Source: Octopus sinensis (lineage: Eukaryota). Taken from it: a DNA stretch of 64,000 nucleotides. The notes under the pieces were generated by a model. That model ran no database searches, was not told where the DNA came from, and was given only the letters and a program-made list of their open reading frames with translations. The position numbers and the translations under genes are program-made. The DNA is taken from positions 144,460,001-144,524,000 of the forward strand of contig NC_042998.1 of the NCBI RefSeq assembly GCF_006345805.1. Reading direction: 5' to 3'. Within the stretch, counting starts at the first letter, position 1. Each line of letters begins with the position of its first letter. This document shows, in pieces, positions 1 to 64,000 of the stretch.

Positions 1-169
1 CTGGGTGCTTTCCTCATGCTACTGGCACTAGTGTGGTTGCTATGCAGCTCAGACGACTACAAAACCTGAGGTGAGAGTGACTTTATGCTAAGAGATTAGA
101 TTCAAAGTACAAGAGAAGGGAGAAGGGTAGAGCAGGTTGTTATTGTAGAGGAGCTAGATGGCTACTGAC

Positions 170-830
170 ATTTAGGGGAGAGATTAATAATGAATCAGTG
201 TAGCTGCAAAAAAATAGTAGTGATGAGTTGTCCAGGTGGTACCCCAATGTATAAGGTGAGTGGAAATTTGTCAGTGTTGTCAAAAGCTTCATCTGGTTAC
301 TCAGAACTTATTTGAAAGTTGTTTTCAAGTCCTTGGCTGCTCATAGATTTATCAAAGTTCAATTTTGATGCTTACCACAGAAGGGAGGAAGAAGTAATGA
401 TTTATAAGAGAAAGAGAAAAACTGGAAGTTTCTATGAGATTAATGACCAGATCTGGTACAAATTCCCACTCAACTAGTGTTGTAGATAGAATCATAAACA
501 CTAAAAGACTGGCTTGGAAAACCTGGAAGAAAGTGGGTAGCAAAGAAAAATATCAAACAACTTAAAGAGAAGCTGGACACCAGGTATATTTAGCAAGGGG
601 AGAAGCAGAAAGAAAGAGGTTTGCACATGTTCTGTATGAGAGGTATGAGCTGTTTGAGTTTACTAGGTGGTATATTAGAGAGAATTGAGATGTGAGAAAA
701 GTGTACAGAATGATAACACCACACTTGCTCTTACTGACAATGAAGAGAAACAGGCAAGGGAGCATGACTATGTGGAGAATACATGGACGGGTAGAGTCTA
801 TCCCCAAAAGACTCTACAAAATAATCAGAC
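170..830 (-). mobile_element. Possible CR1/L2-like LINE relic
   Basis: Minus-strand fragments resembling DLVIN (endonuclease), EAFD and GVPPG (RT); no long frame. Confidence 0.3.
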
Positions 831-925
831 AATAAGGTTGTCAGCAGTGTAGTAGATAGAGGGATTAAGGATGTAAAAGCAGTAAAGCAGTTGGTTTCAT
901 TAGAGTTAGTTGTTGATATGTTTAA

Positions 926-1145
926 CCCTGTAGCATTCTGATTACTATGTCAAATGTAATACTTATTTATTCGTATTGTTTCAACTTAATTGTGCATTAT
1001 CTTGAAACTTTGAGATTTCAATGATGTGATTATTTATTTTCAGAATGATATTGTAGGGTAGGTGTGAGAAGCTGGATCTGGGCAGTTTTAACATAAAACA
1101 GGCAGAATGATTGAGCTGGATATGGCTGGTTTCAATGCTAAAGGG
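926..1145. mobile_element. piggyBac-type MITE, family A
   Basis: TTAA-CCCT(G)TAGCATT ... AATGCTAAAGGG-TTAA; related copies at 47619-47794, 37781-37995 and 6670-6752 (inverted half). Confidence 0.85.
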
Positions 1146-1560
1146 TTAAAATATCTGGTGCAGTAGGACATTGGCTAATCACTTATATAGCCAGTCAGCT
1201 AATACAAAGAGGTGCCATACCCAATGACTGAAATAGCAGTATCATCGCAAACAACTGGAAGGACAAAGGAAATGCTTTAGAGAGAGGAAATTGTAGAGAT
1301 ATCAGATTGTTGGATTGGGCTATGAAAATCATAGACAGGTTTTCATTGATGTTTTAACTTCCACTTTTCCATGATTGCATGGTTAGATGGAATTTGCTGA
1401 GGCAGATTTTTACATGGCTGGATGCCCTTCCCATTGCCAACCCTCATGTTTCCTCATGGCCTGACATGTTTACATAGAAGATCGGAAATGAACAACGTCG
1501 CTTGACAACCAATGTCGATGTGTTTATGTCCCATGCATAGAAGAAAAAAAAACACACACA

Positions 1561-1599
<39 letters not shown>

Positions 1600-1600
<1 letters not shown>

Positions 1601-1885
1601 CCTGAACCATCATGGGGTACAGAGGATTCGCAATCTAGACTAGGGTCTGAAAGTTTTACCACACCATAGTGGGTTACACCATGGTTCCTCTGCTTTGTGC
1701 CAGAAGTAGGAAGAAAGAGTGAGAGAAAGTTGTGGTGAAAGAGTACAGCAGGGTTCACCCCCCGCCCTGCTGGAGCCTTGTGGAGTTAGATGTTTTTGCT
1801 CAATAAACACTCACAATGCCTGGTCTGGGAATTGAAGCCACGTTCTTATGAATGTGAGTCCACTGCCCTAACCACTGGGCCATTG
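1600..1885 (-). mobile_element. tRNA-headed SINE (third family) ending in (TG)n
   Basis: Minus strand begins tggcccagtggttagggcagtggactc...ttcaattcccagacc (A/B-box-like); a related copy lies at about 43770-43990(+). Confidence 0.6.
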
Positions 1886-1889
1886 TACC

Positions 1890-2297
1890 GCCACAGTTCC
1901 TGTTGTACATGTTCTTGTTGTTTCTGTTGTTCTTGTTGCTGCTGTAGTTGTCGTTGCAACTGAACTATGGAAGCTGATAGGTCTTCCATGCTAAGAACCT
2001 CCACCATGAGCTTCAAATGTCTCGTCACCACTGTTGTGTCTTGTTGACACTATTATGTCCTTCAAATTCACTGTATATGTCACTTTATAACATGGACTTA
2101 TAACCAGATTATAACAATACAAATATCAACCAGAAACAACACATAATAAACAATATCTCTTCTCAACGACTTCTATGACTATCTTCACAAAGTACCTGCA
2201 TATGCCATACTATCACTCACTGACAGTGTGCACGCGCCTTTATACGGTTTAGGACAATTGACTTCCTGTCCCACAGGGGTGTCACAATTTCACCACA
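1890..2297 (-). mobile_element. Remnant of a second LTR retrotransposon: LTR, canonical PBS and start of a Gln-rich gag-like ORF
   Basis: Minus strand begins TGTGGTG, has TATAAA and ends ...ACAACA, then G TGGTGACGAG (tRNA-Ser(GCT)-like PBS, plus 2021-2030), then MEDLSASIVQLQRQLQQQQ. Confidence 0.6.
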
Positions 2298-2316
2298 GCA
2301 CACACAGAAATATATA

Positions 2317-2516
2317 CGAGAGGGTGCTGAGAAGTTCCTGACTTTGGACATAACAAAATATAGGAGGATCAGTTAATTATGATTTTGTTGAACATATTCT
2401 CCCTCTCTGATTCACACACTTATTGCAGCAGCCCTTCAATTTTTTTAAGCCCTGTAAAAATACTCGGAAGGTTGCACATGATACTTTTAAAGCCAGGAAC
2501 TTTCAGTACTCTTTTG
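2317..2516. mobile_element. Mariner-type MITE (200 bp)
   Basis: TA flanks; imperfect TIR cgagagggtgctgagaagttcctgacttt / aaagccaggaactttcagtactcttttg. Confidence 0.75.
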
Positions 2517-2546
2517 TATGTATGTATGTGTAGGTATATATACATA

Positions 2547-2577
<31 letters not shown>

Positions 2578-2838
2578 ATATGTAGGTATGTATACATATG
2601 TATGTGTATATATATATATTAGCAACAGGAACACAAGGTAATATTTATTCTCACTTAAATGTGGATGTTCTGTTAGAACAAACTATACTGCAGTAGATAC
2701 CATGAGAGAAACACTTATATTGGTTTTTTGGTGCAAAATACACTCTTGTTTATATAGCAGGCAGGGAGATAAATTCCTGCCACCTCCAGTGCTGACTTCA
2801 ATCAATCTTCCTTGGCCTTGTCAATGATGGACAATATA

Positions 2839-4787
2839 CAGGGTTATTCAAAAAGAAAGAGCAGATTTTAAATTTATTTTTAAAACAAATGGTAAGAGAC
2901 ACAAGCATATCATCATCATCGGTTAACGTCCGCTTTCCATGCTAGCATGGGTTGGACGATTTGACTGGGGACTAGCGAACCAGATGGCTGCGCCAGGCTC
3001 CAATCTGATCTGTCAGAGTTTCTACAGCTGGATGCCCATCCTAACGCCAACCATCTGAGAGTGTAGTGGGTGCTTTTAACATGCCACCAGCACGAGGGCC
3101 AGTCTTGGCAACGGCCACGCTCGAAAATGGTGTTTTGTTCACGTGCCACCGACAGAAGTGCCAGTGAGGTGACGCTGACAATGATCACGCTCAAATGGTG
3201 CTCTTTACGAGCCAGACAGCTGCTCTGGCAGTGATCTCTCTTGGGATGGAGCTGTTAGTGCTCTACTGGCCAGTCATCGAATTTGGTTCAATTTCGATTT
3301 CACTTTCCTCAACAGGTCTTCGCAAGCAGAGTTTTGTGTCCAAAGAAGGAAAGGTATGCATAAGTGGGCTGGCTACATCCTGGTAAAGGCCATAGGCTAT
3401 GGTCTCACTTGTCCTGCTGGGTCTTCTCATGCACAGCATATTTCCAAAGATCTCGGTCACTAGTCATTGCCTCGGTGAGGCCTAATGTTCGAAGGTCATG
3501 CTTCACCACCTTGTCCCAGGTTTACCTGGGTCGACCTCTTCCACAGGTTCCCTCAAGTGCCAGGGTGTGGCACTTTTTCACACAGCTATCTTCATCCATT
3601 CTTGCCACATAACCATACAAGCACAGTCGTCTCTCTTGCATACCACAACTGATGCTTCTTAGGTCCACTCAAGGAACTTACACTCTGTCGAGTATGTACA
3701 CTGACATTACTCATCCATCGGAGCATACTGGCTTCATTCCTTGCGAGCTTACGCATATCCTCAGCAGTCACGGCCCATGTTTCACTGCCATGTAGCATGG
3801 CTGTTTGCACACATGCATCATACAGTCTGCCTTTTACTCTGAGCAAGAACCCTTTGTCACCAGCAGAGTTAAGAGCTCTCTGAACTTTGCCCAGGCTATT
3901 CTTATTCTAGCAGTTACGCTTTCAGCACACCCGCCCCCACTACTGACTTGGTCACCTAGGTAACGGAAGCTATCAACTACTTCTAGTTTTTCCCCCTGGA
4001 ATGTGGTGGAAGTTGTTCTCTGCACATTTTCACTGTTTATTGCTCCTGAGCATCTGCCACATACAAAAACTATCTTCCCAGTTAGCCTTCCTTTGATATT
4101 GCTGCACCTGTTATGTGTCCATAGCTTACACTGGGTACATCTTATAGAGTTTCTACCTACGCCTTTTCTGCAGATCAAGCAGAGTCATCTACCTGAAGGG
4201 GTTTGTGGTTTGTCTACCTTCCTACTTATGAGGATTTTGGTTTTAGATTTTAATCCTTGCTTCAACACCTGAAGCTTCTCCTCTAGTTCTGATAGTGACT
4301 CAGCAATTAGAGCAAGGTCATCACGTTCTACATATTTCTTGGTAGGGGAAGGTTTAAAGTTTATTTTAAGGTAGTATGCATTCAACATGAGCACCATGTG
4401 TTGCTCGATAAACATCAAAACATCGAAACCCTTTTCTGTGAAATTTTTATGCCTTTCATAAATTTGCTTGTGATGAGGTGGATTTTTATTGAATTGGCGG
4501 TGAAATTCACTTTGCACTTGCACAATTGATTCGCATTTCTCAAACTGCAGCACGCAAAAAGACTTTTCTTGTGGCGTTGCCATTTTCTAAGGGATTACAC
4601 AAATGAAAACTATACAACTTTAAATAAAATGAACAAAATGAAACATTAAAGCAAAATTAAAATATTATTTTATTCAATTGATCGTGTTAAACCTTCCCCT
4701 ATCAAGAAATATGTAGAATGTGTTTGTCTCTTACCGTTTGTTTTAAAAATAAATCTGAAACCTGCTCTTTCTTTTTGAATAACCCTG
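2839..4787 (-). mobile_element. Tc1/mariner internal-deletion derivative with about 100-bp TIRs; left TIR split by the RTE insertion
   Basis: TA-flanked CAGGGTTATTCAAAAAGAAAGAGCAG...; the left TIR resumes at about 4324 (gttctacatatttcttggtagggg). Transposase N-terminal HTH MATPQEKSFCVLQF... is fused to the C-terminal DVYRATHGAHVE motif. Confidence 0.9.
2907..4323 (-). mobile_element. 5'-truncated RTE LINE (same family group as 50850-54564), degraded
   Basis: Homologous RT C-terminal peptides (ORFs 3592-3846, 3834-4178) with stops; truncated at the (YA)DD motif; (GAT)n tail at 2907. Confidence 0.92.
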
Positions 4788-7284
4788 TATATATTGTGTG
4801 CATGTATGTACATATCTGCCTTCTCATCATCATTTAATGCCTGTCTTCCATGTTGGCATAAGTTGGGCAGTTTGACAGGATCTGATGTGTGTATAAAATA
4901 TGTCTGTGTATAAATGTGTGTGTATTCACACTATATGACTGCACCAGAAAACAGTTGGTGGGAAATTGTCTGAATTCCAAATTCTATCGAAATTTCTTTC
5001 TGAGAAATCAGATCCTTACATTGCTGATTTAAAAAATTATAACCACATCTAAAAAAAAAAAAAAAAAAAAAAAACCTAAAGAAATTACACCTATCAATAT
5101 TTGGTTCTGAAAATTGTTTGTATTGGCTAGCCTTTGATTGGTTTCTTCTGTATTAATCTAAAGCAATTATTATTTAGCTATACTATAAGAAACTAAATGC
5201 AAATTGTTTCAGAATTCTTGCTCCTTCACCTTTCCTGTTTGTTTGTATCTCATGAAAACTATATTCATATAATTATTTCTTTATTGCCCACAGGGGGCTA
5301 AACATAGAGGGGACAAATAAGGACAAAGTTCGAGTACATCAACCCCAGTGCAAAAATGATACTTATTTAATTGACTCCAAAAAATGAAAGACAAAGTCAA
5401 CCTTGGCGGAATTTGAACTCAGAACGTAACAGCAGACGAAATACTGCTAAGCATTTCACCTGATATGCTAACCATTCTGCCAGCTTGCCGCCCTAATATA
5501 TTCATATAATACAAAATAAGTGTGTTCTGATTTAGACATAAAACCAGCAGTTTTGAGGGCATGAGGAAAGTTGATGCTGTTAATCCCAGTACTTAACTGG
5601 TATTTTATTTTATTGATCCCAGATGGATTTGAGGCGATGTTGACTTGGGTTAGATTTGAGCTTGGAATGTAAATAATCAGAATAAATGCTGCAAAGTACT
5701 TTTACTGATGCTGTTATGAATCTGTGAGCTCATTACCCTAAATTCAATAGGAATAATGACATTTAAAAGTTATTGTTAAAAATTTAGCCCTAATTGCTAG
5801 CATTTCATTGAAGATTTTCTGCTGGCTTACTGCCCTGGGTAGATCCCTTTTTTTTATATTGACCTCAAAGGATGCAAGACCATTATACTGCAATAAAATA
5901 CTGATATTTATAAACATAGAGGCAGACATGAATATTCACTTACTGAATAAAGCAAGATCTAGTACCCAGTCTACTTTTTAATGTGGTTAGCATTAGGAAA
6001 GGCATCCAACTATAGAAAAAGTGTGCCAAAACATATTTGAGCTCAATGCACTCCTCTGGTTCATCAGATCCTGTTGAACCGCCCAGCCCATGTTAGCATA
6101 GAACACAGATGTCAAATGATGATAACGATGATCATGATCATGTTTGCCACTACTTAAACTTAATTAAATTAGGTCAATGCATTCTTGATATGTAATTTAT
6201 TGAACTTCAAGAATTAAAAAATTCAAGTCAGTCTTTCCAATTTCAACTCCAAACATAGAAGCTGGAAACCAAACTCTGTTAGGCATGAAACTAAGAATGC
6301 TTTGGCACTCAATAGGCACTTATAGTAACATATTTAATTCCTTTGACACCAACTAGTGCTAAGCACACCCTTATTTCTGTGATACATACTTTCTCTTTTA
6401 AAGTGGTCTAAATGAAAACCTCCCATCAAAATTTCATGTTAATTTATGTTCCAAACATCAGCTTCATGATGATGATGATGATCATCATCATCATTTAGTA
6501 TCCGTTTTCCATGTTGGTATGGGTTAGCAGGTTTGATTGTAACTGGTAAGCCAGCAAGCTGCAGCAGACTCTAGTCTGTTTTGTCTTGGTCTCTACTGCT
6601 GGATGCCCTTCCTAACACCAACCACTCTGCAGATTGTAGTGGGTTCCTTTTATGTGTCACCACTAAAATTTCAAGGCTATGAGATGATGCATGGTTAATT
6701 CAAAACATAAATAAATATTACATTTGTTAGAGTAATCTGAATGTTAAAGGGTTAAGTTAGAAAGTAAACAGAACTACTTTTATTGAAATGAAAAATTATT
6801 TTACCAAATTCTTTATTATTGCCAAAATTAAATGGTTACAAAAGGTTTAAGATCCATGAAGGGAGTCATGAGTTTAGTGAAAGTGTAACTTGAATGGTAA
6901 CATCCATTACTATTCGAAATCTGGTTGTAAGAAATTCAATTTAACTCTTTCATTTACTGTATTTCTAATGTAAACACGGTGTGTTTCAATCAATTTGGGA
7001 AATAATCAAGAATTTGGAGAGATTTTGTAAAATTGGTCCTTTTGTTTCCATTAATACAATTGCATTTCAATCAAAACTTTAATATTGCAGAAAATTATAA
7101 CAGAAGGGTCTAATTTACATATGAATACTTCAGAATGAGGTTTTGTATTATGATACAGTAAGTAGGTAAGAAGGGGCAGTCTTGGGTAGGTTTGGCTATA
7201 AAAATTTTGAGATTAATTTATTGAATATTTGAAAAGATTAATATAACATTTTCTGTATTTTTTTCTTTTTTTCCTCCTCACTAG

Positions 7285-8261
7285 GAATAGCCAGATGCAA
7301 AATAATGAAGCTCAACCAAATCTGCCATCAAAGAATATGTCTGTTTCTCAACCTGCTGGTAATCAGGCTGCAGTTCCAGCTGAAACTGGCCAAAATGCAG
7401 GAGCAGCTGGAGGTAATACTATTTTAGGTATGAATTCTGCAAACAATGTTAATCAGGGTACCAATAACAAGGAAGTAATTGCTGCTCCCAACTCTAATGA
7501 TAATAAAGCAGGTGGGGTTGAAAATCAAGCAGCTGGTGCTCCTCCTATTAATAAAGATGTTGCTGGTGGAAATCCAGGAGCTGCTGTTCCTCCTACCAAT
7601 AACAATGTTGTTAGTGGAAATCCAGGAGCTGTTGTCCTTCCTGCCGATAATGCAGTTGGTGGAAATCCAGGAGCTGGTGCTCTTCCTGCCAATAACGATG
7701 TTCCTGCTGGAAACCCAGGAGCTGTTGTCCCTCCTGTTAATAATGATATTGCTGGTGAAAATCCAGGAGCTGGTGTTCCTCCTGCCAATAACGATGTTGC
7801 TGGTGGAAATCAAGGAGCTGTTGTCCCTCCTGCCATCAATAATGATGGTGGTGCTCCAGTCAATCAAGATGTTGGCGCTGGAGATCCAAAAATTATTCTG
7901 CCACAGAACAATGATGCTGCTATAGGAAATCTGGGACCTGTTGTTCCTCTTCTCAATAATAATAATGAAGGTGGTGATGGTGTTGGTAACGGTCTAGATG
8001 GTGTTATTGGTATGGCTGAAAAGTTGAAAGAACAGGACGTTGCTGGCGGCAAGCTCACTCCTACAGAACCCTCCCATATCAATGGCATGCCTGCTGGAGC
8101 TGCATTTAATGACAATTTTATTATCAACCAACCTAAAATAGAATCTAAGGAACCTAAAACTGGTTTATTGGACATACTTAAAAATAACAATATTTTATTT
8201 GAAAACCAATACAAAACTGCTCCGAGCATCAACAATCCTAATCTACTTGCTGCACAGGATG
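7285..8261 (+). CDS. Large internal coding exon (977 nt) of an unidentified host gene; Asn/Gly/Pro/Ala/Val-rich low-complexity segment with 15-16 aa repeats
   Basis: Long polypyrimidine tract ending cactag at 7284; open frame through ORF 7295-8272; donor GAT G|gtaagt at 8261/8262. Starts in phase 2 and ends in phase 1; the N-terminal exons lie outside the window. Confidence 0.88.
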
Positions 8262-9043
8262 GTAAGTTTTGATTTTGTATTTTTCAGTGTATTTTTTTTT
8301 TTTTTATATTTTCACTTAAACTTCCTTTTTAATGGAAAAAACTTTTCAAACTGTTTATATCTTCATTGATTTTTAATTTCACAAGACATTTCAATCAATT
8401 TATTTAAGGCTCTCCTGTTGGTGCTTCTATCAGATTTTATTTTAGTGCTTTACATCTATTTATCCATGTTACAATACTTGCAAATTTTGAAATTTGTATT
8501 TTTTCACACTGTTGGAGCAAGTGTTTCTAGGTGATTAGCCTTCCTACTGCTAATGACACAACTCTAAAATGAGTGGAACTTTTCAGTCATGTAGGCGAAA
8601 GGAGATAATCTGATTGATATATGTTCTTTGTTTAGGAACAAACACATTGCAATGATAGCAATGCATCCATTGCAGCTCACTGAACATCTAGCTTTAGTTT
8701 CAGTCTCCCCATAAGTCCAAATGCGATGCCTTTTTTGGCACGTCTTGGGTGATGATAATATTGTTAGTAGTTATTCATATCCTTTCAATATCTGATGCTT
8801 TTTTTTTTAATCCGTAACTGAAATGTAATGAGGCACTTGTTGATTATACAATGTATGCACTTCATCTTCATCATCATTGCTTTAATGTCCATTAGATTGG
8901 ATGAAATTCATTGAGACTGATTTTCTCTAGCCAAATGCTCTTCTAGTCACTAATCTTTATCTGTTTCCAAGCAAGGTAATATTTCTTCTAGCTTTTCAAA
9001 TGCAAAAAGCTCACTAGCTAGACATGTTTTCGGAGTAGATTGC

Positions 9044-9319
9044 TGTGGTGTGGTGATGAGGGAGTGTGACAGAGAGGGAGGGAGCGGAAGTGGGTCTTGC
9101 CGGTCTCGCAGGGCGCATGCGCCGGCGGAAGCGGAAGCGAGAGACAGAACGCACGTGCGGCATCGACCAGGGCGGTCAGACTCGAGAACGACGCCAAGAC
9201 GACAAGACGCTAGCAAGTTGGCTCAAGGCGAATCCGGCTTCATCTCTGCAGGTAAGACCAAATTACACTTCTAATTCTTTTCCTTGTTCTGTTACGCTCC
9301 TTTCACCACACTTATCACA
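9044..9319 (+). repeat. 5' LTR
   Basis: Direct repeat of 12936-13211; differences c/a at 9100 region (ttgccggt vs ttgcaggt) and c/t (gaacgc vs gaatgc). Confidence 0.97.
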
Positions 9320-9331
9320 AGCTATTTCGGC
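9320..9331 (+). promoter_or_regulatory. Non-canonical primer-binding site complementary to the 5' 12 nt of tRNA-Phe(GAA)
   Basis: AGCTATTTCGGC directly follows the LTR; its reverse complement GCCGAAATAGCT equals nt 1-12 of animal (human/Drosophila-type) cytosolic tRNA-Phe, recalled from knowledge. Confidence 0.8.
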
Positions 9332-9372
9332 AAAATAATCACTCGGTTTCGTAAAAATAAAAAATAAAAATT

Positions 9373-10112
9373 ATGCAGACTGCTATGATTTCACGCGACC
9401 CTATAACACCGTTTTGCGGCGACACCGACGTGGTCGCTTGGTTGAGGAGGGTGAAGTTGGTGGCGAAGCTACACGGCATAGCTGACCTGGCTAGTTTTAT
9501 GCCGTTGTATTTGGATGGCCTGGCGTTGGCGTTATATCTGGAGATGGAGGAGACGGACCAACGCAGCGCGGAGAAGGTGGAGATCCGACTTATGGAGGCC
9601 TTCGCGGAAGGAATGTTCGAAGCGTACACTCGACTGGGTAGGATGAGGTGGACGTGTTCGCCGGCGAGCTTAGAAGGTTGGCAAAACTTGCGGGATATGA
9701 GGGAGAGTCGCTAGAACGCACGGTCAGGTTAGCGTTCGTGACCGGCTTTCCCGACATCATGTCGGTCGAGCTACAGAAGCTCCCGAACGTGCGTTCGATG
9801 CCGATGGCCGAGATTATATCGCGGGCACGTGTACTGGTGTCGTGCAGCAGGTTGACGTCGGTAGCAGCGACGGCAACGTCGAAAAGTGGCCCAGCTAGGA
9901 GCAACGGAGAGGGGCTGGGGAAAGAACGCGTGCGATCGTTTAAGGGACAGTGTTTCCGGTGCCAGGGCCCACACATGGTCCGTGACTGCGCGTCGCCCAA
10001 GCCCGAGGTGATTTGCTACCGGTGTCGAGAGCCGGGGCATGTGGCCAGCGAGTGTCTGCGGGGAAACGGACCGCGGGAGACTACTGCGCCGGTAGTTGTC
10101 CCTTTGGATTAG
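9373..10112 (+). pseudogene. gag: Retrotransposon gag with two zinc knuckles; frameshifted near 9650
   Basis: ORF 9373-9714 switches to ORF 9648-10112 at aggtggacgtgttc; knuckles CFRCQGPHMVRDC and CYRCREPGHVASEC. Confidence 0.85.
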
Positions 10113-10121
10113 TAGCGGCGC
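10061..10121 (+). promoter_or_regulatory. -1 programmed ribosomal frameshift signal (G GGA AAC plus H-type pseudoknot)
   Basis: Heptamer in the gag frame with pol in the -1 frame; 7-nt spacer; stem 1 GGGAGACTAC/GTAGTTGTCCC; stem 2 GCGCCG (10086-10091)/CGGCGC (10116-10121). Confidence 0.85.
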
Positions 10122-12899
10122 GTTTCTCATCGTTACCTGTGGTCGACATTCTGGTGAAGGGGAAGATGTCGCGAGCCCTGGTGGACACGGGCTGTACAAC
10201 GACCCTGATGACCACAGAAGTGGCAGAGACGTGGAGTGGAGGAAGCAGTGTCAGGGCAGTCGACGGAAGAGAAGTGCACTGCGAAGGGGTTACGGATGCG
10301 CAGATTGTGGTGCAGGGACTGCAGCTGACGTTGCGAGCGATTGTGGTCGGTCACTTGGTGGACGAGATCGACGTGGTGATGGGGATGGATGCGATCACCC
10401 GTCTGGGAGGTGTTACCGTCAACGAGGCTGGCGTAACGTTTGGGCTAGCAGGGAAGCCGTGTAGGGCGAGACCACGCACCGACGACAACCGTGAGAAATG
10501 GATGCGGCGCACACCATTGAAGACCAGGATTTTCGGGCTGTCTTTGATGGCGAGAGGTGGACAGTGGAGTGGCACTGGAAGGGAGAGCCCCCGATGTTAA
10601 AGAACAAAGTGGGCTGCTATCAGCATACTCTAAAAGGAGATGCCAGAAGTGAGTTCGAGGGGGAGGTGGAGCGGTGGATTAAGGAGGGCATACTGATCCC
10701 CTGGGAAAAAGAAGAGAGCGGAGTCCTGCCACTGATGGCGGTGATACAGCCCACAAAGCGTAAGGTCAGGCCAGTGCTCGACTTCCGAGAGCTGAATGAC
10801 CACGTGTCGTGTCATACAGGCGGCGAGGCCACGGATGTCTGCGGAGACACCTTGCGAGAGTGGAGGCAGACGGCGGGGGCCTCCACGATTGTCGATTTAA
10901 AGTCGGCATACCTTCAGGTTCATGTGGCTGAGAAACTATGGAGGTACCAGCTCGTCAGGTATAGAGGCCGGACGTACTGTCTGACCAGGTTGGGATTCGG
11001 GCTGAATTCAGCTCCGAAGATTATGGCAACAATTCTCAAGGCCGTCCTGGGGAAGGTGGACAGAGTAAAAAGGGCCACCAATTCATACATCGACGACATT
11101 CTGGTGGATGAAACCGTGATACCAGCAACGGAGGTCATAGGCCACCTGAAGAGTTTTGGACTGATCGCCAAGCCGCCAGAGGCTATGGAGGGAGGTGCTG
11201 CACTGGGCCTCAAGCTATGGAGAGACAAAGCTGGCGCCTTGGTGTTCCGGCGAGGGAATGAGATCCCTGAACTGGGCACCGGACAGCATGCAGCTTCATC
11301 AAGAGACGAGCCGAAGGAGTGAAGTGGAATGATAAAGTGGGGGAGAGGACGATCGACATGATGCAGGAAGTCCTGGTCAGAGTAAGAGCAGAGGACCCGG
11401 TGAGGGGCAGCTGGTACGTTCCCAAATCAAAGAGCGGGATCGTATGGTGTGACGCCAGTAGCATCGCAATAGGGGTTGTCTTGGAAGTGGGAGGTGTCAC
11501 GGTGGAAGATGCAGCCTGGCTCAGGAAGATGGATGACTGCAGTCACATCAACGTGGCGGAGTTGGAAGCCGTGCTGAAGGGGGTGAACCTAGCCTTGAAG
11601 TGGGGGTTGCACACCATAGAAATCAGGACTGATTCAGCCACTGTACTTGGTTGGGCGACGGCAGTCATCACCGATGAGCGGAGGGTGCGGACCAAAGGGG
11701 CTGCAGAGATGCTGGTAAAGCGTCGATTGGGGATACTGCGTGAACTGACCATTGAGTTCAATCTGAAGCTGAGCGTGATCTTTGTGCCTTCCGAGAAGAA
11801 CAGGGCAGACGTCCTGACCAGGGTTAAGCGAGCCTGGTTGCAAGTGCCAGAGGATGCGAAGCAGGATGTAGCTGCAGTATGCCATCTGAGCGACTCGGAG
11901 TTGCGGAGACTGCACACCATGCATCACATGGGTGTGGACAGGACGTTGTTCCTGGCCAGAAAAGTCGACTCCGACGTAACAAGACAGAGCGTGCGGAGAG
12001 TGGTTAGCAGTTGTGACAGGTGCCAGTCCATCGACCCTGCTTCGGTCGTGCATGAAGCGGGAAGTATTCCAGTGGACCAGGACTGGAGACGACTGGCGGT
12101 GGACATAACACACTACCGGCAGGGGACATACCTCTCAATGGTTGACTGCGGACCGGGGCGGTTCGCCATATGGAGGGAGATGAGGTCAGGAACCGCAGAA
12201 GAAATTGCGAAAGTGCTGAACGAGATATTCCTGGAACGAGGCCCCGTGGATGAACTGCTTCTGGACAACGGCACTGCATTTCGCTCGGAGGCGCTGAGAG
12301 AAATGCTTGATGAGTGGAAGGTCAACCGCTTCTTCAGGGCGGCATACCGGCCAAGTGGAAACGGGGTGGTGGAAAGGCATCATCGTACCATCAAGGCCAT
12401 GGCAGAGAGGGGTCACATTTCACCAGTCGAGGCCGTGTTTTGGTACAACATGTCGCCCAGATCAGGACAGGCCGAGGAGTCGGTGCCATACAGGGCAATA
12501 TTCAGGTACGAGTGGAGGCATCCGTGTACTACATCAATGCGACCCGGGGCAGAGGAAGAGCACGCCTTCGTGCAGGTCGGGGAGGAAGTCTGGGTGAAAC
12601 CCCCGAACGCACGGTGTACATCGCAATGGGGAAAGGGGACAATAACCTCCGTAAATTCAAAGAATAACATCTCGGTAGATGGTATGCCACGCCACGTTTT
12701 GGACATACGGAGGATTGTCCATGCCCCGGAGGATGGGACAAGCAACAGTGGGCAAGACGATAACAACAGACAGGATGACGAGGTCGGCAGCAACACGCCA
12801 GAAATAAGTCCTAGGGTCGTACTGCGACCACAGAGGGAGCGGCACCCTCCTCCCTGGTTGGCTGACTACGAAACCAGTTTCAGGTGCGGGAGCGAGTGA
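10061..12899 (+). pseudogene. pol: Retrotransposon pol (protease-RT-RNase H-integrase), broken by two lesions
   Basis: Protease LVDTG; RT VLDFRELN, DLKSAY, YIDD; RNase H WCDAS, AELEA, TDS; integrase HHCC plus D..D(35)E (LAVD, LLDNG, VVE). Frame changes at about 10460-10497 and about 11280. Confidence 0.92.
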
Positions 12900-12935
12900 G
12901 GAAGCCGGTTCAGTGATCTATAGATCAGGGGGGCG

Positions 12936-13211
12936 TGTGGTGTGGTGATGAGGGAGTGTGACAGAGAGGGAGGGAGCGGAAGTGGGTCTTGCAGGTCTCG
13001 CAGGGCGCATGCGCCGGCGGAAGCGGAAGCGAGAGACAGAATGCACGTGCGGCATCGACCAGGGCGGTCAGACTCGAGAACGACGCCAAGACGACAAGAC
13101 GCTAGCAAGTTGGCTCAAGGCGAATCCGGCTTCATCTCTGCAGGTAAGACCAAATTACACTTCTAATTCTTTTCCTTGTTCTGTTACGCTCCTTTCACCA
13201 CACTTATCACA
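12936..13211 (+). repeat. 3' LTR
   Basis: Direct repeat of 9044-9319, preceded by a polypurine tract and followed by the TSD ATTGC. Confidence 0.97.
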
Positions 13212-14949
13212 ATTGCAAACTAGGCAGTGTTTTGTATGAATGGTAACTTTACTTACACTCAGTGCGCAAAATGTCAAATCAAGGGAGTAGTTCAGCAGTT
13301 TGCTTTCAAGCCATGTATTCCCAGGTTCAATCCCACTGTACAACATCTTGAGCAAGTGTCTTCTACTGTTGCCCAGGCCAATAAAGGCCTTATGTGTGAA
13401 TTTGATAGACAAAAGCTGAAAGAAACCTGTTGTGTTTGTGCCTGTGCATGTCTGTGTCCCTTTCTTTTGACACTAAGTGATGGTTGTAAACACAAACATT
13501 ACTACTGTCATATAAGTGATGTTATTCGTTTCCATTCGTCTGTGAAAAACGTGCCTTGTTTTGTAAAATACCACCTTGCTTAGAAACAGGTGAAGGTTGG
13601 TAGCAGGAAGGGCATCCAACCACAAAATCTGCTTCAACAAATTCCATCTGACCCATGCAAGCATGGAAAAGTGGATGTTAAATGATGATGATGATGATAG
13701 ACACACACACGCATGCACACACACACATACACGCACAATTACATAATGGAGTTTGTTTTAGTTTCTCTATATCAAATCCACTCACAAGGTTTTGTTTGGC
13801 TTTTGTAGGAGATACTTTTCTAAAGTACTGCACAGTGGGACTGAATCTAAAACCATGTGGTTGGGAATCAAACATTGTAACCACACAGTTAAGCTTACGC
13901 CTACAGACAACAATGAGCTATACTTCTTCTTGGCATCTATTTTTATTGCAATGGGCTGTGTGACAGACAAACTCAAATGCTTTTACCATACACAATGTAT
14001 AACAAAACGTGAATCAGTTAAACCAACCCTTGAACTATCAACTGTTGGCTTTTTACTATGTGCTGTTACTTGCACAGTTGTGACTGTTGTTATGCTTTGT
14101 GCATGTTGACTCCACTGCTACTGGTTCCATGAAAGATGCACCTGGTGCATACTGTAAAATGGTTGGCTTTCAGGAGGGCACCAAGTTGTAGAAAACATGC
14201 TAAAGCAAACATTGGAGCCTGATACAGTCATCCAGCCCATGCCAGCATGGAATATAGATATTAAAAGATGATGATTGTGGGTGAAGAAATGAGCCATAGC
14301 AAAGAACAAATAGAACTATATCTTTTTCAATTTTTGTTTGGCTTGAACTGTTTGGAATATGGCTATTCTTGAGCATCACAACATTAGGGATATAAACAGT
14401 CTTTGAAGTTTTTCACATTATTTAATTTATTTTTATTTTGTTTTATTTTATTTTGGAATTCATTTATAAAAATAAGGTTATTTTTCCTAGATTTTATATA
14501 TTTTTCTTACATATTTTTCTCTCTCACACACACACATATATGTATCTATGTATGTTTTTATTTTGGCATGATTTGGAATCTTTTCATACTTATATTTACT
14601 GCTGGTTTATATATTTTACATAATATTTATTGTATGTTAATTTAGTATCTCAAAATTGCAAGGAGTTCACAGGGTCCATAGCTTAATTGTGGCTATCTAT
14701 AGCATGAAATGACTATGAGAGTAAATTTACTCTTGACCCAGGTTCAAGTCAATCATAAATAATCATTCCCAGAAGTTCTAGCATCTATTTTCTGGAACTT
14801 GAAGAATTAGAGAAGGTAGAAATAAAGAGTCCTACCCAAAGACTGCAAAATACTCATAGAGATTTCTGAACTGGAAATTGGTTCAGTACTTTATACATTT
14901 TCCTATTATATTACGTACAGCTGTAGAAACCATGCTGAAGCTGACTTGG

Positions 14950-14992
<43 letters not shown>

Positions 14993-15052
14993 CATTATCA
15001 TCATTTAGCATCTGCTCTCCCTGCTGGCATGGGTTTGAGCTGGCCTGAATTA

Positions 15053-15087
<35 letters not shown>

Positions 15088-15197
15088 CGATTGTAACCAC
15101 CTTCACTCTCATCTTTATTTACTAATTAAATAATGGCTTGCTAGTGCAAAAGACACACTTCTGTTTGTTATTTTTCCTCCATTTTCTTCTCGTCTCT

Positions 15198-15274
<77 letters not shown>

Positions 15275-15389
15275 TATAAATATATACACACACACACACA
15301 CATAAAACTCTTCAACTAGATTTAGGTCTAGAGCTGTGGCCATGCTGGGTCACCACTATTAGCTTTGTTACATCTTCACTACCTGAAAC

Positions 15390-15590
15390 ATCCTCTGTGA
15401 TATTTAGTGACTGAGGGAGTTTGATGCTGCTACTCCCACCTTTGTTTCCTGCCTTGAGTTAGGCTCATCTGGAACTTTTGACAGGAGGAGATCCAGTTTT
15501 GTTTTGAAGACACCTTCATCCACCCCATGCAATTCTCTCAGGCTTTTAAAGAGGATATTGAAGAGTTGTGGGCCCTTGAAACCCAATTTG
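15390..15590 (-). mobile_element. CR1/L2-group LINE 3' end
   Basis: KGPQLFNIL..SLRELHG...FKTKLDLLLSKVPDEP...NSL C-terminal signature. Confidence 0.6.
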
Positions 15591-15938
15591 TTGAAGTATT
15601 TGGTCCTTTATCCTGATGATAATGTTGATATTTTTGGCACTATACAGTATATATATATACTCACATAAATAAATAGAGTTAAACGCAGGTGTTATTCAAA
15701 TCTTTGTGTGTTATTTGTACACGTTGAAAAAATATACATTTATACACACACACACACATATACATGGCCACAAACGGACAGAAATTGCCATTTATGTATA
15801 TAGATAATATAAGATAATGAAATGATAGAATATTAAATGTCCATTCTGATTGAACTAGTACTTTCATGCATTAAACTATGCAATCTTCAGGTTCATGTAG
15901 TAGTGGTGACAGTTATGTTTTTACAATTTATAACTATC

Positions 15939-15972
<34 letters not shown>

Positions 15973-16200
15973 CATCATCATCATCGTTTAGCATCCGCTT
16001 TCCATGCTAGCATGGGTTGGACGGTTCAACTGGGGTCTGGGAAGTCAGAAGGCTGCACCAGGCCCAGTCTGATCTAGCAATGCTTCTACGGCTGGATGCC
16101 CTTCCTGAGTGTAGTGGGTGACTTTTACATGCCAGACGAGGCTGGCAAACGGCCACGATCGGATGGTGCCATTTATGTGCCACCAGTACGGTGTGCCACA
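15973..16200 (-). repeat. Short (GAT)n-tailed repeat sharing the RTE 3' end (truncated RTE or RTE-dependent SINE)
   Basis: catcat...tccgctttccatgctagcatgggttggacgg matches the end of the 50850 element; similar pieces recur more than 15 times in the window (e.g. 6480, 13590, 23680, 34120, 47130, 56190, 58010). Confidence 0.8.
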
Positions 16201-16906
16201 TATATATAAATAATTAAGGGTATCTAAGAGATACCACCATGCTAGATATGGCAGCTAAAATTTGACTCTAAAGCCACATTAAATGTTCATACAGCACCAG
16301 GAGAGAAGACAAAGGGACAAAATAAACTAGCAAAAAAAAAATATTGGATAATTCAAGATCCTGGGTTTCTGGCTCTGCATAAGAAATGTTTTGCCTTCAT
16401 CAGTGGAATATATGCAAATAGTACATAAATACAAATGTATATATATATATATATACAATATACGAATACTTACATATACGCATGTATACACACATATACA
16501 TGCACATATGCACACGACCAGTTTAAATTGCCTGTCTAAACTCGTGCGATATGGTCAAAATACCACCGCAGTAAATATAATGACAAAGTAAATATATATA
16601 AATTTATATAAATAAGGATAAGATCATTATATGTGTGTGTGTGTATATATATATATGTGTGTGGGTGTATCACTTGTTTTACCTATGCCAGCATGGATTG
16701 TTGAATATTAAACAATGGTTATTTAATATATGTATATAAAAAGGAATTGTTAAACACGGCTGTTTCTGATGGTTTTATTGGTCTCTGTACATTTGGTTGT
16801 GAAAGGTTTACTAGCATTTTCTTTACTCAGTTGTTTTCTTGCTGCTTTCTGTTTTATATTTAACTTATGATTTTTATATGGAGTTTATTTTGTTTATTTG
16901 TATTTT

Positions 16907-17317
16907 CGGATCTTTTTGGTTTAAACGGCAGTTTTTAACATAATTTTTAGGTAACTAAAAAATGTTAAACTTCGTATACTGGTAGAATGTGTTTATCTTT
17001 TTCTCTTGGCCTTATTGAGAAAATTCTATAGTTTGTAAGATATTTGTTGTTTTTTTCTTCAATTTCTGCAATTTCAACCACTCGCTGACGTCTATTGAGC
17101 TAAAAAACATTCTGTGCTATATGAACATGTCCCTCATTTAAGAAACAGATTGGGTTTATTTACATTTGTGAAGAAAAAAAGATACCCTTTCCCCCACCCA
17201 TAACCCTAACCCTAAAACAGATTGAAATGCAATAGATCGATACTAGGGTCATAATTATGGGTGACAATTTCATATGACACCGCTAGAAAAAACTGCCGTT
17301 CAAACCGAAAAGATCCG
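16907..17317. mobile_element. Unclassified MITE with about 30-bp TIRs, apparent 6-bp TSD and internal (TAACCC) repeats
   Basis: CGGATCTTTTTGGTTTAAACGGCAGTTTTT / AAAAACTGCCGTTCAAACCGAAAAGATCCG; tatttt on both sides; taaccctaaccctaa near 17202. Confidence 0.8.
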
Positions 17318-18342
17318 TATTTTCTATTTTTCCTTGTCTCTATTTTTGTATTTTCAATTGTTTGATATTTTGTACTTCTGATATGTTGCAATAAAGAAAA
17401 ACAACAATAAAAAATAATGGTAAATACACAAAATATAAATAATAAATATTCATGTTTTGAATTGATAATTGTTTAAAGAAAAATTATTTTTCGCTTGGCT
17501 TTGCATGGCTTTTGATTGGTTCAAAGTGTATGTGATGCGGCATGAAATTTCAGTGTCACCCATTACTATTTAGTATGACACAGCATGTGATGTGTCTTTG
17601 CACAGTATGTTTTGGCTTGGGCTAGCTTTATTTAGCAGGACATGAAGCTTGTGTTACTGTCTGATGTCTGGTATTAATATTTATTGACAATAATAAAATG
17701 AAAAATATAAGTTTATATAAAAAAGAAAGTATAGAATGCTTATTTCATCTCATATGAATATTTGATGATGGAAAATATATAAGTAGACTAAATCATGTTT
17801 GGTTATTGATTTTGTTAGCATTTTAAAACTTATTCTGATTTCTCCAGTCTGCTTAGCTGAAAATACTTTTCGCTTCTACTTCATAATTGAATTGGAAGTA
17901 CAAGGAATGGCATTCACTTCTTACAACATTTGTTTCAATAGTAATTCATGTACAACTGTCAGCGTCATTAAGTTCATTCTACCTAACTTCAAAATGGAAA
18001 GATGAAGACAAAGCAGTTGAAATTTGAAATATGTAATGTTTTTTGTGGAAGAATTATTGTCTCTTTTGCAACAGTAGTGTTGAAGATTAATAAAATACTT
18101 TGTTCCAAGCTTCTTCAAGATGGAATGTCACTTCAGAAAGAAAGAACCACATTGCTTACATTTTCATTTATTTTTTTCAGCTAAACAATAACAATCTGAC
18201 AATAGAGATTTGAGTTCAATAAATTGCTAGAAAAAGTAGTAAAACAGTAAGAAAATAATGGAGGGATCTATAATAATAATGGAAACGATAGAAAGGAAAT
18301 ATGTTACGTTGCTTAGCTGCTGTTATTATTTTTAATATTATT

Positions 18343-19510
18343 GCATTGAGCTGGTAGAAACATTAGCATGTTGGACAAAATGCTTAGTGGCATTTCTTCC
18401 AGCTTATATTCTGAGTTCAAATTCTGCCATGGTCAACTTTGCTAGCCTTCCTTTTCGGGTCGATTAAAATAAGTGCCAGTTAAGCACTGACGTTGATGTA
18501 AATGACTACCTCCTTCCTCAAAATCTCATTCTTTGTGTCTATAGTAGAAAGAATTATTATTTTTATGACTGTTACATGCTACAGCAGGGATGCTGTGTTC
18601 GAGTTTGGTGTTAACTAGTTTCCTTAAATCTCAAGAAGCCTTAGAATTCTTGCAGAATGCAGGATTGTACTTTCCTGAAGGTTGACAATGCAAATCTCAA
18701 TTCCAGTACCCTTCAACCTCTTATGTAGCAGTTTGGGTTTTTTGCGTCAGGTGCATCAATTATTGCAGGAATACTTGTCTTAGTCTTCCACAATCTCTTT
18801 ATATCTCTAGCTAGGTCCTGATATTTCTTAATTTTTTTTTTCAGTTTCATTGATATCCAGTCTGTTATCTTAAGGAATTGCAAAGTCTGTGAGCTTACAC
18901 TTTATTATTATTATTAAGGTGGCAAGCTGGCAGAACCATTAGCACACTGGGCAAAATACTTAGCGGCATTTCGTCTGTCCTTATATTATTAGTTCAAATT
19001 CTGCTATGGTCAACTTTGCCTTTCATCCTTTTCAGGTCGATAAAATAATGTAATCGACTATCTCCCTCTCCCAAATTTTAAGCCTTGTGTCTATAGTAGA
19101 AAGGATTATTATTATTAAGGTGGTGAGCTAGCAGAATCATTAGTACACTGGACAAAATGCTTAGTAGCATTTCGTTCTTCTTTGTATTCTGAGTTCAAAT
19201 TCTGCTGAGGTCAACTTTGCCTTTCATCCTTTTGGGGTTGATAAAATAAGTACTAGTTGATCACTGGGATCAATGTAATCAACTTACTCCACTCCCCAAA
19301 ATTGCTGGCATTGTGCCAAAATTTGAAACTATTATTACTATTAATATTATTGTGGTGAGCTGGAAAATGGTTAGTACAGCCCAAGTTCAGTTCCAGCAAG
19401 ATCCTCTTTGCCTTTCATCCTTTTGGAGTCAGTAAACAGTTAGTCAAGCAGTTGACCAACTCCTTCTCTTAAAATTTCAGGTCTTGTGCCTATAGTAGAA
19501 AGAATTATTT
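18343..19510 (+). mobile_element. Cluster of four head-to-tail family 1 SINEs separated by (TTA)n tails
   Basis: Heads at about 18343, 18917, 19118 and 19351, each preceded by ttattatt tracts. Confidence 0.82.
18575..18903 (-). mobile_element. Second R4/Dong-like 3' fragment, degraded
   Basis: Minus strand TDFAIP*DNRLDINETEKKIKKYQDLARDIKRLWKTK; abuts a (TAA)n tract. Confidence 0.72.
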
Positions 19511-20127
19511 TTTTCTCTCCAGAAGGTACCATTTGTCATGGATGCCTGAATACATAGGACATGCAAAGGCTGGAGAAGAATGGAGCTGGTATGCTTTGCT
19601 GGATGTGCAATGTCAGTGTGCATTTGCAACAGAGCATTGGTGCATTGAGAAAGAAATTGGACATAAGAAGAATTAAATGGAGTGATTTATTTTTGTAGTT
19701 GTTAATAGTTTTCTCAAAGATCTGGTCAAGTCTGTAGACTGCCAGGCTCAATGCATTACTGCAAATGATTCAATATTTCATCATTTTAGTTAAAAACCTG
19801 CCGGGATCTACTTTACCTTTCACTACTTTCATAATCATCAGATGTTCATTTTCCATACTTTCATGGGCTGGACAGTTCAAAAGTAGCTAGTGAGCCAGAG
19901 GATTACACCAAAATCTAGTGTTTGTCTTAGTTTCTTTGGCTGGATGCCCTTCCTTAGGCCAACCACTTTACAGATTGTATTGGGTGCCTTTTATGTGAAA
20001 CCAGCACTAGTGAGATTACCAAGTAGTTCATGGGACACGACCTCAACTGAGTGGAGAGTAGCATTGGGAGAGGTAGATTTGTGTTAGATGTCGAGAGATT
20101 AAAGTATGATAGAAGTGTCTTACTTTA

Positions 20128-20362
20128 AGGCGGGGCGAGCTGGCAGAGTCGTTAGCACGCCGGGCAAAATGCTTAGCGACATTTCGTCTGCCGTTACGTT
20201 CTGAGTTCAAATTCCGCCGAGGTCGACTTTGCCTTTCATCCTTTCGGGGTCGATAAATTAAGTACCAGTTACGCACTGGGGTCGATGTAATCGACTTAAC
20301 CCCTTTGTCTGTCCTTGTTTGTCCCCTCTGTGTTTAGCCCCTTGTGGGCAGTAAAAGAAATA
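20128..20362 (+). mobile_element. Young tRNA-derived SINE (family 1, Nin/Deu-like core) with 17-bp TSD
   Basis: A-box/B-box-like head (gagttcaaattcc), core ttcatcctttcggggtcgataaattaagtaccag; TSD agaagtgtcttacttta at 20111-20127 and 20363-20379. Other copies at about 5281-5493(-), 5535-5740(-), 48640-48850(+), 55855-56070(+), 61290-61410(-). Confidence 0.9.
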
Positions 20363-20599
20363 AGAAGTGTCTTACTTTATAATTAATAAAATAAGTACCT
20401 GTAATATATCTTGGAAGTTAATCTTCTCTGTTGTATCTTTGTCTTGTGGCCAAGTGAAAGAAATTAAGTTTATGGCTCTTGATGGAGAAATGGTTAAGCA
20501 AGCACAGAATCTTTGAATATTAATGTTTTATTTTTATATCTTGAATATTGGGATTTAGTGCATGCTCTAGTTAAAATATTTCTAATAATACCATTAGTT

Positions 20600-22040
20600 A
20601 TTTAGTTCTCTTCATGCCACAAGGTACATAAGGCTACAACACAATCTCTCCAACCAGCTCTTTTTTCTTGTCACTCTTCAGGTCTCATTCTAGCTTCTCC
20701 GCTCTTCTTGTCTTCTTTCTTTGTTAATGGTCCTTTGTTATGTGGTTTTAGGGCACCCTGCTGCTCTTTTCCCCTCAGGCTGTCACTTTAGTGCCACCAT
20801 ATATTTGCTCTCTTGATCTTGTCTAAGGACATGTCTGATCCAGTTCCAGTGTTTGCATCTTATTTCATCACTGATCCTGTTGACGCTCATTGTCATCTCA
20901 ACTGTGTCATTTCAGTCTCTTTGCAGCTGCTTGATGTCAATTATTCTCCTTACAATGTGAACTAGAAGCTATTCCTTGTTTTTTCTCTTTCGTTTTTGTC
21001 ACTTTTCAGTGTTCACATCTGTAGAGTAATGCTGGTCAGGCCAATATCTTTTTTCATTTTACTGCCTATACCATTGCTTCTCCATAGATTATAGAATGCA
21101 ATCTGTAAAGATAATCTGTTCTTTATATCCTCTGTCTCCCCTCTGTCTTTCTTGACTGTCAACTTGTTATAAACAAATTCTTCAATGCCTTCCACCTCAT
21201 TGTTGCCCATTCTCACTCGAACTTGTTGTCTGACATCATTCCTTAGTGTTTTACATTTTTATGAGTTGAGTTTACGACCAATTCTGTCAGGGTTCTCTGC
21301 TGGTCTGTATGTCTTGCTCAGGATGTGCTCATAGGTAGATGACAGCAATGCTACATCTTCTGCAAAGTTGAGATCTTTGAACATGCTAGTTAGATTCCAT
21401 CTAATGCTATTCCTATGTTCTTCGCATGACCCAGTCTATCACCCTGGGAAACAAGAAGCCTGACATGACACATTCCTGCTTGACTCTAGTTGTAACCTTT
21501 AATCACCTTGTTTTGTCCTTGTTGTCCTCTACTGTGCACTGAAAGTCATTATACCATCCTCATTAGCTTGTCAGGAATGCCATACAATCTCATTAATTTT
21601 GTCAGTCTTTCATAGTGAACTGTGTTGAAGGCATTTTCAAAGTCAATAAAGTGAACATACAATGTTGCTCTCCACTCCTGGACTTGCTTTAAAATGTTTC
21701 TGAGGATGAATATTTCTTCAGCTGTGCTTCTTTTTTTGTAGAATCCCAGCCTGCTCTTTCCTGAGTACCTAATATGCTCCTCTCTGTATTCTCTCAATGA
21801 TTACTCACCCCATGACTTTACTCATTGCAAGGAGTAGTGTTATTTGTCTCCAATTCAGGTATTCCTTCAAATCACCTTCCTTTGGCAATTTGATGATAAT
21901 CCCTTTTTCCCATTAGTTTTTTTTTTCATTAGTTTTTTAAATATATTGGTTTGTTCATAATCATCAGATAATTCATAATCATCAGATAAGGTAAGGACTG
22001 CTATACCTCAACTTTAATACTTTCTCATATCTATGACTCT
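20600..22040 (-). mobile_element. Old RTE-clade LINE relic (different family)
   Basis: GFYKKRSTAEEIFILRNILKQVQEWRATLYVHFIDFENAFNTV...LYGIP; many stops. Confidence 0.8.
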
Positions 22041-25000
22041 CAACACTCTCATAACTGCATTGATGCCCCTTGTTACATTCCTCAGACCTCCATTTCTATC
22101 TCTGCATATCTCTCTCTCCCTCTATCTTTGCTTCCCCACACATGCTCTCATCGATTGAGTGGATTATTATACTACTGCTCTCCACCTTTATTACACTGCC
22201 ACTTATCACCTCCTTCCTGAGTTATTTCTTTTATCTTCTCTCCTATACTGATATTTATCATCAACCACACCTCCATCCTTGTTCACTGTTCACTATATTC
22301 ACCTTTACCCCCATTTTCAACCAGCTTTCACTCTCCTTTCATTCTCTTATGAACTTAGTCACCTACCCTTCTTGATTATCAGCTTATATTTTCTCTTATA
22401 TATACCTTCTTGTACCTTGAGAGTATGCTGTCACTTTATCACCATATTCTTTCTGGCCATTCCCACTCACTCTTATGTAATGCAAAGTAGCCATGTATCT
22501 CTCTTATAGCAAGATACCTGTGTTTGTCCCTCTATCATACTTTTTAAGCTTCTCAACACTTGGCATAAATGCACCTCTCCTTCTACTACAACTTCACTTG
22601 GTTGAGTTGGAGGTGGGGTCCTTTTTCTCTTTTGTCTTGCAAATTACTTGGCTATTTCAGTAGTACTGATGTTATGAAAAATACAAAAACAAAAAAAGTA
22701 CCTAGTACACTCTGTAAACTGGTTGGCATTAGGAAAGGCATCCAACCACAGAAACCATGCCAAGGCAAGTATTGGAAATCAACACAGTCCTCTGGCTTGT
22801 TGGATCCTGTCAAACTTTCCAATCCTTGCCAGCATCGAAGATGGTCTCTTACAGCATTGATTAGTTTGGAAATTTTTGAAAGGATTTTTATTCTTGCTAA
22901 AAATGTTGTTAGTTTCTGTGTCATTCCATAAAAAAATGAAAAATTCTTCATAAGAATTGTAATCAGACAAATCTGTTTACTCTAATTTCCCCAAGTTTAT
23001 TAGTTATCATCTTTTTTTTCCATACCCCGTCCCCGAAAAAAATCAAAACATTTAGTTTTATCTACTTTCTATTCTCTTTTTTATTAATTTACTTGACTTC
23101 ATTTAATTTCTATCTAGAAAATGTATTTTCTTTCATTAAATTTTTATTAGATGTGAAGTAGTCAGGATTTATTATTTCCTAGTCAAAGTCATTCATTTAA
23201 GTTTCTTTTTTCTTTCATTCGTTCTTTTATCTTCTTTGTTACTCATTAAGACAATTTAATCACTAAAATTTCTCTATTCAGTATTTTTATCTCTCACATT
23301 CTCTGTCTTTCTTCGCAATTATTCAGTCTTTTCGTCCTTGATTGACACTGATTAAAATTTTATTTTGCTTATTGTGTAATTGTTTTTAATTACAAATTCA
23401 TTCTTCAGTAGAATCATTCTTTCACATGGAGCATAATGGTTTGGCATCAAAGTTTATTTCATTGATCTTTGTACATGTTATTTCTCTAAGGAATTTTATC
23501 AAAACTCAAAAACGGTCTTTGATTTCAGCTGAGAAAATCAATAAAATAAATAAAGAAGTTTGATAGGAAAATATGTTATCATGTATTTACTATAAACCAG
23601 ATTTTTGGAAAGAAAAACAAAAAGAAATGTAGTAAATTCAGTCAACGATTTCATTTTTATCATCATCATTGCTGTCGTCGTCATTGTCATCATCATCATC
23701 AAACCATCCAATCTGGAATGGGTTGGATGGTTTGACAGCATCCAGCAAGCTGCAGGGTCGCATTGAGTACCAGTGTGAACTTTGGGATGTTTTCTACTGC
23801 TCGATGCCCATCCTAACATCAACCACTTAACAGTGCATACTGGGTGTTTTTCATTATAGTTGCTGGCATTAGTGAGGTTGTCACGTAATTCACACTATTA
23901 GAAAAGAGGAGAGAAAAATTATCAATCTATTTAATTGTTAAAAAAATAATAATAATATGTAAATATGCTAATCACTGTTGTGTTTCATCACAGGAAAACA
24001 ACTCCTTTATAATGAGTATGTATTCATAACACACTCAATTCATTAGTACAAGGGATTCTGGGACAGCCAGTATTTTGATATTGTTGTGTCTCATCAGCCA
24101 GAAGCACTCCTAGACTAATGAATCTAACAAGAGCCAATGCTCTTGTTTATAACTGCAGTGAGCAAACTGTTTGTTGATCCATGCTGAATCATTTTGATTC
24201 TCACAGTTCACTATGCATATGACAATTTAATATCAATAAAAAAACCCATTATAAAATCTCAGTCAATCATTTTATTGAAATGTGTATTTTGTGAAGAAAC
24301 TTAGGGAGACTGTGCAATAAACTGTGATAAGAACATTTTGGGAAAATCACTTCTCCTGTCCAGCTGTAGTTCATAATTTGTTCAATGTAGGTTTAAGTAG
24401 ATTGCACAGTCTGTTCAGGGTGATATCTCTTTATATTGTTCTGACTTTTATTTGTATGAATTCTGTTTTGCACCTCTGTCCACTCACTACCTGGCCCCTC
24501 ACATTCCTCATCTCTTACTCTCCCATACACTCTTGTAACTTCTACTCAATCACAGTTTCAGTTCTTCTTCTCTCATTGACTTCTACTCAACTCATTATTT
24601 GAGGGTCCACCCAGACATCACATAACCACTATTTTTATCTCTTCCCAGCTCCACCTCACTTATCTTTCTTCTATAATGTGAGTAGTCATGTAGCAAGAAA
24701 CATGTTCTGTTCTGACCTTTTCCCTTATACTTATAAGTTTTCATCTTCCAGCATAAAGCCACTCATGTCTAGTTTCATAGTCTTTCAAGCTGTAATGTTA
24801 CCTTACTAGTACTGTTGGCATGAAAAAAGCATCCAGTATATTCTGTAAAATGGTTGGTGTTAAAAGGGGTATCCAGCCATAGAAATATTGCTAAAGCAGA
24901 CATTGGAGTATGATGCAGTCTGAGGACCATTAGGTCTTGTCAAACTGTCCAACCTATGCTAGCAAAGAATATGGACATTTAATAATAACAACACCAATAA

Positions 25001-25855
25001 TAATAATAATAATAATAATAATGATGATGCAGTACCAGACAGTGACTCTCATGGCTTCTTAACTGATTGGAAGTGTTATCATCTACATTCTTTTGTCTTG
25101 GTATAAAAGATGGACTACAGCAAATATTCTGCTCAATACCACTGATTTGCTCATCAGTTGTTTGACAGTCCCTTGGTGGCTGACAATATGTGCATCTCTG
25201 ATCACAAGCAGAAGTAGTGGGGGAACATCATAGCCATGTATTGAGAAGAATTCTTTGGGGTTTTGATAATTCACCTCTGGAAACATGTGTTTTGTTCAAC
25301 ATCTTTAAACAACCCTTATTCAGGGACCTTTTGGATGGGCTACTTGATCTGAAGAAAATTCTGAGCCCCCACCTGCAAAGGCATGCGTTGTTTATCTTGA
25401 TGTGAGATCACCATGTCGCTCATATATGGTTGTGATGCATATGCATGGTGTGCCCTTATCGGATGGGTGGTCATGATGGGTACATTAGGTTTCGTATATT
25501 TGTGTCACTTTGATGGTATGTGCTGCTCTCTCACTCAATAATAATAATAATGATGATGATGATGATGATGATAACAGATCTTGGTCATAGTTTTCTAATT
25601 TAGGTTTAGAAATACTGTGTTTCATTTATTTCTAGAACAACATGTATGAACATAATCTTTCTTGTAAGTTGCAATATTAAACCTGCTAATTCTCTGATTT
25701 ATTAGATATGAGTAGAAGTTTTTGTTTTTTGTTTTACATGTTAAATATTATCAGTAAAGTCTGACTGAAATATATACTTGCTGAGAATGAAATATTTGAT
25801 AGAAATCCTGATTCAGTGAAATGTCCTTAAGTTCTGAAATAATAATAATAATAAT

Positions 25856-26542
25856 GAACGATGGCACTGACCCAAAATGCAGAATGTGTCATGAGCAGGA
25901 TGAAACAGTGGACCACATCTTAACTGGATGCACAGCGCTTGCAAAAACCAAATGTATTCATAGACATGATAGAGTAGCGCAATATATCCATTGGAAGATA
26001 TGTAAACACTACCAACTTCCAACTTCAGAAAGATGGTACCAGCATAAACCTGAAACTGTGACCGGAAAAGATGATATAACAGTACTCTGGGACATGCCAA
26101 TCAACACCGATAAAGAAATCAAGGCAAACAGGCCGGACATAATCATCAAAGATGGGAAGAATAAGAAATGCTTAATGATAGATATGACAGTACCATCAGA
26201 GAGAAATGTGTCCGTTAAAGAAGTAAAGCTTCCTTCAAGTACAAAGACCTAGAAATAGAAGTGACCAAGATGTGGGGAATGAAAAGCAGCACAGCACCAG
26301 TGTTGATTGGAGTATTAGGGCTAATTAAAAAGGGCTTTGATAAGCAGCTCAACAAACTCCCTTGAATGTTAACGTGGGAGAACTTCAGAAAATAGTGTTG
26401 CTAGGTTCCACACACATTTTATGCTGTGTATTCTCCATGAGATGAGGACCTGCTGTGACCCTAGGGTCAAGGGATGACCCTGGTTCAACAGAAGACAACA
26501 GACCATATTTTATTTTAAAAGAAATTATAATAATAATAATAA
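25856..26542 (+). mobile_element. R4/Dong-like (restriction-like endonuclease) non-LTR 3' fragment inserted in (TAA)n
   Basis: CRMC...ETVDHI..GC zinc finger, RHD, RPDII, IDMTVP, then KYKDLEIE..MWG after a frameshift; (taa)n on both sides. Confidence 0.88.
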
Positions 26543-26759
26543 GAGCACTCAGAGAGCACAAACCTCTGCCAAGGCAACACCAATGTCCTCTCAACAATTA
26601 ACCAGAGATGATTTTTAAAATGAGAATATCTGAAATAAACTCCACTGCTCTCACAAATGAGAATACTAAAAATGAACCAGATCACTCTCGAAAATTTAAG
26701 TATAAAAACTGGAAAAATAATCCAGAATCCTTGTCCAGTACCTGATTGATTCCAATGGT

Positions 26760-26985
26760 AGTCATGGAATGTGAAGGTGGGTGTGTGGGCCATGTTTGTA
26801 ATGCTGTGTGTGCGTCGTCTGCAGTGGGAACGGACAGTTTTCTCTATGAAGGTCACTGATATAGTGTCATTACTACCATTAAGGCCTATAGTGAAAAATT
26901 TATCCGTGCGGGAAAGAAAACGGAAAGGACCTGCATATGGTGCTGTTAATGGCGGTTTAACAACATTGTTGTGCACAAAAATGTG
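26760..26985 (-). mobile_element. Gypsy integrase C-terminal fragment
   Basis: KPPLTAPYAGPFRFLSRTDKFFTIGLNGSNDTISV resembles the GPY/F module of Gypsy integrases. Confidence 0.65.
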
Positions 26986-28261
26986 AGTCCAAGAAGTAAA
27001 GCTTCCTTCAAGGCAGAGCTAGAAATGCAATTGTCATGTAGGTAAGCGGTTTTTAAACAGGAGTGATCTATTCAAAATTGGTAAAACTAAAAATTGTTGA
27101 GGATAAATTAATTATTGTTACTGAATGTGTTAGTGTTATTTAATTTCTGAACAGTTTTGCTGCTGTTTGTTTATGTAGTTTGATTTCTTTATCCATCAGT
27201 TTCTACTAAGATAGAGACATGAGTAAAATTAATAATGAAGTAACAAAAATAAAACTTTGGAAACAGCAATGCCACCATAGCTTACATGGAAACCATGAGC
27301 ATACTTTGAAGAGAGATAATCAGAGAAAGACTTGAAAGTCCAAAAGATTGTAATACTTCATGTAAAGTAAATCTAACAAATAATCCAAAATCCTTGTTTG
27401 GTACTGGATCGATCCGAAAATCTAATCAGTTCATGCCAGTCACAAGGCCAAACATCCCTGAATGTTTCATCTGAATCCATCCAGCGGTTCTTGAAACATC
27501 TTGTCCATGGACAAACAAACATGACTGAAAACAATACCACTGTCTTCGCTAAGGTGAAGGTAATAATATAGAGTATCTACAGAAAATAGTGTTGCTTGGA
27601 ATGAATGAATCCTTAACAGAGTTCTCAAAATCTGAATGAAGTGTTACCTTAATCTACTGGTTGCAGATATCTGACACCTAGTGGACATTCTCCTGTGAAG
27701 TTGCTGTGTTCAACAACAACAACAGTCTTGATATTTATAGCTGATTCTAACCAAATACACACACACACACACACACGCGCACACAAACACATGTACACAT
27801 ATTTATCTGTCTGTGTAAATATAGCTGCTAGAGGTATGGTAAAGAAAGTTTGTTTATTTCAAGAAATGGTGGAATAAAATATATTTTACCAGATAAGGAA
27901 AGAAAATCAAATTCAGCTAATAATATTAAGTGTAACCAGACATAGTGTGGCAGTAGTAAATTAAGAAAGTTAATTAATCTAGTTTTGCTGTATTTTCAGT
28001 CACCATAACAAACAGATAAAACTTAATGTTGCTATCATGCATTAAAAGAATAGCTATAAATTATTGATTAAGAGCTTAAATCATACAGATCAAAGCCAAT
28101 TCCTATTCATAGCTGTATGAAAGGACAACAAATGCCAAGCTTTCTAGTATTGTTGAGATGTTAAAAGCATTGGCTATTCTTCAATTAGTTGAATTTAATT
28201 TTTTTCTTATTCTGTAGTTCTTATGAGAGATTCTTCATCAGATTTCATTAATTAAAGGTAT

Positions 28262-28450
28262 TCTTTTACTTGTTTCAGTCATTTGACTGTGGCTATACTG
28301 GAGCATTGCCTTTAGTCAAACAAATTGACCTCAGGACTTATTCGTTGTAAGTCTATTCTATTGGTCTCTTTTGCTGAACCACCAAGTTAGAGGGACGTAA
28401 ACACACCAACATCAGTTATCAAGCAATGGTACGGAGACAAACACTGACAT

Positions 28451-28507
<57 letters not shown>

Positions 28508-28645
28508 ATGGGCTTCTTTGAGTTTTTGTCTACCAAATCCACTCACAAAGCTTTGGTTTGCCTGAGGCTATAGTAGAAGGCACTTGCTCAAGGTACCATG
28601 TGGTTGGGAAGCAAGCTTCTTACCACATAGCCACTCCTGCACCTA
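28262..28645 (-). mobile_element. SINE family 2 (bipartite, with internal CA/TA microsatellite)
   Basis: Head ...ggcaagtg(c)cttctactatagcc...gtgagtggatttggtaga, then (TG)n, then tail ending aatgactgaaacaagtaaaaga. Further copies at about 13255-13460(+), 13700-13890(-), 30219-30515(+), 34318-34609(-), 35150-35305(-), 39315-39520(+), 46680-46890(-), 54930-55130(-). Confidence 0.8.
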
Positions 28646-29090
28646 TATGATATAATTTTTTCTTTTAAACAAGGTAGCTTTTTTGAATTGTATATAAATA
28701 TAACAAGATGTTTGTTGTAAATGTGTTTGGTGTAAGGATCAAGAGCTGCTGCCTTATTTCTTGCAGTCTTTTTTCAGAATGATCAAAATAGTGTGGTTGT
28801 TGTTCTGTTTGAATTCCTCCAGGAGGATGTCTGCAAAAACAACTTAAAACAAAAAAGAAAAAAAATTTTTTTCCTTTTTTGTAAGCTAGAATTTTGAAAT
28901 GGACAAGGTCTAAATATTTATTAAGGGATCTGAAGTTTTATAAATTTTCTAGCATGCTTGTGTTGTCGAAAATTCCAATAGTTCTATTATGGATAGAAAA
29001 CAGTGCTTCAAAATGATGGGAAACACCATTGATAAATGTCAGCAGTAAAAACACAGAATTGAAGTACTCTTACACTATTTCAGTAATATA

Positions 29091-30140
29091 TCTCTATTGT
29101 AATGTGAAAGTAGTCTGTCCTATATATGTATATATACTTTCAGTTTGAAAGTAGTCTTTCCTATATATATATATTTATGCATTCCAAAACCGGGTTACAG
29201 ATTTTGACGTATGGGGTATCAAAAGATTCAGTACTATTTTGGCTACAAATTAATTTCCATTCACATATTTGCATTTCAAAAATTTAACATTATAATCTTT
29301 TTCATAAATCAACTATCATAAACATTTTATACAATGTCACATTTTCTATGTGTGTCTACCTTAAAAGACATTAATCATCACGACACACACCATCACTCAC
29401 TCACTCTCTCTCTTTTTCATTCTCTTTCTCTCTTGCACACACACGCGTCCATTTTATATGGACTTACATACATCTTTCACTTCCTTTCTCTGTCCTTTTC
29501 GCTTATTGTGTTATTAAAGTTCGTTATCCATCAATTATCCTTATTGAGAAGATACCTGGTCTCACCTATTTCCTGGAGAGATACCCAGTCTCACCTATTT
29601 CCTGGCCAAAATCCTTCAGACAGGCATGATATCATATTCAGAGTGTTTCACCTTAAGCTTAAGAAAATGATGGATGTTATTAGGCATGGACAACTTTTTG
29701 GACCAGTACGGTGTTTCATGTACACCATTGAACGGCAGAAGAGGGGACTTCCACATGCCCATATTCTCCTTTGGCTTCAAAACAAGCTCATGTCGACTGA
29801 TGTTGATTCCATTATCAGTGCTGAATTGCCAAATCCCCAAGGAGAACCAGTCCTTTTTCATATCATTAAAACCAACATGATCCATGGACTGTGTGGCTAC
29901 CTTAATCATAACTCTGCATGTATGGACAATGGGAGGTGCATAAAGCGTTACCCCTGAAAATTTATACATGAAACCAAGACTGGCAATGATGGTTGCCCTT
30001 TATACCATCGCAGGGCACTGCAAGAGGGTGGACATATAGCAACTATATCAATGGTTGATGGTCAAGATTTCAATATCGACAACAGATGAGTTGTGCCACA
30101 TAACAAGGTGCTTTGTAAAATGTTTTTAGCCCACATGTAT
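29091..30140 (+). mobile_element. Helitron fragment: A|TC 5' end and Rep (HUH endonuclease) coding remnant
   Basis: Peptide DIIFRVFHLKLK...YTIERQKRGLPHAHILLWL...ISAELP...MIHGLCG...C.KRYP...IDNR*VVP matches the Helitron Rep motif-2 region; ends in (TA)n. Confidence 0.88.
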
Positions 30141-30154
30141 TTATATATTTTTAC

Positions 30155-30218
<64 letters not shown>

Positions 30219-30755
30219 AAGCCTTGTGAGTGGATTTGGTAGACGGAAACTGAAAGAAGCCTGTCGTATACATGTATGTATATATATATATGTATGTGTG
30301 TGTGTGTTTGTGTGTCTGTGTTTGTTCCCCCAACATGGCTTGACAACCGATGCTGGTGTGTTTATGTCCCTGTAACTTAGCAGTTCGGTAAAAGAGACCG
30401 ATAGAATAAGTACTAGGCTTACAAAGAATAAGTCCTGGGGTTGATTTGTTCGACTAAAGGCGGTGCTCCAGCATGGCCACAGACAAATGACTGAAAGAAG
30501 TAAAAGAGTAAAAGAATGTATATATTTCTTCACCCATTCCCTTCCGGTCATTTCAATATGTGACCGCGTGTATCGTTGGCAATTTTCTTCTTTGTCTTCC
30601 CTTCTTTGGACTGTTTCTATATTTTTGATGAAGAGCTCCACTTGAAACATGAAGTTCTCTTTCTTTTCTTTCCTTTCCTGAGTGTCCAATAACACAGTAC
30701 TTGTTCCATGTCCTCGCATTGTTGTTTTTTCTTGCTTGTTCTTGTTTGGATTGAC

Positions 30756-30808
<53 letters not shown>

Positions 30809-31499
30809 TTATAAGTTGAGTAAAAATTTAGATTCAAATGAATATGGTACTTAAGTTGAGGCACCAGAATTTAGTATGGTATTATCCATACAATTTAAAA
30901 TAAGGTCATTATAATCAAAATAAGCAACAAGGATATCCAGAGGTAATGCAGTACGATTGTTTCATGCAACTCCATTTTATTGAACAATGCAAACATTATA
31001 TCAATTAAAAATGTAGAGCAATCTTCAGCTGCACAAAAAACATAGAATTTAATTAAATTTGAAGGACACATTAGTATAATTTTATCCAAAATCTCCAAGA
31101 AGATAAGGAGATAAACAAAGAACATGTTTTACCAACATCACAGTTGTCACTGAAATTGCTTTTCACTGATTATTTCTGTTATTCAGATTTAATTAGGGGG
31201 TGGGTTCAGTTTTAATTTTATAGGCTTGTTTATCAAATCTGAGAGTTTGGGGATGGGGTTGAGTAGATAGACAATTTAAGTGGCATAGTCATAAATCAAG
31301 ATTTATTTGAAGCAAAACCATTTGGTTCAGTAAGAAGATACTTCAAACAAGATGTTAGCTGCTATTAAGCAGACCAATGCTAATGGGACAGGGGAAGTCT
31401 TATCATATAGTTCTACATTTACCTACTATAAAACATTGCTGCTATATATATATATATATACATACACAGATAGAGTTTAGGGTTAATGTAAAGATTACT

Positions 31500-32730
31500 A
31501 AGAAGAATATTTATGAATACTTTCAGTATTTATCAAAATTTTACACAATAGAGGAACAGAAAATATAGAAATAGTTCAATATTTATATATTTAAATACTA
31601 ATTTAACATATATTTATAATTATTGATTAAATGGTATTTAATAAAGGAAAATTGAGGTAAAAAGAATATGTTAAATTATATATTAAATATTAAAATTTTA
31701 GTCTAAGCAGATTTTAAAAAATTTTAAATAGTGAATATATCAGCATAGCTTTATATAAGCTGAGTATGAAATTTATAGAGATATAAAACTTAGAGTAATT
31801 TTATTTATAAATAAATAAATAAATAAGAGCTAGTTTTAAAAATAAAATAAAATAATCATTGGTAGAACATTATAGAAAAGGGGTAAAATGGTTTATATAT
31901 CAAAACTATGGTAAGGTATATTTAGCTTATTAACATCAATAGAGAAGATATTTTTAGAAAAAATTTAATAATTCAAAATGTTAGACTAAAAATTATATTT
32001 GCTTGTCACGATAATATCTATAAAAGACTAATGTTTAATGTCGGCTAAAGAAATAATTAAGTTATGGAACAGAATTTTTACTATTAACTAATCTTTTTAT
32101 AAAATTAAGGGTTATATTATAGGTTTAAGAAATTGTTGTTATTACACCCTACGTGAGATTTATATTTTCTAATTGGTACTTATTTAGAAATGTTATTTAT
32201 ATAAAGTTCTTTATACATACTAAGATCAGGAAGGTAGAGCTATTTGAGAAAAAGAGAAATCAAGTAATTCCTTTAAAAAAACTTTTCAAACAATGCTATC
32301 ATGCTGTATAAGGTTAAAAAGTATTATTTAAGGTAATCAAGAAGATTATTAAGAATGAGAATTTTAACAAACAGGATACCACTATTGACTTACATATCAA
32401 AATCCTTTAACTATAATAGATGGAGGTAACAGAAAATTACAAAGAAATAGATTAATGTTTATATACTTTTTACTTATCTAAAATATTTACTTATTATAAG
32501 GTTTCTGTGGAGATTGATCAAGTGGATTTAACTAATATTTAATAAGGGTGACTGAGGTTAAAAAACATGTCCACTATATACTGATTTTATTAAAATTTAA
32601 TTAATTTAAAAATTTAGTGGCGATACAAGTAATATTACAGTTTCTAAAGAGTTTATATTTGGAGGGGCTATTTAAAATCAATATAAATATCAAAATTAGA
32701 AGGATGGAACATTTTAAGAAAAAGGGATGA
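31500..32730 (+). mobile_element. Highly decayed Penelope-like element (GIY-YIG remnant)
   Basis: Extremely AT-rich; fragments read KTCPLY...FSGDTSNI...VYI...NIKIRRMEH in the order of the Penelope endonuclease motifs; frames are broken. Confidence 0.4.
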
Positions 32731-33544
32731 AAAATTTTATTACTTAACTCTACTCCTCTATATCATTACCTTCAACTAACTTTTTTAGCCACATCCCCCT
32801 ACCTCACATCATGGACATTTTTCTCCCCCTCTTTTTCCCTCCATCTTTTTTCTCTCACCCTCTTTTTCTTTCTCCCTCTTGTTCTCTCTTTCCCTTCAAC
32901 TAATCATGTGAAAGCATTACAATTACATACCCTCTACCTCACATCATGGGTGTTTCTCTCTCCCTCTTTTTCTCTCATTCTTTGCCATTCTCTTCAACTA
33001 ATCACATGAAAGCATTACGGACAGGCTAAGTAACATATGAAGAAGCAGAATTATTATAAGATGACTGGAATCTTTGAATAAGAATATCATTAAAAGTTGA
33101 AAGCTTCTTGAACCAACTTGCATGCTAGTACACAACCTCTGTAGGAGACATCATTCATGCCAACTTATACAACCATGGATTGATGCAATAAAATACATAC
33201 CCAAGCCACAACAGTTTTTCAGGTCAATTTCATTCAATACTTATGGCAGCCAGACTGTAAGTTGTAGCCAATTCATTACTTAATGCTGTCAGCCCTTCAA
33301 CCATCCACCACTTTGAGATGAACTAGCAACTACCATGTTGTGCCTGCTCAGTTAATCCCATTTAAGCTTGTATCATAGAACCAAGGATGATTCCAGGGAG
33401 GCTGGTGTTGAAAAAAAGTTAATTTCTTTCCAAAGATTTTTAACCAATATATTTTCATGAAATCACACACTGTTTTTATATTTCATGAAGCAAATGTGAG
33501 AATAATAATTTTTTTATATATATTATATTTTTTTCACTTTTTAG

Positions 33545-33838
33545 GTGTAAATGCACTTAAGAGCCTCAAGGAAGGTTTTGATAATATGACAGGATCAAGT
33601 ATAAACATAACTAAACCTGGGGTTCAGACTCCCAGTCAGCTGAGTAATAACACAGCATTTAGCATTAAAGCGTCAAATGCAGTATTGACGAGTCCAGTAT
33701 CTTCATCAGACAAGGGTTATTCTCTTTTGGCTGTCAAAAGTAATAAAACAGACAGCTCTGACCCAGGACCAGGATCTCCCCAAATGAAGTCATTCAATAA
33801 CTCCAATCTCATCAAATATTTGCAAACTAATTCCTCGG
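33545..33838 (+). CDS. Internal coding exon B1 (294 nt, phase 1-1), Ser/Thr/Asn-rich with six N-glycosylation sequons
   Basis: Acceptor tttttcactttttag|GT, donor TCG G|gtgagt. Joins in frame to the 7285-8261 exon (G|GT = Gly). Peptide VNALKSLKEGFDNMTGSSINITKPG...YLQTNSS. Confidence 0.85.
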
Positions 33839-34517
33839 GTGAGTCTGTGTAATATTGTTCTCTGACAGAATCCAAGCAATGTTTTGTCTCTCTCCATTTT
33901 TATCTTTCTCTCTGAGTCTCTCTTTTTCTCCCTTCGTCTCCAACAGGGGTATATCCTTGTATCTCTTTTACAGCAAGGCACCTATCTCTAACACTATGTT
34001 ATTCTTTTGAACTGCCATCAGCTAGCTCAAAGCCATCTTCCTCTATACTACTACTACTACCCTTCTCAGTCCATAGGACTTCGCTTTTATTTTGCAAGTT
34101 GCTTGGTGACCTTGCTCAAGCTGGTGTCATGAAAAAAAGCACGTTGTACACTCTGTAATGTGGTTGATGTTAAGAAAAGCATCTAACCATAGACACCATG
34201 CCAAAATAGACAATTGAGCTTTGCACAGTCCTCTGCTTGCCAGCTCTCCTCAAACCATTCAACCCATGCGAACATGGAAAATGGACATTAAATGATGGTG
34301 ATGATGATATATATATTCTTTTACTTGTTTCAGTCATTTGATTGTGGCCATAGTAGAGAACCACCATCAGGGTTTTAGTTTAAAAAATTGACCTCAGGAC
34401 TTATTTCTTAAGCCTAGTACTTATTCTATCAGTCTCTTTTGCTGAACCACTAATTCATGGAGGTGTAAACAAACCAACACTTGTTGCCAAGCAGTGATGG
34501 GGAGCCAAACACAAAGA

Positions 34518-34611
<94 letters not shown>

Positions 34612-34926
34612 AAAGGAGAAAAGAAAATGGAGTGTGGGCGGTTAATAATTGTTTATTAGAAACAGCACATTAATCATATTCACTTACAGCTGTTTCAGTT
34701 TATAGTCTGTAAATATTAAATATTATATCAGCCTGCTATAATGAATCCATAAACATACATAAAACATCCAAGGATATATTTTTTTCCTCTGAAGATATTA
34801 TGCTCAGGTATTATAAATTTAATATTTACTGAGAATTAACTGAAACAGCTGTAAGTGAAGATGATTAATTTGGTGTTAATAATAAACAATCATTAACCTT
34901 CTAATCTCCATTTTTTTTCTTCTTTT
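34612..34926. mobile_element. Foldback/MITE-like element with about 110-bp imperfect inverted arms
   Basis: Left ...ttcacttacagctgtttcagtt...taaatattaaa is the reverse complement of right ...tttaatattta...aactgaaacagctgtaagtgaa; TA at both ends. Confidence 0.78.
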
Positions 34927-35080
34927 ATATAAATATAAACTATATATTTTTATATATATACCTAGTATTTTAAGAAATTAATTTCCTTAAAAAACTAGGT
35001 ATTGAACCAGTATTTCCTTGGATGAAACCATTCCTTCACGAAATTAACACAACCTCTAATTGAATGCGTGTGCGTATATA

Positions 35081-35134
<54 letters not shown>

Positions 35135-35303
35135 ATGTATATACACACACACACATGACAGGCTTCTTTCAGTTTCTGTCTACCAAATCCACTCACAGCA
35201 CTTTGGTTTGCCTGAGGCTATACTAGAAGACACTTGCCCAAGATTCTACACAATTGAACTGAACCTGGAAGCAAATTTATTATCACCCAGCCATACCTGC
35301 ACC

Positions 35304-35338
<35 letters not shown>

Positions 35339-35847
35339 ATTGGTGAATTGAGGAAATGGAGCTGAACGCAGATTGAACAGAAATCGTTTTATTTCATTCT
35401 ACACGTGTTTCGAAAGGCACAAATTACCAAAATCCGATTGAATAATGGGACCATATTGTGTCTTTCTCTTCAGGAAGAAAAAAGGAAATCCGTTAGAGAA
35501 ACAAAAACAGAACAGAGGCGGAGCAAAAACCAAATCGAACTATGCTCCTAAGAGCCCATGGCGAAACTGTTTATCAGTGTATGCTGAGAACCGGTGGCTG
35601 AAGAATTCTACAGGTCAGGCATCGGTCAATCATGTGGGTGAGGGTGTATAGATGTTCTTAGTGACCGAGAATAAAGTTCTGACTATTTAAGGAATATTGG
35701 ATGTTTTATAAGGGGCGAGAAAAAAATCTACTTAGAGACGTGTGTGTGTGTATACTGTTCTATATATGTGTGTGTTGGCGTAGGGGTAGAAGTAGATGTT
35801 AACTTTTGATTAATCTACAACAAGATTATTCATCTTTCTATTTCACA

Positions 35848-35894
<47 letters not shown>

Positions 35895-36319
35895 CAAAAC
35901 AGGAAGTTGGAAACTTTTTTTGGTATTATTTATTCAGCATTACATAATTTACATTTACTAATTGGAATCAAAAAGTTGTACATGCTGGAATTTCCTATTT
36001 GAAATTCTTCGGACAGAAAATCACATCAGTATAACAACAGCAAATACATACTGGACTGTAATACTGGAATAAGCAGATGTGCTTCAAGAGGACACAATTT
36101 AGATTTTACCATACCTATATATATATATATATATATATATAAAGCAGATAATTTCATTCTTTTGCGAGAGGATTCATTCTCAGCACTGAGCCATCAGCCT
36201 CTCTTTACATGTGTGTGTGTGTGTGTATGTAGTGTGGGGTAGTCTTCTACTTGACTGGCTCCTGTCATCTGGCCTACCCATGCATGCATGCATGGTAGAT
36301 GGATGTTAAACAATGATGA

Positions 36320-36350
<31 letters not shown>

Positions 36351-36889
36351 CTATATATATATATATATATATGTGCATCATTCTAACTTTCGAATGATAC
36401 CATCCCATTGGCTGCATTAACAGGCCAATATTCTCCTCAGTTGGTAGGCTAGTCTGTCAAGGGATTATCCATTTACAGCTGAATGAACTGGAGCAACGTG
36501 AAATTAATTGTTTTGCACTAGAACACATTTCATCATCACTGCATTTACATCTGTTTAGGTTCTACTCTAGTGTTCCACATCCACCTGTATAAAATGCAGG
36601 GCAGCCATGAATCTCCCCACAACAGTAAACCAGTTCCTGCCACCCCCATCCCAGGTGCTGAGGAATGAAAGTGACCATTTTATCTCATATTCCGTCTCAG
36701 ATTTTAGGGGTCTTTAGTTTGGAGCATTACTTGGTCACTTCATTTGTACTGGTGCCATAAAGAATCCCTCAGTACTCACTGTAAAGTGGTTGGCATTAGG
36801 AAGTGGATCCAGCTGGAGAGATCATGCCACAGCTGAGACGCTGGAGCAAGGCATGGTCCTCCAACCCAATTCAGCATAAAAACAGATGT

Positions 36890-37540
36890 GAAATGATGAT
36901 GATGCTAATGATATTCTTCTTTGTCTTGATTGTCACCTCATAATCAAATATGATTTGGTAGCAGAAGAGTTTTTCATTAAGTGAGGGAATTTTATCAGTG
37001 ATGTTTTTATTTTTCATGAAATTGAAGACCAAAGGTACAAGTATTGCAGAAATCTGTTGATATTCTTTGTATAGTGGATTCTGCTCTAGTCTCTTCTCTC
37101 TTCTTGTTGAAAACCATGGCATTGTGGATCTAGCTTCTCCTTATTGTTTTTTTCCAGTTGACTCTTCAACATTTACCTTCTTCATTTGCTTCATGTTCCT
37201 GTTGCATTCATTACACATTTTTTTATCACCGTCATATTTCATACAGATTTTATTTAATCTAACTTTTATATACTGAAACCCTCTATTGCTAACAGGATCA
37301 AAAGTTTGTTGAACTATCTTGACTCTGTGTACACTTTAACCACAAACCGATATACTTTCACTTGAACAGCTCCCCTCTCCAAAGATCTCAATTACGGGAA
37401 AGAACATCTCTGTTACTTCATGTAGTCCACATGAACAGTTCATAGTCTTTGTTTTTACAGTAGCAGTTGCTAGTAACAACTCTGGAGTATTTAGAATATG
37501 TCAAGTTCACATTTCCTGTGAGTGTATATCATTTTTATAA
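36890..37540 (-). mobile_element. Possible BEL/Pao LTR-retrotransposon pol relic
   Basis: Fragments ELLLATATVK, MPW...EKRLEQNPLYKEYQQI resemble the BEL protease and pre-RT regions; heavily degraded. Confidence 0.35.
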
Positions 37541-37685
37541 GTAATGTTTGCACTGATTTCACAGAAATTAATTTTTATCTACTTTCCAGTTCCTGAATAA
37601 TCAAAGTAACAGCTGCAATCAGTGACTATAAAACTGCTTTTAACTTATTCAAACAAGTCACATATTTAGAAATGGCATTTTCTTT

Positions 37686-38126
37686 TACTGTTCTTGTTAA
37701 CATATTTCTAGTGAAATACACCTACCTTTGTTTCAATTGATTTTGAAAATATTGAAGAAAAATAACTTTGTTACAATTAACCTTTAAGCATTCAGGTTAC
37801 TCTGTCAAATGTAATGCTTCTTTATTCACATTGTTTTGAATTAATCATGCATTATCTTGTGGCTTCAAGATTTTGATGACATGATTAATTTTTTAGAATG
37901 ATGTAAGGTAGGTGTGAAAGGCTAGATCTGGTTGGTTTCAACATAAAACAGGTAGAATATTTGGGCTGGATATGGCCTGTTTAAATGTTTCATGGTTAAG
38001 CTATTGTTGAGAACAGAAATTAATGTAAAATTTTGATGGAAGATTTCAATTTAGATCATGTTAAATATGAAGCTTGTATCATAGAACCAGGGATGGTCCC
38101 AAGGAGGATGGTATCAAAAGAATTAA
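37686..38126. mobile_element. piggyBac-type MITE family B containing a nested family A copy (37781-37995) at a duplicated TTAA
   Basis: The B halves match the uninterrupted B copy at about 58669-58889; the insert is flanked by TTAA at 37777-37780 and 37996-37999. Confidence 0.75.
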
Positions 38127-38246
38127 TTTCTTCCCAAAGATTTTTAACCAATATATTTTCATGAAATCACACGCTATTTTTATATTTCCTGAAGCAAATG
38201 TGAGAATAATAATTTTTTTTTATATTGTATTTATTTCACTTTTTAG

Positions 38247-38537
38247 GTGTAAATGCACTTAAGAGCCTCAAGGAAGGTTTTGATAGTATGACAGGATCAA
38301 GTATAAACATAACTAAACCTGGGGTTCAGACTCCCAGTCAGCTGAGTAATAACACAGCATTTAGCATTAAAGCGTCAAATGCAGTATTGAGTCCAGTATC
38401 TTCATCAGACAAGGGTTATTCTCTTTTGGCTGTCAAAAGTAATAAAACAGACAGCTCTGACCCAGGACCAGGATCTCCCCAAATGAAGTCAATCAATAAC
38501 TCCAATCTCATCAAATATTTGCAAACTAATTCCTCGG
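38247..38537 (+). CDS. Internal coding exon B2 (291 nt, phase 1-1), tandem duplicate of B1
   Basis: Same acceptor and donor as B1; differs from it only by N>S, F>I and one 3-nt deletion (LTS>LS); frame intact. Confidence 0.82.
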
Positions 38538-41500
38538 GTGAGTCTGTGTAATATTGTTGTTCTCTGACAGAATCTAAATAATGCTACACACGCAGACAGA
38601 CAGACAGACAGACAGACACACACACACACACACACACACACACCACACACACACACACAACTAGATAAATTTATTCTTCTGCAAGAGTATTCCTTGTCAA
38701 CACTTAGCCATCAACCTCTCTATACATGTTTGTAAGTTCAGTTCCCATGTTTTGAGTATTACTTTCTTTACTCACTTCCTGGACAACCAAGTGGGATTCT
38801 AAGATGTGAGGACCTAGATTAAGTAGCAGCAAATATTGCCCTGAATGGCACTATCACTGTAAAACTTTACGTATGATTTGCCAAACAAGCTACAACATAT
38901 ATATTGGTGACACAATATAATGCCTGTATGTGTATGTCTGTTTGTGTAAGTGGACAGAGCATGGCCAAATAGTTAAGAATTTTGGCTTGTTATTACAAGG
39001 GCCTAAGTTCAATTCTACTCTAGACCACATTGGACAAATGCCTCCTACCATTACCATAGGTTGCCCTAAGCCTCGTGAGTGGCATTGGGTAGATGGAAAT
39101 TTTCTGGAAGACTGTTGGCTGGATTATATCTCTAAATTTAAAGTCATCCTGTTTTTATGTTGTAAAGTTTCAACTTGATTCAGCCAGAAGCTACAGATCT
39201 GTGATATAGCTGAGTACATCACAGACCTGCTTAATCAAGCATTTAAATGCTCACAACCAATACTAATTTGTGTGTGTGTGTGTGAGAGAGAGAGAGAATT
39301 TCCAACCTTGAGAGACACAGGCATGGCTTTATAGTTGAGAATCTTGCTTCCCAATTACATGGTTTCAGATTCAGTATCAGTGTTTCACTTTGGGCAAGTG
39401 TCTTCCACTATAGCCCTGGGTCAACCAAAGTCTTGAGAGTGTATTTGGTAGAAAGAAACTGTTAGAAGCTAGTCAAATATATGTGTGCACAAAGCATGTG
39501 TGTGCGTGTGTTTATATACATTTTGTAAATGTATGCCTGTGTGTCTTCATATATAGTACATAGATTTTACATGTACATTCACTTTAACAACTGTTGACTG
39601 GAACACACAGTGTTGGTCCATTGTGTGTACATATATGACACATCTACATGTTTATATACACACACACACACACACACACACTCACATGTGTATCTTTTGG
39701 ACTTGTACGTGTCTAGTGACTGGGTCTGAAACCATGTATTAAAACTGAAGCAGCTATTTCCTGGGAGAACCATTTTAATAACACAAAACAATTAAATTCA
39801 CTTTAAATTGTATTTCATGATGTGTACAAATTTTTGTCACTCAGCTGTGGCCTAATTAATCACTTATGTAACTTTAAAGCCAATTAAAATATGTTTTTGT
39901 GTGTGTGTTTTCTGTCTGTTATTACTTATATTGCTATACTACCAATTTATATAATCTACCTAGCTACCTATGTATGTATGTATGCATGTATGGATGGACG
40001 GGTGCATGCATGCGTGTGTGCATAGTTCAGGGTTTGTATAATTGTATATAGATAAATATGTTAGGTAATCAAATTTCAACACAGTCCACTTTTCACATTT
40101 TATTTTATATTTTTGCAAGTACTTTCATGTTTTAAAACAATCTTCAGGTAATTGTTTATCTGATGGCATCAACAACTTATGTGCTTTACAACTGAGAATT
40201 ATCAGTTGTGAAGCACCTAAGTTGTTGATGCCATTAGATACACATTTACCTGAAAGATATACAATTACATGAAAGCACTTGTAAAAATATAAAAATAAAA
40301 TGTGAAAATTGGACTGTGTTGAAATTTTATTGCTGTACATGTACACACACACAGACATATACAACCACATGCACACACACATCCATCCATAGTTCACCTT
40401 TATATATATATATATATAAGTGAAATGTTGTTGTGCTTGTGAAAATTAATATGTATACTTCACTGCAACTTTGCTATATATCTATTAAATATTTTATGTA
40501 AGTTTGTGTGTATGTATTATCAGTATTGTGTTGCATTCACTTTGCATGGTTTCCAATAGAGTCCATAAACTGCTTGATGCATGCAGCATGAGATGGTGAA
40601 TGCCTTTTATTCATGTTCTTTTCTTTTTTTTTAATTGTTATTGCTAAGATTTTCGTTTTATTTTAGTTTTGTTCATTTGTTTCATTCTAATGTTTAACTG
40701 ATCAGTCTTTCTAATTTCAGCTCGATAAAAGTTTCCATAACAAAAAAAAAATTTCTGTTGAGTGCAAAACTTTTTATATAATGAGATGGGAAAATCAAAT
40801 TACCAGCATATTACCTCACCACTTTCACAGAAAATCTAGGTTGTTACTTGTACTGTATTTGAACTATGGAAACTATGAAAACTACACACAGACACACACA
40901 AAAATGTCTTCAAAAATAAACTTTTGAAAATGAAAGTCTGCTTTCAAAATACTGGGGCACCATTGCACCATTGCTATTGGTTGAAGCCTTACTGTATGTG
41001 AATCAAGTATACTGGGTTCTGTGCATATACTTTGGGACCCAGAAACCAAGTTAGCTTGTTTTTCTTAAAATTATTCATAATTCACATGACAGTACACATA
41101 TTGTATTTTTATTGGCTAATAAAAAGAGGATGTAAGGACTGATTTGCATATGATTAGTGTGTTATGTCACCAAAACTTTTATCAGCAAGGAGAGGGTTAA
41201 TAACTGTTAGATAGCCTGTGTATTGTATTAGCTCTATATATAGTACTATATATATAGTACGGTATGTAGAGGTTGTATACTATAATAGCTTAACATATAC
41301 ATAGCAGGATACATAAAGGTTGTGCTACTATATTAAATCTACATATGATTTATACTTCTATGTGTATGTAATGCTTGTATATGTTATCTAAATCAAGACA
41401 TCAAAGTTACTGCAAAGAGTTGTTTTAATATTTGTGCCATTCCTGAGAGCACTAACATGCTTAGCCAAGGTATTAAAACTGGTCATTAAATCTAGATTGC

Positions 41501-42062
41501 AGATTTGACTCATAGAACTTCACTGATCTTCTGACTTATCTATATTTAATGTATGTTCATGCATAAATTATGAGAATCTATGTATCTTTACATAGTGTCT
41601 ATGTACCTTCTCAATATGTATTTCTGTGTGTGTGTGTGTGTGTAGAGAGAGAGAGATAGCTAGATATTTATTAGTGGATTTACAATGCTACCATTAGTTT
41701 CATGCCAAAATATCACTATTATCAAGTGCCTCCAAAATGGAGATGGATTACCAACATTTTAAGTGCAATACTTGATAATTGTGATGTTTTCATATGAAAC
41801 CTATGATAACACCAGATCCATTAATAAAGAATATATTTATCCACTAAACACAGTGTTGAACACTCATTCTTAATGCTTACCACTATCGTGTGTATTTATA
41901 TACTGTGTAAATAAACCTCCCAGATCCATGTTTAACAAGAATGGTGAGTATGAGTTTCACTTTCTTTTGCTTCACCCTGTATGTGTGTTCAATTCCTCTG
42001 TTGTACTAAATTTTATTGAGCTGCTTGTGTCATACTATTTTATTATTTCATTTCAATTCTAG

Positions 42063-42097
42063 GACCAAATTCTAACATGAAAGAAGATAATTTAAAG
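42063..42097 (+). CDS. Short coding exon (35 nt, phase 1-0): (G)PNSNMKEDNLK
   Basis: Acceptor tttcatttcaattctag|GA, donor AAG|gtaatg; its phases bridge B1/B2 and the terminal exon. Confidence 0.75.
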
Positions 42098-42503
42098 GTA
42101 ATGAATTTTATTCTTTTTCTCATTTTGTTACTTTGACCAACCTCACCTTGATTTTTTGATAATATATTTACATAGTATTTTTGTTTTTCCCCTTTTGTAC
42201 ATTGTTAATTTGTGTGTATGCGTCTGTGTGTGTTATATGTGCATGCCTCTCCAAGGAAGCACTATTGTCCAGGTTAAAAACTCATTGTACAGTAAGAAGG
42301 GATTTCTTTCAGGGTTGATAAAATAAAGTACCAGTCAAGTACAAGGGGTGATGTTATTAACTTGCTCCCTCCCTTCAAAATTGCTGGACTTGTGCCAAAA
42401 TTACAAAGAATTATTATTATTTTGCATTCAATTTCTACTTCCTTTCTATTCTTTCTCTCTACTTCTATCGTTTCTAATGGTACTTCCTCTTCTCTATTAA
42501 CAG

Positions 42504-42602
42504 GTTGGTTTCAACACTATAGAAGACAGTATTGACAAGATGCAGAAGAGTATGACCCTTGATGATGATAAAATGAATTCTTTAGAAAAGGGCCACTCAT
42601 AG
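42504..42602 (+). CDS. Terminal coding exon: VGFNTIEDSIDKMQKSMTLDDDKMNSLEKGHS*; followed by an AT-rich presumptive 3' UTR
   Basis: Acceptor ttcctcttctctattaacag|GTT in phase 0, matching the preceding exon; TAG at 42600-42602. Confidence 0.78.
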   Translation, partial: VGFNTIEDSIDKMQKSMTLDDDKMNSLEKGHS

Positions 42603-43247
42603 AGGAGAATCACTCCAATTTTTTTCTCTCTCTTTCTCTCTCTCTCACTCCCCTTTTTTCATTTTGTTACCCATTTTGAAATCTTTCTCTGTTTCAAGAC
42701 AACCAAATTTTTGTTCAAATTTTGATTCAAATCCAATGTTTTTTTTCTTTTTTTTCACTTCTAATTTTCAGTTTGAAATTTGAAATTGATAATTCTGAAG
42801 TGTTTTCGTTACCTGAAAAATAATAGTGTTGTTGGGGATAAAATTAAAATTTACAATTTAAGATCAAATGTCAATTAAAGTATGTGTAAAAACACCTCTG
42901 TTTTAATCAATTTGAAATTTGGGTGGTGAGGAGAAACAAAAAAAAAAAAATCACATTTTGAATTGAAATTTTTATCAGCGTGGGGAATTCCTTGTCGAAT
43001 TCAAACAGTAAAGAAGGTTTATATGTATCTGTAAAAAAAGGAAAACGAAATTATTTTATTTTATTTTCATTTTCTCATTTCTTAAAAAAAAAGAAAAGAA
43101 GTTAATTTTTAATTTTGAAGAAAGGGTTCATTAATTAATTAATTAATATAAAAAAAAAAATTGGGAGGAAAATTTCATTAGTTCCTTTTGTTGTTATGGT
43201 ATAATTTTCATGGCTTTACTTTTTTTACAGGAATTTAAATTCCTTGT

Positions 43248-43304
<57 letters not shown>

Positions 43305-43555
43305 TGGTTACAAACTGCAATTGGTGTCTTTGTGATTAAAAATTTTTTTCTTTCCTTTGTAACATATTTGTTTTTATTGAGTTTCCTCTTACTCTTACCT
43401 CCGAAAGGGTTGGATGTTTTCATTCAACGATGTTTATAATCCATATTTTCTCTTCCTCCCCTTCCATCCATGCCTTTACATTCACTCATTTTCTTTATTA
43501 TTATTATTATTGCTACACATCTTGAGATGCAATAACTTTCTCTTTTATCAATCTA

Positions 43556-43586
<31 letters not shown>

Positions 43587-44543
43587 CATCATTATTGCAG
43601 TTATTACATCTATACATATCGATCACTCTCTCTCTCTCCCCCTCTATATCTCTCTTATTTTTCACTTCAATGTATTTAGTTTAAATGAAATTTTCTTAGA
43701 GAAAAATCACCAGGCCTTTCTAAAAAAGAACAAAACAAAATTTACATCCTATGTCCCTCAATATTTACGAAGGCATTGTGGTTAGGGTGTTGCACTCATG
43801 AATGCAAGATTGTGGCTTCAGTTTCTGGACAGGGCAATTCATTGTATTCCTGAGCATAATACTTCATTTCATGTTGCTCCAGTCCATTCAGCTGTTAAAA
43901 AACAATCAGATCACCCTGTAATGAACTGGCATTGCATTCAGTGGAGAATATTGTGATCTTGACCATTTATACACCATGGAAACAGTATAAGCAAAATGTC
44001 TAGGCATTGATTATTATGATGAGTTTGAAAAGCAAATATTTTTTTGCTTCTAATCTGTACTGAGCTATAGAGAAATTAAAGTATGCCATGGGACCTCTGA
44101 GTATTTTTGTGATCTTTGATTGAAAATATTGAGTTCCTAATTTTAATTTTGGCAATAGACAGTGATAAAAAGATTCCAACCCCAGTGTATCTTGCCTGGA
44201 GTTACTGTTTAAAGACTGCATTGGTGGATTATCATTCTACTTTCTATGATGTTACTATATTATTATAGAGCACAAAGGACATAGATTTTATCGTTTTATT
44301 TCATTATCTATTGGAAGTTGTGAAGTTGTTATGTTTGTTTTGCTTGTGTGTGTGTATTTTCCTTTAACCCCACCCCCATTGTTTTGTTTTTGCAACACAA
44401 ACAAATAAAAACAAAAAGATACCAACATTTCTTGTGAATGGTAACTAAACCCATTTAGCAAGACAAAAATATTTTCCCTTCAGAAAATAAAAATAATAAT
44501 AGAAATTAAATTTAGTATCCATTTGGAATCTCAATCTTTATAA

Positions 44544-44547
44544 GTGC

Positions 44548-44613
<66 letters not shown>

Positions 44614-44671
44614 ATGTATGTATATATATGTATGTGTATATGTATGTATATATATATATATTATATGTATG

Positions 44672-44702
<31 letters not shown>

Positions 44703-44725
44703 GTATGTATGTATATATATGTATG

Positions 44726-44761
<36 letters not shown>

Positions 44762-45145
44762 TATGTATGTATATATATATATATGTATGTATGTATATAT
44801 ATATATATGTATGTATGTATATATATATATATATGTATGTATGTATATATATATATGTATGTATGTATATATATATATATGTATGTATGTATGTATATAT
44901 TTTATATATGTTTTGTATGTATATATTTTATATATGTTATGTATGTATATATTTTATATATGTTATGTATGTATATATTTTATATATGTTATGTATGTAT
45001 ATATTTTATATATGTTATGTATGTATATATTTTATATATGTTATGTATTATATATATTATATATATGTTATGTATTATATATATTATATATATAATATAT
45101 ATTATATATATATGATATATATAATATATATGTGTGTGTGTGTGT
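44544..45145. repeat. Compound (TA)n/(TATG)n microsatellite grading into a 26-bp minisatellite
   Basis: Unit ttatgtatgtatatattttatatatg is repeated about 6 times between about 44885 and 45045. Confidence 0.9.
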
Positions 45146-45373
45146 ATAATGTGAGTTACTTAAAACAAAAAACAGGAGTTGAGTTTTTTTCTTGGGTTTT
45201 GGAAAGATGTTTTGGGAGTGGTTTTTTTAACTAATTCATATATATTTATAAAAGGTATGCATTTTGTATAAGAAATCATTTATGATGAGTCCCTGAAAGG
45301 GATGAAAACACTAAATAGTTTTTATTAAAATTCTGCCTTTTTCTTAATACGCAGGCATGTATGTGTACGTGTA

Positions 45374-45539
45374 CAGTTGTGGCCAAAAGTTTGGAACTTT
45401 TAAAAAAAATTAAAATAATTGTACCTAAAAGTTCAATTCGATTCAAATATATACAATGTAGAGATATACTTTACCTAATTACTGGACATTTAATTTGAAA
45501 ATTCTAAGTTTTTGACCTATGTTCCAAACTTTTGGCATC

Positions 45540-45544
<5 letters not shown>
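45374..45544. mobile_element. Tc1-like MITE (about 170 bp)
   Basis: ta|CAGTTGTGGCCAAAAGTTTGGAAC ... GTTCCAAACTTTTGGCATCAACT; the right end runs into a (CT)n(TA)n tract. Confidence 0.72.
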
Positions 45545-45585
<41 letters not shown>

Positions 45586-45616
45586 CTATATATATATATA
45601 TAGATATATATATATA

Positions 45617-45695
<79 letters not shown>

Positions 45696-45750
45696 ATATA
45701 TATATATATTTATATATATATATATATATATTATTATATATATATATATT

Positions 45751-45805
<55 letters not shown>

Positions 45806-45840
45806 ATATATATGTATGTGTATATATTGTGTGTGTGTGT
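45541..45840. repeat. (CT)n(TA)n(TG)n compound microsatellite
   Basis: Direct reading of the sequence. Confidence 0.95.
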
Positions 45841-47618
45841 TTAAATATAAGAGAATTATGTAACATGAAGATGGAAACACCAGGCTTTAATATCAAATCG
45901 CAACATTTATTTCTGTACTGGACACCAGTTTTAAGTTTCATTTATATATCATTACATAAAATTATTGTTTAGAATAACTATATATGATTCAGTGATAGGT
46001 GTGTTGGTGCTTTCTCAGGTGGAATGCACCAACACATAGCAGTTGCTGAATCATAACAGTTGCAAGGAAAATGTTGTCAGTATCTTCAAGGTTTCAGCTT
46101 GTTCACCTACATCAGAGTGGCTAGTGAAGTTGATTAAGCTGAAGCCTTAAAGTCTTTGCCACTCTTTCTCCTTGTAAAAGTATAATAGACATGTACTCAA
46201 CTAGAAAGTATTAAATAATACTTCTGTTTATTGTTAAAATGTTTTTATATATAATGTAACACAGTTGTAGTGCACCTGAACACTATACAATAAGTTCATT
46301 ATATATTGATATATCTGTGTGTAAAAGTGAGATCCAAGGATACAAATGTAGGAAGTTAGTGAACTTTGAGCAGTCGACAGAAGTATAAAAAACAACTTTC
46401 AGGAACAATAATGGTATCTTAACTTTGAATTTAATCCCAGATGACTATGAAATGACTTGGTAATGGTGAAGTGGAAAGCATCAACTTTCACTCATTGCTA
46501 TCATTGTTGTCATCATCATCATTGTTTTAACATCCATTTTATCATGCTTGTATGTGCCAGATGAAATTTGTTGAGGCAGATTTTCTACAGCAAGACAATA
46601 TTTCTTCTTTTAGTCCTTCAAGCACAAACAGCACAGTGCTCACAGCATGATTTCCTGGGAAGATTGCAAACAAATGATGCCACTGTCTTTGTATGATGGT
46701 GATGTTTGTTTACAATTTGCATACAATGCCAAGACAAGGATACATGAACAAACTCATACTCTGTGCACACACACACAAATATGCACATGCATATGCATTC
46801 AATCACGCACACACCTTTACATATACAACAGGCTTCTTGTCACTTTCTATCTACCAAATCCACTCTCAAGCCTTTGGAGTGGGCCAGAAAAAAAGGTGTA
46901 ATCTTCCTTTTCATTTCTAGAATTCAAAACAAATTTTGTAATAATAATTACTATTTTTTTGCTCTTCCCTGTTACACCCCTGATCCCCCCTCCCATTCTC
47001 TCTTCTAAAATGTGAGCAGCCATGTAGCTCCTCCACAGCAAGAAACCTATTCTACTCTGGTCCCTTTTCTCATACTTTAACCCCTCATACTCTAGTATAA
47101 AGTTGCCTCTTTCAAGGTTCGTTGTCTTGCAAGCTGTATGCTGACTTCATTAGTGCTGGTGGCTCAGAAAAAAGCACCCAGTATACATAATATAAAGTGG
47201 TTCGTACTAGGAAGGTCGTTCAACCATAGAAACCATACCAAAGCAGACACTGCAGCACAATGCAGTCTTTGGAAACATTGGATCCTATCAAACTGTTCTG
47301 CTCATGCCAACATGGAACATGGACGTTAAATGACAATGATAATGATGAAATTAATTTATTTGAAATGATTTCCTTTGTAAAAAATGTTAAGAAGTGTATA
47401 TTTATTTTTGATAGGGTCATTTTCTGAAGCTATTTGCTTCACTTACATTATGAAAATATGCCACAAGAAAAGCATAAATACCACAATTTTGTACCCCTAC
47501 TTTTTTTTCTACTCTCATTCCTGGTAAACCTGAGAATTTGTGCCTCATCAATTAAAAAAAACAAAAACAAAAATACAAAAACTGTTGGCTACCTTGATTT
47601 CATTGTTTTGTTACTCAA

Positions 47619-47794
47619 CCCTTTAGCATTCAGATTACTTTGTCTCATGTAATGCCTATTTGTTCACATTGTTTTGAATTAATTGTGCGTTATCTCATAG
47701 CTTGAAGATTTTGATGATGTGATCTTTTATTTTTAGAATGATGCTGTAGGATAAGTGTGAGAAGCTGGATCTGACTGGTTTAAATGCTAAAGGG
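47619..47794. mobile_element. piggyBac-type MITE, family A (internally deleted)
   Basis: CCCTTTAGCATT...AATGCTAAAGGG with TTAA on the right and TCAA on the left. Confidence 0.82.
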
Positions 47795-49943
47795 TTAAAT
47801 TTCTCTTTTTGTTTTGTTTAATTGTATTTGTTTTGTTGTTGTGCCAGCAATTGTCAACCAATTGCTACTACTGCTACTACTCTATGAAAAGGCCTGTAAA
47901 TAGATCATTGATGGATGCGTTCAATTGCTGATTACTTGAAGTTCCTTGAACAAAGGTTGTTCTGGTGAAGATGTAATGTCTTTGGGCAAAAACAGTTAAC
48001 TTTATTTAACTTTAAACAAAAAAGATCAGTATTACCTTGTAGCAATATTCAATTATCTGTTCATTTTTTTTTCATTTTTTAAAAATTCCTTTTAACCCTA
48101 TCATATGGGCTAGGCCTGTTTTAAAGGCCACTCTATTTTCTTGAACAAATTTTCCATAGTGTTGTTTTTACTTCTTTTTTCTTTTCTTTTAATTAAATTC
48201 TGTAAAATCTGGAAAAATCTTTAATTGTTCTGTATTTAATACATAAAAAAATATATATATTAAAAAAATGAGCTAAAAAAGCAAACATTACTTCCTGGTT
48301 TTTGTTTATGGTAATGAAATGCCTTTTATAATGAAATTATATCCATCATCTCATCCTTTTTAAAAATAAATTTTAACCAGGAAAAAGCAAAAAGGCTACA
48401 TGTTTACATGAAAGAAAACTAAATGCAATAGTAATATTTTGGTTTGGTTTCTTTACAGCATTTTTGATTTTAAACCTTGTTTGGGTGGATTTGACTGTTC
48501 ATGTGTTGGCATCAATAAAATAAGTACCACTGATATTAGGATCAATCTTATAAATGAATAATTCCTACCAATAATTGGTCAGCTGAAATGACAAATCCTT
48601 GTTGTAATTATTAATGTTTAATACACTAGGCACCATCTAAGGCAGTGAGCTTGCAGAACTATTAGCATGCCAGATAAAAATGCTTAACGGCATTTCATCC
48701 ATCTTTATGTTCTGAGTTCAAATTCCACCAAGGTTGACTTTGCCTTTCATCCCATTTGGGGGTTGATAAAATAGGTACCAGTTGAACACTGGTATTGATG
48801 TAATTGACTTATGCCCTCCCTCGAACTTGATGGCCTTATGCCAAAATTTATAATCAATGTAATTATTAATGGTAGCATTGTAAGGCAAGAAATAAGCTGC
48901 TGATAAAAGATTGCAATCTGGTTTTAATTCTTAGCTTCTGCATATTTATTTCACTTACCATATCAATACTCTTGGAAAAAGCATGAACATCACACTTTAC
49001 CAAATTTCCCTTCCCCATTGTGCTGAGTCAAAAGAATGAATATTTTAGCAGCTCAGTGATTCCCAGGTGCGTGTTTTGCAGTATTCAACTTTACATCTTT
49101 TAAGGTAATCCTCCTGTAGCTGACTTCCATTCTATCAATCCCAACAGCATGGATAATATAATAGTAATATACCAAGATCAGTTCAGTTGATTTTAATTGC
49201 TTCATATGCAAATTTGGCCTCATCTTTTAACTGTGTAATTCAGTGCCTTAGAGGAAAGATATAAGATCTTTGTAAATGAAGACTTATAATTTAATTTTCA
49301 TTCTCAGCTTTGTCATTTCATTTTCCTCTTAAACTAAATAGTATCGTTAGAAATAGCATGAATATCATAACATCCAATTCCACTACTTCTAAACATATAA
49401 GGCTATTTTATTTATACTTTGTGAAAAGAAAGCAATAGGTCAACATTGTAGAAAAACTTCCTTTCTTGAGGTTTAACCCTATAAATTGGTTTTAGTTGTC
49501 AATGGAAACCATTCCACTTTGCACATATTGATAATACTGCAATAAGGGCATACTCTGTGTGTGTTTGTGTTTGTGTCTGTTAGGGTGTAGGACTCACAAC
49601 CATAAGGATATAGGATCAATTCCCTTGGACTTATTCTAATGTAAGAATAGGCATTTCTTGTCAAAATATCACCTACTTTCATATGCAAAGTAACACCAGA
49701 TCTCCTGACCAATTCTTCAAAATAATGATATGTAAGTGTATCTCTCATTGTAGAAAATTTTTAAAGTTTAAATCTTATTTTACTTTATGTGGAATGAAAG
49801 TTTAACGAATAAAACTCTTTTGTGTTATTTCAAATTCTCTGAATTTCTTCACATCCCATCTCTTTCTAAAACATTTAATGATTTCTTCTCTGTCTCCATT
49901 TTAAAATCATTTTCTGTAAATTTTGGTAGACTTAACCTGTCAC

Positions 49944-50083
49944 CTAGTTTAACATCAGGACTTGGCATCCTAAAGTGCCTTTAGCAGAATCCATTCTGTT
50001 ACAAGCACTTAGAGCAGATCCCTGGTTTGATGATACATCTTCCATCTCTCCAGTCATGAAGGTCATGCACGGTGCTTTCCCTC
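49944..50083 (-). CDS. Candidate terminal exon of the minus-strand gene
   Basis: Strong acceptor ttttttttctctatgtgtcag|G at 50083; phase-2 frame gives RESTVHDLHDWRDGRCIIKPGICSKCL*, phase-1 frame gives GKAPCMTFMTGE...MLN*; AT-rich sequence follows. Confidence 0.35.
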
Positions 50084-51030
50084 CTGACACATAGAGAAAA
50101 AAAAAGTTTTTTAAATAACGTATTTGAGTGTGTGTGTGTGTGTACATATATATATAGGTATATATATATATTGAGTGTGGAAGGATATATCATCCAGGCA
50201 GTTGACATATATATATCAGTTAAGTTCCAGTTAACAGCAAACCATAACGATCAGTATCTAACGTCTGTGACCACATTTAGTTGTTAGTCACTCGGTGAAT
50301 TCTTCTGATGAATAATTCTATGTTCTCTTTACTGGACAGTAAAAATTGTCTGGCGTGTACTCTTTATTATTATTAATTGTATATATATTGCTGAGGTATT
50401 TTGAAACTAATAACCTGGTGTAGAACTCAATATACTTATGCTTCAGAACGAAGCATTAGTCAAGTACAGACATTTAATAAGAAAATGAGACAAAGGAATA
50501 AACAATTACGAATTTCATTAGCTTACTGACCAATCATGTGTAATAACAAGAGAAGTAAATCTCTGTAGCATTAAACAGGATTTTATTCAATTTATATATA
50601 TATATATGTGCACACACACACACACAGGCATATATCTGTGGTGTTAAATTATTGGCCTGTTGCCCATGTAATCAAAGTCTGACAATTACTACAGCACAAA
50701 GGCTGTGCTCCTCCTGAGGAAGAAGCATTTCATGTTGCAGTTCCAGTCTGCTTTACTGACAGAAGATTAGTTTCACTCTTACTTGGACTGGAGAGAAGGG
50801 AGCATCCTACTATAATAATACTGGCTACAATAAAAATAACAAACATGGACATCATCATCATCATCATCATCATCATTTAACGTCCGCTTTCCATGCTAGC
50901 ATGGGTTGGACGGTTCAACTGGGGTCTGGGGAGCCCGAAGGCTGCACCAGGCCAGTCAGATCTGGGAGTGTTTCTACAGCTGGATGCCCTTCCTAACGCC
51001 AACCACTCCGAGAGTGTAGTGGGTGATTTT

Positions 51031-51300
51031 ATGTGCCACCGACACAGGTGCCAGACGAGGCTGGCGAACGGCCACGCTCGGATGGTGTTTTTATGTGCCA
51101 CCGACACAGGTGCCAGACGAGGCTGGCGAACGGCCACGCTCGGATGGTGTTTTTATGTGCCACCGACACAGGTGCCAGACGAGGCTGGCGAACGGCCACG
51201 CTCGGATGGTGTTTTTATGTGCCACCGACACAGGTGCCAGACAAGGCTAGCAGACGACCACGCTCGGATGGTTTTCTCGTGTGCCACCGGCACTGGTACC
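51031..51300. repeat. 62-bp tandem array (3 identical units, 1 diverged unit and a partial unit) inside the RTE 3' UTR
   Basis: Unit starts gtgccaccgacacagg at 51033, 51095, 51157 and 51219; no spacers between units. Confidence 0.93.
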
Positions 51301-51480
51301 ACAAAGATACAAATTTCATTGATGTTCATCTATTTTGATTTTGTTTGATTTTTTGATTTGATTTGATTTTGATTTTTGATTTTCACTTGCCTCAACAGGT
51401 CTTCACAAGTGTCACAAGAAGGAAGGTATGCACAGGTGGACTGACTACGTCCCAGGTAGGGGCCACGGGTTATGGCCTGA

Positions 51481-54400
51481 CTAGTCTTGCCGGGTCTTCT
51501 CATGCACAGCATACTTCCATAGGTCTCGGTCTCTAGTCATTTCCTTGGTGAGACCTAAAGATCGAAGGTCGTGCTTCACCACTTCGTCCCAGGTTTTCCT
51601 GGGTCTACCTCTTCCACAGGTTCCCTCAACTGCTAGGGTGTAGCACTTTTGCACACAACTATCTTCAGCCATTCTCGTCATATGACCATACCAGCGCAGC
51701 CGTCTCTCTTGCCCACCACAACTGACGCTTCTTAGGTTCAACTTTTCTCTCAAGGTACTTACACTCTGACGATTATGAACACTGACATTACACATCCATC
51801 GGAGCATACTGGCTTCATTTTTTGCGTGCTTACGCATATCCTCAGCAGTCACGGCCCATGTTTCACTACCATGTAGCATGGCTGTACGAACACATGCATC
51901 ATACAGTCTGCCTTTTACTCTGAGCGAGAGGCCTTTTCTCACCAGCAGGGGTAAGAGCTCTCTAAACTTTGCCCAGGCTATTCTTACTCTAGCAGTTACA
52001 CTTTCAGCACACCCACCCCCGCTACTGACTTGGTCTCCTAGGTAGCGGAAGCTATCAACTACTTCTAGTTTGTCTCCCTGGAACGTGGTAGAAGTTGGTC
52101 TCTGCACGTTTCCAGAGTTTATTTCTCCTGAGCATCTGCCACATACGAAAACTATCTTCCCAGTTAGCCTACCTTTGACATTGCTGCACCTCTTATGTGT
52201 CCATAGCTTACACTTGGTGCACCTTATAGAGTTTCTACCTACACCTTTTTTACAGATCGAGCCGGGCCATCTACCTGAAGTCGTTTGTGGTTGGTCCACC
52301 TTCCTACTTATTAGGACTTTGGTTTTGGCTAGGTTGATTCTAAGGCCCTTCGATTCTAATCCTTGTTTCCACACCTGAAACTTCTCCAGTTCTGATAGTG
52401 ACTCAGCAATTAGAGCAAGGTCATCAGCATAGAGGAGCTCCCAGGGGCATCCTGTCTTGAATTCTTCCGTTATTGCCTGGAGGACTATGATAAATAGGAG
52501 GGGGCTGAGGACTGAACCTTGGTGGACCCCAACCTCTACCCGGAATTCTTCACTGTACTCGTTGCCTACCCTCACCTTACTAGCAGCGTCTCTGTACATG
52601 GCTCGCACAGCTCTCACTAACCATTCATCTATCCCTAGTTTCCTCATTGACCACCAGATAAGGGATCGGGGGACCCTGTCAAAGGCTTTCTCCAAGTCAA
52701 CAAAAGCCAGGTACAAGGGCTTACCTTTGGCTAGGTATTTCTCCTGCAGCTGTCTTACCAGGAATATAGCATCAGTAGTACTTTTCCCTGACACGAACCC
52801 AAACTGCATATCATCTAAGCTAACACTCTCTCTAATTAATTGGGCTATAACCCTCTCCGTAACCTTCATTACCTGATCCAACAGCTTGATGCCCCTGTAG
52901 TTATTTGTATCTAGGGCGTCACCTTTACCTTTGTAGCAGTTGACTATTATGCTGCTACACCAGTCATTGGGTATGACTCCTTCGTGTATCACCTGGTTAA
53001 CTATACGGGTGACTATGCTATAGCCGACACTACCAGATATTTTGAGCATCTCTGCAGTAATTCCTGATGGGCCTGGGGCTTTCCCTGTCTTCATGCTTCT
53101 AATTGCCTTAGCTACCACGGGACTATCAACTCGGATAGCTGGTCCCTCTGTTGGGTCGACATTCGGCAGACTCTCTTTATCCCATTCATTTTCCTCATTC
53201 AGCAACCTTTCATAGTGGCTTCTCCAAGCCTCTCTCTTTGCATCCTCATTTAGCGCAAGTGAACTGTCATCCTTGCGAACACATTTCTCTCCTACCACAT
53301 CACGATTCTCTCTCACACACTGTCTTGCAACACGAAATACCTCAAGTCTTTCATCCTCACGGCGCAGGACATTGGCAAATTTTCTCTTATCTGCTTCCCC
53401 TCTGGCTAGATAGACCTGTCTCCTAGCTTCCCTTCTGGCAGTCTGATACACTTCCCTGCTACCCCCGTTCTTCCAGGCCTTCCAAGCCTGTTTCTTTTGT
53501 CTAATAGCCCAGTCAACAATATTGTTCCACCACCACGTTATTTTGGGTCTTAAAGGGACTTTGCACCAGCCACAGATCTGGTCAGTGGCTTTCAGCAGGT
53601 TGTCCCTCAGAAGCGTCCAGTTGTCTTCTACCCCATGCATAGCTATACCCCCTTCCATTTCGTCAAAGGCTTCAAGTAACATGTCTCTAAATCTCTGTCC
53701 ATTCGCAGGGTCTTTAAGCTTCCAGACCCTTCTTCTCCATGTCGGTCGTCTTCTAGTCACCCTCTTATTCCTGATCCTAAAGTCACTAACTACCAGTCTA
53801 TGTTGTGGGGTGCATTCTTCGCCTGGGAAGGTTTTGGCATTTATAAGCAGACATCTTTCCCTTTTTCTGGCAAGGATGTAGTCGATTTGGCTAGTATGCC
53901 GGCCCGATCGGTAGGTGACCAGGTGGCTTGTTGGTTTCCTGAAGTTAGTGTTGCAGACCATAAGACTATTCGCATCGCAGAACTCCAGCAGCCTGGTTCC
54001 CTCCTCGTTGCGGGAACCATAACCGTAGCCTCCATGTACGCCATGGAAGCCCCCAGCATGTCGTCCAACATGCCCATTGAAATCACCAGCCACAAAGAGA
54101 AGGTCCCTGTTGTTCGTCAATAAGGTGGTCTGCAGTAGGGTGTCATAGAAACTGTCTTTCTGTCCATCGGGTAGCCCTGGCTGAGGGGCATAGGCCGATA
54201 TAATGGTTGCTAATCTATTATGAAGTGCTATTCTAATCTTAAGTATTCTGTCACTTACTCTGATTACCTCAATTACTCTATCTACCCATTTCTCAGCAAT
54301 AAGTATACCCACACCACCAACCCCGTCAGTGTTCCCTGCCCAGAAAATCTTGTACCTGTGTTCCTTGCCTGTGAGGAACCTAGCAGATCCTCCTCTCCAC

Positions 54401-54501
54401 CTTATTTCTTGCATGCAACATACATCAACCCGTCTCCGTTCAAGCATCTCGACTATCTCGCCAGACCTACCTTTCAGAGTGCCAACGTTGAGGGTGCCCA
54501 C
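51481..54501 (-). CDS. RTE endonuclease-reverse transcriptase ORF (1006 aa, uninterrupted, no upstream ATG)
   Basis: APE motifs GTLNVGTL, CMQE, GDFNGH, IDYIL, QHRLV; RT motifs QFGF, DLEKAFD, GVHQGSVLSP, YADD, YLG; C-terminal RLRWYGH..RGRPRKTW. Confidence 0.93.
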   Translation of the reverse strand: MGTLNVGTLKGRSGEIVEMLERRRVDVCCMQEIRWRGGSARFLTGKEHRYKIFWAGNTDGVGGVGILIAEKWVDRVIEVIRVSDRILKIRIALHNRLATIISAYAPQPGLPDGQKDSFYDTLLQTTLLTNNRDLLFVAGDFNGHVGRHAGGFHGVHGGYGYGSRNEEGTRLLEFCDANSLMVCNTNFRKPTSHLVTYRSGRHTSQIDYILARKRERCLLINAKTFPGEECTPQHRLVVSDFRIRNKRVTRRRPTWRRRVWKLKDPANGQRFRDMLLEAFDEMEGGIAMHGVEDNWTLLRDNLLKATDQICGWCKVPLRPKITWWWNNIVDWAIRQKKQAWKAWKNGGSREVYQTARREARRQVYLARGEADKRKFANVLRREDERLEVFRVARQCVRENRDVVGEKCVRKDDSSLALNEDAKREAWRSHYERLLNEENEWDKESLPNVDPTEGPAIRVDSPVVAKAIRSMKTGKAPGPSGITAEMLKISGSVGYSIVTRIVNQVIHEGVIPNDWCSSIIVNCYKGKGDALDTNNYRGIKLLDQVMKVTERVIAQLIRESVSLDDMQFGFVSGKSTTDAIFLVRQLQEKYLAKGKPLYLAFVDLEKAFDRVPRSLIWWSMRKLGIDEWLVRAVRAMYRDAASKVRVGNEYSEEFRVEVGVHQGSVLSPLLFIIVLQAITEEFKTGCPWELLYADDLALIAESLSELEKFQVWKQGLESKGLRINLAKTKVLISRKVDQPQTTSGRWPGSICKKGVGRNSIRCTKCKLWTHKRCSNVKGRLTGKIVFVCGRCSGEINSGNVQRPTSTTFQGDKLEVVDSFRYLGDQVSSGGGCAESVTARVRIAWAKFRELLPLLVRKGLSLRVKGRLYDACVRTAMLHGSETWAVTAEDMRKHAKNEASMLRWMCNVSVHNRQSVSTLREKLNLRSVSCGGQERRLRWYGHMTRMAEDSCVQKCYTLAVEGTCGRGRPRKTWDEVVKHDLRSLGLTKEMTRDRDLWKYAVHEKTRQD

Positions 54502-55169
54502 CCTGAGGGTGTGGAAGGTATGGGCCCGAGAGGCCCAGGGACGGGGAGCAGTGGCGTCATGTACCTGAAAAGAAAATATAATTTTGTTTATATGTTCTCA
54601 CATACACGTGTTTTTATATTTGTGTGTGTATGTGTACACAGCAGAAAACTGTATTGTTGACACTAAGAAAATATGTCAAATTGATAATATATAAAGTGGT
54701 TGACAGTTGGTAGGATATCTAACAAAATGTGTTGCAGTGTGCAGTTATGTCCCCCTTGGTATAGACATTCACTTTGCATTTCATCCTTCCGAACTGGATA
54801 AAATACATATCTGTCATGTACTGGGATTGATTCAGTCGGCTGTGACATTGTGTAAAAATTAACATCTTGAGTTTCCTTTTAGTGTAATTTTATCTTTGAA
54901 TGGGAACAGGTATGACTGTGTATGTAAGAAGTTTACTTCACAACTACATGGTTTCAGGTTCAATCCCACTGCACAATATCTTGAAGAGGTATCTTCTACC
55001 ATAGCTTTGAAGCAACCAATGCCTTGTGAGTGAATTTGGTAGAGAGAAATTGTGTGGAACCCTGTTGCATATGCATATGTATGTATGTACATGTTTGTTT
55101 CCCCTCATTCTTTGACCTCAGGTTTGTTGGTTTGTTAATGGCCCTGAAAAGGATGTAAACACTCAGCCA

Positions 55170-55675
55170 AAATATGGTCAGCTCTAAACAGACTGGATGT
55201 TATCTGGAAATCAACCCTGTCAGACAACCTTAAGAGGAATTTTTTTCCATGCAGCAATAGAGTCAATCTTTTTATATGGAGCAACAGCCTGGATGTTAAC
55301 CAAAACACTAATCCAAGTTAGATGGAACTTACACCTGAATGTTAAGAACAGTCTTAAAAATATCTTGGAGAATTCATCCTGCTAAGAAACAGCTGTTTGG
55401 AGATCTGCCTGCTTCCAACATCATAAGGGGAAGGTACTTACATTTTGTGGAATGTTGCTGGCAAGCTGTACAAGAGCTGGCAAAGTGACCTACTGCTATG
55501 GATGCCAAAGCATGGCTGTACTCAAGATGGCCATCTGAACATGATGTATGTAGATCAACTCAACAGAGTCACTGGATGCTTCCTTGAAGACCTCTCTCAA
55601 CTAATGCAGGACCAAGATGGATGGTATGTGCAGGATAAAAATGTCTGAGTGAGCTCAACCAAATGATGATGGAGC
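55170..55675 (+). mobile_element. RTE-clade LINE 3' fragment with (TGA)n tail
   Basis: WSALNRLDVIWKSTLSDNLKRNFFHAAIESIFLYGATAW...LLLWMP...YVDQL; frameshifted. Confidence 0.75.
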
Positions 55676-56457
55676 ATAGTAGTTTTGTAAAAAGAGACTG
55701 ATAGAATAAGTACCATAAAAAAAAAAGTTCTGGGGTTGATTTACTTAACTCTTTAAGGTGGTGCTCCAAGCATGGCTTCAGTCCAATGAGTGAAACAAGT
55801 GAAAAAAAAACCCAACATAATACGATGACATATTATTCTTAACGTTCTGGCAGGTTAGATGGCGAACTAGCAGAATCGTTAGCATGTGAGGCAAAATGCT
55901 TGGCGGCATTTTGTCTATCTTTACATTCTCAGTTCAAATTCCACCAAGGTCAACTTAACCTTTTATCCTTTTGGGGCTGATAAAATAAGTACCAGTTGAG
56001 GACAGGTTGATGCAATCAACTTACTCCTTCCCCTGAACTTGCTGGCCTTATGCCAAAATTTGAAACCAATATGTTCTGGCACATTCAAACACAGCTATGC
56101 TAATCTGTCATGTTTGTCGCAGAATAGCTTTTTTGACAAATATTTGTGAATCCATGAATACACAAGTCATCCTTCTGAATCTCACTATTCACTGTGCACC
56201 AATGCTTTTAACATAGCACTGGTGCCTAGTTGAAAGCACTGGCGCTGGTGCCACATAAAAAGCACTCAGTACACTGTGGAGTGGCATTAGGAGGAGCATC
56301 AAACCATAGAAGCTATGCCAGAACAAACAATGGAGCCTGGTGCAGTCCCTGACCTTACTAGCTCTGGTCAAACAATCCAACCCTTGTCAGCATGGAAGAC
56401 GGGTGTTGATGATGATGATGATATATATATATGGCTTGATGCTCTTCTATATATATA

Positions 56458-57030
56458 CAGGGTGCAATGGGTAAATTGTTGCCATTTTATATTTTCAATT
56501 TTGCACATTATTTTTGATTTTGTTGATTACACAGTATAGAAGGGTCAGTTGGGCAATCTGTGGGAAAGACAGCACCATGATGCAATTCGTTCAACCAGAA
56601 ATTTGCTATACTGCTTGACATTCATGCTGAAAGCTCCAATATGAACATTTCAAAGTGTTTGGGTGTCAATCTGAGGACAGAGCAGAGGATTCGGGAAGAG
56701 TTGGATGAGTCTATGGTGATTACAAAGGTATGGCAGCTTGGAAAACTCACTCTGATCATTCTGAAAGAACTCCTGAATTTGTTGGTGAGATCCAGGCCAT
56801 GATTGACGATTCCTCCAAGTCAATCAGGGACATTGCCAGGGAATTGGGAGTGTCTGAGTTTCTTATAAGGCAGGTAGTGCATGAAGACATTTGGGTTTTC
56901 TATTAGATGAGAAAGGGCCAATTTTTATCCCAAGCCATGAAAGACAAGAGGAAAGACTGTGCTATGGAACTTTTGAAGAAACTCAAGCATCCCCCTCCAA
57001 CTGAACATGATTTGGTTTTTCTCTCTCTCA
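56458..57030 (+). mobile_element. Tc1/mariner transposase pseudogene (5' TIR plus DNA-binding region, truncated before the catalytic core)
   Basis: ta|CAGGGTGCAATGGGTAAATTG start; frames give ...SKSIRDIARELGVSEFLIRQVVHED...MRKGQFLSQAMKDKRKDCA...LKKLKHP with stops and frameshifts. Confidence 0.8.
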
Positions 57031-58668
57031 GTATCATGGATTACAGATCTAAAACCTCTTCCCTTGTAATTGTTTCTACTGTTTGCCATGGGGGCATATT
57101 AAAATACATTACCACCATTGAACTTGAAACCTTGTGGTTGGGAAGCAAACTTCTTAACCACTCAGCCACAACTGCATCAGACACATGTTTGAAAATAACA
57201 TACCATTATATACTTGCTATCTATTTGTATATGTCTCTCTATTCTCCTATTCTCTCTCAAATCTTTCTTACTTATCAACATAATGGATTGGTTGAACTGT
57301 AAGAATGTCAGTCCAGATGCCTAGCAGTAGGTATTTATTTAAGCTCTTTGTGTTCTAAGTTCAAATCCTGCCATGGTCTAACTTGAACGTAGATTTAATC
57401 TATCACCTGGTTTAACACCACCACTTGACACCTTTGATGACTTTAGCAGTCTCTTCTGTTGCAATCATTTCAGTCAGATCTCCAGCTTAAGGATATTTCC
57501 CTCCCTTCAAGTCTCAGAGGCCCTTTAACAGCTATTGAGCATTGCTCTCCATACTGACTGAAAGCAAAAATGAAAAATATAACTTAAATGTAGTCTCAGC
57601 TTGACTTAGACATCTTGGCAATTGTTTTTGCCACTCAGTTAATGTGGTCAGTCATTAACTCACTGACTAGCCACATGTTAACATCTTAACAATTATCTCT
57701 GAAACTCTATCACTTTGAATTAACAACTTCCTTATTCTGAAGATGATTTACTAATTATACATGTCATATATTGGGAACAGCACCCACTCCTTGTGTATAT
57801 ATGCTTTTGGTTGGAGGAGCCAAGCCAAAAGGAATTACAAATGAAATGAGATGAATGGGAACATGTAGGACAAAGTGATGAGAAAGGATCTACAGATGTT
57901 GAAACTTACAGAGGGGATGATGGGACTGAAACTCCTGGTGGTTTGCTGTGCTTGAGAAGACATGCCAAGCTAAGTAAAAACGTAGTTGTCTTTGCATACA
58001 GGCTTATTCCCAGCATCCCCCTCCAGCTGAGCAATCCCAGTCTTGCAGACTCTTGGGTGCTGGTGTCACATAAAACACACCTGTATTGGTACCACATAAA
58101 CACTCAGTAAAGTGGTTGGTGTTAGGAAAGCATCCAACTGTAAAAACCATTTCAAAACAGACATGGAGCCTGGGTAGGTCTTCAGCTCCTGTCAAACTAT
58201 CCTGCCAACATGGAAAATGGACATTAAATGATAATGATGATGACGAGGTCCCCAGACCCATCTACTGAAGTAGTATCTTAAATACAAGCTAATTCTGACC
58301 ATGTCAGCCTCTCCAATTTGTGCCAGTATGGAAAAAGGACATAAAATGATGATGACTGAGTCAAACAAGTAAGAAGAGTTACAATGACCATGATTCTTTT
58401 TTAGGGTCATTGTGATTGGTTGGAAGGTTCCCCTTAGACCTGGAAACCAGGCATGAATATTTGTAACAAATTGGACAGTGCTCAAAACCTTTTAAATGTC
58501 AATATTGAAATGTAGACGTTACTATGTATGTATGTAGCCTCCGAGTATAAAATGTAATAATGAAAAAGACCACTTGAGCTCCTTCCAAGTTTGAAATTCA
58601 CAACATAGAAATGTCGCTGTTTGCTTTGGTTAAAACAATTGCTAGCTTCAAAAAATTATTTTTTAAAA

Positions 58669-58889
58669 AACATTTTTGGTGCCATATTTCTTTTGAAATG
58701 CACTGCTTTTGTTGCATTTAATTTTGAAAATAATGAATTTAATAAAGTAACTTAGTCATTATTATGTTTTAATTTAGAACATAAATGAACATGAAATTTT
58801 GATGGAAGGTTTTTAGATCACTTTAAAACAAGTAGTTTGTATCATAGAACCAGGAGCAATCTCAGACAGGCTGGTATGGAAAGGGTTAA
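58669..58889. mobile_element. piggyBac-type MITE family B
   Basis: Ends ...tgtatcatagaacc...ggtatggaaagggttaa; homologous to 37686-38126 and 6334-6465 (inverted). Confidence 0.7.
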
Positions 58890-60066
58890 AGAATGTCTTT
58901 CAAACTGCATAGATTTATTTTTTCAAACAAACAAATTAGGGAAAAGTTCTAACTGACATCTTGGTAACAAATATAAATTGTGTTTCAGTGTTTTAAATCA
59001 ATTGTACAGACAAGAAATGAATTAGGAGACATATCAAGGGAGATAACTAGGTATCCTTGAATAAATAAAAGACGAGATAAAATGCTATTCAGTCAGCAAC
59101 CTTAACTGCTGTATATTAGATTTAAGTCAGGTTTTTGTGTTTGCCTATGATTCATGCCAATCAAATAACAGTGCCTGGCAATTTTTGATGAGTTTGAGCA
59201 AACTTAACTATGACACTCAAAACAAATGAGGGTGTTTTGATTTGGTTGCTTGATGTGCTAGAAATAGCAAAATTTCTCTCAAATTATAGCCTATCATCTT
59301 AAAAAAGGGTAGGACACATTAGATAATATAGTTTTAGGCTAGTTTGAAAAAGATGAAATGGTCACAGCTACATTTCAACATACTATTTCTACATTCTCAA
59401 CTGATATAAAAACAGTGTACTTGAACAGTAATATAGTAACAAAAGGGTTAAAATACTTAGAATTGCATTTAATGACCAATATCAAGGAAAAAAAAAAGAC
59501 AGCCAAGTTTCTACAGAGAACTGGGTGAAAAAATGTGAGTCACTGAATTCAGTTTTCTACAATAAATGGTGAGTGTTGTCTTTTTTTACTGTTATGTACT
59601 TTTGTTTGGTATTTATTAGTTTTCTTGGGATTATTTCTCTCTCCAAAATTCAAAATATTCCAATAGCAAATAGCTCATAGCTTTTAATGAAGTAAACAGT
59701 CTCTCTCACTTTCTAAGTTAGTGGAATGATAATTTCTCAGATTGCTGACATGCATTTTCCATTCCTCTGTCATCCATGGCATTTGTAAGCTCTTGGAAAG
59801 TGCATTTAGTGCTTTTTAGCAAATTGATTGTAGTGTTTTGTTGATCTACCACTTTCCTTTTTACCATGAGAAGGTTTTGAGAAAGTACCACAGAACTCCA
59901 GCCAGTAATTAAAGTTCTATCTCTCTGTAGATAATCTCCAAATAATAGGCTACTTACCTGATAAGAAACAGCTATTCACTTATATTATCACAATCCTGAT
60001 ATTGTTCTACTGGATTTTCTTTGTACTTCATTGGTGGAACAAATGTAATAGGCTACAGTCACTTAC

Positions 60067-60115
60067 CTTATAATTTGATGAAGAGGACATAATTCTATTA
60101 AACAAGATCTCTTAA
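60067..60115 (-). CDS. Candidate 49-nt coding micro-exon of an unidentified minus-strand gene ((V)KRSCLIELCPLHQII)
   Basis: Acceptor ctcttgtccatcctaacag, perfect donor AAG|gtaagt; only one frame is open (phase 1-2). Confidence 0.45.
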
Positions 60116-63100
60116 CTGTTAGGATGGACAAGAGTCTATATTTCTCTGTGGGAGCCACATCAGGCTCCATTGTTTGTCTTGGCATGGTTCCTATGGCTAG
60201 ATGCCTTTTATGTGGCACCAATATCAATTCTGCTGTGGTGGATGGGTCTTCTTGAGACTGCCAGATATCTCTGTCGTTTATACATGTGCATGACAGGCTC
60301 CTATAGTTTTCTTCTACTATTTTCATTCACAAAGCATAGATCATCTCAAGAATGTTGTAGACAACAGTTGGCCCTGGTGCCATGCTGCAGGAATGAACTT
60401 GAAATCAACTGGTAGTGAAGTGCACTACTGTGGTTAAGAAATTCATTTTGCAACTAGTTGGTTTTGGATTCATTCTTTCAGCATGGTGCTATAGGCAACT
60501 GTTGTCTATAACAGTCTCAATATGACTAGTTCCTTATGAATGAAAAGGATAGAAGGAAATGTCTGAAAATCTATATTGTGTGTGTGTATAGATAGATAGA
60601 TATTTCCACATCCAATTCATCCCAATATGGAATATAAGTGTAAAATATTGATGTGTTTATTATATATGAAATAAAGATGATGATTATCACTGTAATTCTA
60701 TGTCCACTTTCCAAGCAAACATGGTCCAAACCAATCCTTATTCAAACAACACTAAGGACATTGTTTTTTCGGTTTTACATCATAATCTCTGTTCATTTAA
60801 GGCGATTGTATTTGAGAAAGTGAATAGAAGATTGGTTGGGGAAGTGAAAGGGGAGAGAGAGAGAGTATGAGAGTGATGGGAGATAAAAAGTGAAAGAATT
60901 TTTAGGAGAAGGAAACAGTGAAAACTATAAGATGACAGGAGGTTATAAGTTGATTGCTGGCTAGTACTTTATTTTATTAACCTTGAAAGGATGAAAGACA
61001 AAGCTGATCTTCACAGGATTTGAATCATCATCATTTTATGTTCACTTTCCATGCTGGCATGGGGTAGATCCATTCTAATTTTTCAGACTAAGCAAAAGCC
61101 TCAAACAAAAGCTTAGTGGTTCTTGAATGATGTCATGTGGATTTATTAAAGTATAATTTATAATTTAAGCTTTTAGAAAATTTCTACTAATGCTAGAGTC
61201 TTGATAAAACATGTAATTCATAAGTTTCTTAAATTCAAGCAGAATTAATGATTTCTTATACTGGCATAAGGTCAGAAATTTGAGGAGGGAACAGTTGATT
61301 TCTATTGACCAAAGTACTTGGCTAGCACTTATTTTATTAACTTCAAAAGGATGAAAAATCAAGTCAACTTTGGCAAGATTTGAACTCAGAATGTAAAGAA
61401 CTGTAGCTAAATACCTCTAACATGTCTGCCATGAACTGTCTTTTACTCAAGTATGATTAACAAAATGGAGGAAGCAATAGTTTACTATATTTAAAAAAAA
61501 ATATTTTTCATGTTAAAACAGTATTTTAACTTTTCATGCAAAGTATACCAGTAATTTTTTTAATTGTTCAATGCAGTACAAGGTCAAAAACGATTAAGAA
61601 CCACTGCATTAGATAAGACACTTGTTATTTTCACTTCAGTTTTTATGCCTGTCCTCACATATAGCTATGAATGTTGGACTGGCAGAAAGAATATGGTCAG
61701 AAATACATGCAACCAAAATGGAGTTACTTCATAGGATATCTGGAGTAATGTTACTCAACAGTGTGCATAGCTTTTTTATGGCTGGGTTCTAACCCAGGCG
61801 GCAGCAACAAAGTCCACTTGCCACATCTCTCAGTCCAACTTCACTGCCTCAAGATCCTAGATACATTCCAGGTCAGTGTCTGCAATCATGTTGTTGATGT
61901 ATATCTAACAATGTTTTCCTCTTTTTAAATAACCATGAAGTCGGTTCCACAAGACTAATTTGGATGCTCCCACTTCAGAGTGGCGGATGCAGAATAGATA
62001 GTCACAGCTGTCTTTGTTTGATCTTCTCACTAACTTTCAGCAGATCTCCATAAAGGCATTCATTTGTCATATGTTGTTGCATAGCTTAGAGATCCTGGAG
62101 TCTCTCCTGGTCAAGCCACTACTTCTCTGCATTGAGAGTTACAACTTTGATACTATGGGCATGTGATTAGAATGTTGCAGGAATGGATTGGAAAACAACT
62201 TCATTAAGCTGAGCCAAATGGCAGAAGTCCTAGGGGTAGACTAAGAACGTGATGGTTGGTATAATATCTATATAGTCTCTTTTTGTCACTTGTGAAACAG
62301 CTGGAAAGTGTAATGATAGTTGCTTCTGATAGGACTCTTTGGAAGAAGTGCCTGAGGACTCTACCCTTACAACCCACATAGAAATAGTGGATGGAGAAGA
62401 TGGATGGATGAGTTAGATATGTCACTGTTTGTAACCACTGAAACTTACAAAACTTGACTGAAGACTTAATTATGCCAACATATTGTTGATAATCTCAGAT
62501 TCTGGATTTCATTTTGAAGTTATAGATCAACCTAATCTGGATTAAGCCATTACAATACAATGCTCACACCACCAATCGGTGAAAGTACTTTTTACAAGAA
62601 ACTTCAAGATATTGACTGTTATATATGTGTGTGTATACAATATACATACATACATGAAAAGAGGTTGAAAATGCACTTGGAGCCTTTAAAAAGATTCATT
62701 TAGATTTACCAAGTTGAGATAAATAATGCTATAGCTCCAGATCTCTATCTTACACTTCATTTGTTCGTGCATTCATTTTTTACATCCCCTTTTCCATGCT
62801 AGCATGGGTTAAATACATATATTAATGATGGCCTTCCTGAAGAAAGGGATCTCTTATTTCACATAACTTCAAAGATGTGAAGAGAGTGGATGATTTATTG
62901 ATAGAAGTGAGAATGCTGCATATAGTAACTTCACACTATGTTTGAAAATTATGAAACTGGTGAAGTTGTATATGAATTTTTTCAAAGAGTTCAAGTGCAT
63001 TTTAACTTCTTAATACTTCTATTCCTCCTTTAAAAAAAGCTTCTTTTCCTGTACATATACACATTTGTATGTATGCACAATGACAGTTATTATTTTAAAG

Positions 63101-63198
63101 CAAGTTTAAGAATAACAATGAAGCATTTATTGATGGTGGTGGTGATGGTGACTCTATATTGAGAGTAGAGTCAAATTTATAAATAAAATCAATGTCAC

Positions 63199-63420
63199 CT
63201 GAGATTTTAAGTTTCATCTGATTGAATAAGTCATCAAGCAAACTTAAAGTCGCAGTTAACACAAATTTTATAAGTATTTAATGTTGACTTAGGGAAGAAT
63301 GAGTACTCGATAACATAGAGATTAAGAATGTATTTATTTTGGTTGAGTCAGTCACTTGATACGTTGAGTTTTGCCTGAAGAGCCTGTATATTCGTAGGTG
63401 AAACTCAGAGTAGCAAGATG
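63199..63420 (-). CDS. Two candidate micro-exons (63420-63356 and 63242-63199): HLATLSFTYEYTGSSGKTQRI(N)LLDDLFNQMKLKIS
   Basis: AG/GT boundaries around a 113-nt intron; phases 0-2 and 2-1 chain into the 60115 exon. Some splice sites are only moderate. Confidence 0.35.
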
Positions 63421-64000
63421 CTGAGTTGACCAAAATAAAATTAACACACATACCAGTAGACAAAATTTCAAAGGTAAAAATAATAGCATTGCTAGAGTGT
63501 GCATGGTTAGATTTTCAGCAAGAATTTTCAAATACTTTCCTTTAAATTATGTTAAATTCTATAAATATCTGAATATCTAACCACATGCATGCACACACAC
63601 ACAAATATATATATGTGCATGTATGTATGTTGATATTTGTCATGCTGAAGTTTCCAAGTAAGTTACATTAGAGTTTATCATGTGTTCATACTCTTGAAAG
63701 TTTTACTATGTTTACTCAGTTTCTCAGTAGTAGCAGGTATAAAATGATTGAATATTAAGTACTCTTTTAATGGTTCAATTTACACAATTGTATGTATATG
63801 TGTGTGTGTGTCTCTGTTAATATCTATCTACAGATACACAATGCACACACTCACACATCAAATGTGTGTGTGTTGTTTACATCACAAGAATTTAGAAATT
63901 TTGGAGACATGAAATAAATAGTTTATAACAGTGGAATGCAAAGTAGAAAACGCTACAACCGTGTAAATATTGGATCAAAAAACCTTTTGGATAAGAAAAG

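What the first reader, a model, noticed from the sequence alone, without database searches (positions are those of the whole stretch)
9320..9331. LTR retrotransposon PBS matches the 5' END of tRNA-Phe, not a tRNA 3' CCA end: possible priming by a short 5' tRNA fragment
Seen: directly after the 5' LTR (...ATCACA, 9319) comes AGCTATTTCGGC, with no TGG. Known: conventional PBSs begin TGG and pair with the tRNA 3' CCA; copia/Ty5-type elements use a tRNA half cut near the anticodon; Tf1 self-primes with an 11-nt piece cut by its own RT/RNase H. The reverse complement here, GCCGAAATAGCT, is nt 1-12 of animal tRNA-Phe(GAA) (GCCGAAATAGCTCAG...). The polarity is right for priming: tRNA nt 12 would pair next to the LTR end, and pairing stops there (nt 13 C faces A). 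My rough chance estimate for a 12/12 match to any tRNA 5' terminus is about 50/4^12. Inference: the element opens the acceptor stem and a roughly 12-nt 5' fragment, made by a host nuclease or by the element's RNase H in Tf1 fashion, primes minus-strand synthesis. I cannot exclude that this is already recorded for this lineage in Repbase/Dfam.
Basis: partly seen in the sequence, partly recalled or inferred. Interest (0 to 1): 0.92.

Follow-up and report, generated by a model that had tools for sequence, protein, structure and literature searches.

The report
Primer site pairs tRNA-Phe 5' end
A small retrovirus-like jumping gene in this octopus-like genome, and its whole family in molluscs, crustaceans and environmental samples, has a DNA-copying start site that pairs with the first 12 letters of the host's phenylalanine tRNA instead of the usual tail end. 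I found no published description of this way of starting reverse transcription.

Summary
A 4.17-kb LTR element lies at 9044-13211. It has 276-nt TG..CA LTRs that differ at 2 of 276 positions, and a 5-bp target duplication, ATTGC. AGCTATTTCGGC follows directly after the 5' LTR. This is the exact reverse complement of nt 1-12 of animal tRNA-Phe(GAA). There is no TGG.

The feature holds across the lineage. In 39 related elements the LTR ends ..ACA and is followed by AGCTAT-NNN-GGC. Conservation is near-total over these 12 nt and falls to background at nt 13.

Only the positions opposite acceptor-stem nt 4-6 vary. The four main variants are exact complements of nt 1-12 of real eukaryote-type tRNA-Phe(GAA) genes: GCCGAAA, GCCUAGA, GCCGCGA and GCCGUGA. 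PBS type follows the host (molluscs and a barnacle versus malacostracans), not the element tree.

Tf1-type self-priming is excluded, because no complement of the PBS lies in the LTRs.

Best reading: a 12-nt 5'-terminal piece of host tRNA-Phe primes minus-strand synthesis. The cut after nt 12 is inferred, probably made by the element's RNase H as in Tf1. The tRNA-Phe of the named hosts and the primer itself were not seen directly.

The window copy is coding-defective. I found no prior report.

The parts
9039..9043 (+). 5' copy of the target-site duplication ATTGC
   Evidence: Identical pentamer at both flanks.
9044..9319 (+). 5' LTR, 276 nt, TGTGG...ATCACA
   Evidence: Direct repeat D11. It differs from the 3' LTR at 2 positions, 9101 and 9150.
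9320..9331 (+). Primer-binding site AGCTATTTCGGC, the complement of tRNA-Phe(GAA) nt 1-12
   Evidence: The 12-nt block is conserved in 39 related elements, with a sharp fall in conservation at nt 13.
9373..10112 (+). gag with a CCHC zinc knuckle, broken by a frameshift near 9642-9654
   Evidence: Pfam zf-CCHC hit. tblastn against a relative's gag switches frame there.
10238..10441 (+). pol: aspartic protease region (frame 2)
   Evidence: Pfam gag-asp_proteas/RVP hits. tblastn to P0010 residues 9-76.
10495..11274 (+). pol: reverse transcriptase plus DUF7047 region (frame 1), out of frame with the protease and RNase H parts
   Evidence: Weak RVT_1 hit. 65% identity to Argonauta P0006 residues 57-317. 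DUF7047 lies between RT and RNase H in relatives.
11280..12899 (+). pol: RNase H (RVT_3/RNase_H type) and integrase (zinc-binding domain plus rve core), one open frame of 526 aa
   Evidence: Pfam hits. Acidic RNase H residues D45/E81/D105/D164, integrase H199/H203/C232/C235 and D262/D316/E352 are invariant across 14 relatives; I assign these columns to the active sites by their motif pattern. The closest solved integrases are those of MMTV, HIV and HTLV.
12914..12927 (+). Palindrome TGATCTATAGATCA, conserved across the lineage, just upstream of the polypurine tract
   Evidence: TGATCTnnAGATCA or close variants in nearly all of 39 distinct relative sequences. Those sequences were collected with a pattern that itself requires this motif.
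12927..12935 (+). Polypurine tract AGGGGGG plus 2-nt spacer CG before the 3' LTR
12936..13211 (+). 3' LTR
13212..13216 (+). 3' copy of the target-site duplication ATTGC

Best explanation
The 12 nt after the 5' LTR are the primer-binding site of a compact, retrovirus-like gag-pol LTR retroelement. Instead of the 3' CCA end, they pair with the first 12 nt of host tRNA-Phe(GAA): the acceptor-stem 5' strand, U8, A9 and three D-stem bases. Proposed steps follow.

1. The gag zinc-knuckle protein anneals tRNA-Phe nt 1-12 to the PBS. The complementarity is shown; the annealing is inferred.
2. The tRNA is cut between U12 and C13, where the duplex ends against the LTR's terminal CA. This gives a 12-nt RNA with a 3'-OH. 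I favour the element's own RNase H as the nuclease, as in Tf1. This step is inferred.
3. Reverse transcriptase extends the fragment into U5-R (inferred).
4. After plus-strand priming at the G-rich polypurine tract, plus-strand strong-stop synthesis runs off the 5' end of the 12-nt primer. This would explain why the PBS is always exactly 12 nt and ends at tRNA nt 1. If the primer is copied as in retroviruses, it would also explain why the PBS takes the sequence of the local host's tRNA-Phe (inferred).
5. Integration makes 5-bp duplications (shown).

The copy in this window is a recent but frameshifted, non-autonomous insertion.
For: - **Position and sequence.** PBS position, absence of TGG and the 12/12 complement.
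- **Conservation.** 36 loci (33 distinct sequences) plus 3 more all read ..ACA|AGCTAT-NNN-GGC. Information is 2 bits at nine of the 12 positions and 1.6-1.8 bits at two more, low only at positions 7-9 (0.6-1.1 bits), and falls to 0.67 and then 0.2 bit from nt 13 on.
- **Outside the LTR.** The 12-mer is absent after the 3' LTRs, which are followed by 5-bp duplications. It is therefore not an integrase site.
- **Limited pairing.** Complementarity to tRNA-Phe is confined to nt 1-12 in 9 of 10 Phe-type elements, and to nt 3-12 in the one-mismatch copy L027. No recurrent second contact was found.
- **Variants match real tRNA-Phe genes.** TTCG, CGCG and CACG match eukaryote-type tRNA-Phe(GAA) genes starting GCCGAAATAGCT, GCCGCGATAGCT and GCCGTGATAGCT. 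CTAG matches a eukaryote-type tRNA-Phe starting GCCTAGATAGCT (L092) and seven phage tRNA-Phe genes. The other tRNA species on the same contigs, excluding two anticodon-mutated Phe-like genes, match at most 9 of 12.
- **Same pattern of variation.** Eukaryote-type tRNA-Phe keeps nt 8-65 almost invariant while the acceptor stem varies. The PBS family shows the same pattern of constant and variable positions.
- **Host tracking.** PBS type follows the host, not the element tree. The octopus, Argonauta, Aplysia and Amphibalanus elements are TTCG; three Oratosquilla elements and one Portunus element are CTAG. Yet the Oratosquilla pol is 62% identical to the octopus copy, while other TTCG elements are only 40-49% identical.
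- **Enzymes conserved.** The columns I read as RNase H catalytic residues and the gag CCHC knuckle are conserved.
- **Precedents.** Tf1 RNase H cuts between nt 11 and 12 of an 11-bp RNA duplex at its PBS (PMC7175516). HIV and MLV copy the primer into the PBS (PMC7472051).
- **Stability.** The 12-bp duplexes have predicted energies of -19 to -23.5 kcal/mol.
Against: - No tRNA-Phe gene of octopus, Oratosquilla, Portunus, Aplysia or Amphibalanus was seen. The matching tRNA-Phe genes come from unidentified eukaryotic contigs, a viral bin and phages.
- No primer, strong-stop cDNA or small-RNA data exist.
- A cut inside the D stem that leaves a 3'-OH at nt 12 is not a known tRNA processing event. 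Known 5' tRNA fragments are longer (own knowledge).
- Three minor PBS types found no eukaryote-type tRNA-Phe partner in my scans: CCCG, CCGG and CACGCG. CCGG equals animal tRNA-Lys(UUU) nt 1-12 from memory.
- Ty1 and Ty3 do not copy the primer into the PBS (PMC7472051). Host tracking could therefore need selection rather than copying.
- If tRNA-Phe of most bilaterians is GCCGAAA, then the CTAG type in malacostracans requires a lineage-specific tRNA-Phe change that I have not verified.
Confidence: 0.65

Rival explanations
1. Same primer, different nuclease. A host enzyme makes a short 5' tRNA-Phe fragment before packaging, and the particle takes up the ready-made 12-mer. This resembles the way copia-type elements are thought to use a ready-made tRNA-iMet 5' fragment.
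For: All the sequence evidence for tRNA-Phe nt 1-12 applies equally. 5' tRNA fragments are abundant in animal cells and copia-type elements use a 5' tRNA fragment (own knowledge). PMC5445492 cites PBSs complementary to internal tRNA regions.
Against: Known 5' fragments are 14 nt or longer, and many carry a cyclic phosphate that cannot prime (own knowledge). A fixed end exactly where the duplex meets the LTR's CA is more simply explained by a cut measured on the annealed duplex, as in Tf1 (PMC7175516).
Confidence: 0.2
2. The partner is another host small RNA, not tRNA-Phe, that ends or begins with GCC-NNN-AUAGCU. Examples would be another tRNA species in some hosts, or a tRNA-derived SINE or other Pol III transcript.
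For: Host tRNA sets were not examined. The CCGG type equals tRNA-Lys(UUU) nt 1-12 (memory). CCCG and CACGCG found no Phe partner.
Against: Four types, covering 34 of 39 elements, are exact complements of real tRNA-Phe(GAA) 5' ends. The other tRNA species on the same contigs, excluding two anticodon-mutated Phe-like genes, reach at most 9 of 12. The constant part is the tRNA U8-A9-D-stem motif.
Confidence: 0.08
3. The conserved 12-mer is not the primer site but another cis signal, for packaging, dimerisation or translation start (gag ATG lies 0-10 nt downstream in many relatives). Priming happens elsewhere or otherwise.
For: The gag start codon often follows within a few nt. No biochemical data exist.
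Against: It sits exactly where every LTR retroelement has its PBS, and no alternative PBS is present (no TGG; no self-complement). A packaging or translation signal would not be expected to be the exact complement of a tRNA's terminal 12 nt, or to change in step with tRNA-Phe acceptor-stem variants.
Confidence: 0.05
4. Tf1/sushi-type self-priming: the first bases of the element's own transcript fold back on the PBS.
For: The primer-site length (12 versus 11 nt) and the absence of TGG resemble Tf1.
Against: The reverse complement of the PBS is absent from the window at up to 1 mismatch. In 9 elements the best match in their own LTR is 6-8 of 12, no better than shuffles. The same 12-mer is shared by elements with unrelated LTRs.
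Confidence: 0.01

Closest known systems
Tf1/sushi group self-priming (S. pombe Tf1, Tf2; Ty3/gypsy superfamily)
   Same: A short PBS without TGG directly after the LTR. The primer is an 11-nt RNA released by an RNase H cut at the end of an RNA:RNA duplex on the PBS (PMC7175516). The 12-nt length and a cut exactly at the duplex end are what the present model needs.
   Different: In Tf1 the primer is the 5' end of the element's own mRNA. Here no self-complement exists and the partner is the 5' end of a host tRNA, acting in trans. The pol lineage also differs: retrovirus-like integrase and a cellular-type RNase H.
copia / 1731 / Ty5 / Tca2-type priming by a 5' tRNA fragment (Ty1/copia superfamily)
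   Same: The primer is a 5' piece of a tRNA made by an internal cut, not the CCA end (own knowledge: Kikuchi 1986; Ke 1999). PMC5445492 mentions PBSs complementary to internal tRNA regions.
   Different: Those PBSs pair with the anticodon stem-loop region of tRNA-iMet (or Arg, Lys), and the fragment is about 39 nt. Here pairing is with the extreme 5' terminus (nt 1-12) of tRNA-Phe, the fragment would be 12 nt, and the domain order is PR-RT-RH-IN, not PR-IN-RT-RH.
Conventional retroviral / Ty3 / BEL tRNA priming
   Same: A host tRNA is the primer, the PBS abuts U5, and the acceptor stem must be opened. The element has a polypurine tract, TG..CA LTRs and short target duplications.
   Different: The conventional PBS begins TGG and pairs with 8-18 nt of the 3' CCA end. 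Here the opposite strand of the acceptor stem is used and a cut is needed to create the 3'-OH.
Odin retrotransposons / lokiretroviruses (PMC9040795)
   Same: gag-pol only with no env, a retrovirus-like architecture with an added cellular-type RNase H after a linker, and an invertebrate host.
   Different: Odin was reported only from sea anemones after a screen of 1,710 protostome genomes, and its PBS is not discussed. Relationship to the present lineage was not tested. The present elements are very compact (about 4.0-4.4 kb) and occur in molluscs, crustaceans, a sea spider and many metagenomes.

Membership tests
LTR retrotransposon (Ortervirales), generic | Two LTRs ending TG..CA, a short target-site duplication, a polypurine tract before the 3' LTR, and gag plus pol with PR, RT, RNase H and IN | tested here: met
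   The LTRs have 2 mismatches in 276 nt. The duplication is ATTGC. The polypurine tract AGGGGGG is at 12927-12933. The domain order is PR-RT-RH-IN.
Conventional tRNA 3'-end-primed element | PBS begins TGG and is complementary to the 3' terminal nucleotides (including CCA) of a tRNA | tested here: not met
   The post-LTR sequence is AGCTATTTCGGC. None of 39 relatives has TGG at this place.
Tf1/sushi self-priming elements | PBS complementary to the first ~11 nt of the element's own transcript (inside the LTR) | tested here: not met
   The best LTR match is 6-8 of 12, equal to shuffled controls, in 9 elements.
Tf1/sushi self-priming elements | Primer released by the element's RNase H cutting at the end of the PBS duplex | not testable with these tools
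   Needs biochemistry. The columns I read as RNase H catalytic residues are conserved.
copia/Ty5-type tRNA-fragment priming | PBS complementary to the anticodon stem-loop region of initiator tRNA-Met (or another tRNA's internal region) | tested here: not met
   Complementarity is to tRNA-Phe nt 1-12 only; no recurrent match to internal tRNA-Phe regions was found. Initiator tRNA-Met was not compared directly.
copia/Ty5-type tRNA-fragment priming | Ty1/copia pol order PR-IN-RT-RH | tested here: not met
   The order is PR-RT-RH-IN.
5'-terminal tRNA-Phe PBS lineage (proposed here) | 12 nt directly after ..ACA that are the exact complement of nt 1-12 of a tRNA-Phe(GAA) | tested here: met
   Window. 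Thirty-four of 39 related elements match real tRNA-Phe 5' ends.
5'-terminal tRNA-Phe PBS lineage (proposed here) | PBS equals the complement of the resident host's own tRNA-Phe 5' end | not testable with these tools
   No tool gives animal genome tRNA sets. There are no tRNA genes in the window, and only a non-canonical tRNA-like call in the animal loci.
Odin-like retrotransposons | gag-pol without env | tested here: met
   The 3.6-kb internal region is filled by gag and pol. Relatives have two ORFs of about 290 and about 915 aa.
Odin-like retrotransposons | Dual RNase H (degenerate tether plus newly acquired RNase H) | tested here: inconclusive
   The RNase H matches the RVT_3/RNase_H Pfam families, and DUF7047 lies between RT and RNase H. 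No structural test of a tether was made.
Odin-like retrotransposons | RT groups as sister to lokiretroviruses | not tested
A profile search puts the integrase nearest to retroviral integrases and the RT nearest to Ty3, then to HIV-2 and foamy virus.

The most novel reading that the evidence does not exclude
A whole retrovirus-like lineage of protostome LTR elements primes reverse transcription in trans, Tf1-fashion. It anneals the 5' terminus of host tRNA-Phe to a 12-nt PBS, cuts it after nt 12 with its own RNase H and uses the 12-mer as primer. It then re-copies that primer into the PBS at each cycle. The PBS would therefore be a readout of the host's tRNA-Phe acceptor stem, which would allow host assignment of metagenomic retroelements. 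This would be a third way of using a tRNA as primer, after the 3' end and the anticodon-region fragment.
Probability: 0.45. Interest if true: 0.88.

Novelty: new variant of a known kind. Interest (0 to 1): 0.8.

Why it matters
How reverse transcription is primed is a defining trait of retroelement lineages. Only a few solutions are known: the tRNA 3' end, an internal tRNA fragment, self-priming, and hairpin sites. A family-wide PBS for the extreme 5' end of tRNA-Phe adds a new one. It links the tRNA-primed and Tf1-type self-primed mechanisms: a short primer cut at the end of a 12-bp RNA duplex.

It makes concrete, cheap predictions. The host tRNA-Phe 5' end should equal the reverse complement of the PBS, and a 12-nt RNA should be attached to strong-stop DNA.

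It also shows that LTR annotation tools that look for TGG or CCA-end PBSs will miss this lineage. It suggests that 5' tRNA fragments, like the 3' fragments known to target PBSs, could interact with retroelements. The lineage itself (about 4 kb, retrovirus-like integrase, cellular-type RNase H) is widespread in marine and soil metagenomes and may bear on the origin of retroviruses.

Tried and rejected
- **Tf1-like self-priming.** The reverse complement of the PBS is not in the LTRs. Rejected.
- **Extra tRNA-Phe contacts near the PBS**, like Ty1 or Ty3 boxes or the HIV A-loop. None recurs.
- **Second repeat pair at 33412/38116 as a comparison LTR element.** It is a duplicated exon with splice sites, not LTRs.
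- **tRNA genes in the window and in about 50 related loci**, to obtain host tRNA-Phe. None was found except a non-canonical tRNA-like call in L081.
- **Conventional TGG-type PBSs for the variant acceptor stems in the fetched loci.** Nothing useful.
- **Literature string searches for the variant 12-mers.** No tRNA hits.
- **Literature searches for DUF7047 or for any report of a PBS complementary to a tRNA 5' end.** Nothing.
- **IMG/VR scan for the D-arm motif alone.** More specific patterns worked.
- **Protein look-ups.** Three failed because the protein was not on record. The Octopus sinensis relative L224 is a fragment without recognisable LTR or PBS. L041 is internally deleted and L052 too distant.
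- **Two papers** (PMC230564, PMC6520983) are not held.

Full report
**1. What is at the site**

Reading 8700-9600 and 12840-13300 and the repeat scan (family D11) shows two 276-nt direct repeats, 9044-9319 and 12936-13211. They begin TGTGG and end ATCACA and differ at only two positions. They are flanked by a perfect 5-bp duplication, ATTGC, at 9039-9043 and 13212-13216. The duplication fixes the LTR ends to the base.

The 12-mer is unique in the window on both strands even with one mismatch allowed. Its reverse complement GCCGAAATAGCT is the start of human tRNA-Phe(GAA); a published primer reads GCCGAAATAGCTCAGTTGGGAG (PMC10505166). The same start occurs in animal-type tRNA-Phe(GAA) genes found on eukaryotic contigs.

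The polarity fits priming. tRNA nt 12 would pair with the base next to U5, and nt 13-15 (CAG) face the LTR's ACA and cannot pair.

**2. The element**

Between the LTRs lie four coding parts:
- gag with a CCHC knuckle;
- an aspartic protease;
- a weakly scoring RT;
- one 526-aa frame with an RNase H of the RVT_3/RNase_H type and an integrase.

Compared with relatives that have one gag ORF (about 290 aa) and one pol ORF (about 915 aa), the window copy is frameshifted. The shifts are in gag (about 9642-9654) and twice in pol (about 10441-10516 and 11268-11280). It is therefore a young but defective insertion.

A lineage-wide palindrome, TGATCTATAGATCA (12914-12927), and the tract AGGGGGG precede the 3' LTR.

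The integrase profile is nearest to retroviral integrases (MMTV, HIV, HTLV). The RT is nearest to Ty3, then to HIV-2 and foamy virus. A domain of unknown function, DUF7047, lies between RT and RNase H. This architecture recalls the Odin retrotransposons of sea anemones (PMC9040795). I could not test relatedness, and that paper does not mention a PBS.

**3. Relatives**

A protein search with the RNase H-integrase frame found 452 relatives. They come from Argonauta, Octopus sinensis, Aplysia, crabs, a mantis shrimp, a barnacle, an amphipod, a shrimp, a sea spider and many roughly 4-kb metagenome contigs.

I fetched:
- 9 genomic places on named-animal genome assemblies, one of which (L224, Octopus sinensis) proved uninformative, plus one ENA metagenome contig (L002);
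- 78 metagenome loci.

Wherever the 5' region is present, the LTR ends ..ACA and is followed by AGCTAT-NNN-GGC. That holds for 36 loci (33 distinct sequences) plus 3 more.

An information profile over the 33 distinct sequences shows:
- 2 bits at the last two LTR bases and at nine of the 12 PBS positions, and 1.6-1.8 bits at two more;
- 0.6-1.1 bits at PBS positions 7-9;
- a fall to 0.67 and then about 0.2 bit from position 13 onward.

The flanks are unrelated between families. The 12-mer is not part of the LTR: the 3' LTRs are followed by 5-bp duplications instead (window, L001, L019, L081, L083, L084, L086).

**4. The variants**

| PBS | Elements | Reverse complement |
|---|---|---|
| AGCTATTTCGGC | 9, plus one copy with one mismatch | GCCGAAATAGCT |
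| AGCTATCTAGGC | 13 | GCCTAGATAGCT |
| AGCTATCGCGGC | 10 | GCCGCGATAGCT |
| AGCTATCACGGC | 2 | GCCGTGATAGCT |
| AGCTATCCCGGC | 1 | GCCGGGATAGCT |
| AGCTATCCGGGC | 1 | GCCCGGATAGCT |
| AGCTATCACGCG | 2 | CGCGTGATAGCT |

Read as a tRNA 5' end, apart from the two CACGCG copies, the constant part is G1 C2 C3, A7, U8, A9 and G10 C11 U12. The variable part is acceptor-stem nt 4-6.

I asked whether tRNAs with such ends exist:
- A scan of IMG/VR for GCCTAGATAGCTCAGTNGG gave 8 loci. In 7 the match is the start of a tRNA-Phe(GAA). One of these (L092, a 134-kb contig) is of eukaryotic type.
- A scan of the GTDB genome collection for GCCNNNATAGCTCAGTTGGGAGAGCGTNAGACTGAAGATC gave 28 loci. Many are contaminating eukaryotic tRNA clusters. 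ARAGORN was run on nine of these loci and called a tRNA-Phe(GAA) in each; in the other loci the GAA anticodon is fixed by the search pattern itself. The genes begin GCCGAAA, GCCGCGA, GCCGTGA, GCCGGAA, GCCCAAA, GCCCAGA, GCCGCTA or GCCTCGA.

So the four main PBS types, covering 34 of 39 elements, are exact complements of nt 1-12 of real tRNA-Phe(GAA) genes. Among 88 distinct tRNA 5' ends from those contigs, only Phe genes (and two mutated Phe copies) match 12 of 12. Other tRNAs reach at most 9 of 12.

Eukaryote-type tRNA-Phe genes keep nt 8-65 almost unchanged while the acceptor stem varies freely. The PBS family shows the same pattern of constant and variable positions.

**5. Host versus element phylogeny**

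Named hosts sort by PBS type:
- TTCG: octopus window, Argonauta, Aplysia and the barnacle Amphibalanus;
- CTAG: three Oratosquilla elements of two families, and Portunus.

Metagenome samples are almost always uniform in type. On a neighbour-joining tree of the RNase H-integrase region the types are interspersed. The Oratosquilla pol is 62% identical to the octopus copy, whereas other TTCG elements are 40-49% identical.

The PBS thus changes with the host and not with the element clade. This is expected if the partner is a host RNA. It is especially expected if the primer is copied into the PBS at each cycle, as in HIV and MLV but not Ty1 or Ty3 (PMC7472051).

**6. Rivals**

- Tf1-type self-priming is excluded. 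The complement of the PBS is not in the window, and in nine elements the best LTR match is no better than shuffles.
- No second contact with tRNA-Phe recurs near the PBS.
- An integrase-recognition role is excluded by the site's position outside the LTR.
- A packaging or translation signal does not explain exact complementarity to a tRNA terminus, or its co-variation.

**7. Mechanism**

Shown:
- a 12-nt site at the PBS position;
- an exact complement to tRNA-Phe nt 1-12;
- sharp borders at both ends;
- variation that mirrors tRNA-Phe acceptor stems;
- conserved RNase H and zinc knuckle;
- duplex energies of -19 to -23.5 kcal/mol.

Inferred:
- the tRNA is annealed by gag;
- it is cut between nt 12 and 13 to give a 3'-OH. 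I favour the element's RNase H by analogy with Tf1, which cuts between nt 11 and 12 at the end of an 11-bp duplex (PMC7175516). A host nuclease is the alternative;
- the 12-mer primes minus-strand DNA;
- plus-strand strong-stop synthesis runs off the primer's 5' end, which would set the PBS length at exactly 12.

**8. Limits**

- I could not fetch tRNA genes from the named hosts. The tRNA-Phe genes that match the variants come from unidentified eukaryotic contigs, a viral bin and phages.
- Three rare PBS types remain unmatched.
- The paper library lacks most subscription journals and Repbase Reports, so "no prior report" is provisional.

**9. Handling**

I read the element in pieces and printed only its ends. 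I built no consensus. In some searches I wrote BLAST subject files to scratch that held, respectively, the near-whole internal region of the window element (9301-12960) and whole fetched loci that contain complete elements. That went against the operators' note (1), which asks for work piece by piece. Nothing from these files was printed, and I deleted them. The step of repairing or assembling a full-length active copy for a transposition assay is referred.

Noticed in passing
window 12914-12935; same place in L001-L086: A palindrome TGATCTnnAGATCA directly upstream of a G5-7 polypurine tract, then 1-3 nt, then the LTR's TGT. It appears in nearly all of 39 distinct sequences of the lineage, with a few degenerate variants. 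Those sequences were collected with a pattern that itself requires this motif. It may be a hairpin that sets the plus-strand primer cut.
   Followed up: partly
L002, L021, L023, L035, L040 and others, 0-10 nt after the PBS; window 9373: In many relatives the gag ATG follows the PBS almost at once, so the leader is nearly absent. In the window it is 42 nt away. Position 13 after the LTR is A or C in most elements (0.67 bit), which is unexplained.
   Followed up: no
L005, L006, L010, L013, L018, L023, L035: Many roughly 4-kb metagenome contigs of this lineage have identical ends, so they are circular permutations. This comes either from assembly collapse of the two LTRs or from LTR circles or tandem copies.
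   Followed up: no
L228, L235, L243, L244, L231 (GTDB 'bacterial' MAG contigs): Contigs filed under bacterial MAGs carry dense eukaryote-type tRNA gene clusters. Examples are 24 tRNAs in 4.4 kb, a tandem 3.7-kb unit with 7 tRNAs, and a 1.37-Mb contig. These are eukaryotic contamination of the bins.
   Followed up: partly
L081 2595-2667 (-): An ARAGORN 'tRNA-Val(cac)' call lies about 195 nt upstream of the Oratosquilla element's 5' LTR. The sequence is non-canonical, so it may be a tRNA-like SINE or a pseudogene. One case only, so nothing can be said about targeting.
   Followed up: partly
L085 6019-6161 and 7539-7681: The Oratosquilla element carries a nested insertion of about 1.66 kb bounded by 143-nt direct repeats (99% identical). 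It is possibly a miniature LTR element.
   Followed up: no
window 33412-33859 and 38116-38558: A repeat of about 450 nt, 4.7 kb apart (91-99% identity), is a duplicated exon with its splice acceptor and donor (..tttttag|GTGTAAATG...CCTCGG|gtgagt). It is not an LTR pair.
   Followed up: yes
window 3379-4149 and 51452-52231: A repeat of about 770 nt, 48 kb apart, at 85-92% identity (families D10, D12, D14). Its nature was not examined.
   Followed up: no
window 18376-20298, 48677-48760, 55861-56025; 13287-13366, 54920-54999; 2906-2999, 15971-16064, 50860-50953: Several dispersed short repeat families with tRNA-like B-box motifs (GGTTCAAATCC / GTTCAATCCCAC) and a family starting ATCATCATCATCGTTTAGC. 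These are probably host SINEs.
   Followed up: no
window 7502-7907 and 50960-51331: Tandem repeats with periods of 48 nt and 62 nt (families D4 and D5).
   Followed up: no

What the first reader, a model, noticed from the sequence alone, without database searches (positions are those of the whole stretch)
33360..38590. Tandem exon duplication with 99% identical exons but about 10% diverged flanks and zero synonymous differences
Seen: a segment of about 520 bp is duplicated (about 33360-33880 and 38068-38590). The exons differ at 3 places in 294 nt (N>S, F>I, 3-nt deletion; none synonymous). By my manual alignment the 180 nt of upstream intron differ at about 18 positions. Protein-level selection cannot keep synonymous sites identical, so recent exon-limited gene conversion (possibly RNA/cDNA-templated) or nucleotide-level constraint is implied (inference). 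Both copies are phase 1-1, so inclusion of 0, 1 or 2 copies keeps the frame. The N>S change removes one of six N-glycosylation sequons (NMT), giving a possible glyco-length switch.
Basis: partly seen in the sequence, partly recalled or inferred. Interest (0 to 1): 0.7.

Follow-up and report, generated by a model that had tools for sequence, protein, structure and literature searches.

The report
Duplicated cassette exon in octopus gene
A real, optionally spliced coding exon of an uncharacterised octopus membrane-protein gene has been copied once within its own intron, and the two copies are far more alike than their flanks, most likely through ordinary DNA-level gene conversion; this is a tidy but unsurprising case of exon duplication.

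Summary
A block of about 515 bp occurs twice, at 33364-33881 and 38070-38583. Each copy holds an AG|...|GTGAGT-bounded, phase 1-1 exon (33545-33838, 294 nt; 38247-38537, 291 nt). The exons differ by 2 substitutions, both non-synonymous, and one 3-nt deletion. The flanks differ at 19 of 220 sites plus 3 indels (Fisher p = 5.5e-6).

The exon is genuine. An exhaustive protein search found one relative, Octopus bimaculoides LOC106875359, 90% identical. Its two annotated isoforms differ by exactly this 98-codon segment, so the exon is a cassette exon there, and only one copy is annotated. Mapping that protein onto the window gives the gene: exon X 7285-8261, B1, B2, exon C 42063-42097 and exon D 42504-42602. 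Including 0, 1 or 2 copies keeps the frame.

B1 gained the NMT sequon (S>N) and I>F; B2 lost one Thr codon. A transposon fragment that is complete only upstream of B2 marks B1 as the derived copy.

From the flank divergence, 4.0-7.3 synonymous differences are expected and none is seen (P = 0.0007-0.02). Exon-centred DNA gene conversion is my best explanation (about 0.55). RNA-level constraint on a regulated cassette exon is the main rival. Nothing requires an RNA template. This is a new member of a known kind, of low to moderate interest.

The parts
7285..8261 (+). Exon X of the gene: 977 nt, enters in phase 2, leaves in phase 1 (G|GTAAGT). It encodes an N/G/P/A/V-rich low-complexity region with 48-nt internal tandem repeats.
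   Evidence: tblastn of O. bimaculoides P0001 residues 203-541, 84% identity. Splice sites read. Internal repeats.
33364..33881 (+). Duplicated block, copy 1 (derived copy). Its left edge at 33364 is a breakpoint inside an interspersed repeat.
   Evidence: Repeat truncation shown.
33545..33838 (+). Exon B1: 294 nt, phase 1-1, six N-X-S/T sequons. It carries the derived S>N and I>F changes.
38070..38583 (+). Duplicated block, copy 2 (apparent source copy). The interspersed repeat continues intact upstream of it.
38247..38537 (+). Exon B2: 291 nt, phase 1-1, five sequons. It carries a derived one-codon (Thr) deletion.
37691..38126 (+). Interspersed repeat 'R1' (other copies at 58673-58889 and 6334-6472 on the minus strand), split by a nested SINE-like insert at 37768-38004. 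Its last 60-70 nt form the left end of the duplicated block.
42063..42097 (+). Exon C: 35 nt, enters in phase 1, leaves in phase 0, encodes (G)PNSNMKEDNLK.
   Evidence: tblastn; splice sites read.
42504..42602 (+). Coding part of the last exon (exon D): VGFNTIEDSIDKMQKSMTLDDDKMNSLEKGHS, with stop TAG at 42600-42602.
   Evidence: tblastn (94% identity to P0001 residues 650-681); sequence read.

Best explanation
The window comes from an octopus related to O. bimaculoides. It holds the 3' half of the orthologue of the uncharacterised gene LOC106875359.

The protein, as read from the orthologue, has a short basic N-terminus, one membrane anchor and a coiled-coil stretch. A long low-complexity region follows, and inside it lies a 97-98-residue module rich in Ser, Thr and Asn, encoded by one phase 1-1 cassette exon.

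In this species a segment of about 515 bp was copied once. The segment held that exon, about 110 nt of upstream intron with the tail of a repeat element, and about 45 nt of downstream intron. The copy landed about 4.7 kb upstream in the same intron and in the same orientation. B2 is the source copy and B1 the derived one.

The flanks then diverged by 6-15%. The exon cores were kept or re-made nearly identical. I think the most likely cause is one or more ordinary DNA-templated non-allelic gene-conversion events. Their tracts would be confined to the exon because only there did selection preserve long uninterrupted identity. After the last such event B1 acquired S>N (a new NMT sequon) and I>F, and B2 lost one Thr codon.

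Both copies keep intact splice sites and open frames. Transcripts with 0, 1 or 2 modules are therefore all in frame and would vary the length and glycan load of the presumably luminal stalk.

Shown: the duplication, the gene model, the cassette status in the sister species, the polarity of the changes, and the exon/flank contrast.
Inferred: gene conversion, the order of events, the topology, and the use of both copies.

The confidence of 0.55 refers to gene conversion as the cause of the synonymous identity. That this is a real duplicated cassette exon I hold at about 0.9.
For: - Duplication and differences.
- Real coding exon: a single strong hit, E = 1.2e-42, 90% identity, to O. bimaculoides A0A0L8GQU2. 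The isoforms XP_014778937.1 (697 aa) and XP_014778938.1 (599 aa) differ by exactly this segment.
- Gene model and phases.
- B1 and B2 share 8 residues that differ from O. bimaculoides. The three B1/B2 differences are each derived in one copy.
- Exon 2/291 vs flanks 19/220 substitutions, Fisher p = 5.5e-6; vs proximal flanks 8/160, p = 0.005.
- An exon/non-exon two-rate model fits better than an edge-distance model (lnL -76.6 vs -81.2). Adding the exon term to the edge-distance model improves lnL by 5.1.
- Expected synonymous differences under the flank rate and spectrum are 4.0-7.3, with 0 observed; P = 0.0007-0.02.
- A sharp change in difference density occurs just upstream of the exon: 3 substitutions plus 1 indel in 33515-33531, then 2 substitutions in the next 341 nt.
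- The repeat is complete only upstream of B2.
- Gene conversion that homogenises coding parts while flanks diverge is well documented (PMC2720389, PMC6993855).
Against: - The case for conversion over constraint rests on only about 4-7 missing synonymous changes.
- The two non-synonymous changes seen fit plain purifying selection (implied omega 0.12-0.20).
- The exon is a cassette exon in the sister species. Such exons can have 3- to 10-fold reduced synonymous rates and raised Ka/Ks (PMC2784930).
- The closeness of B1 and B2 relative to O. bimaculoides is equally explained by a duplication after the species split.
- I could not retrieve orthologous genomic DNA, transcripts or reads, so copy number in other species, use of both copies and assembly correctness are all untested.
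Confidence: 0.55

Rival explanations
1. No conversion. The duplication is as old as the flanks suggest. The exon stayed nearly identical because it is constrained at two levels: the protein level and the nucleotide level. The nucleotide-level constraint would come from exonic splicing enhancers or silencers of a regulated cassette exon, or, in coleoids, from sequence needed for A-to-I editing.
For: The exon is alternatively included in O. bimaculoides. Regulated or minor-form cassette exons show synonymous rates 3- to 10-fold lower and raised Ka/Ks (PMC2784930, read). This matches 0 synonymous and 2 non-synonymous changes. With a 3-fold constraint P(0 synonymous) = 0.09-0.27. The non-synonymous count fits omega 0.12-0.20. 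Editing-linked DNA constraint in cephalopods is published (PMC5850729). One of the two substitutions is an A/G, N/S difference.
Against: The intron right next to the acceptor, which is usually the most conserved part around regulated exons, holds the densest cluster of proximal differences (33515-33531). The protein segment is not strongly conserved between species: 8 of 97 residues differ. There is no unusually stable RNA structure in the exon or the block (z = -1.0, -1.8 and -0.4). A 3-fold constraint still leaves the observation in the lower tail.
Confidence: 0.25
2. Exon-limited conversion templated by spliced RNA or cDNA. Homogenisation would stop at the exon borders because the template lacks introns.
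For: The synonymous rate is below the intron rate, which is the criterion used to argue for cDNA donors in fungal ribosomal-protein genes (PMC6993855). The high-identity tract roughly coincides with the exon.
Against: The tract does not stop at the borders. There are 13 identical nt upstream. Downstream, 34 nt are substitution-free, with only a TTG slippage indel, although with 6-9% divergence this is weak evidence (P about 0.05-0.12, my calculation). A cDNA would offer only 294 nt of homology flanked by exon X and exon C sequence. DNA conversion confined by mismatch-rich flanks explains the same pattern without a special mechanism. Germline expression is unknown.
Confidence: 0.07
3. Assembly or polishing artefact. 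The two exon cores were made alike by read mis-mapping during polishing, or the duplicate is a mis-assembly.
For: None from the sequence. It cannot be excluded without reads.
Against: Three differences survive inside the exons. The flank differences are interspersed and the junctions of the two copies differ. The 4.2-kb spacer is unique sequence with its own repeats. That pattern does not fit a haplotig-type false duplication or a collapse.
Confidence: 0.05
4. Chance. Ordinary protein-level purifying selection with neutral synonymous sites, and the lack of synonymous differences is a sampling accident.
For: Small counts. With the lowest flank estimate the expected number is 4.0.
Against: P = 0.0007-0.02, depending on which flank is used as the yardstick.
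Confidence: 0.03

Closest known systems
Tandem or local exon duplication producing alternative exons (surveys of duplicated neighbouring exons in animal genes; the Dscam exon arrays are the extreme case, PMC3236188)
   Same: Two neighbouring, homologous, same-phase exons in one gene with intact splice sites, derived from an exon that is already alternatively used in a sister species.
   Different: There are only two copies, 4.7 kb apart rather than in a tight array. Both lengths are multiples of three, so joint inclusion is allowed. No feature enforcing mutual exclusion was found. The Dscam exons are highly diverged and show no gene conversion (PMC3236188), whereas these copies are 99% identical.
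Concerted evolution of paralogous coding sequence by non-allelic gene conversion with diverged introns and flanks (PMC2720389; fungal ribosomal-protein genes, PMC6993855)
   Same: Coding sequence, including synonymous sites, is much more alike than the adjacent non-coding sequence.
   Different: Here it concerns a single exon pair within one gene, not whole paralogous genes. The persistence of conversion across speciation could not be tested. A cDNA donor is not indicated.
Regulated cassette exons under RNA-level selection (low Ks, raised Ka/Ks; PMC2784930)
   Same: A frame-preserving cassette exon, with no synonymous but two non-synonymous changes between the copies.
   Different: That pattern is defined between orthologues across many genomes. 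Here it is seen between two paralogous copies, and the adjacent intron is not conserved.
GOLM1/GOLM2 (GP73/CASC4)-type type II Golgi membrane proteins; a resemblance recalled from memory only
   Same: The orthologue has a short basic N-terminus, a single N-terminal membrane anchor ending in ...LGFNYW, a coiled-coil stretch and then a long disordered acidic or low-complexity tail (read).
   Different: No sequence-family match was obtained: Pfam gave none and the PDB gave none. Homology is untested.

Membership tests
Local (tandem-type) exon duplication | Two neighbouring exons of one gene, on the same strand, with significant sequence similarity | tested here: met
   94.9% identity over 512 nt. 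Both copies match residues 541-639 of the orthologous protein.
Local (tandem-type) exon duplication | Both copies have canonical splice sites, the same phase and an open frame | tested here: met
   AG|...|GTGAGT, phase 1-1, 97 and 96 full codons open. The neighbouring exons are phase-compatible.
Local (tandem-type) exon duplication | The exon is part of a real transcript or protein | tested here: met
   It is present in O. bimaculoides XP_014778937.1 and A0A0L8GQU2 and absent from isoform XP_014778938.1. This is evidence from the orthologue, not from this species.
Local (tandem-type) exon duplication | Both copies are spliced into mRNA in this species | not testable with these tools
   No transcript data for this species could be reached (searches found nothing).
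Mutually exclusive exon pair | A mechanism that forbids joint inclusion: frameshift, an intron too short for splicing, incompatible spliceosome types, or competing RNA pairing | tested here: not met
   The lengths 294 and 291 are multiples of 3. The intron between the copies is 4408 nt. Both exons are GT-AG. Complementarity between the conserved flanks and the introns does not exceed shuffled controls.
Concerted evolution by non-allelic gene conversion | A tract of high identity embedded in more diverged homologous sequence, with synonymous sites included | tested here: met
   Exon 0.7% vs flanks 5-15% divergence, p = 5.5e-6. No synonymous differences vs 4.0-7.3 expected.
Concerted evolution by non-allelic gene conversion | Paralogues within a species are closer to each other than to their orthologues, although the duplication predates the species split | tested here: inconclusive
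   B1 and B2 share 8 residues that differ from O. bimaculoides. Only one copy is annotated there, and its genomic DNA was not retrievable because the gene range exceeds 100 kb. A duplication after the split explains the same pattern.
RNA/cDNA-templated conversion | Homogenised tract ends exactly at the exon borders | tested here: inconclusive
   The nearest differences are 14 nt upstream (33531). Downstream there is a 3-nt indel 15 nt away and the first substitution 35 nt away. The numbers are too small to decide.
Regulated cassette exon under RNA-level selection | Exon is alternatively included and frame-preserving | tested here: met
   The O. bimaculoides isoform pairs 697/599 aa and 682/584 aa differ by this exon. 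These are annotation models; inclusion levels are unknown.
Regulated cassette exon under RNA-level selection | Reduced synonymous rate between orthologues and conserved flanking intron | not testable with these tools
   No orthologous nucleotide sequence was available. Between the paralogous copies the proximal intron is not conserved.
GOLM1/GOLM2-like Golgi type II membrane proteins | Detectable sequence homology to the family | not tested
   There were no Pfam or PDB hits for the orthologue. I made no direct comparison with a family member. The resemblance is from memory.

The most novel reading that the evidence does not exclude
The exon cores are kept identical by something other than ordinary DNA conversion. 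One possibility is repair templated by spliced RNA or cDNA. Another is a coleoid-specific nucleotide-level constraint linked to A-to-I editing or to control of exon definition; one of the two substitutions is an A/G change recoding N/S. In that case a freshly duplicated cassette exon would be a natural reporter for such a process.
Probability: 0.08. Interest if true: 0.6.

Novelty: new member of a known kind. Interest (0 to 1): 0.27.

Why it matters
If confirmed, this is a clean and young example of how a cassette exon is duplicated in a cephalopod gene. The source and the derived copy can be told apart, and so can the derived changes in each, including the gain of one glycosylation sequon. 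It could serve as a small test case for two questions: whether gene conversion or RNA-level constraint keeps duplicated exons alike, and whether module number tunes the glycosylated stalk of a membrane protein. It does not challenge current understanding. Exon duplication, conversion between close paralogous segments and synonymous constraint in alternative exons are all established.

Tried and rejected
- Word-index protein searches with the exon peptide and with exon X found nothing. Even a query 100% identical to the O. bimaculoides N-terminus did not return that protein. Only the exhaustive representative search did.
- Exact-product look-ups of the ORFs around B1, B2 and exon X in public assemblies found nothing.
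- The UniProt form P0001 is not on record.
- A degenerate-pattern scan of metagenome contigs found nothing.
- Pfam gave no family for the exon, for exon X or for the full orthologue. The PDB gave none.
- Rfam and the tRNA scan of the window found nothing.
- No third, degenerate copy of the exon is in the window (tblastn).
- A larger ancient tandem unit is rejected. There is no homology between the 4.2-kb spacer and the sequence after copy 2, apart from dispersed repeats, and there is no second exon C.
- An 'edge effect' of conversion, with identity simply highest in the middle of the block, fits worse than exon membership.
- A docking/selector RNA-pairing search found only 12-13-nt complements, at chance level. 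A full duplex-energy scan timed out.
- dsRNA-like structure is not supported.
- A literature search for the gene identifiers returned nothing.


Full report
**1. The observation**

The region holds a direct repeat of about 515 bp. blastn of the window against itself gives 33364-33872 vs 38070-38574 at 94.9% identity over 512 columns. The repeat finder and MAFFT give the same picture.

Inside each copy is an open segment bounded by ...CACTTTTTAG| and |GTGAGT. These are 33545-33838 (294 nt) and 38247-38537 (291 nt). Only the frame at offset 2 is open, so both are phase 1-1 exons.

A base-by-base alignment shows:
- In the exon: A/G at 33584 (Asn vs Ser), a 3-nt deletion at 33687-33689 (one Thr) and T/A at 33793 (Phe vs Ile). 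None is synonymous.
- In the 181 nt upstream: 16 substitutions and two 2-nt indels.
- In the 43 nt downstream: 3 substitutions and one 3-nt indel.

**2. What the sequence belongs to**

The window is eukaryotic. It has long CA, TA and GACA microsatellites, many SINE-like repeats, an LTR retrotransposon and a non-LTR retrotransposon. One SINE looked to me like the abundant octopus SINE; that was from memory, and the protein evidence below bears it out.

Word-index protein searches with the exon peptide and with a large ORF at 7295-8261 found nothing. Pfam found nothing either.

The exhaustive search of 1.84 billion representatives with the 97-residue exon peptide found exactly one protein (E = 1.2e-42, 90% identity, residues 542-638 of 682). 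It is Octopus bimaculoides A0A0L8GQU2, gene LOC106875359, 'uncharacterized protein'.

Its cluster contains two pairs of isoforms:
- XP_014778937.1 (697 aa) and XP_014778938.1 (599 aa)
- the UniProt pair of 682 and 584 aa

Reading them, the long forms have ...LLAAQDG-[VNVLASLKK...LQTNSS]-GPNSNMKEDN... and the short forms have ...LLAAQDGPNSNMKEDN.... They differ by exactly this exon. So in the sister species the exon is coding and is a cassette exon. That rests on annotation models; inclusion levels are unknown. Only one copy is annotated there.

**3. Gene model in the window**

tblastn of the O. bimaculoides protein against the window, with the splice sites read, gives:

| Exon | Coordinates | Notes |
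|---|---|---|
| X | 7285-8261 | Residues 203-541, 84% identity; leaves in phase 1, G\|GTAAGT |
| B1 | 33545-33838 | Phase 1-1 |
| B2 | 38247-38537 | Phase 1-1 |
| C | 42063-42097 | Enters in phase 1 |
| D | 42504-42602 | Stop TAG at 42600-42602 |

The first 202 residues lie upstream of the window. In the orthologue they hold a short basic N-terminus, one hydrophobic anchor and a coiled-coil-like stretch. A Logan contig from another Octopus sample (L001, SRR11869394) carries the first coding exon.

The identity to O. bimaculoides (84-94% per exon) shows that the window is from a different but related octopus.

By the positive-inside rule, the N-terminus suggests a type II orientation. This would put the B module in the lumen, where N-X-S/T sequons can be used. 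That is an inference and was not tested. The architecture reminds me of GOLM1/GOLM2, but no family match was obtained.

**4. Anatomy and direction of the duplication**

The two copies share nothing beyond the 515-bp block. The 4.2-kb spacer and the sequence after copy 2 match only through dispersed repeats, and there is no second exon C.

The leftmost 60-70 nt of the block belong to an interspersed repeat, with other copies at 58673-58889 and at 6334-6472 on the minus strand. Upstream of copy 2 this repeat continues: 37691-38126, split by a nested SINE-like insert at 37768-38004. Upstream of copy 1 it stops abruptly at 33364.

So copy 2 sits in the ancestral context, and copy 1 is the derived copy, with a breakpoint inside the repeat. 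The alternative is that copy 1 later suffered a deletion at that spot. This is a local, same-orientation, intra-intron duplication rather than a strictly abutting tandem one. I saw no target-site duplication or transposon termini around copy 1.

**5. Polarity of the exon differences**

I aligned B1, B2 and the O. bimaculoides exon.
- O. bimaculoides has Ser (as in B2), has the Thr (as in B1) and has Ile (as in B2).
- So B1 acquired S>N, which creates the NMT sequon, and I>F. B2 lost one Thr codon.
- B1 and B2 share eight residues that differ from O. bimaculoides. This fits either a duplication after the species split or homogenisation.
- Sequon number is similar in all three (6, 5 and 6), but the positions have shifted. 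NTS and NIS in O. bimaculoides correspond to no sequon and to NNS here.

**6. Is the exon/flank contrast meaningful?**

Substitutions number 2 of 291 in the exon and 19 of 220 in the flanks (Fisher p = 5.5e-6). Against the proximal flanks only (8 of 160), p = 0.005.

Divergence is graded: about 15% in the repeat-derived 53 nt, about 6% in the next 128 nt and 0.7% in the exon. I asked whether this is just the centre-high pattern expected from conversion edge effects.
- A two-rate exon/non-exon model fits better than a logistic model on distance from the block edge (lnL -76.6 vs -81.2, with the same number of parameters).
- Adding the exon term to the distance model gains 5.1 log units.
- Adding distance to the exon model gains only 0.5.

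A higher identity of a coding exon is of course expected from purifying selection. The real question is the synonymous sites. Applying the flank rates and the transition/transversion spectrum to the exon's codons gives 4.0-7.3 expected synonymous and 10-17 expected neutral non-synonymous differences.
- Observing 0 synonymous differences has P = 0.0007-0.02.
- The 2 non-synonymous differences imply omega of about 0.12-0.20, which is unremarkable.

So the whole puzzle consists of roughly four to seven missing synonymous changes.

**7. Explanations**

(a) DNA-level non-allelic gene conversion centred on the exon. Close paralogous segments are commonly homogenised. Coding parts that are more alike than their flanks are a classic signature (PMC2720389, PMC6993855).

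Selection on the exon would preserve the long uninterrupted identity that conversion needs. The mismatch-rich flanks would limit tract extension. The tract therefore need not be 'exon-limited' by any special mechanism.

The abrupt change in difference density 14-30 nt upstream of the exon fits a tract boundary. So does the substitution-free 34 nt downstream.

(b) Nucleotide-level constraint without conversion. The exon is a cassette exon in the sister species. Regulated cassette exons are known to have synonymous rates 3- to 10-fold lower, with raised Ka/Ks (PMC2784930). With a 3-fold reduction P(0) rises to 0.09-0.27. Cephalopod editing-linked constraint is a further published source of such selection (PMC5850729).

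Three points count against this. The intron next to the acceptor is the least conserved part of the proximal flank. The protein segment changes readily between species. I also found no unusually stable RNA structure (z = -1.0 for the exon, -1.8 and -0.4 for the two blocks).

(c) RNA/cDNA-templated conversion. This is compatible with the synonymous rate being below the intron rate, the criterion used in PMC6993855. It is not needed, and the identity extending a little into both introns is mildly against it.

(d) Assembly or polishing artefact. This is unlikely given the surviving exon differences, the interspersed flank differences and the distinct junctions. It is untestable here.

(e) Chance, at P of about 0.001-0.02.

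My weights are: conversion about 0.55, constraint about 0.25, cDNA-templated about 0.07, artefact about 0.05, chance about 0.03.

**8. Splicing mode**

Nothing enforces mutual exclusion:
- Both lengths are multiples of three.
- The intron between the copies is 4408 nt.
- Both exons use GT-AG.
- Complementarity between the conserved flanks and the gene's introns does not exceed shuffled controls. The best are 12-13-nt matches, for example 33484-33496 with 37183-37195.

The donor regions are identical. The polypyrimidine tracts differ (TATTTTTTTCAC vs TATTTATTTCAC), so the two acceptors may differ in strength. That is an inference. Whether both copies are used cannot be told from the sequence.

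**9. Comparison with what is known, and verdict**

This is a new instance of local exon duplication of a cassette exon, with probable concerted evolution of the exon core. It differs from the Dscam-type arrays, which are diverged, mutually exclusive and show no conversion (PMC3236188). It differs from whole-gene concerted evolution only in scale.

The decisive data are all outside what these tools could reach: orthologous genomic loci, transcripts, reads and population samples. Exact-ORF look-ups and a metagenome scan found nothing.

Interest is low to moderate. The gene is real and the direction of change is now known. But the pattern is what established processes predict.

Noticed in passing
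window 9044-13212 (+): LTR retrotransposon inside the 25-kb intron between exon X and B1. Its 277-bp LTRs (9044-9320 and 12936-13212) are 99.3% identical, so the insertion is young. ORFs carry a zinc knuckle, an aspartyl protease, RT, RNase H and an integrase (9373-12899), spread over several overlapping frames.
   Followed up: partly
window 51481-54501 (-), and 3292-4244: Non-LTR retrotransposon with an intact 1006-aa ORF (endonuclease plus reverse transcriptase). An 87%-identical partial copy lies at 3292-4244. A tandem repeat of about 62 nt flanks it at 51022-51301.
   Followed up: partly
window 29334-29957 (+): Fragment of a Helitron Rep protein (Helitron_like_N, E = 3e-19) in the same large intron.
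   Followed up: partly
window 7501-7846 (within exon X): Exon X contains 48-nt tandem repeats encoding 16-residue N/G/P/A/V-rich units. Compared with O. bimaculoides it has a 12-residue deletion and single-residue indels, so this coding repeat region changes length between species.
   Followed up: no
window 37691-38126; 58673-58889; 6334-6472 (-): An unclassified interspersed repeat family. The copy upstream of B2 is split by a nested SINE-like insert (37768-38004; relatives at 913-1154 and 47607-47784). Its tail was carried along in the exon duplication.
   Followed up: partly
window 44000-46000: About 1.3 kb of TA/CA-type microsatellite sequence (GC 0.205 in the 2-kb composition window). It generates long spurious ORFs of Y/I/C/M repeats.
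   Followed up: no
L001 (Logan SRR11869394 contig, 1559 nt), 585-1145: Genomic contig from another Octopus sample that carries the 5' UTR and the first coding exon of the orthologue (90% identical to O. bimaculoides). The exon ends at a GTAAGT donor. It does not overlap the window.
   Followed up: partly
tool behaviour (vs 27): The word-index protein search failed to return the O. bimaculoides protein even for a 100%-identical 221-residue query. The exhaustive representative search found it at once. Negative results from the word index should not be read as absence.
   Followed up: yes
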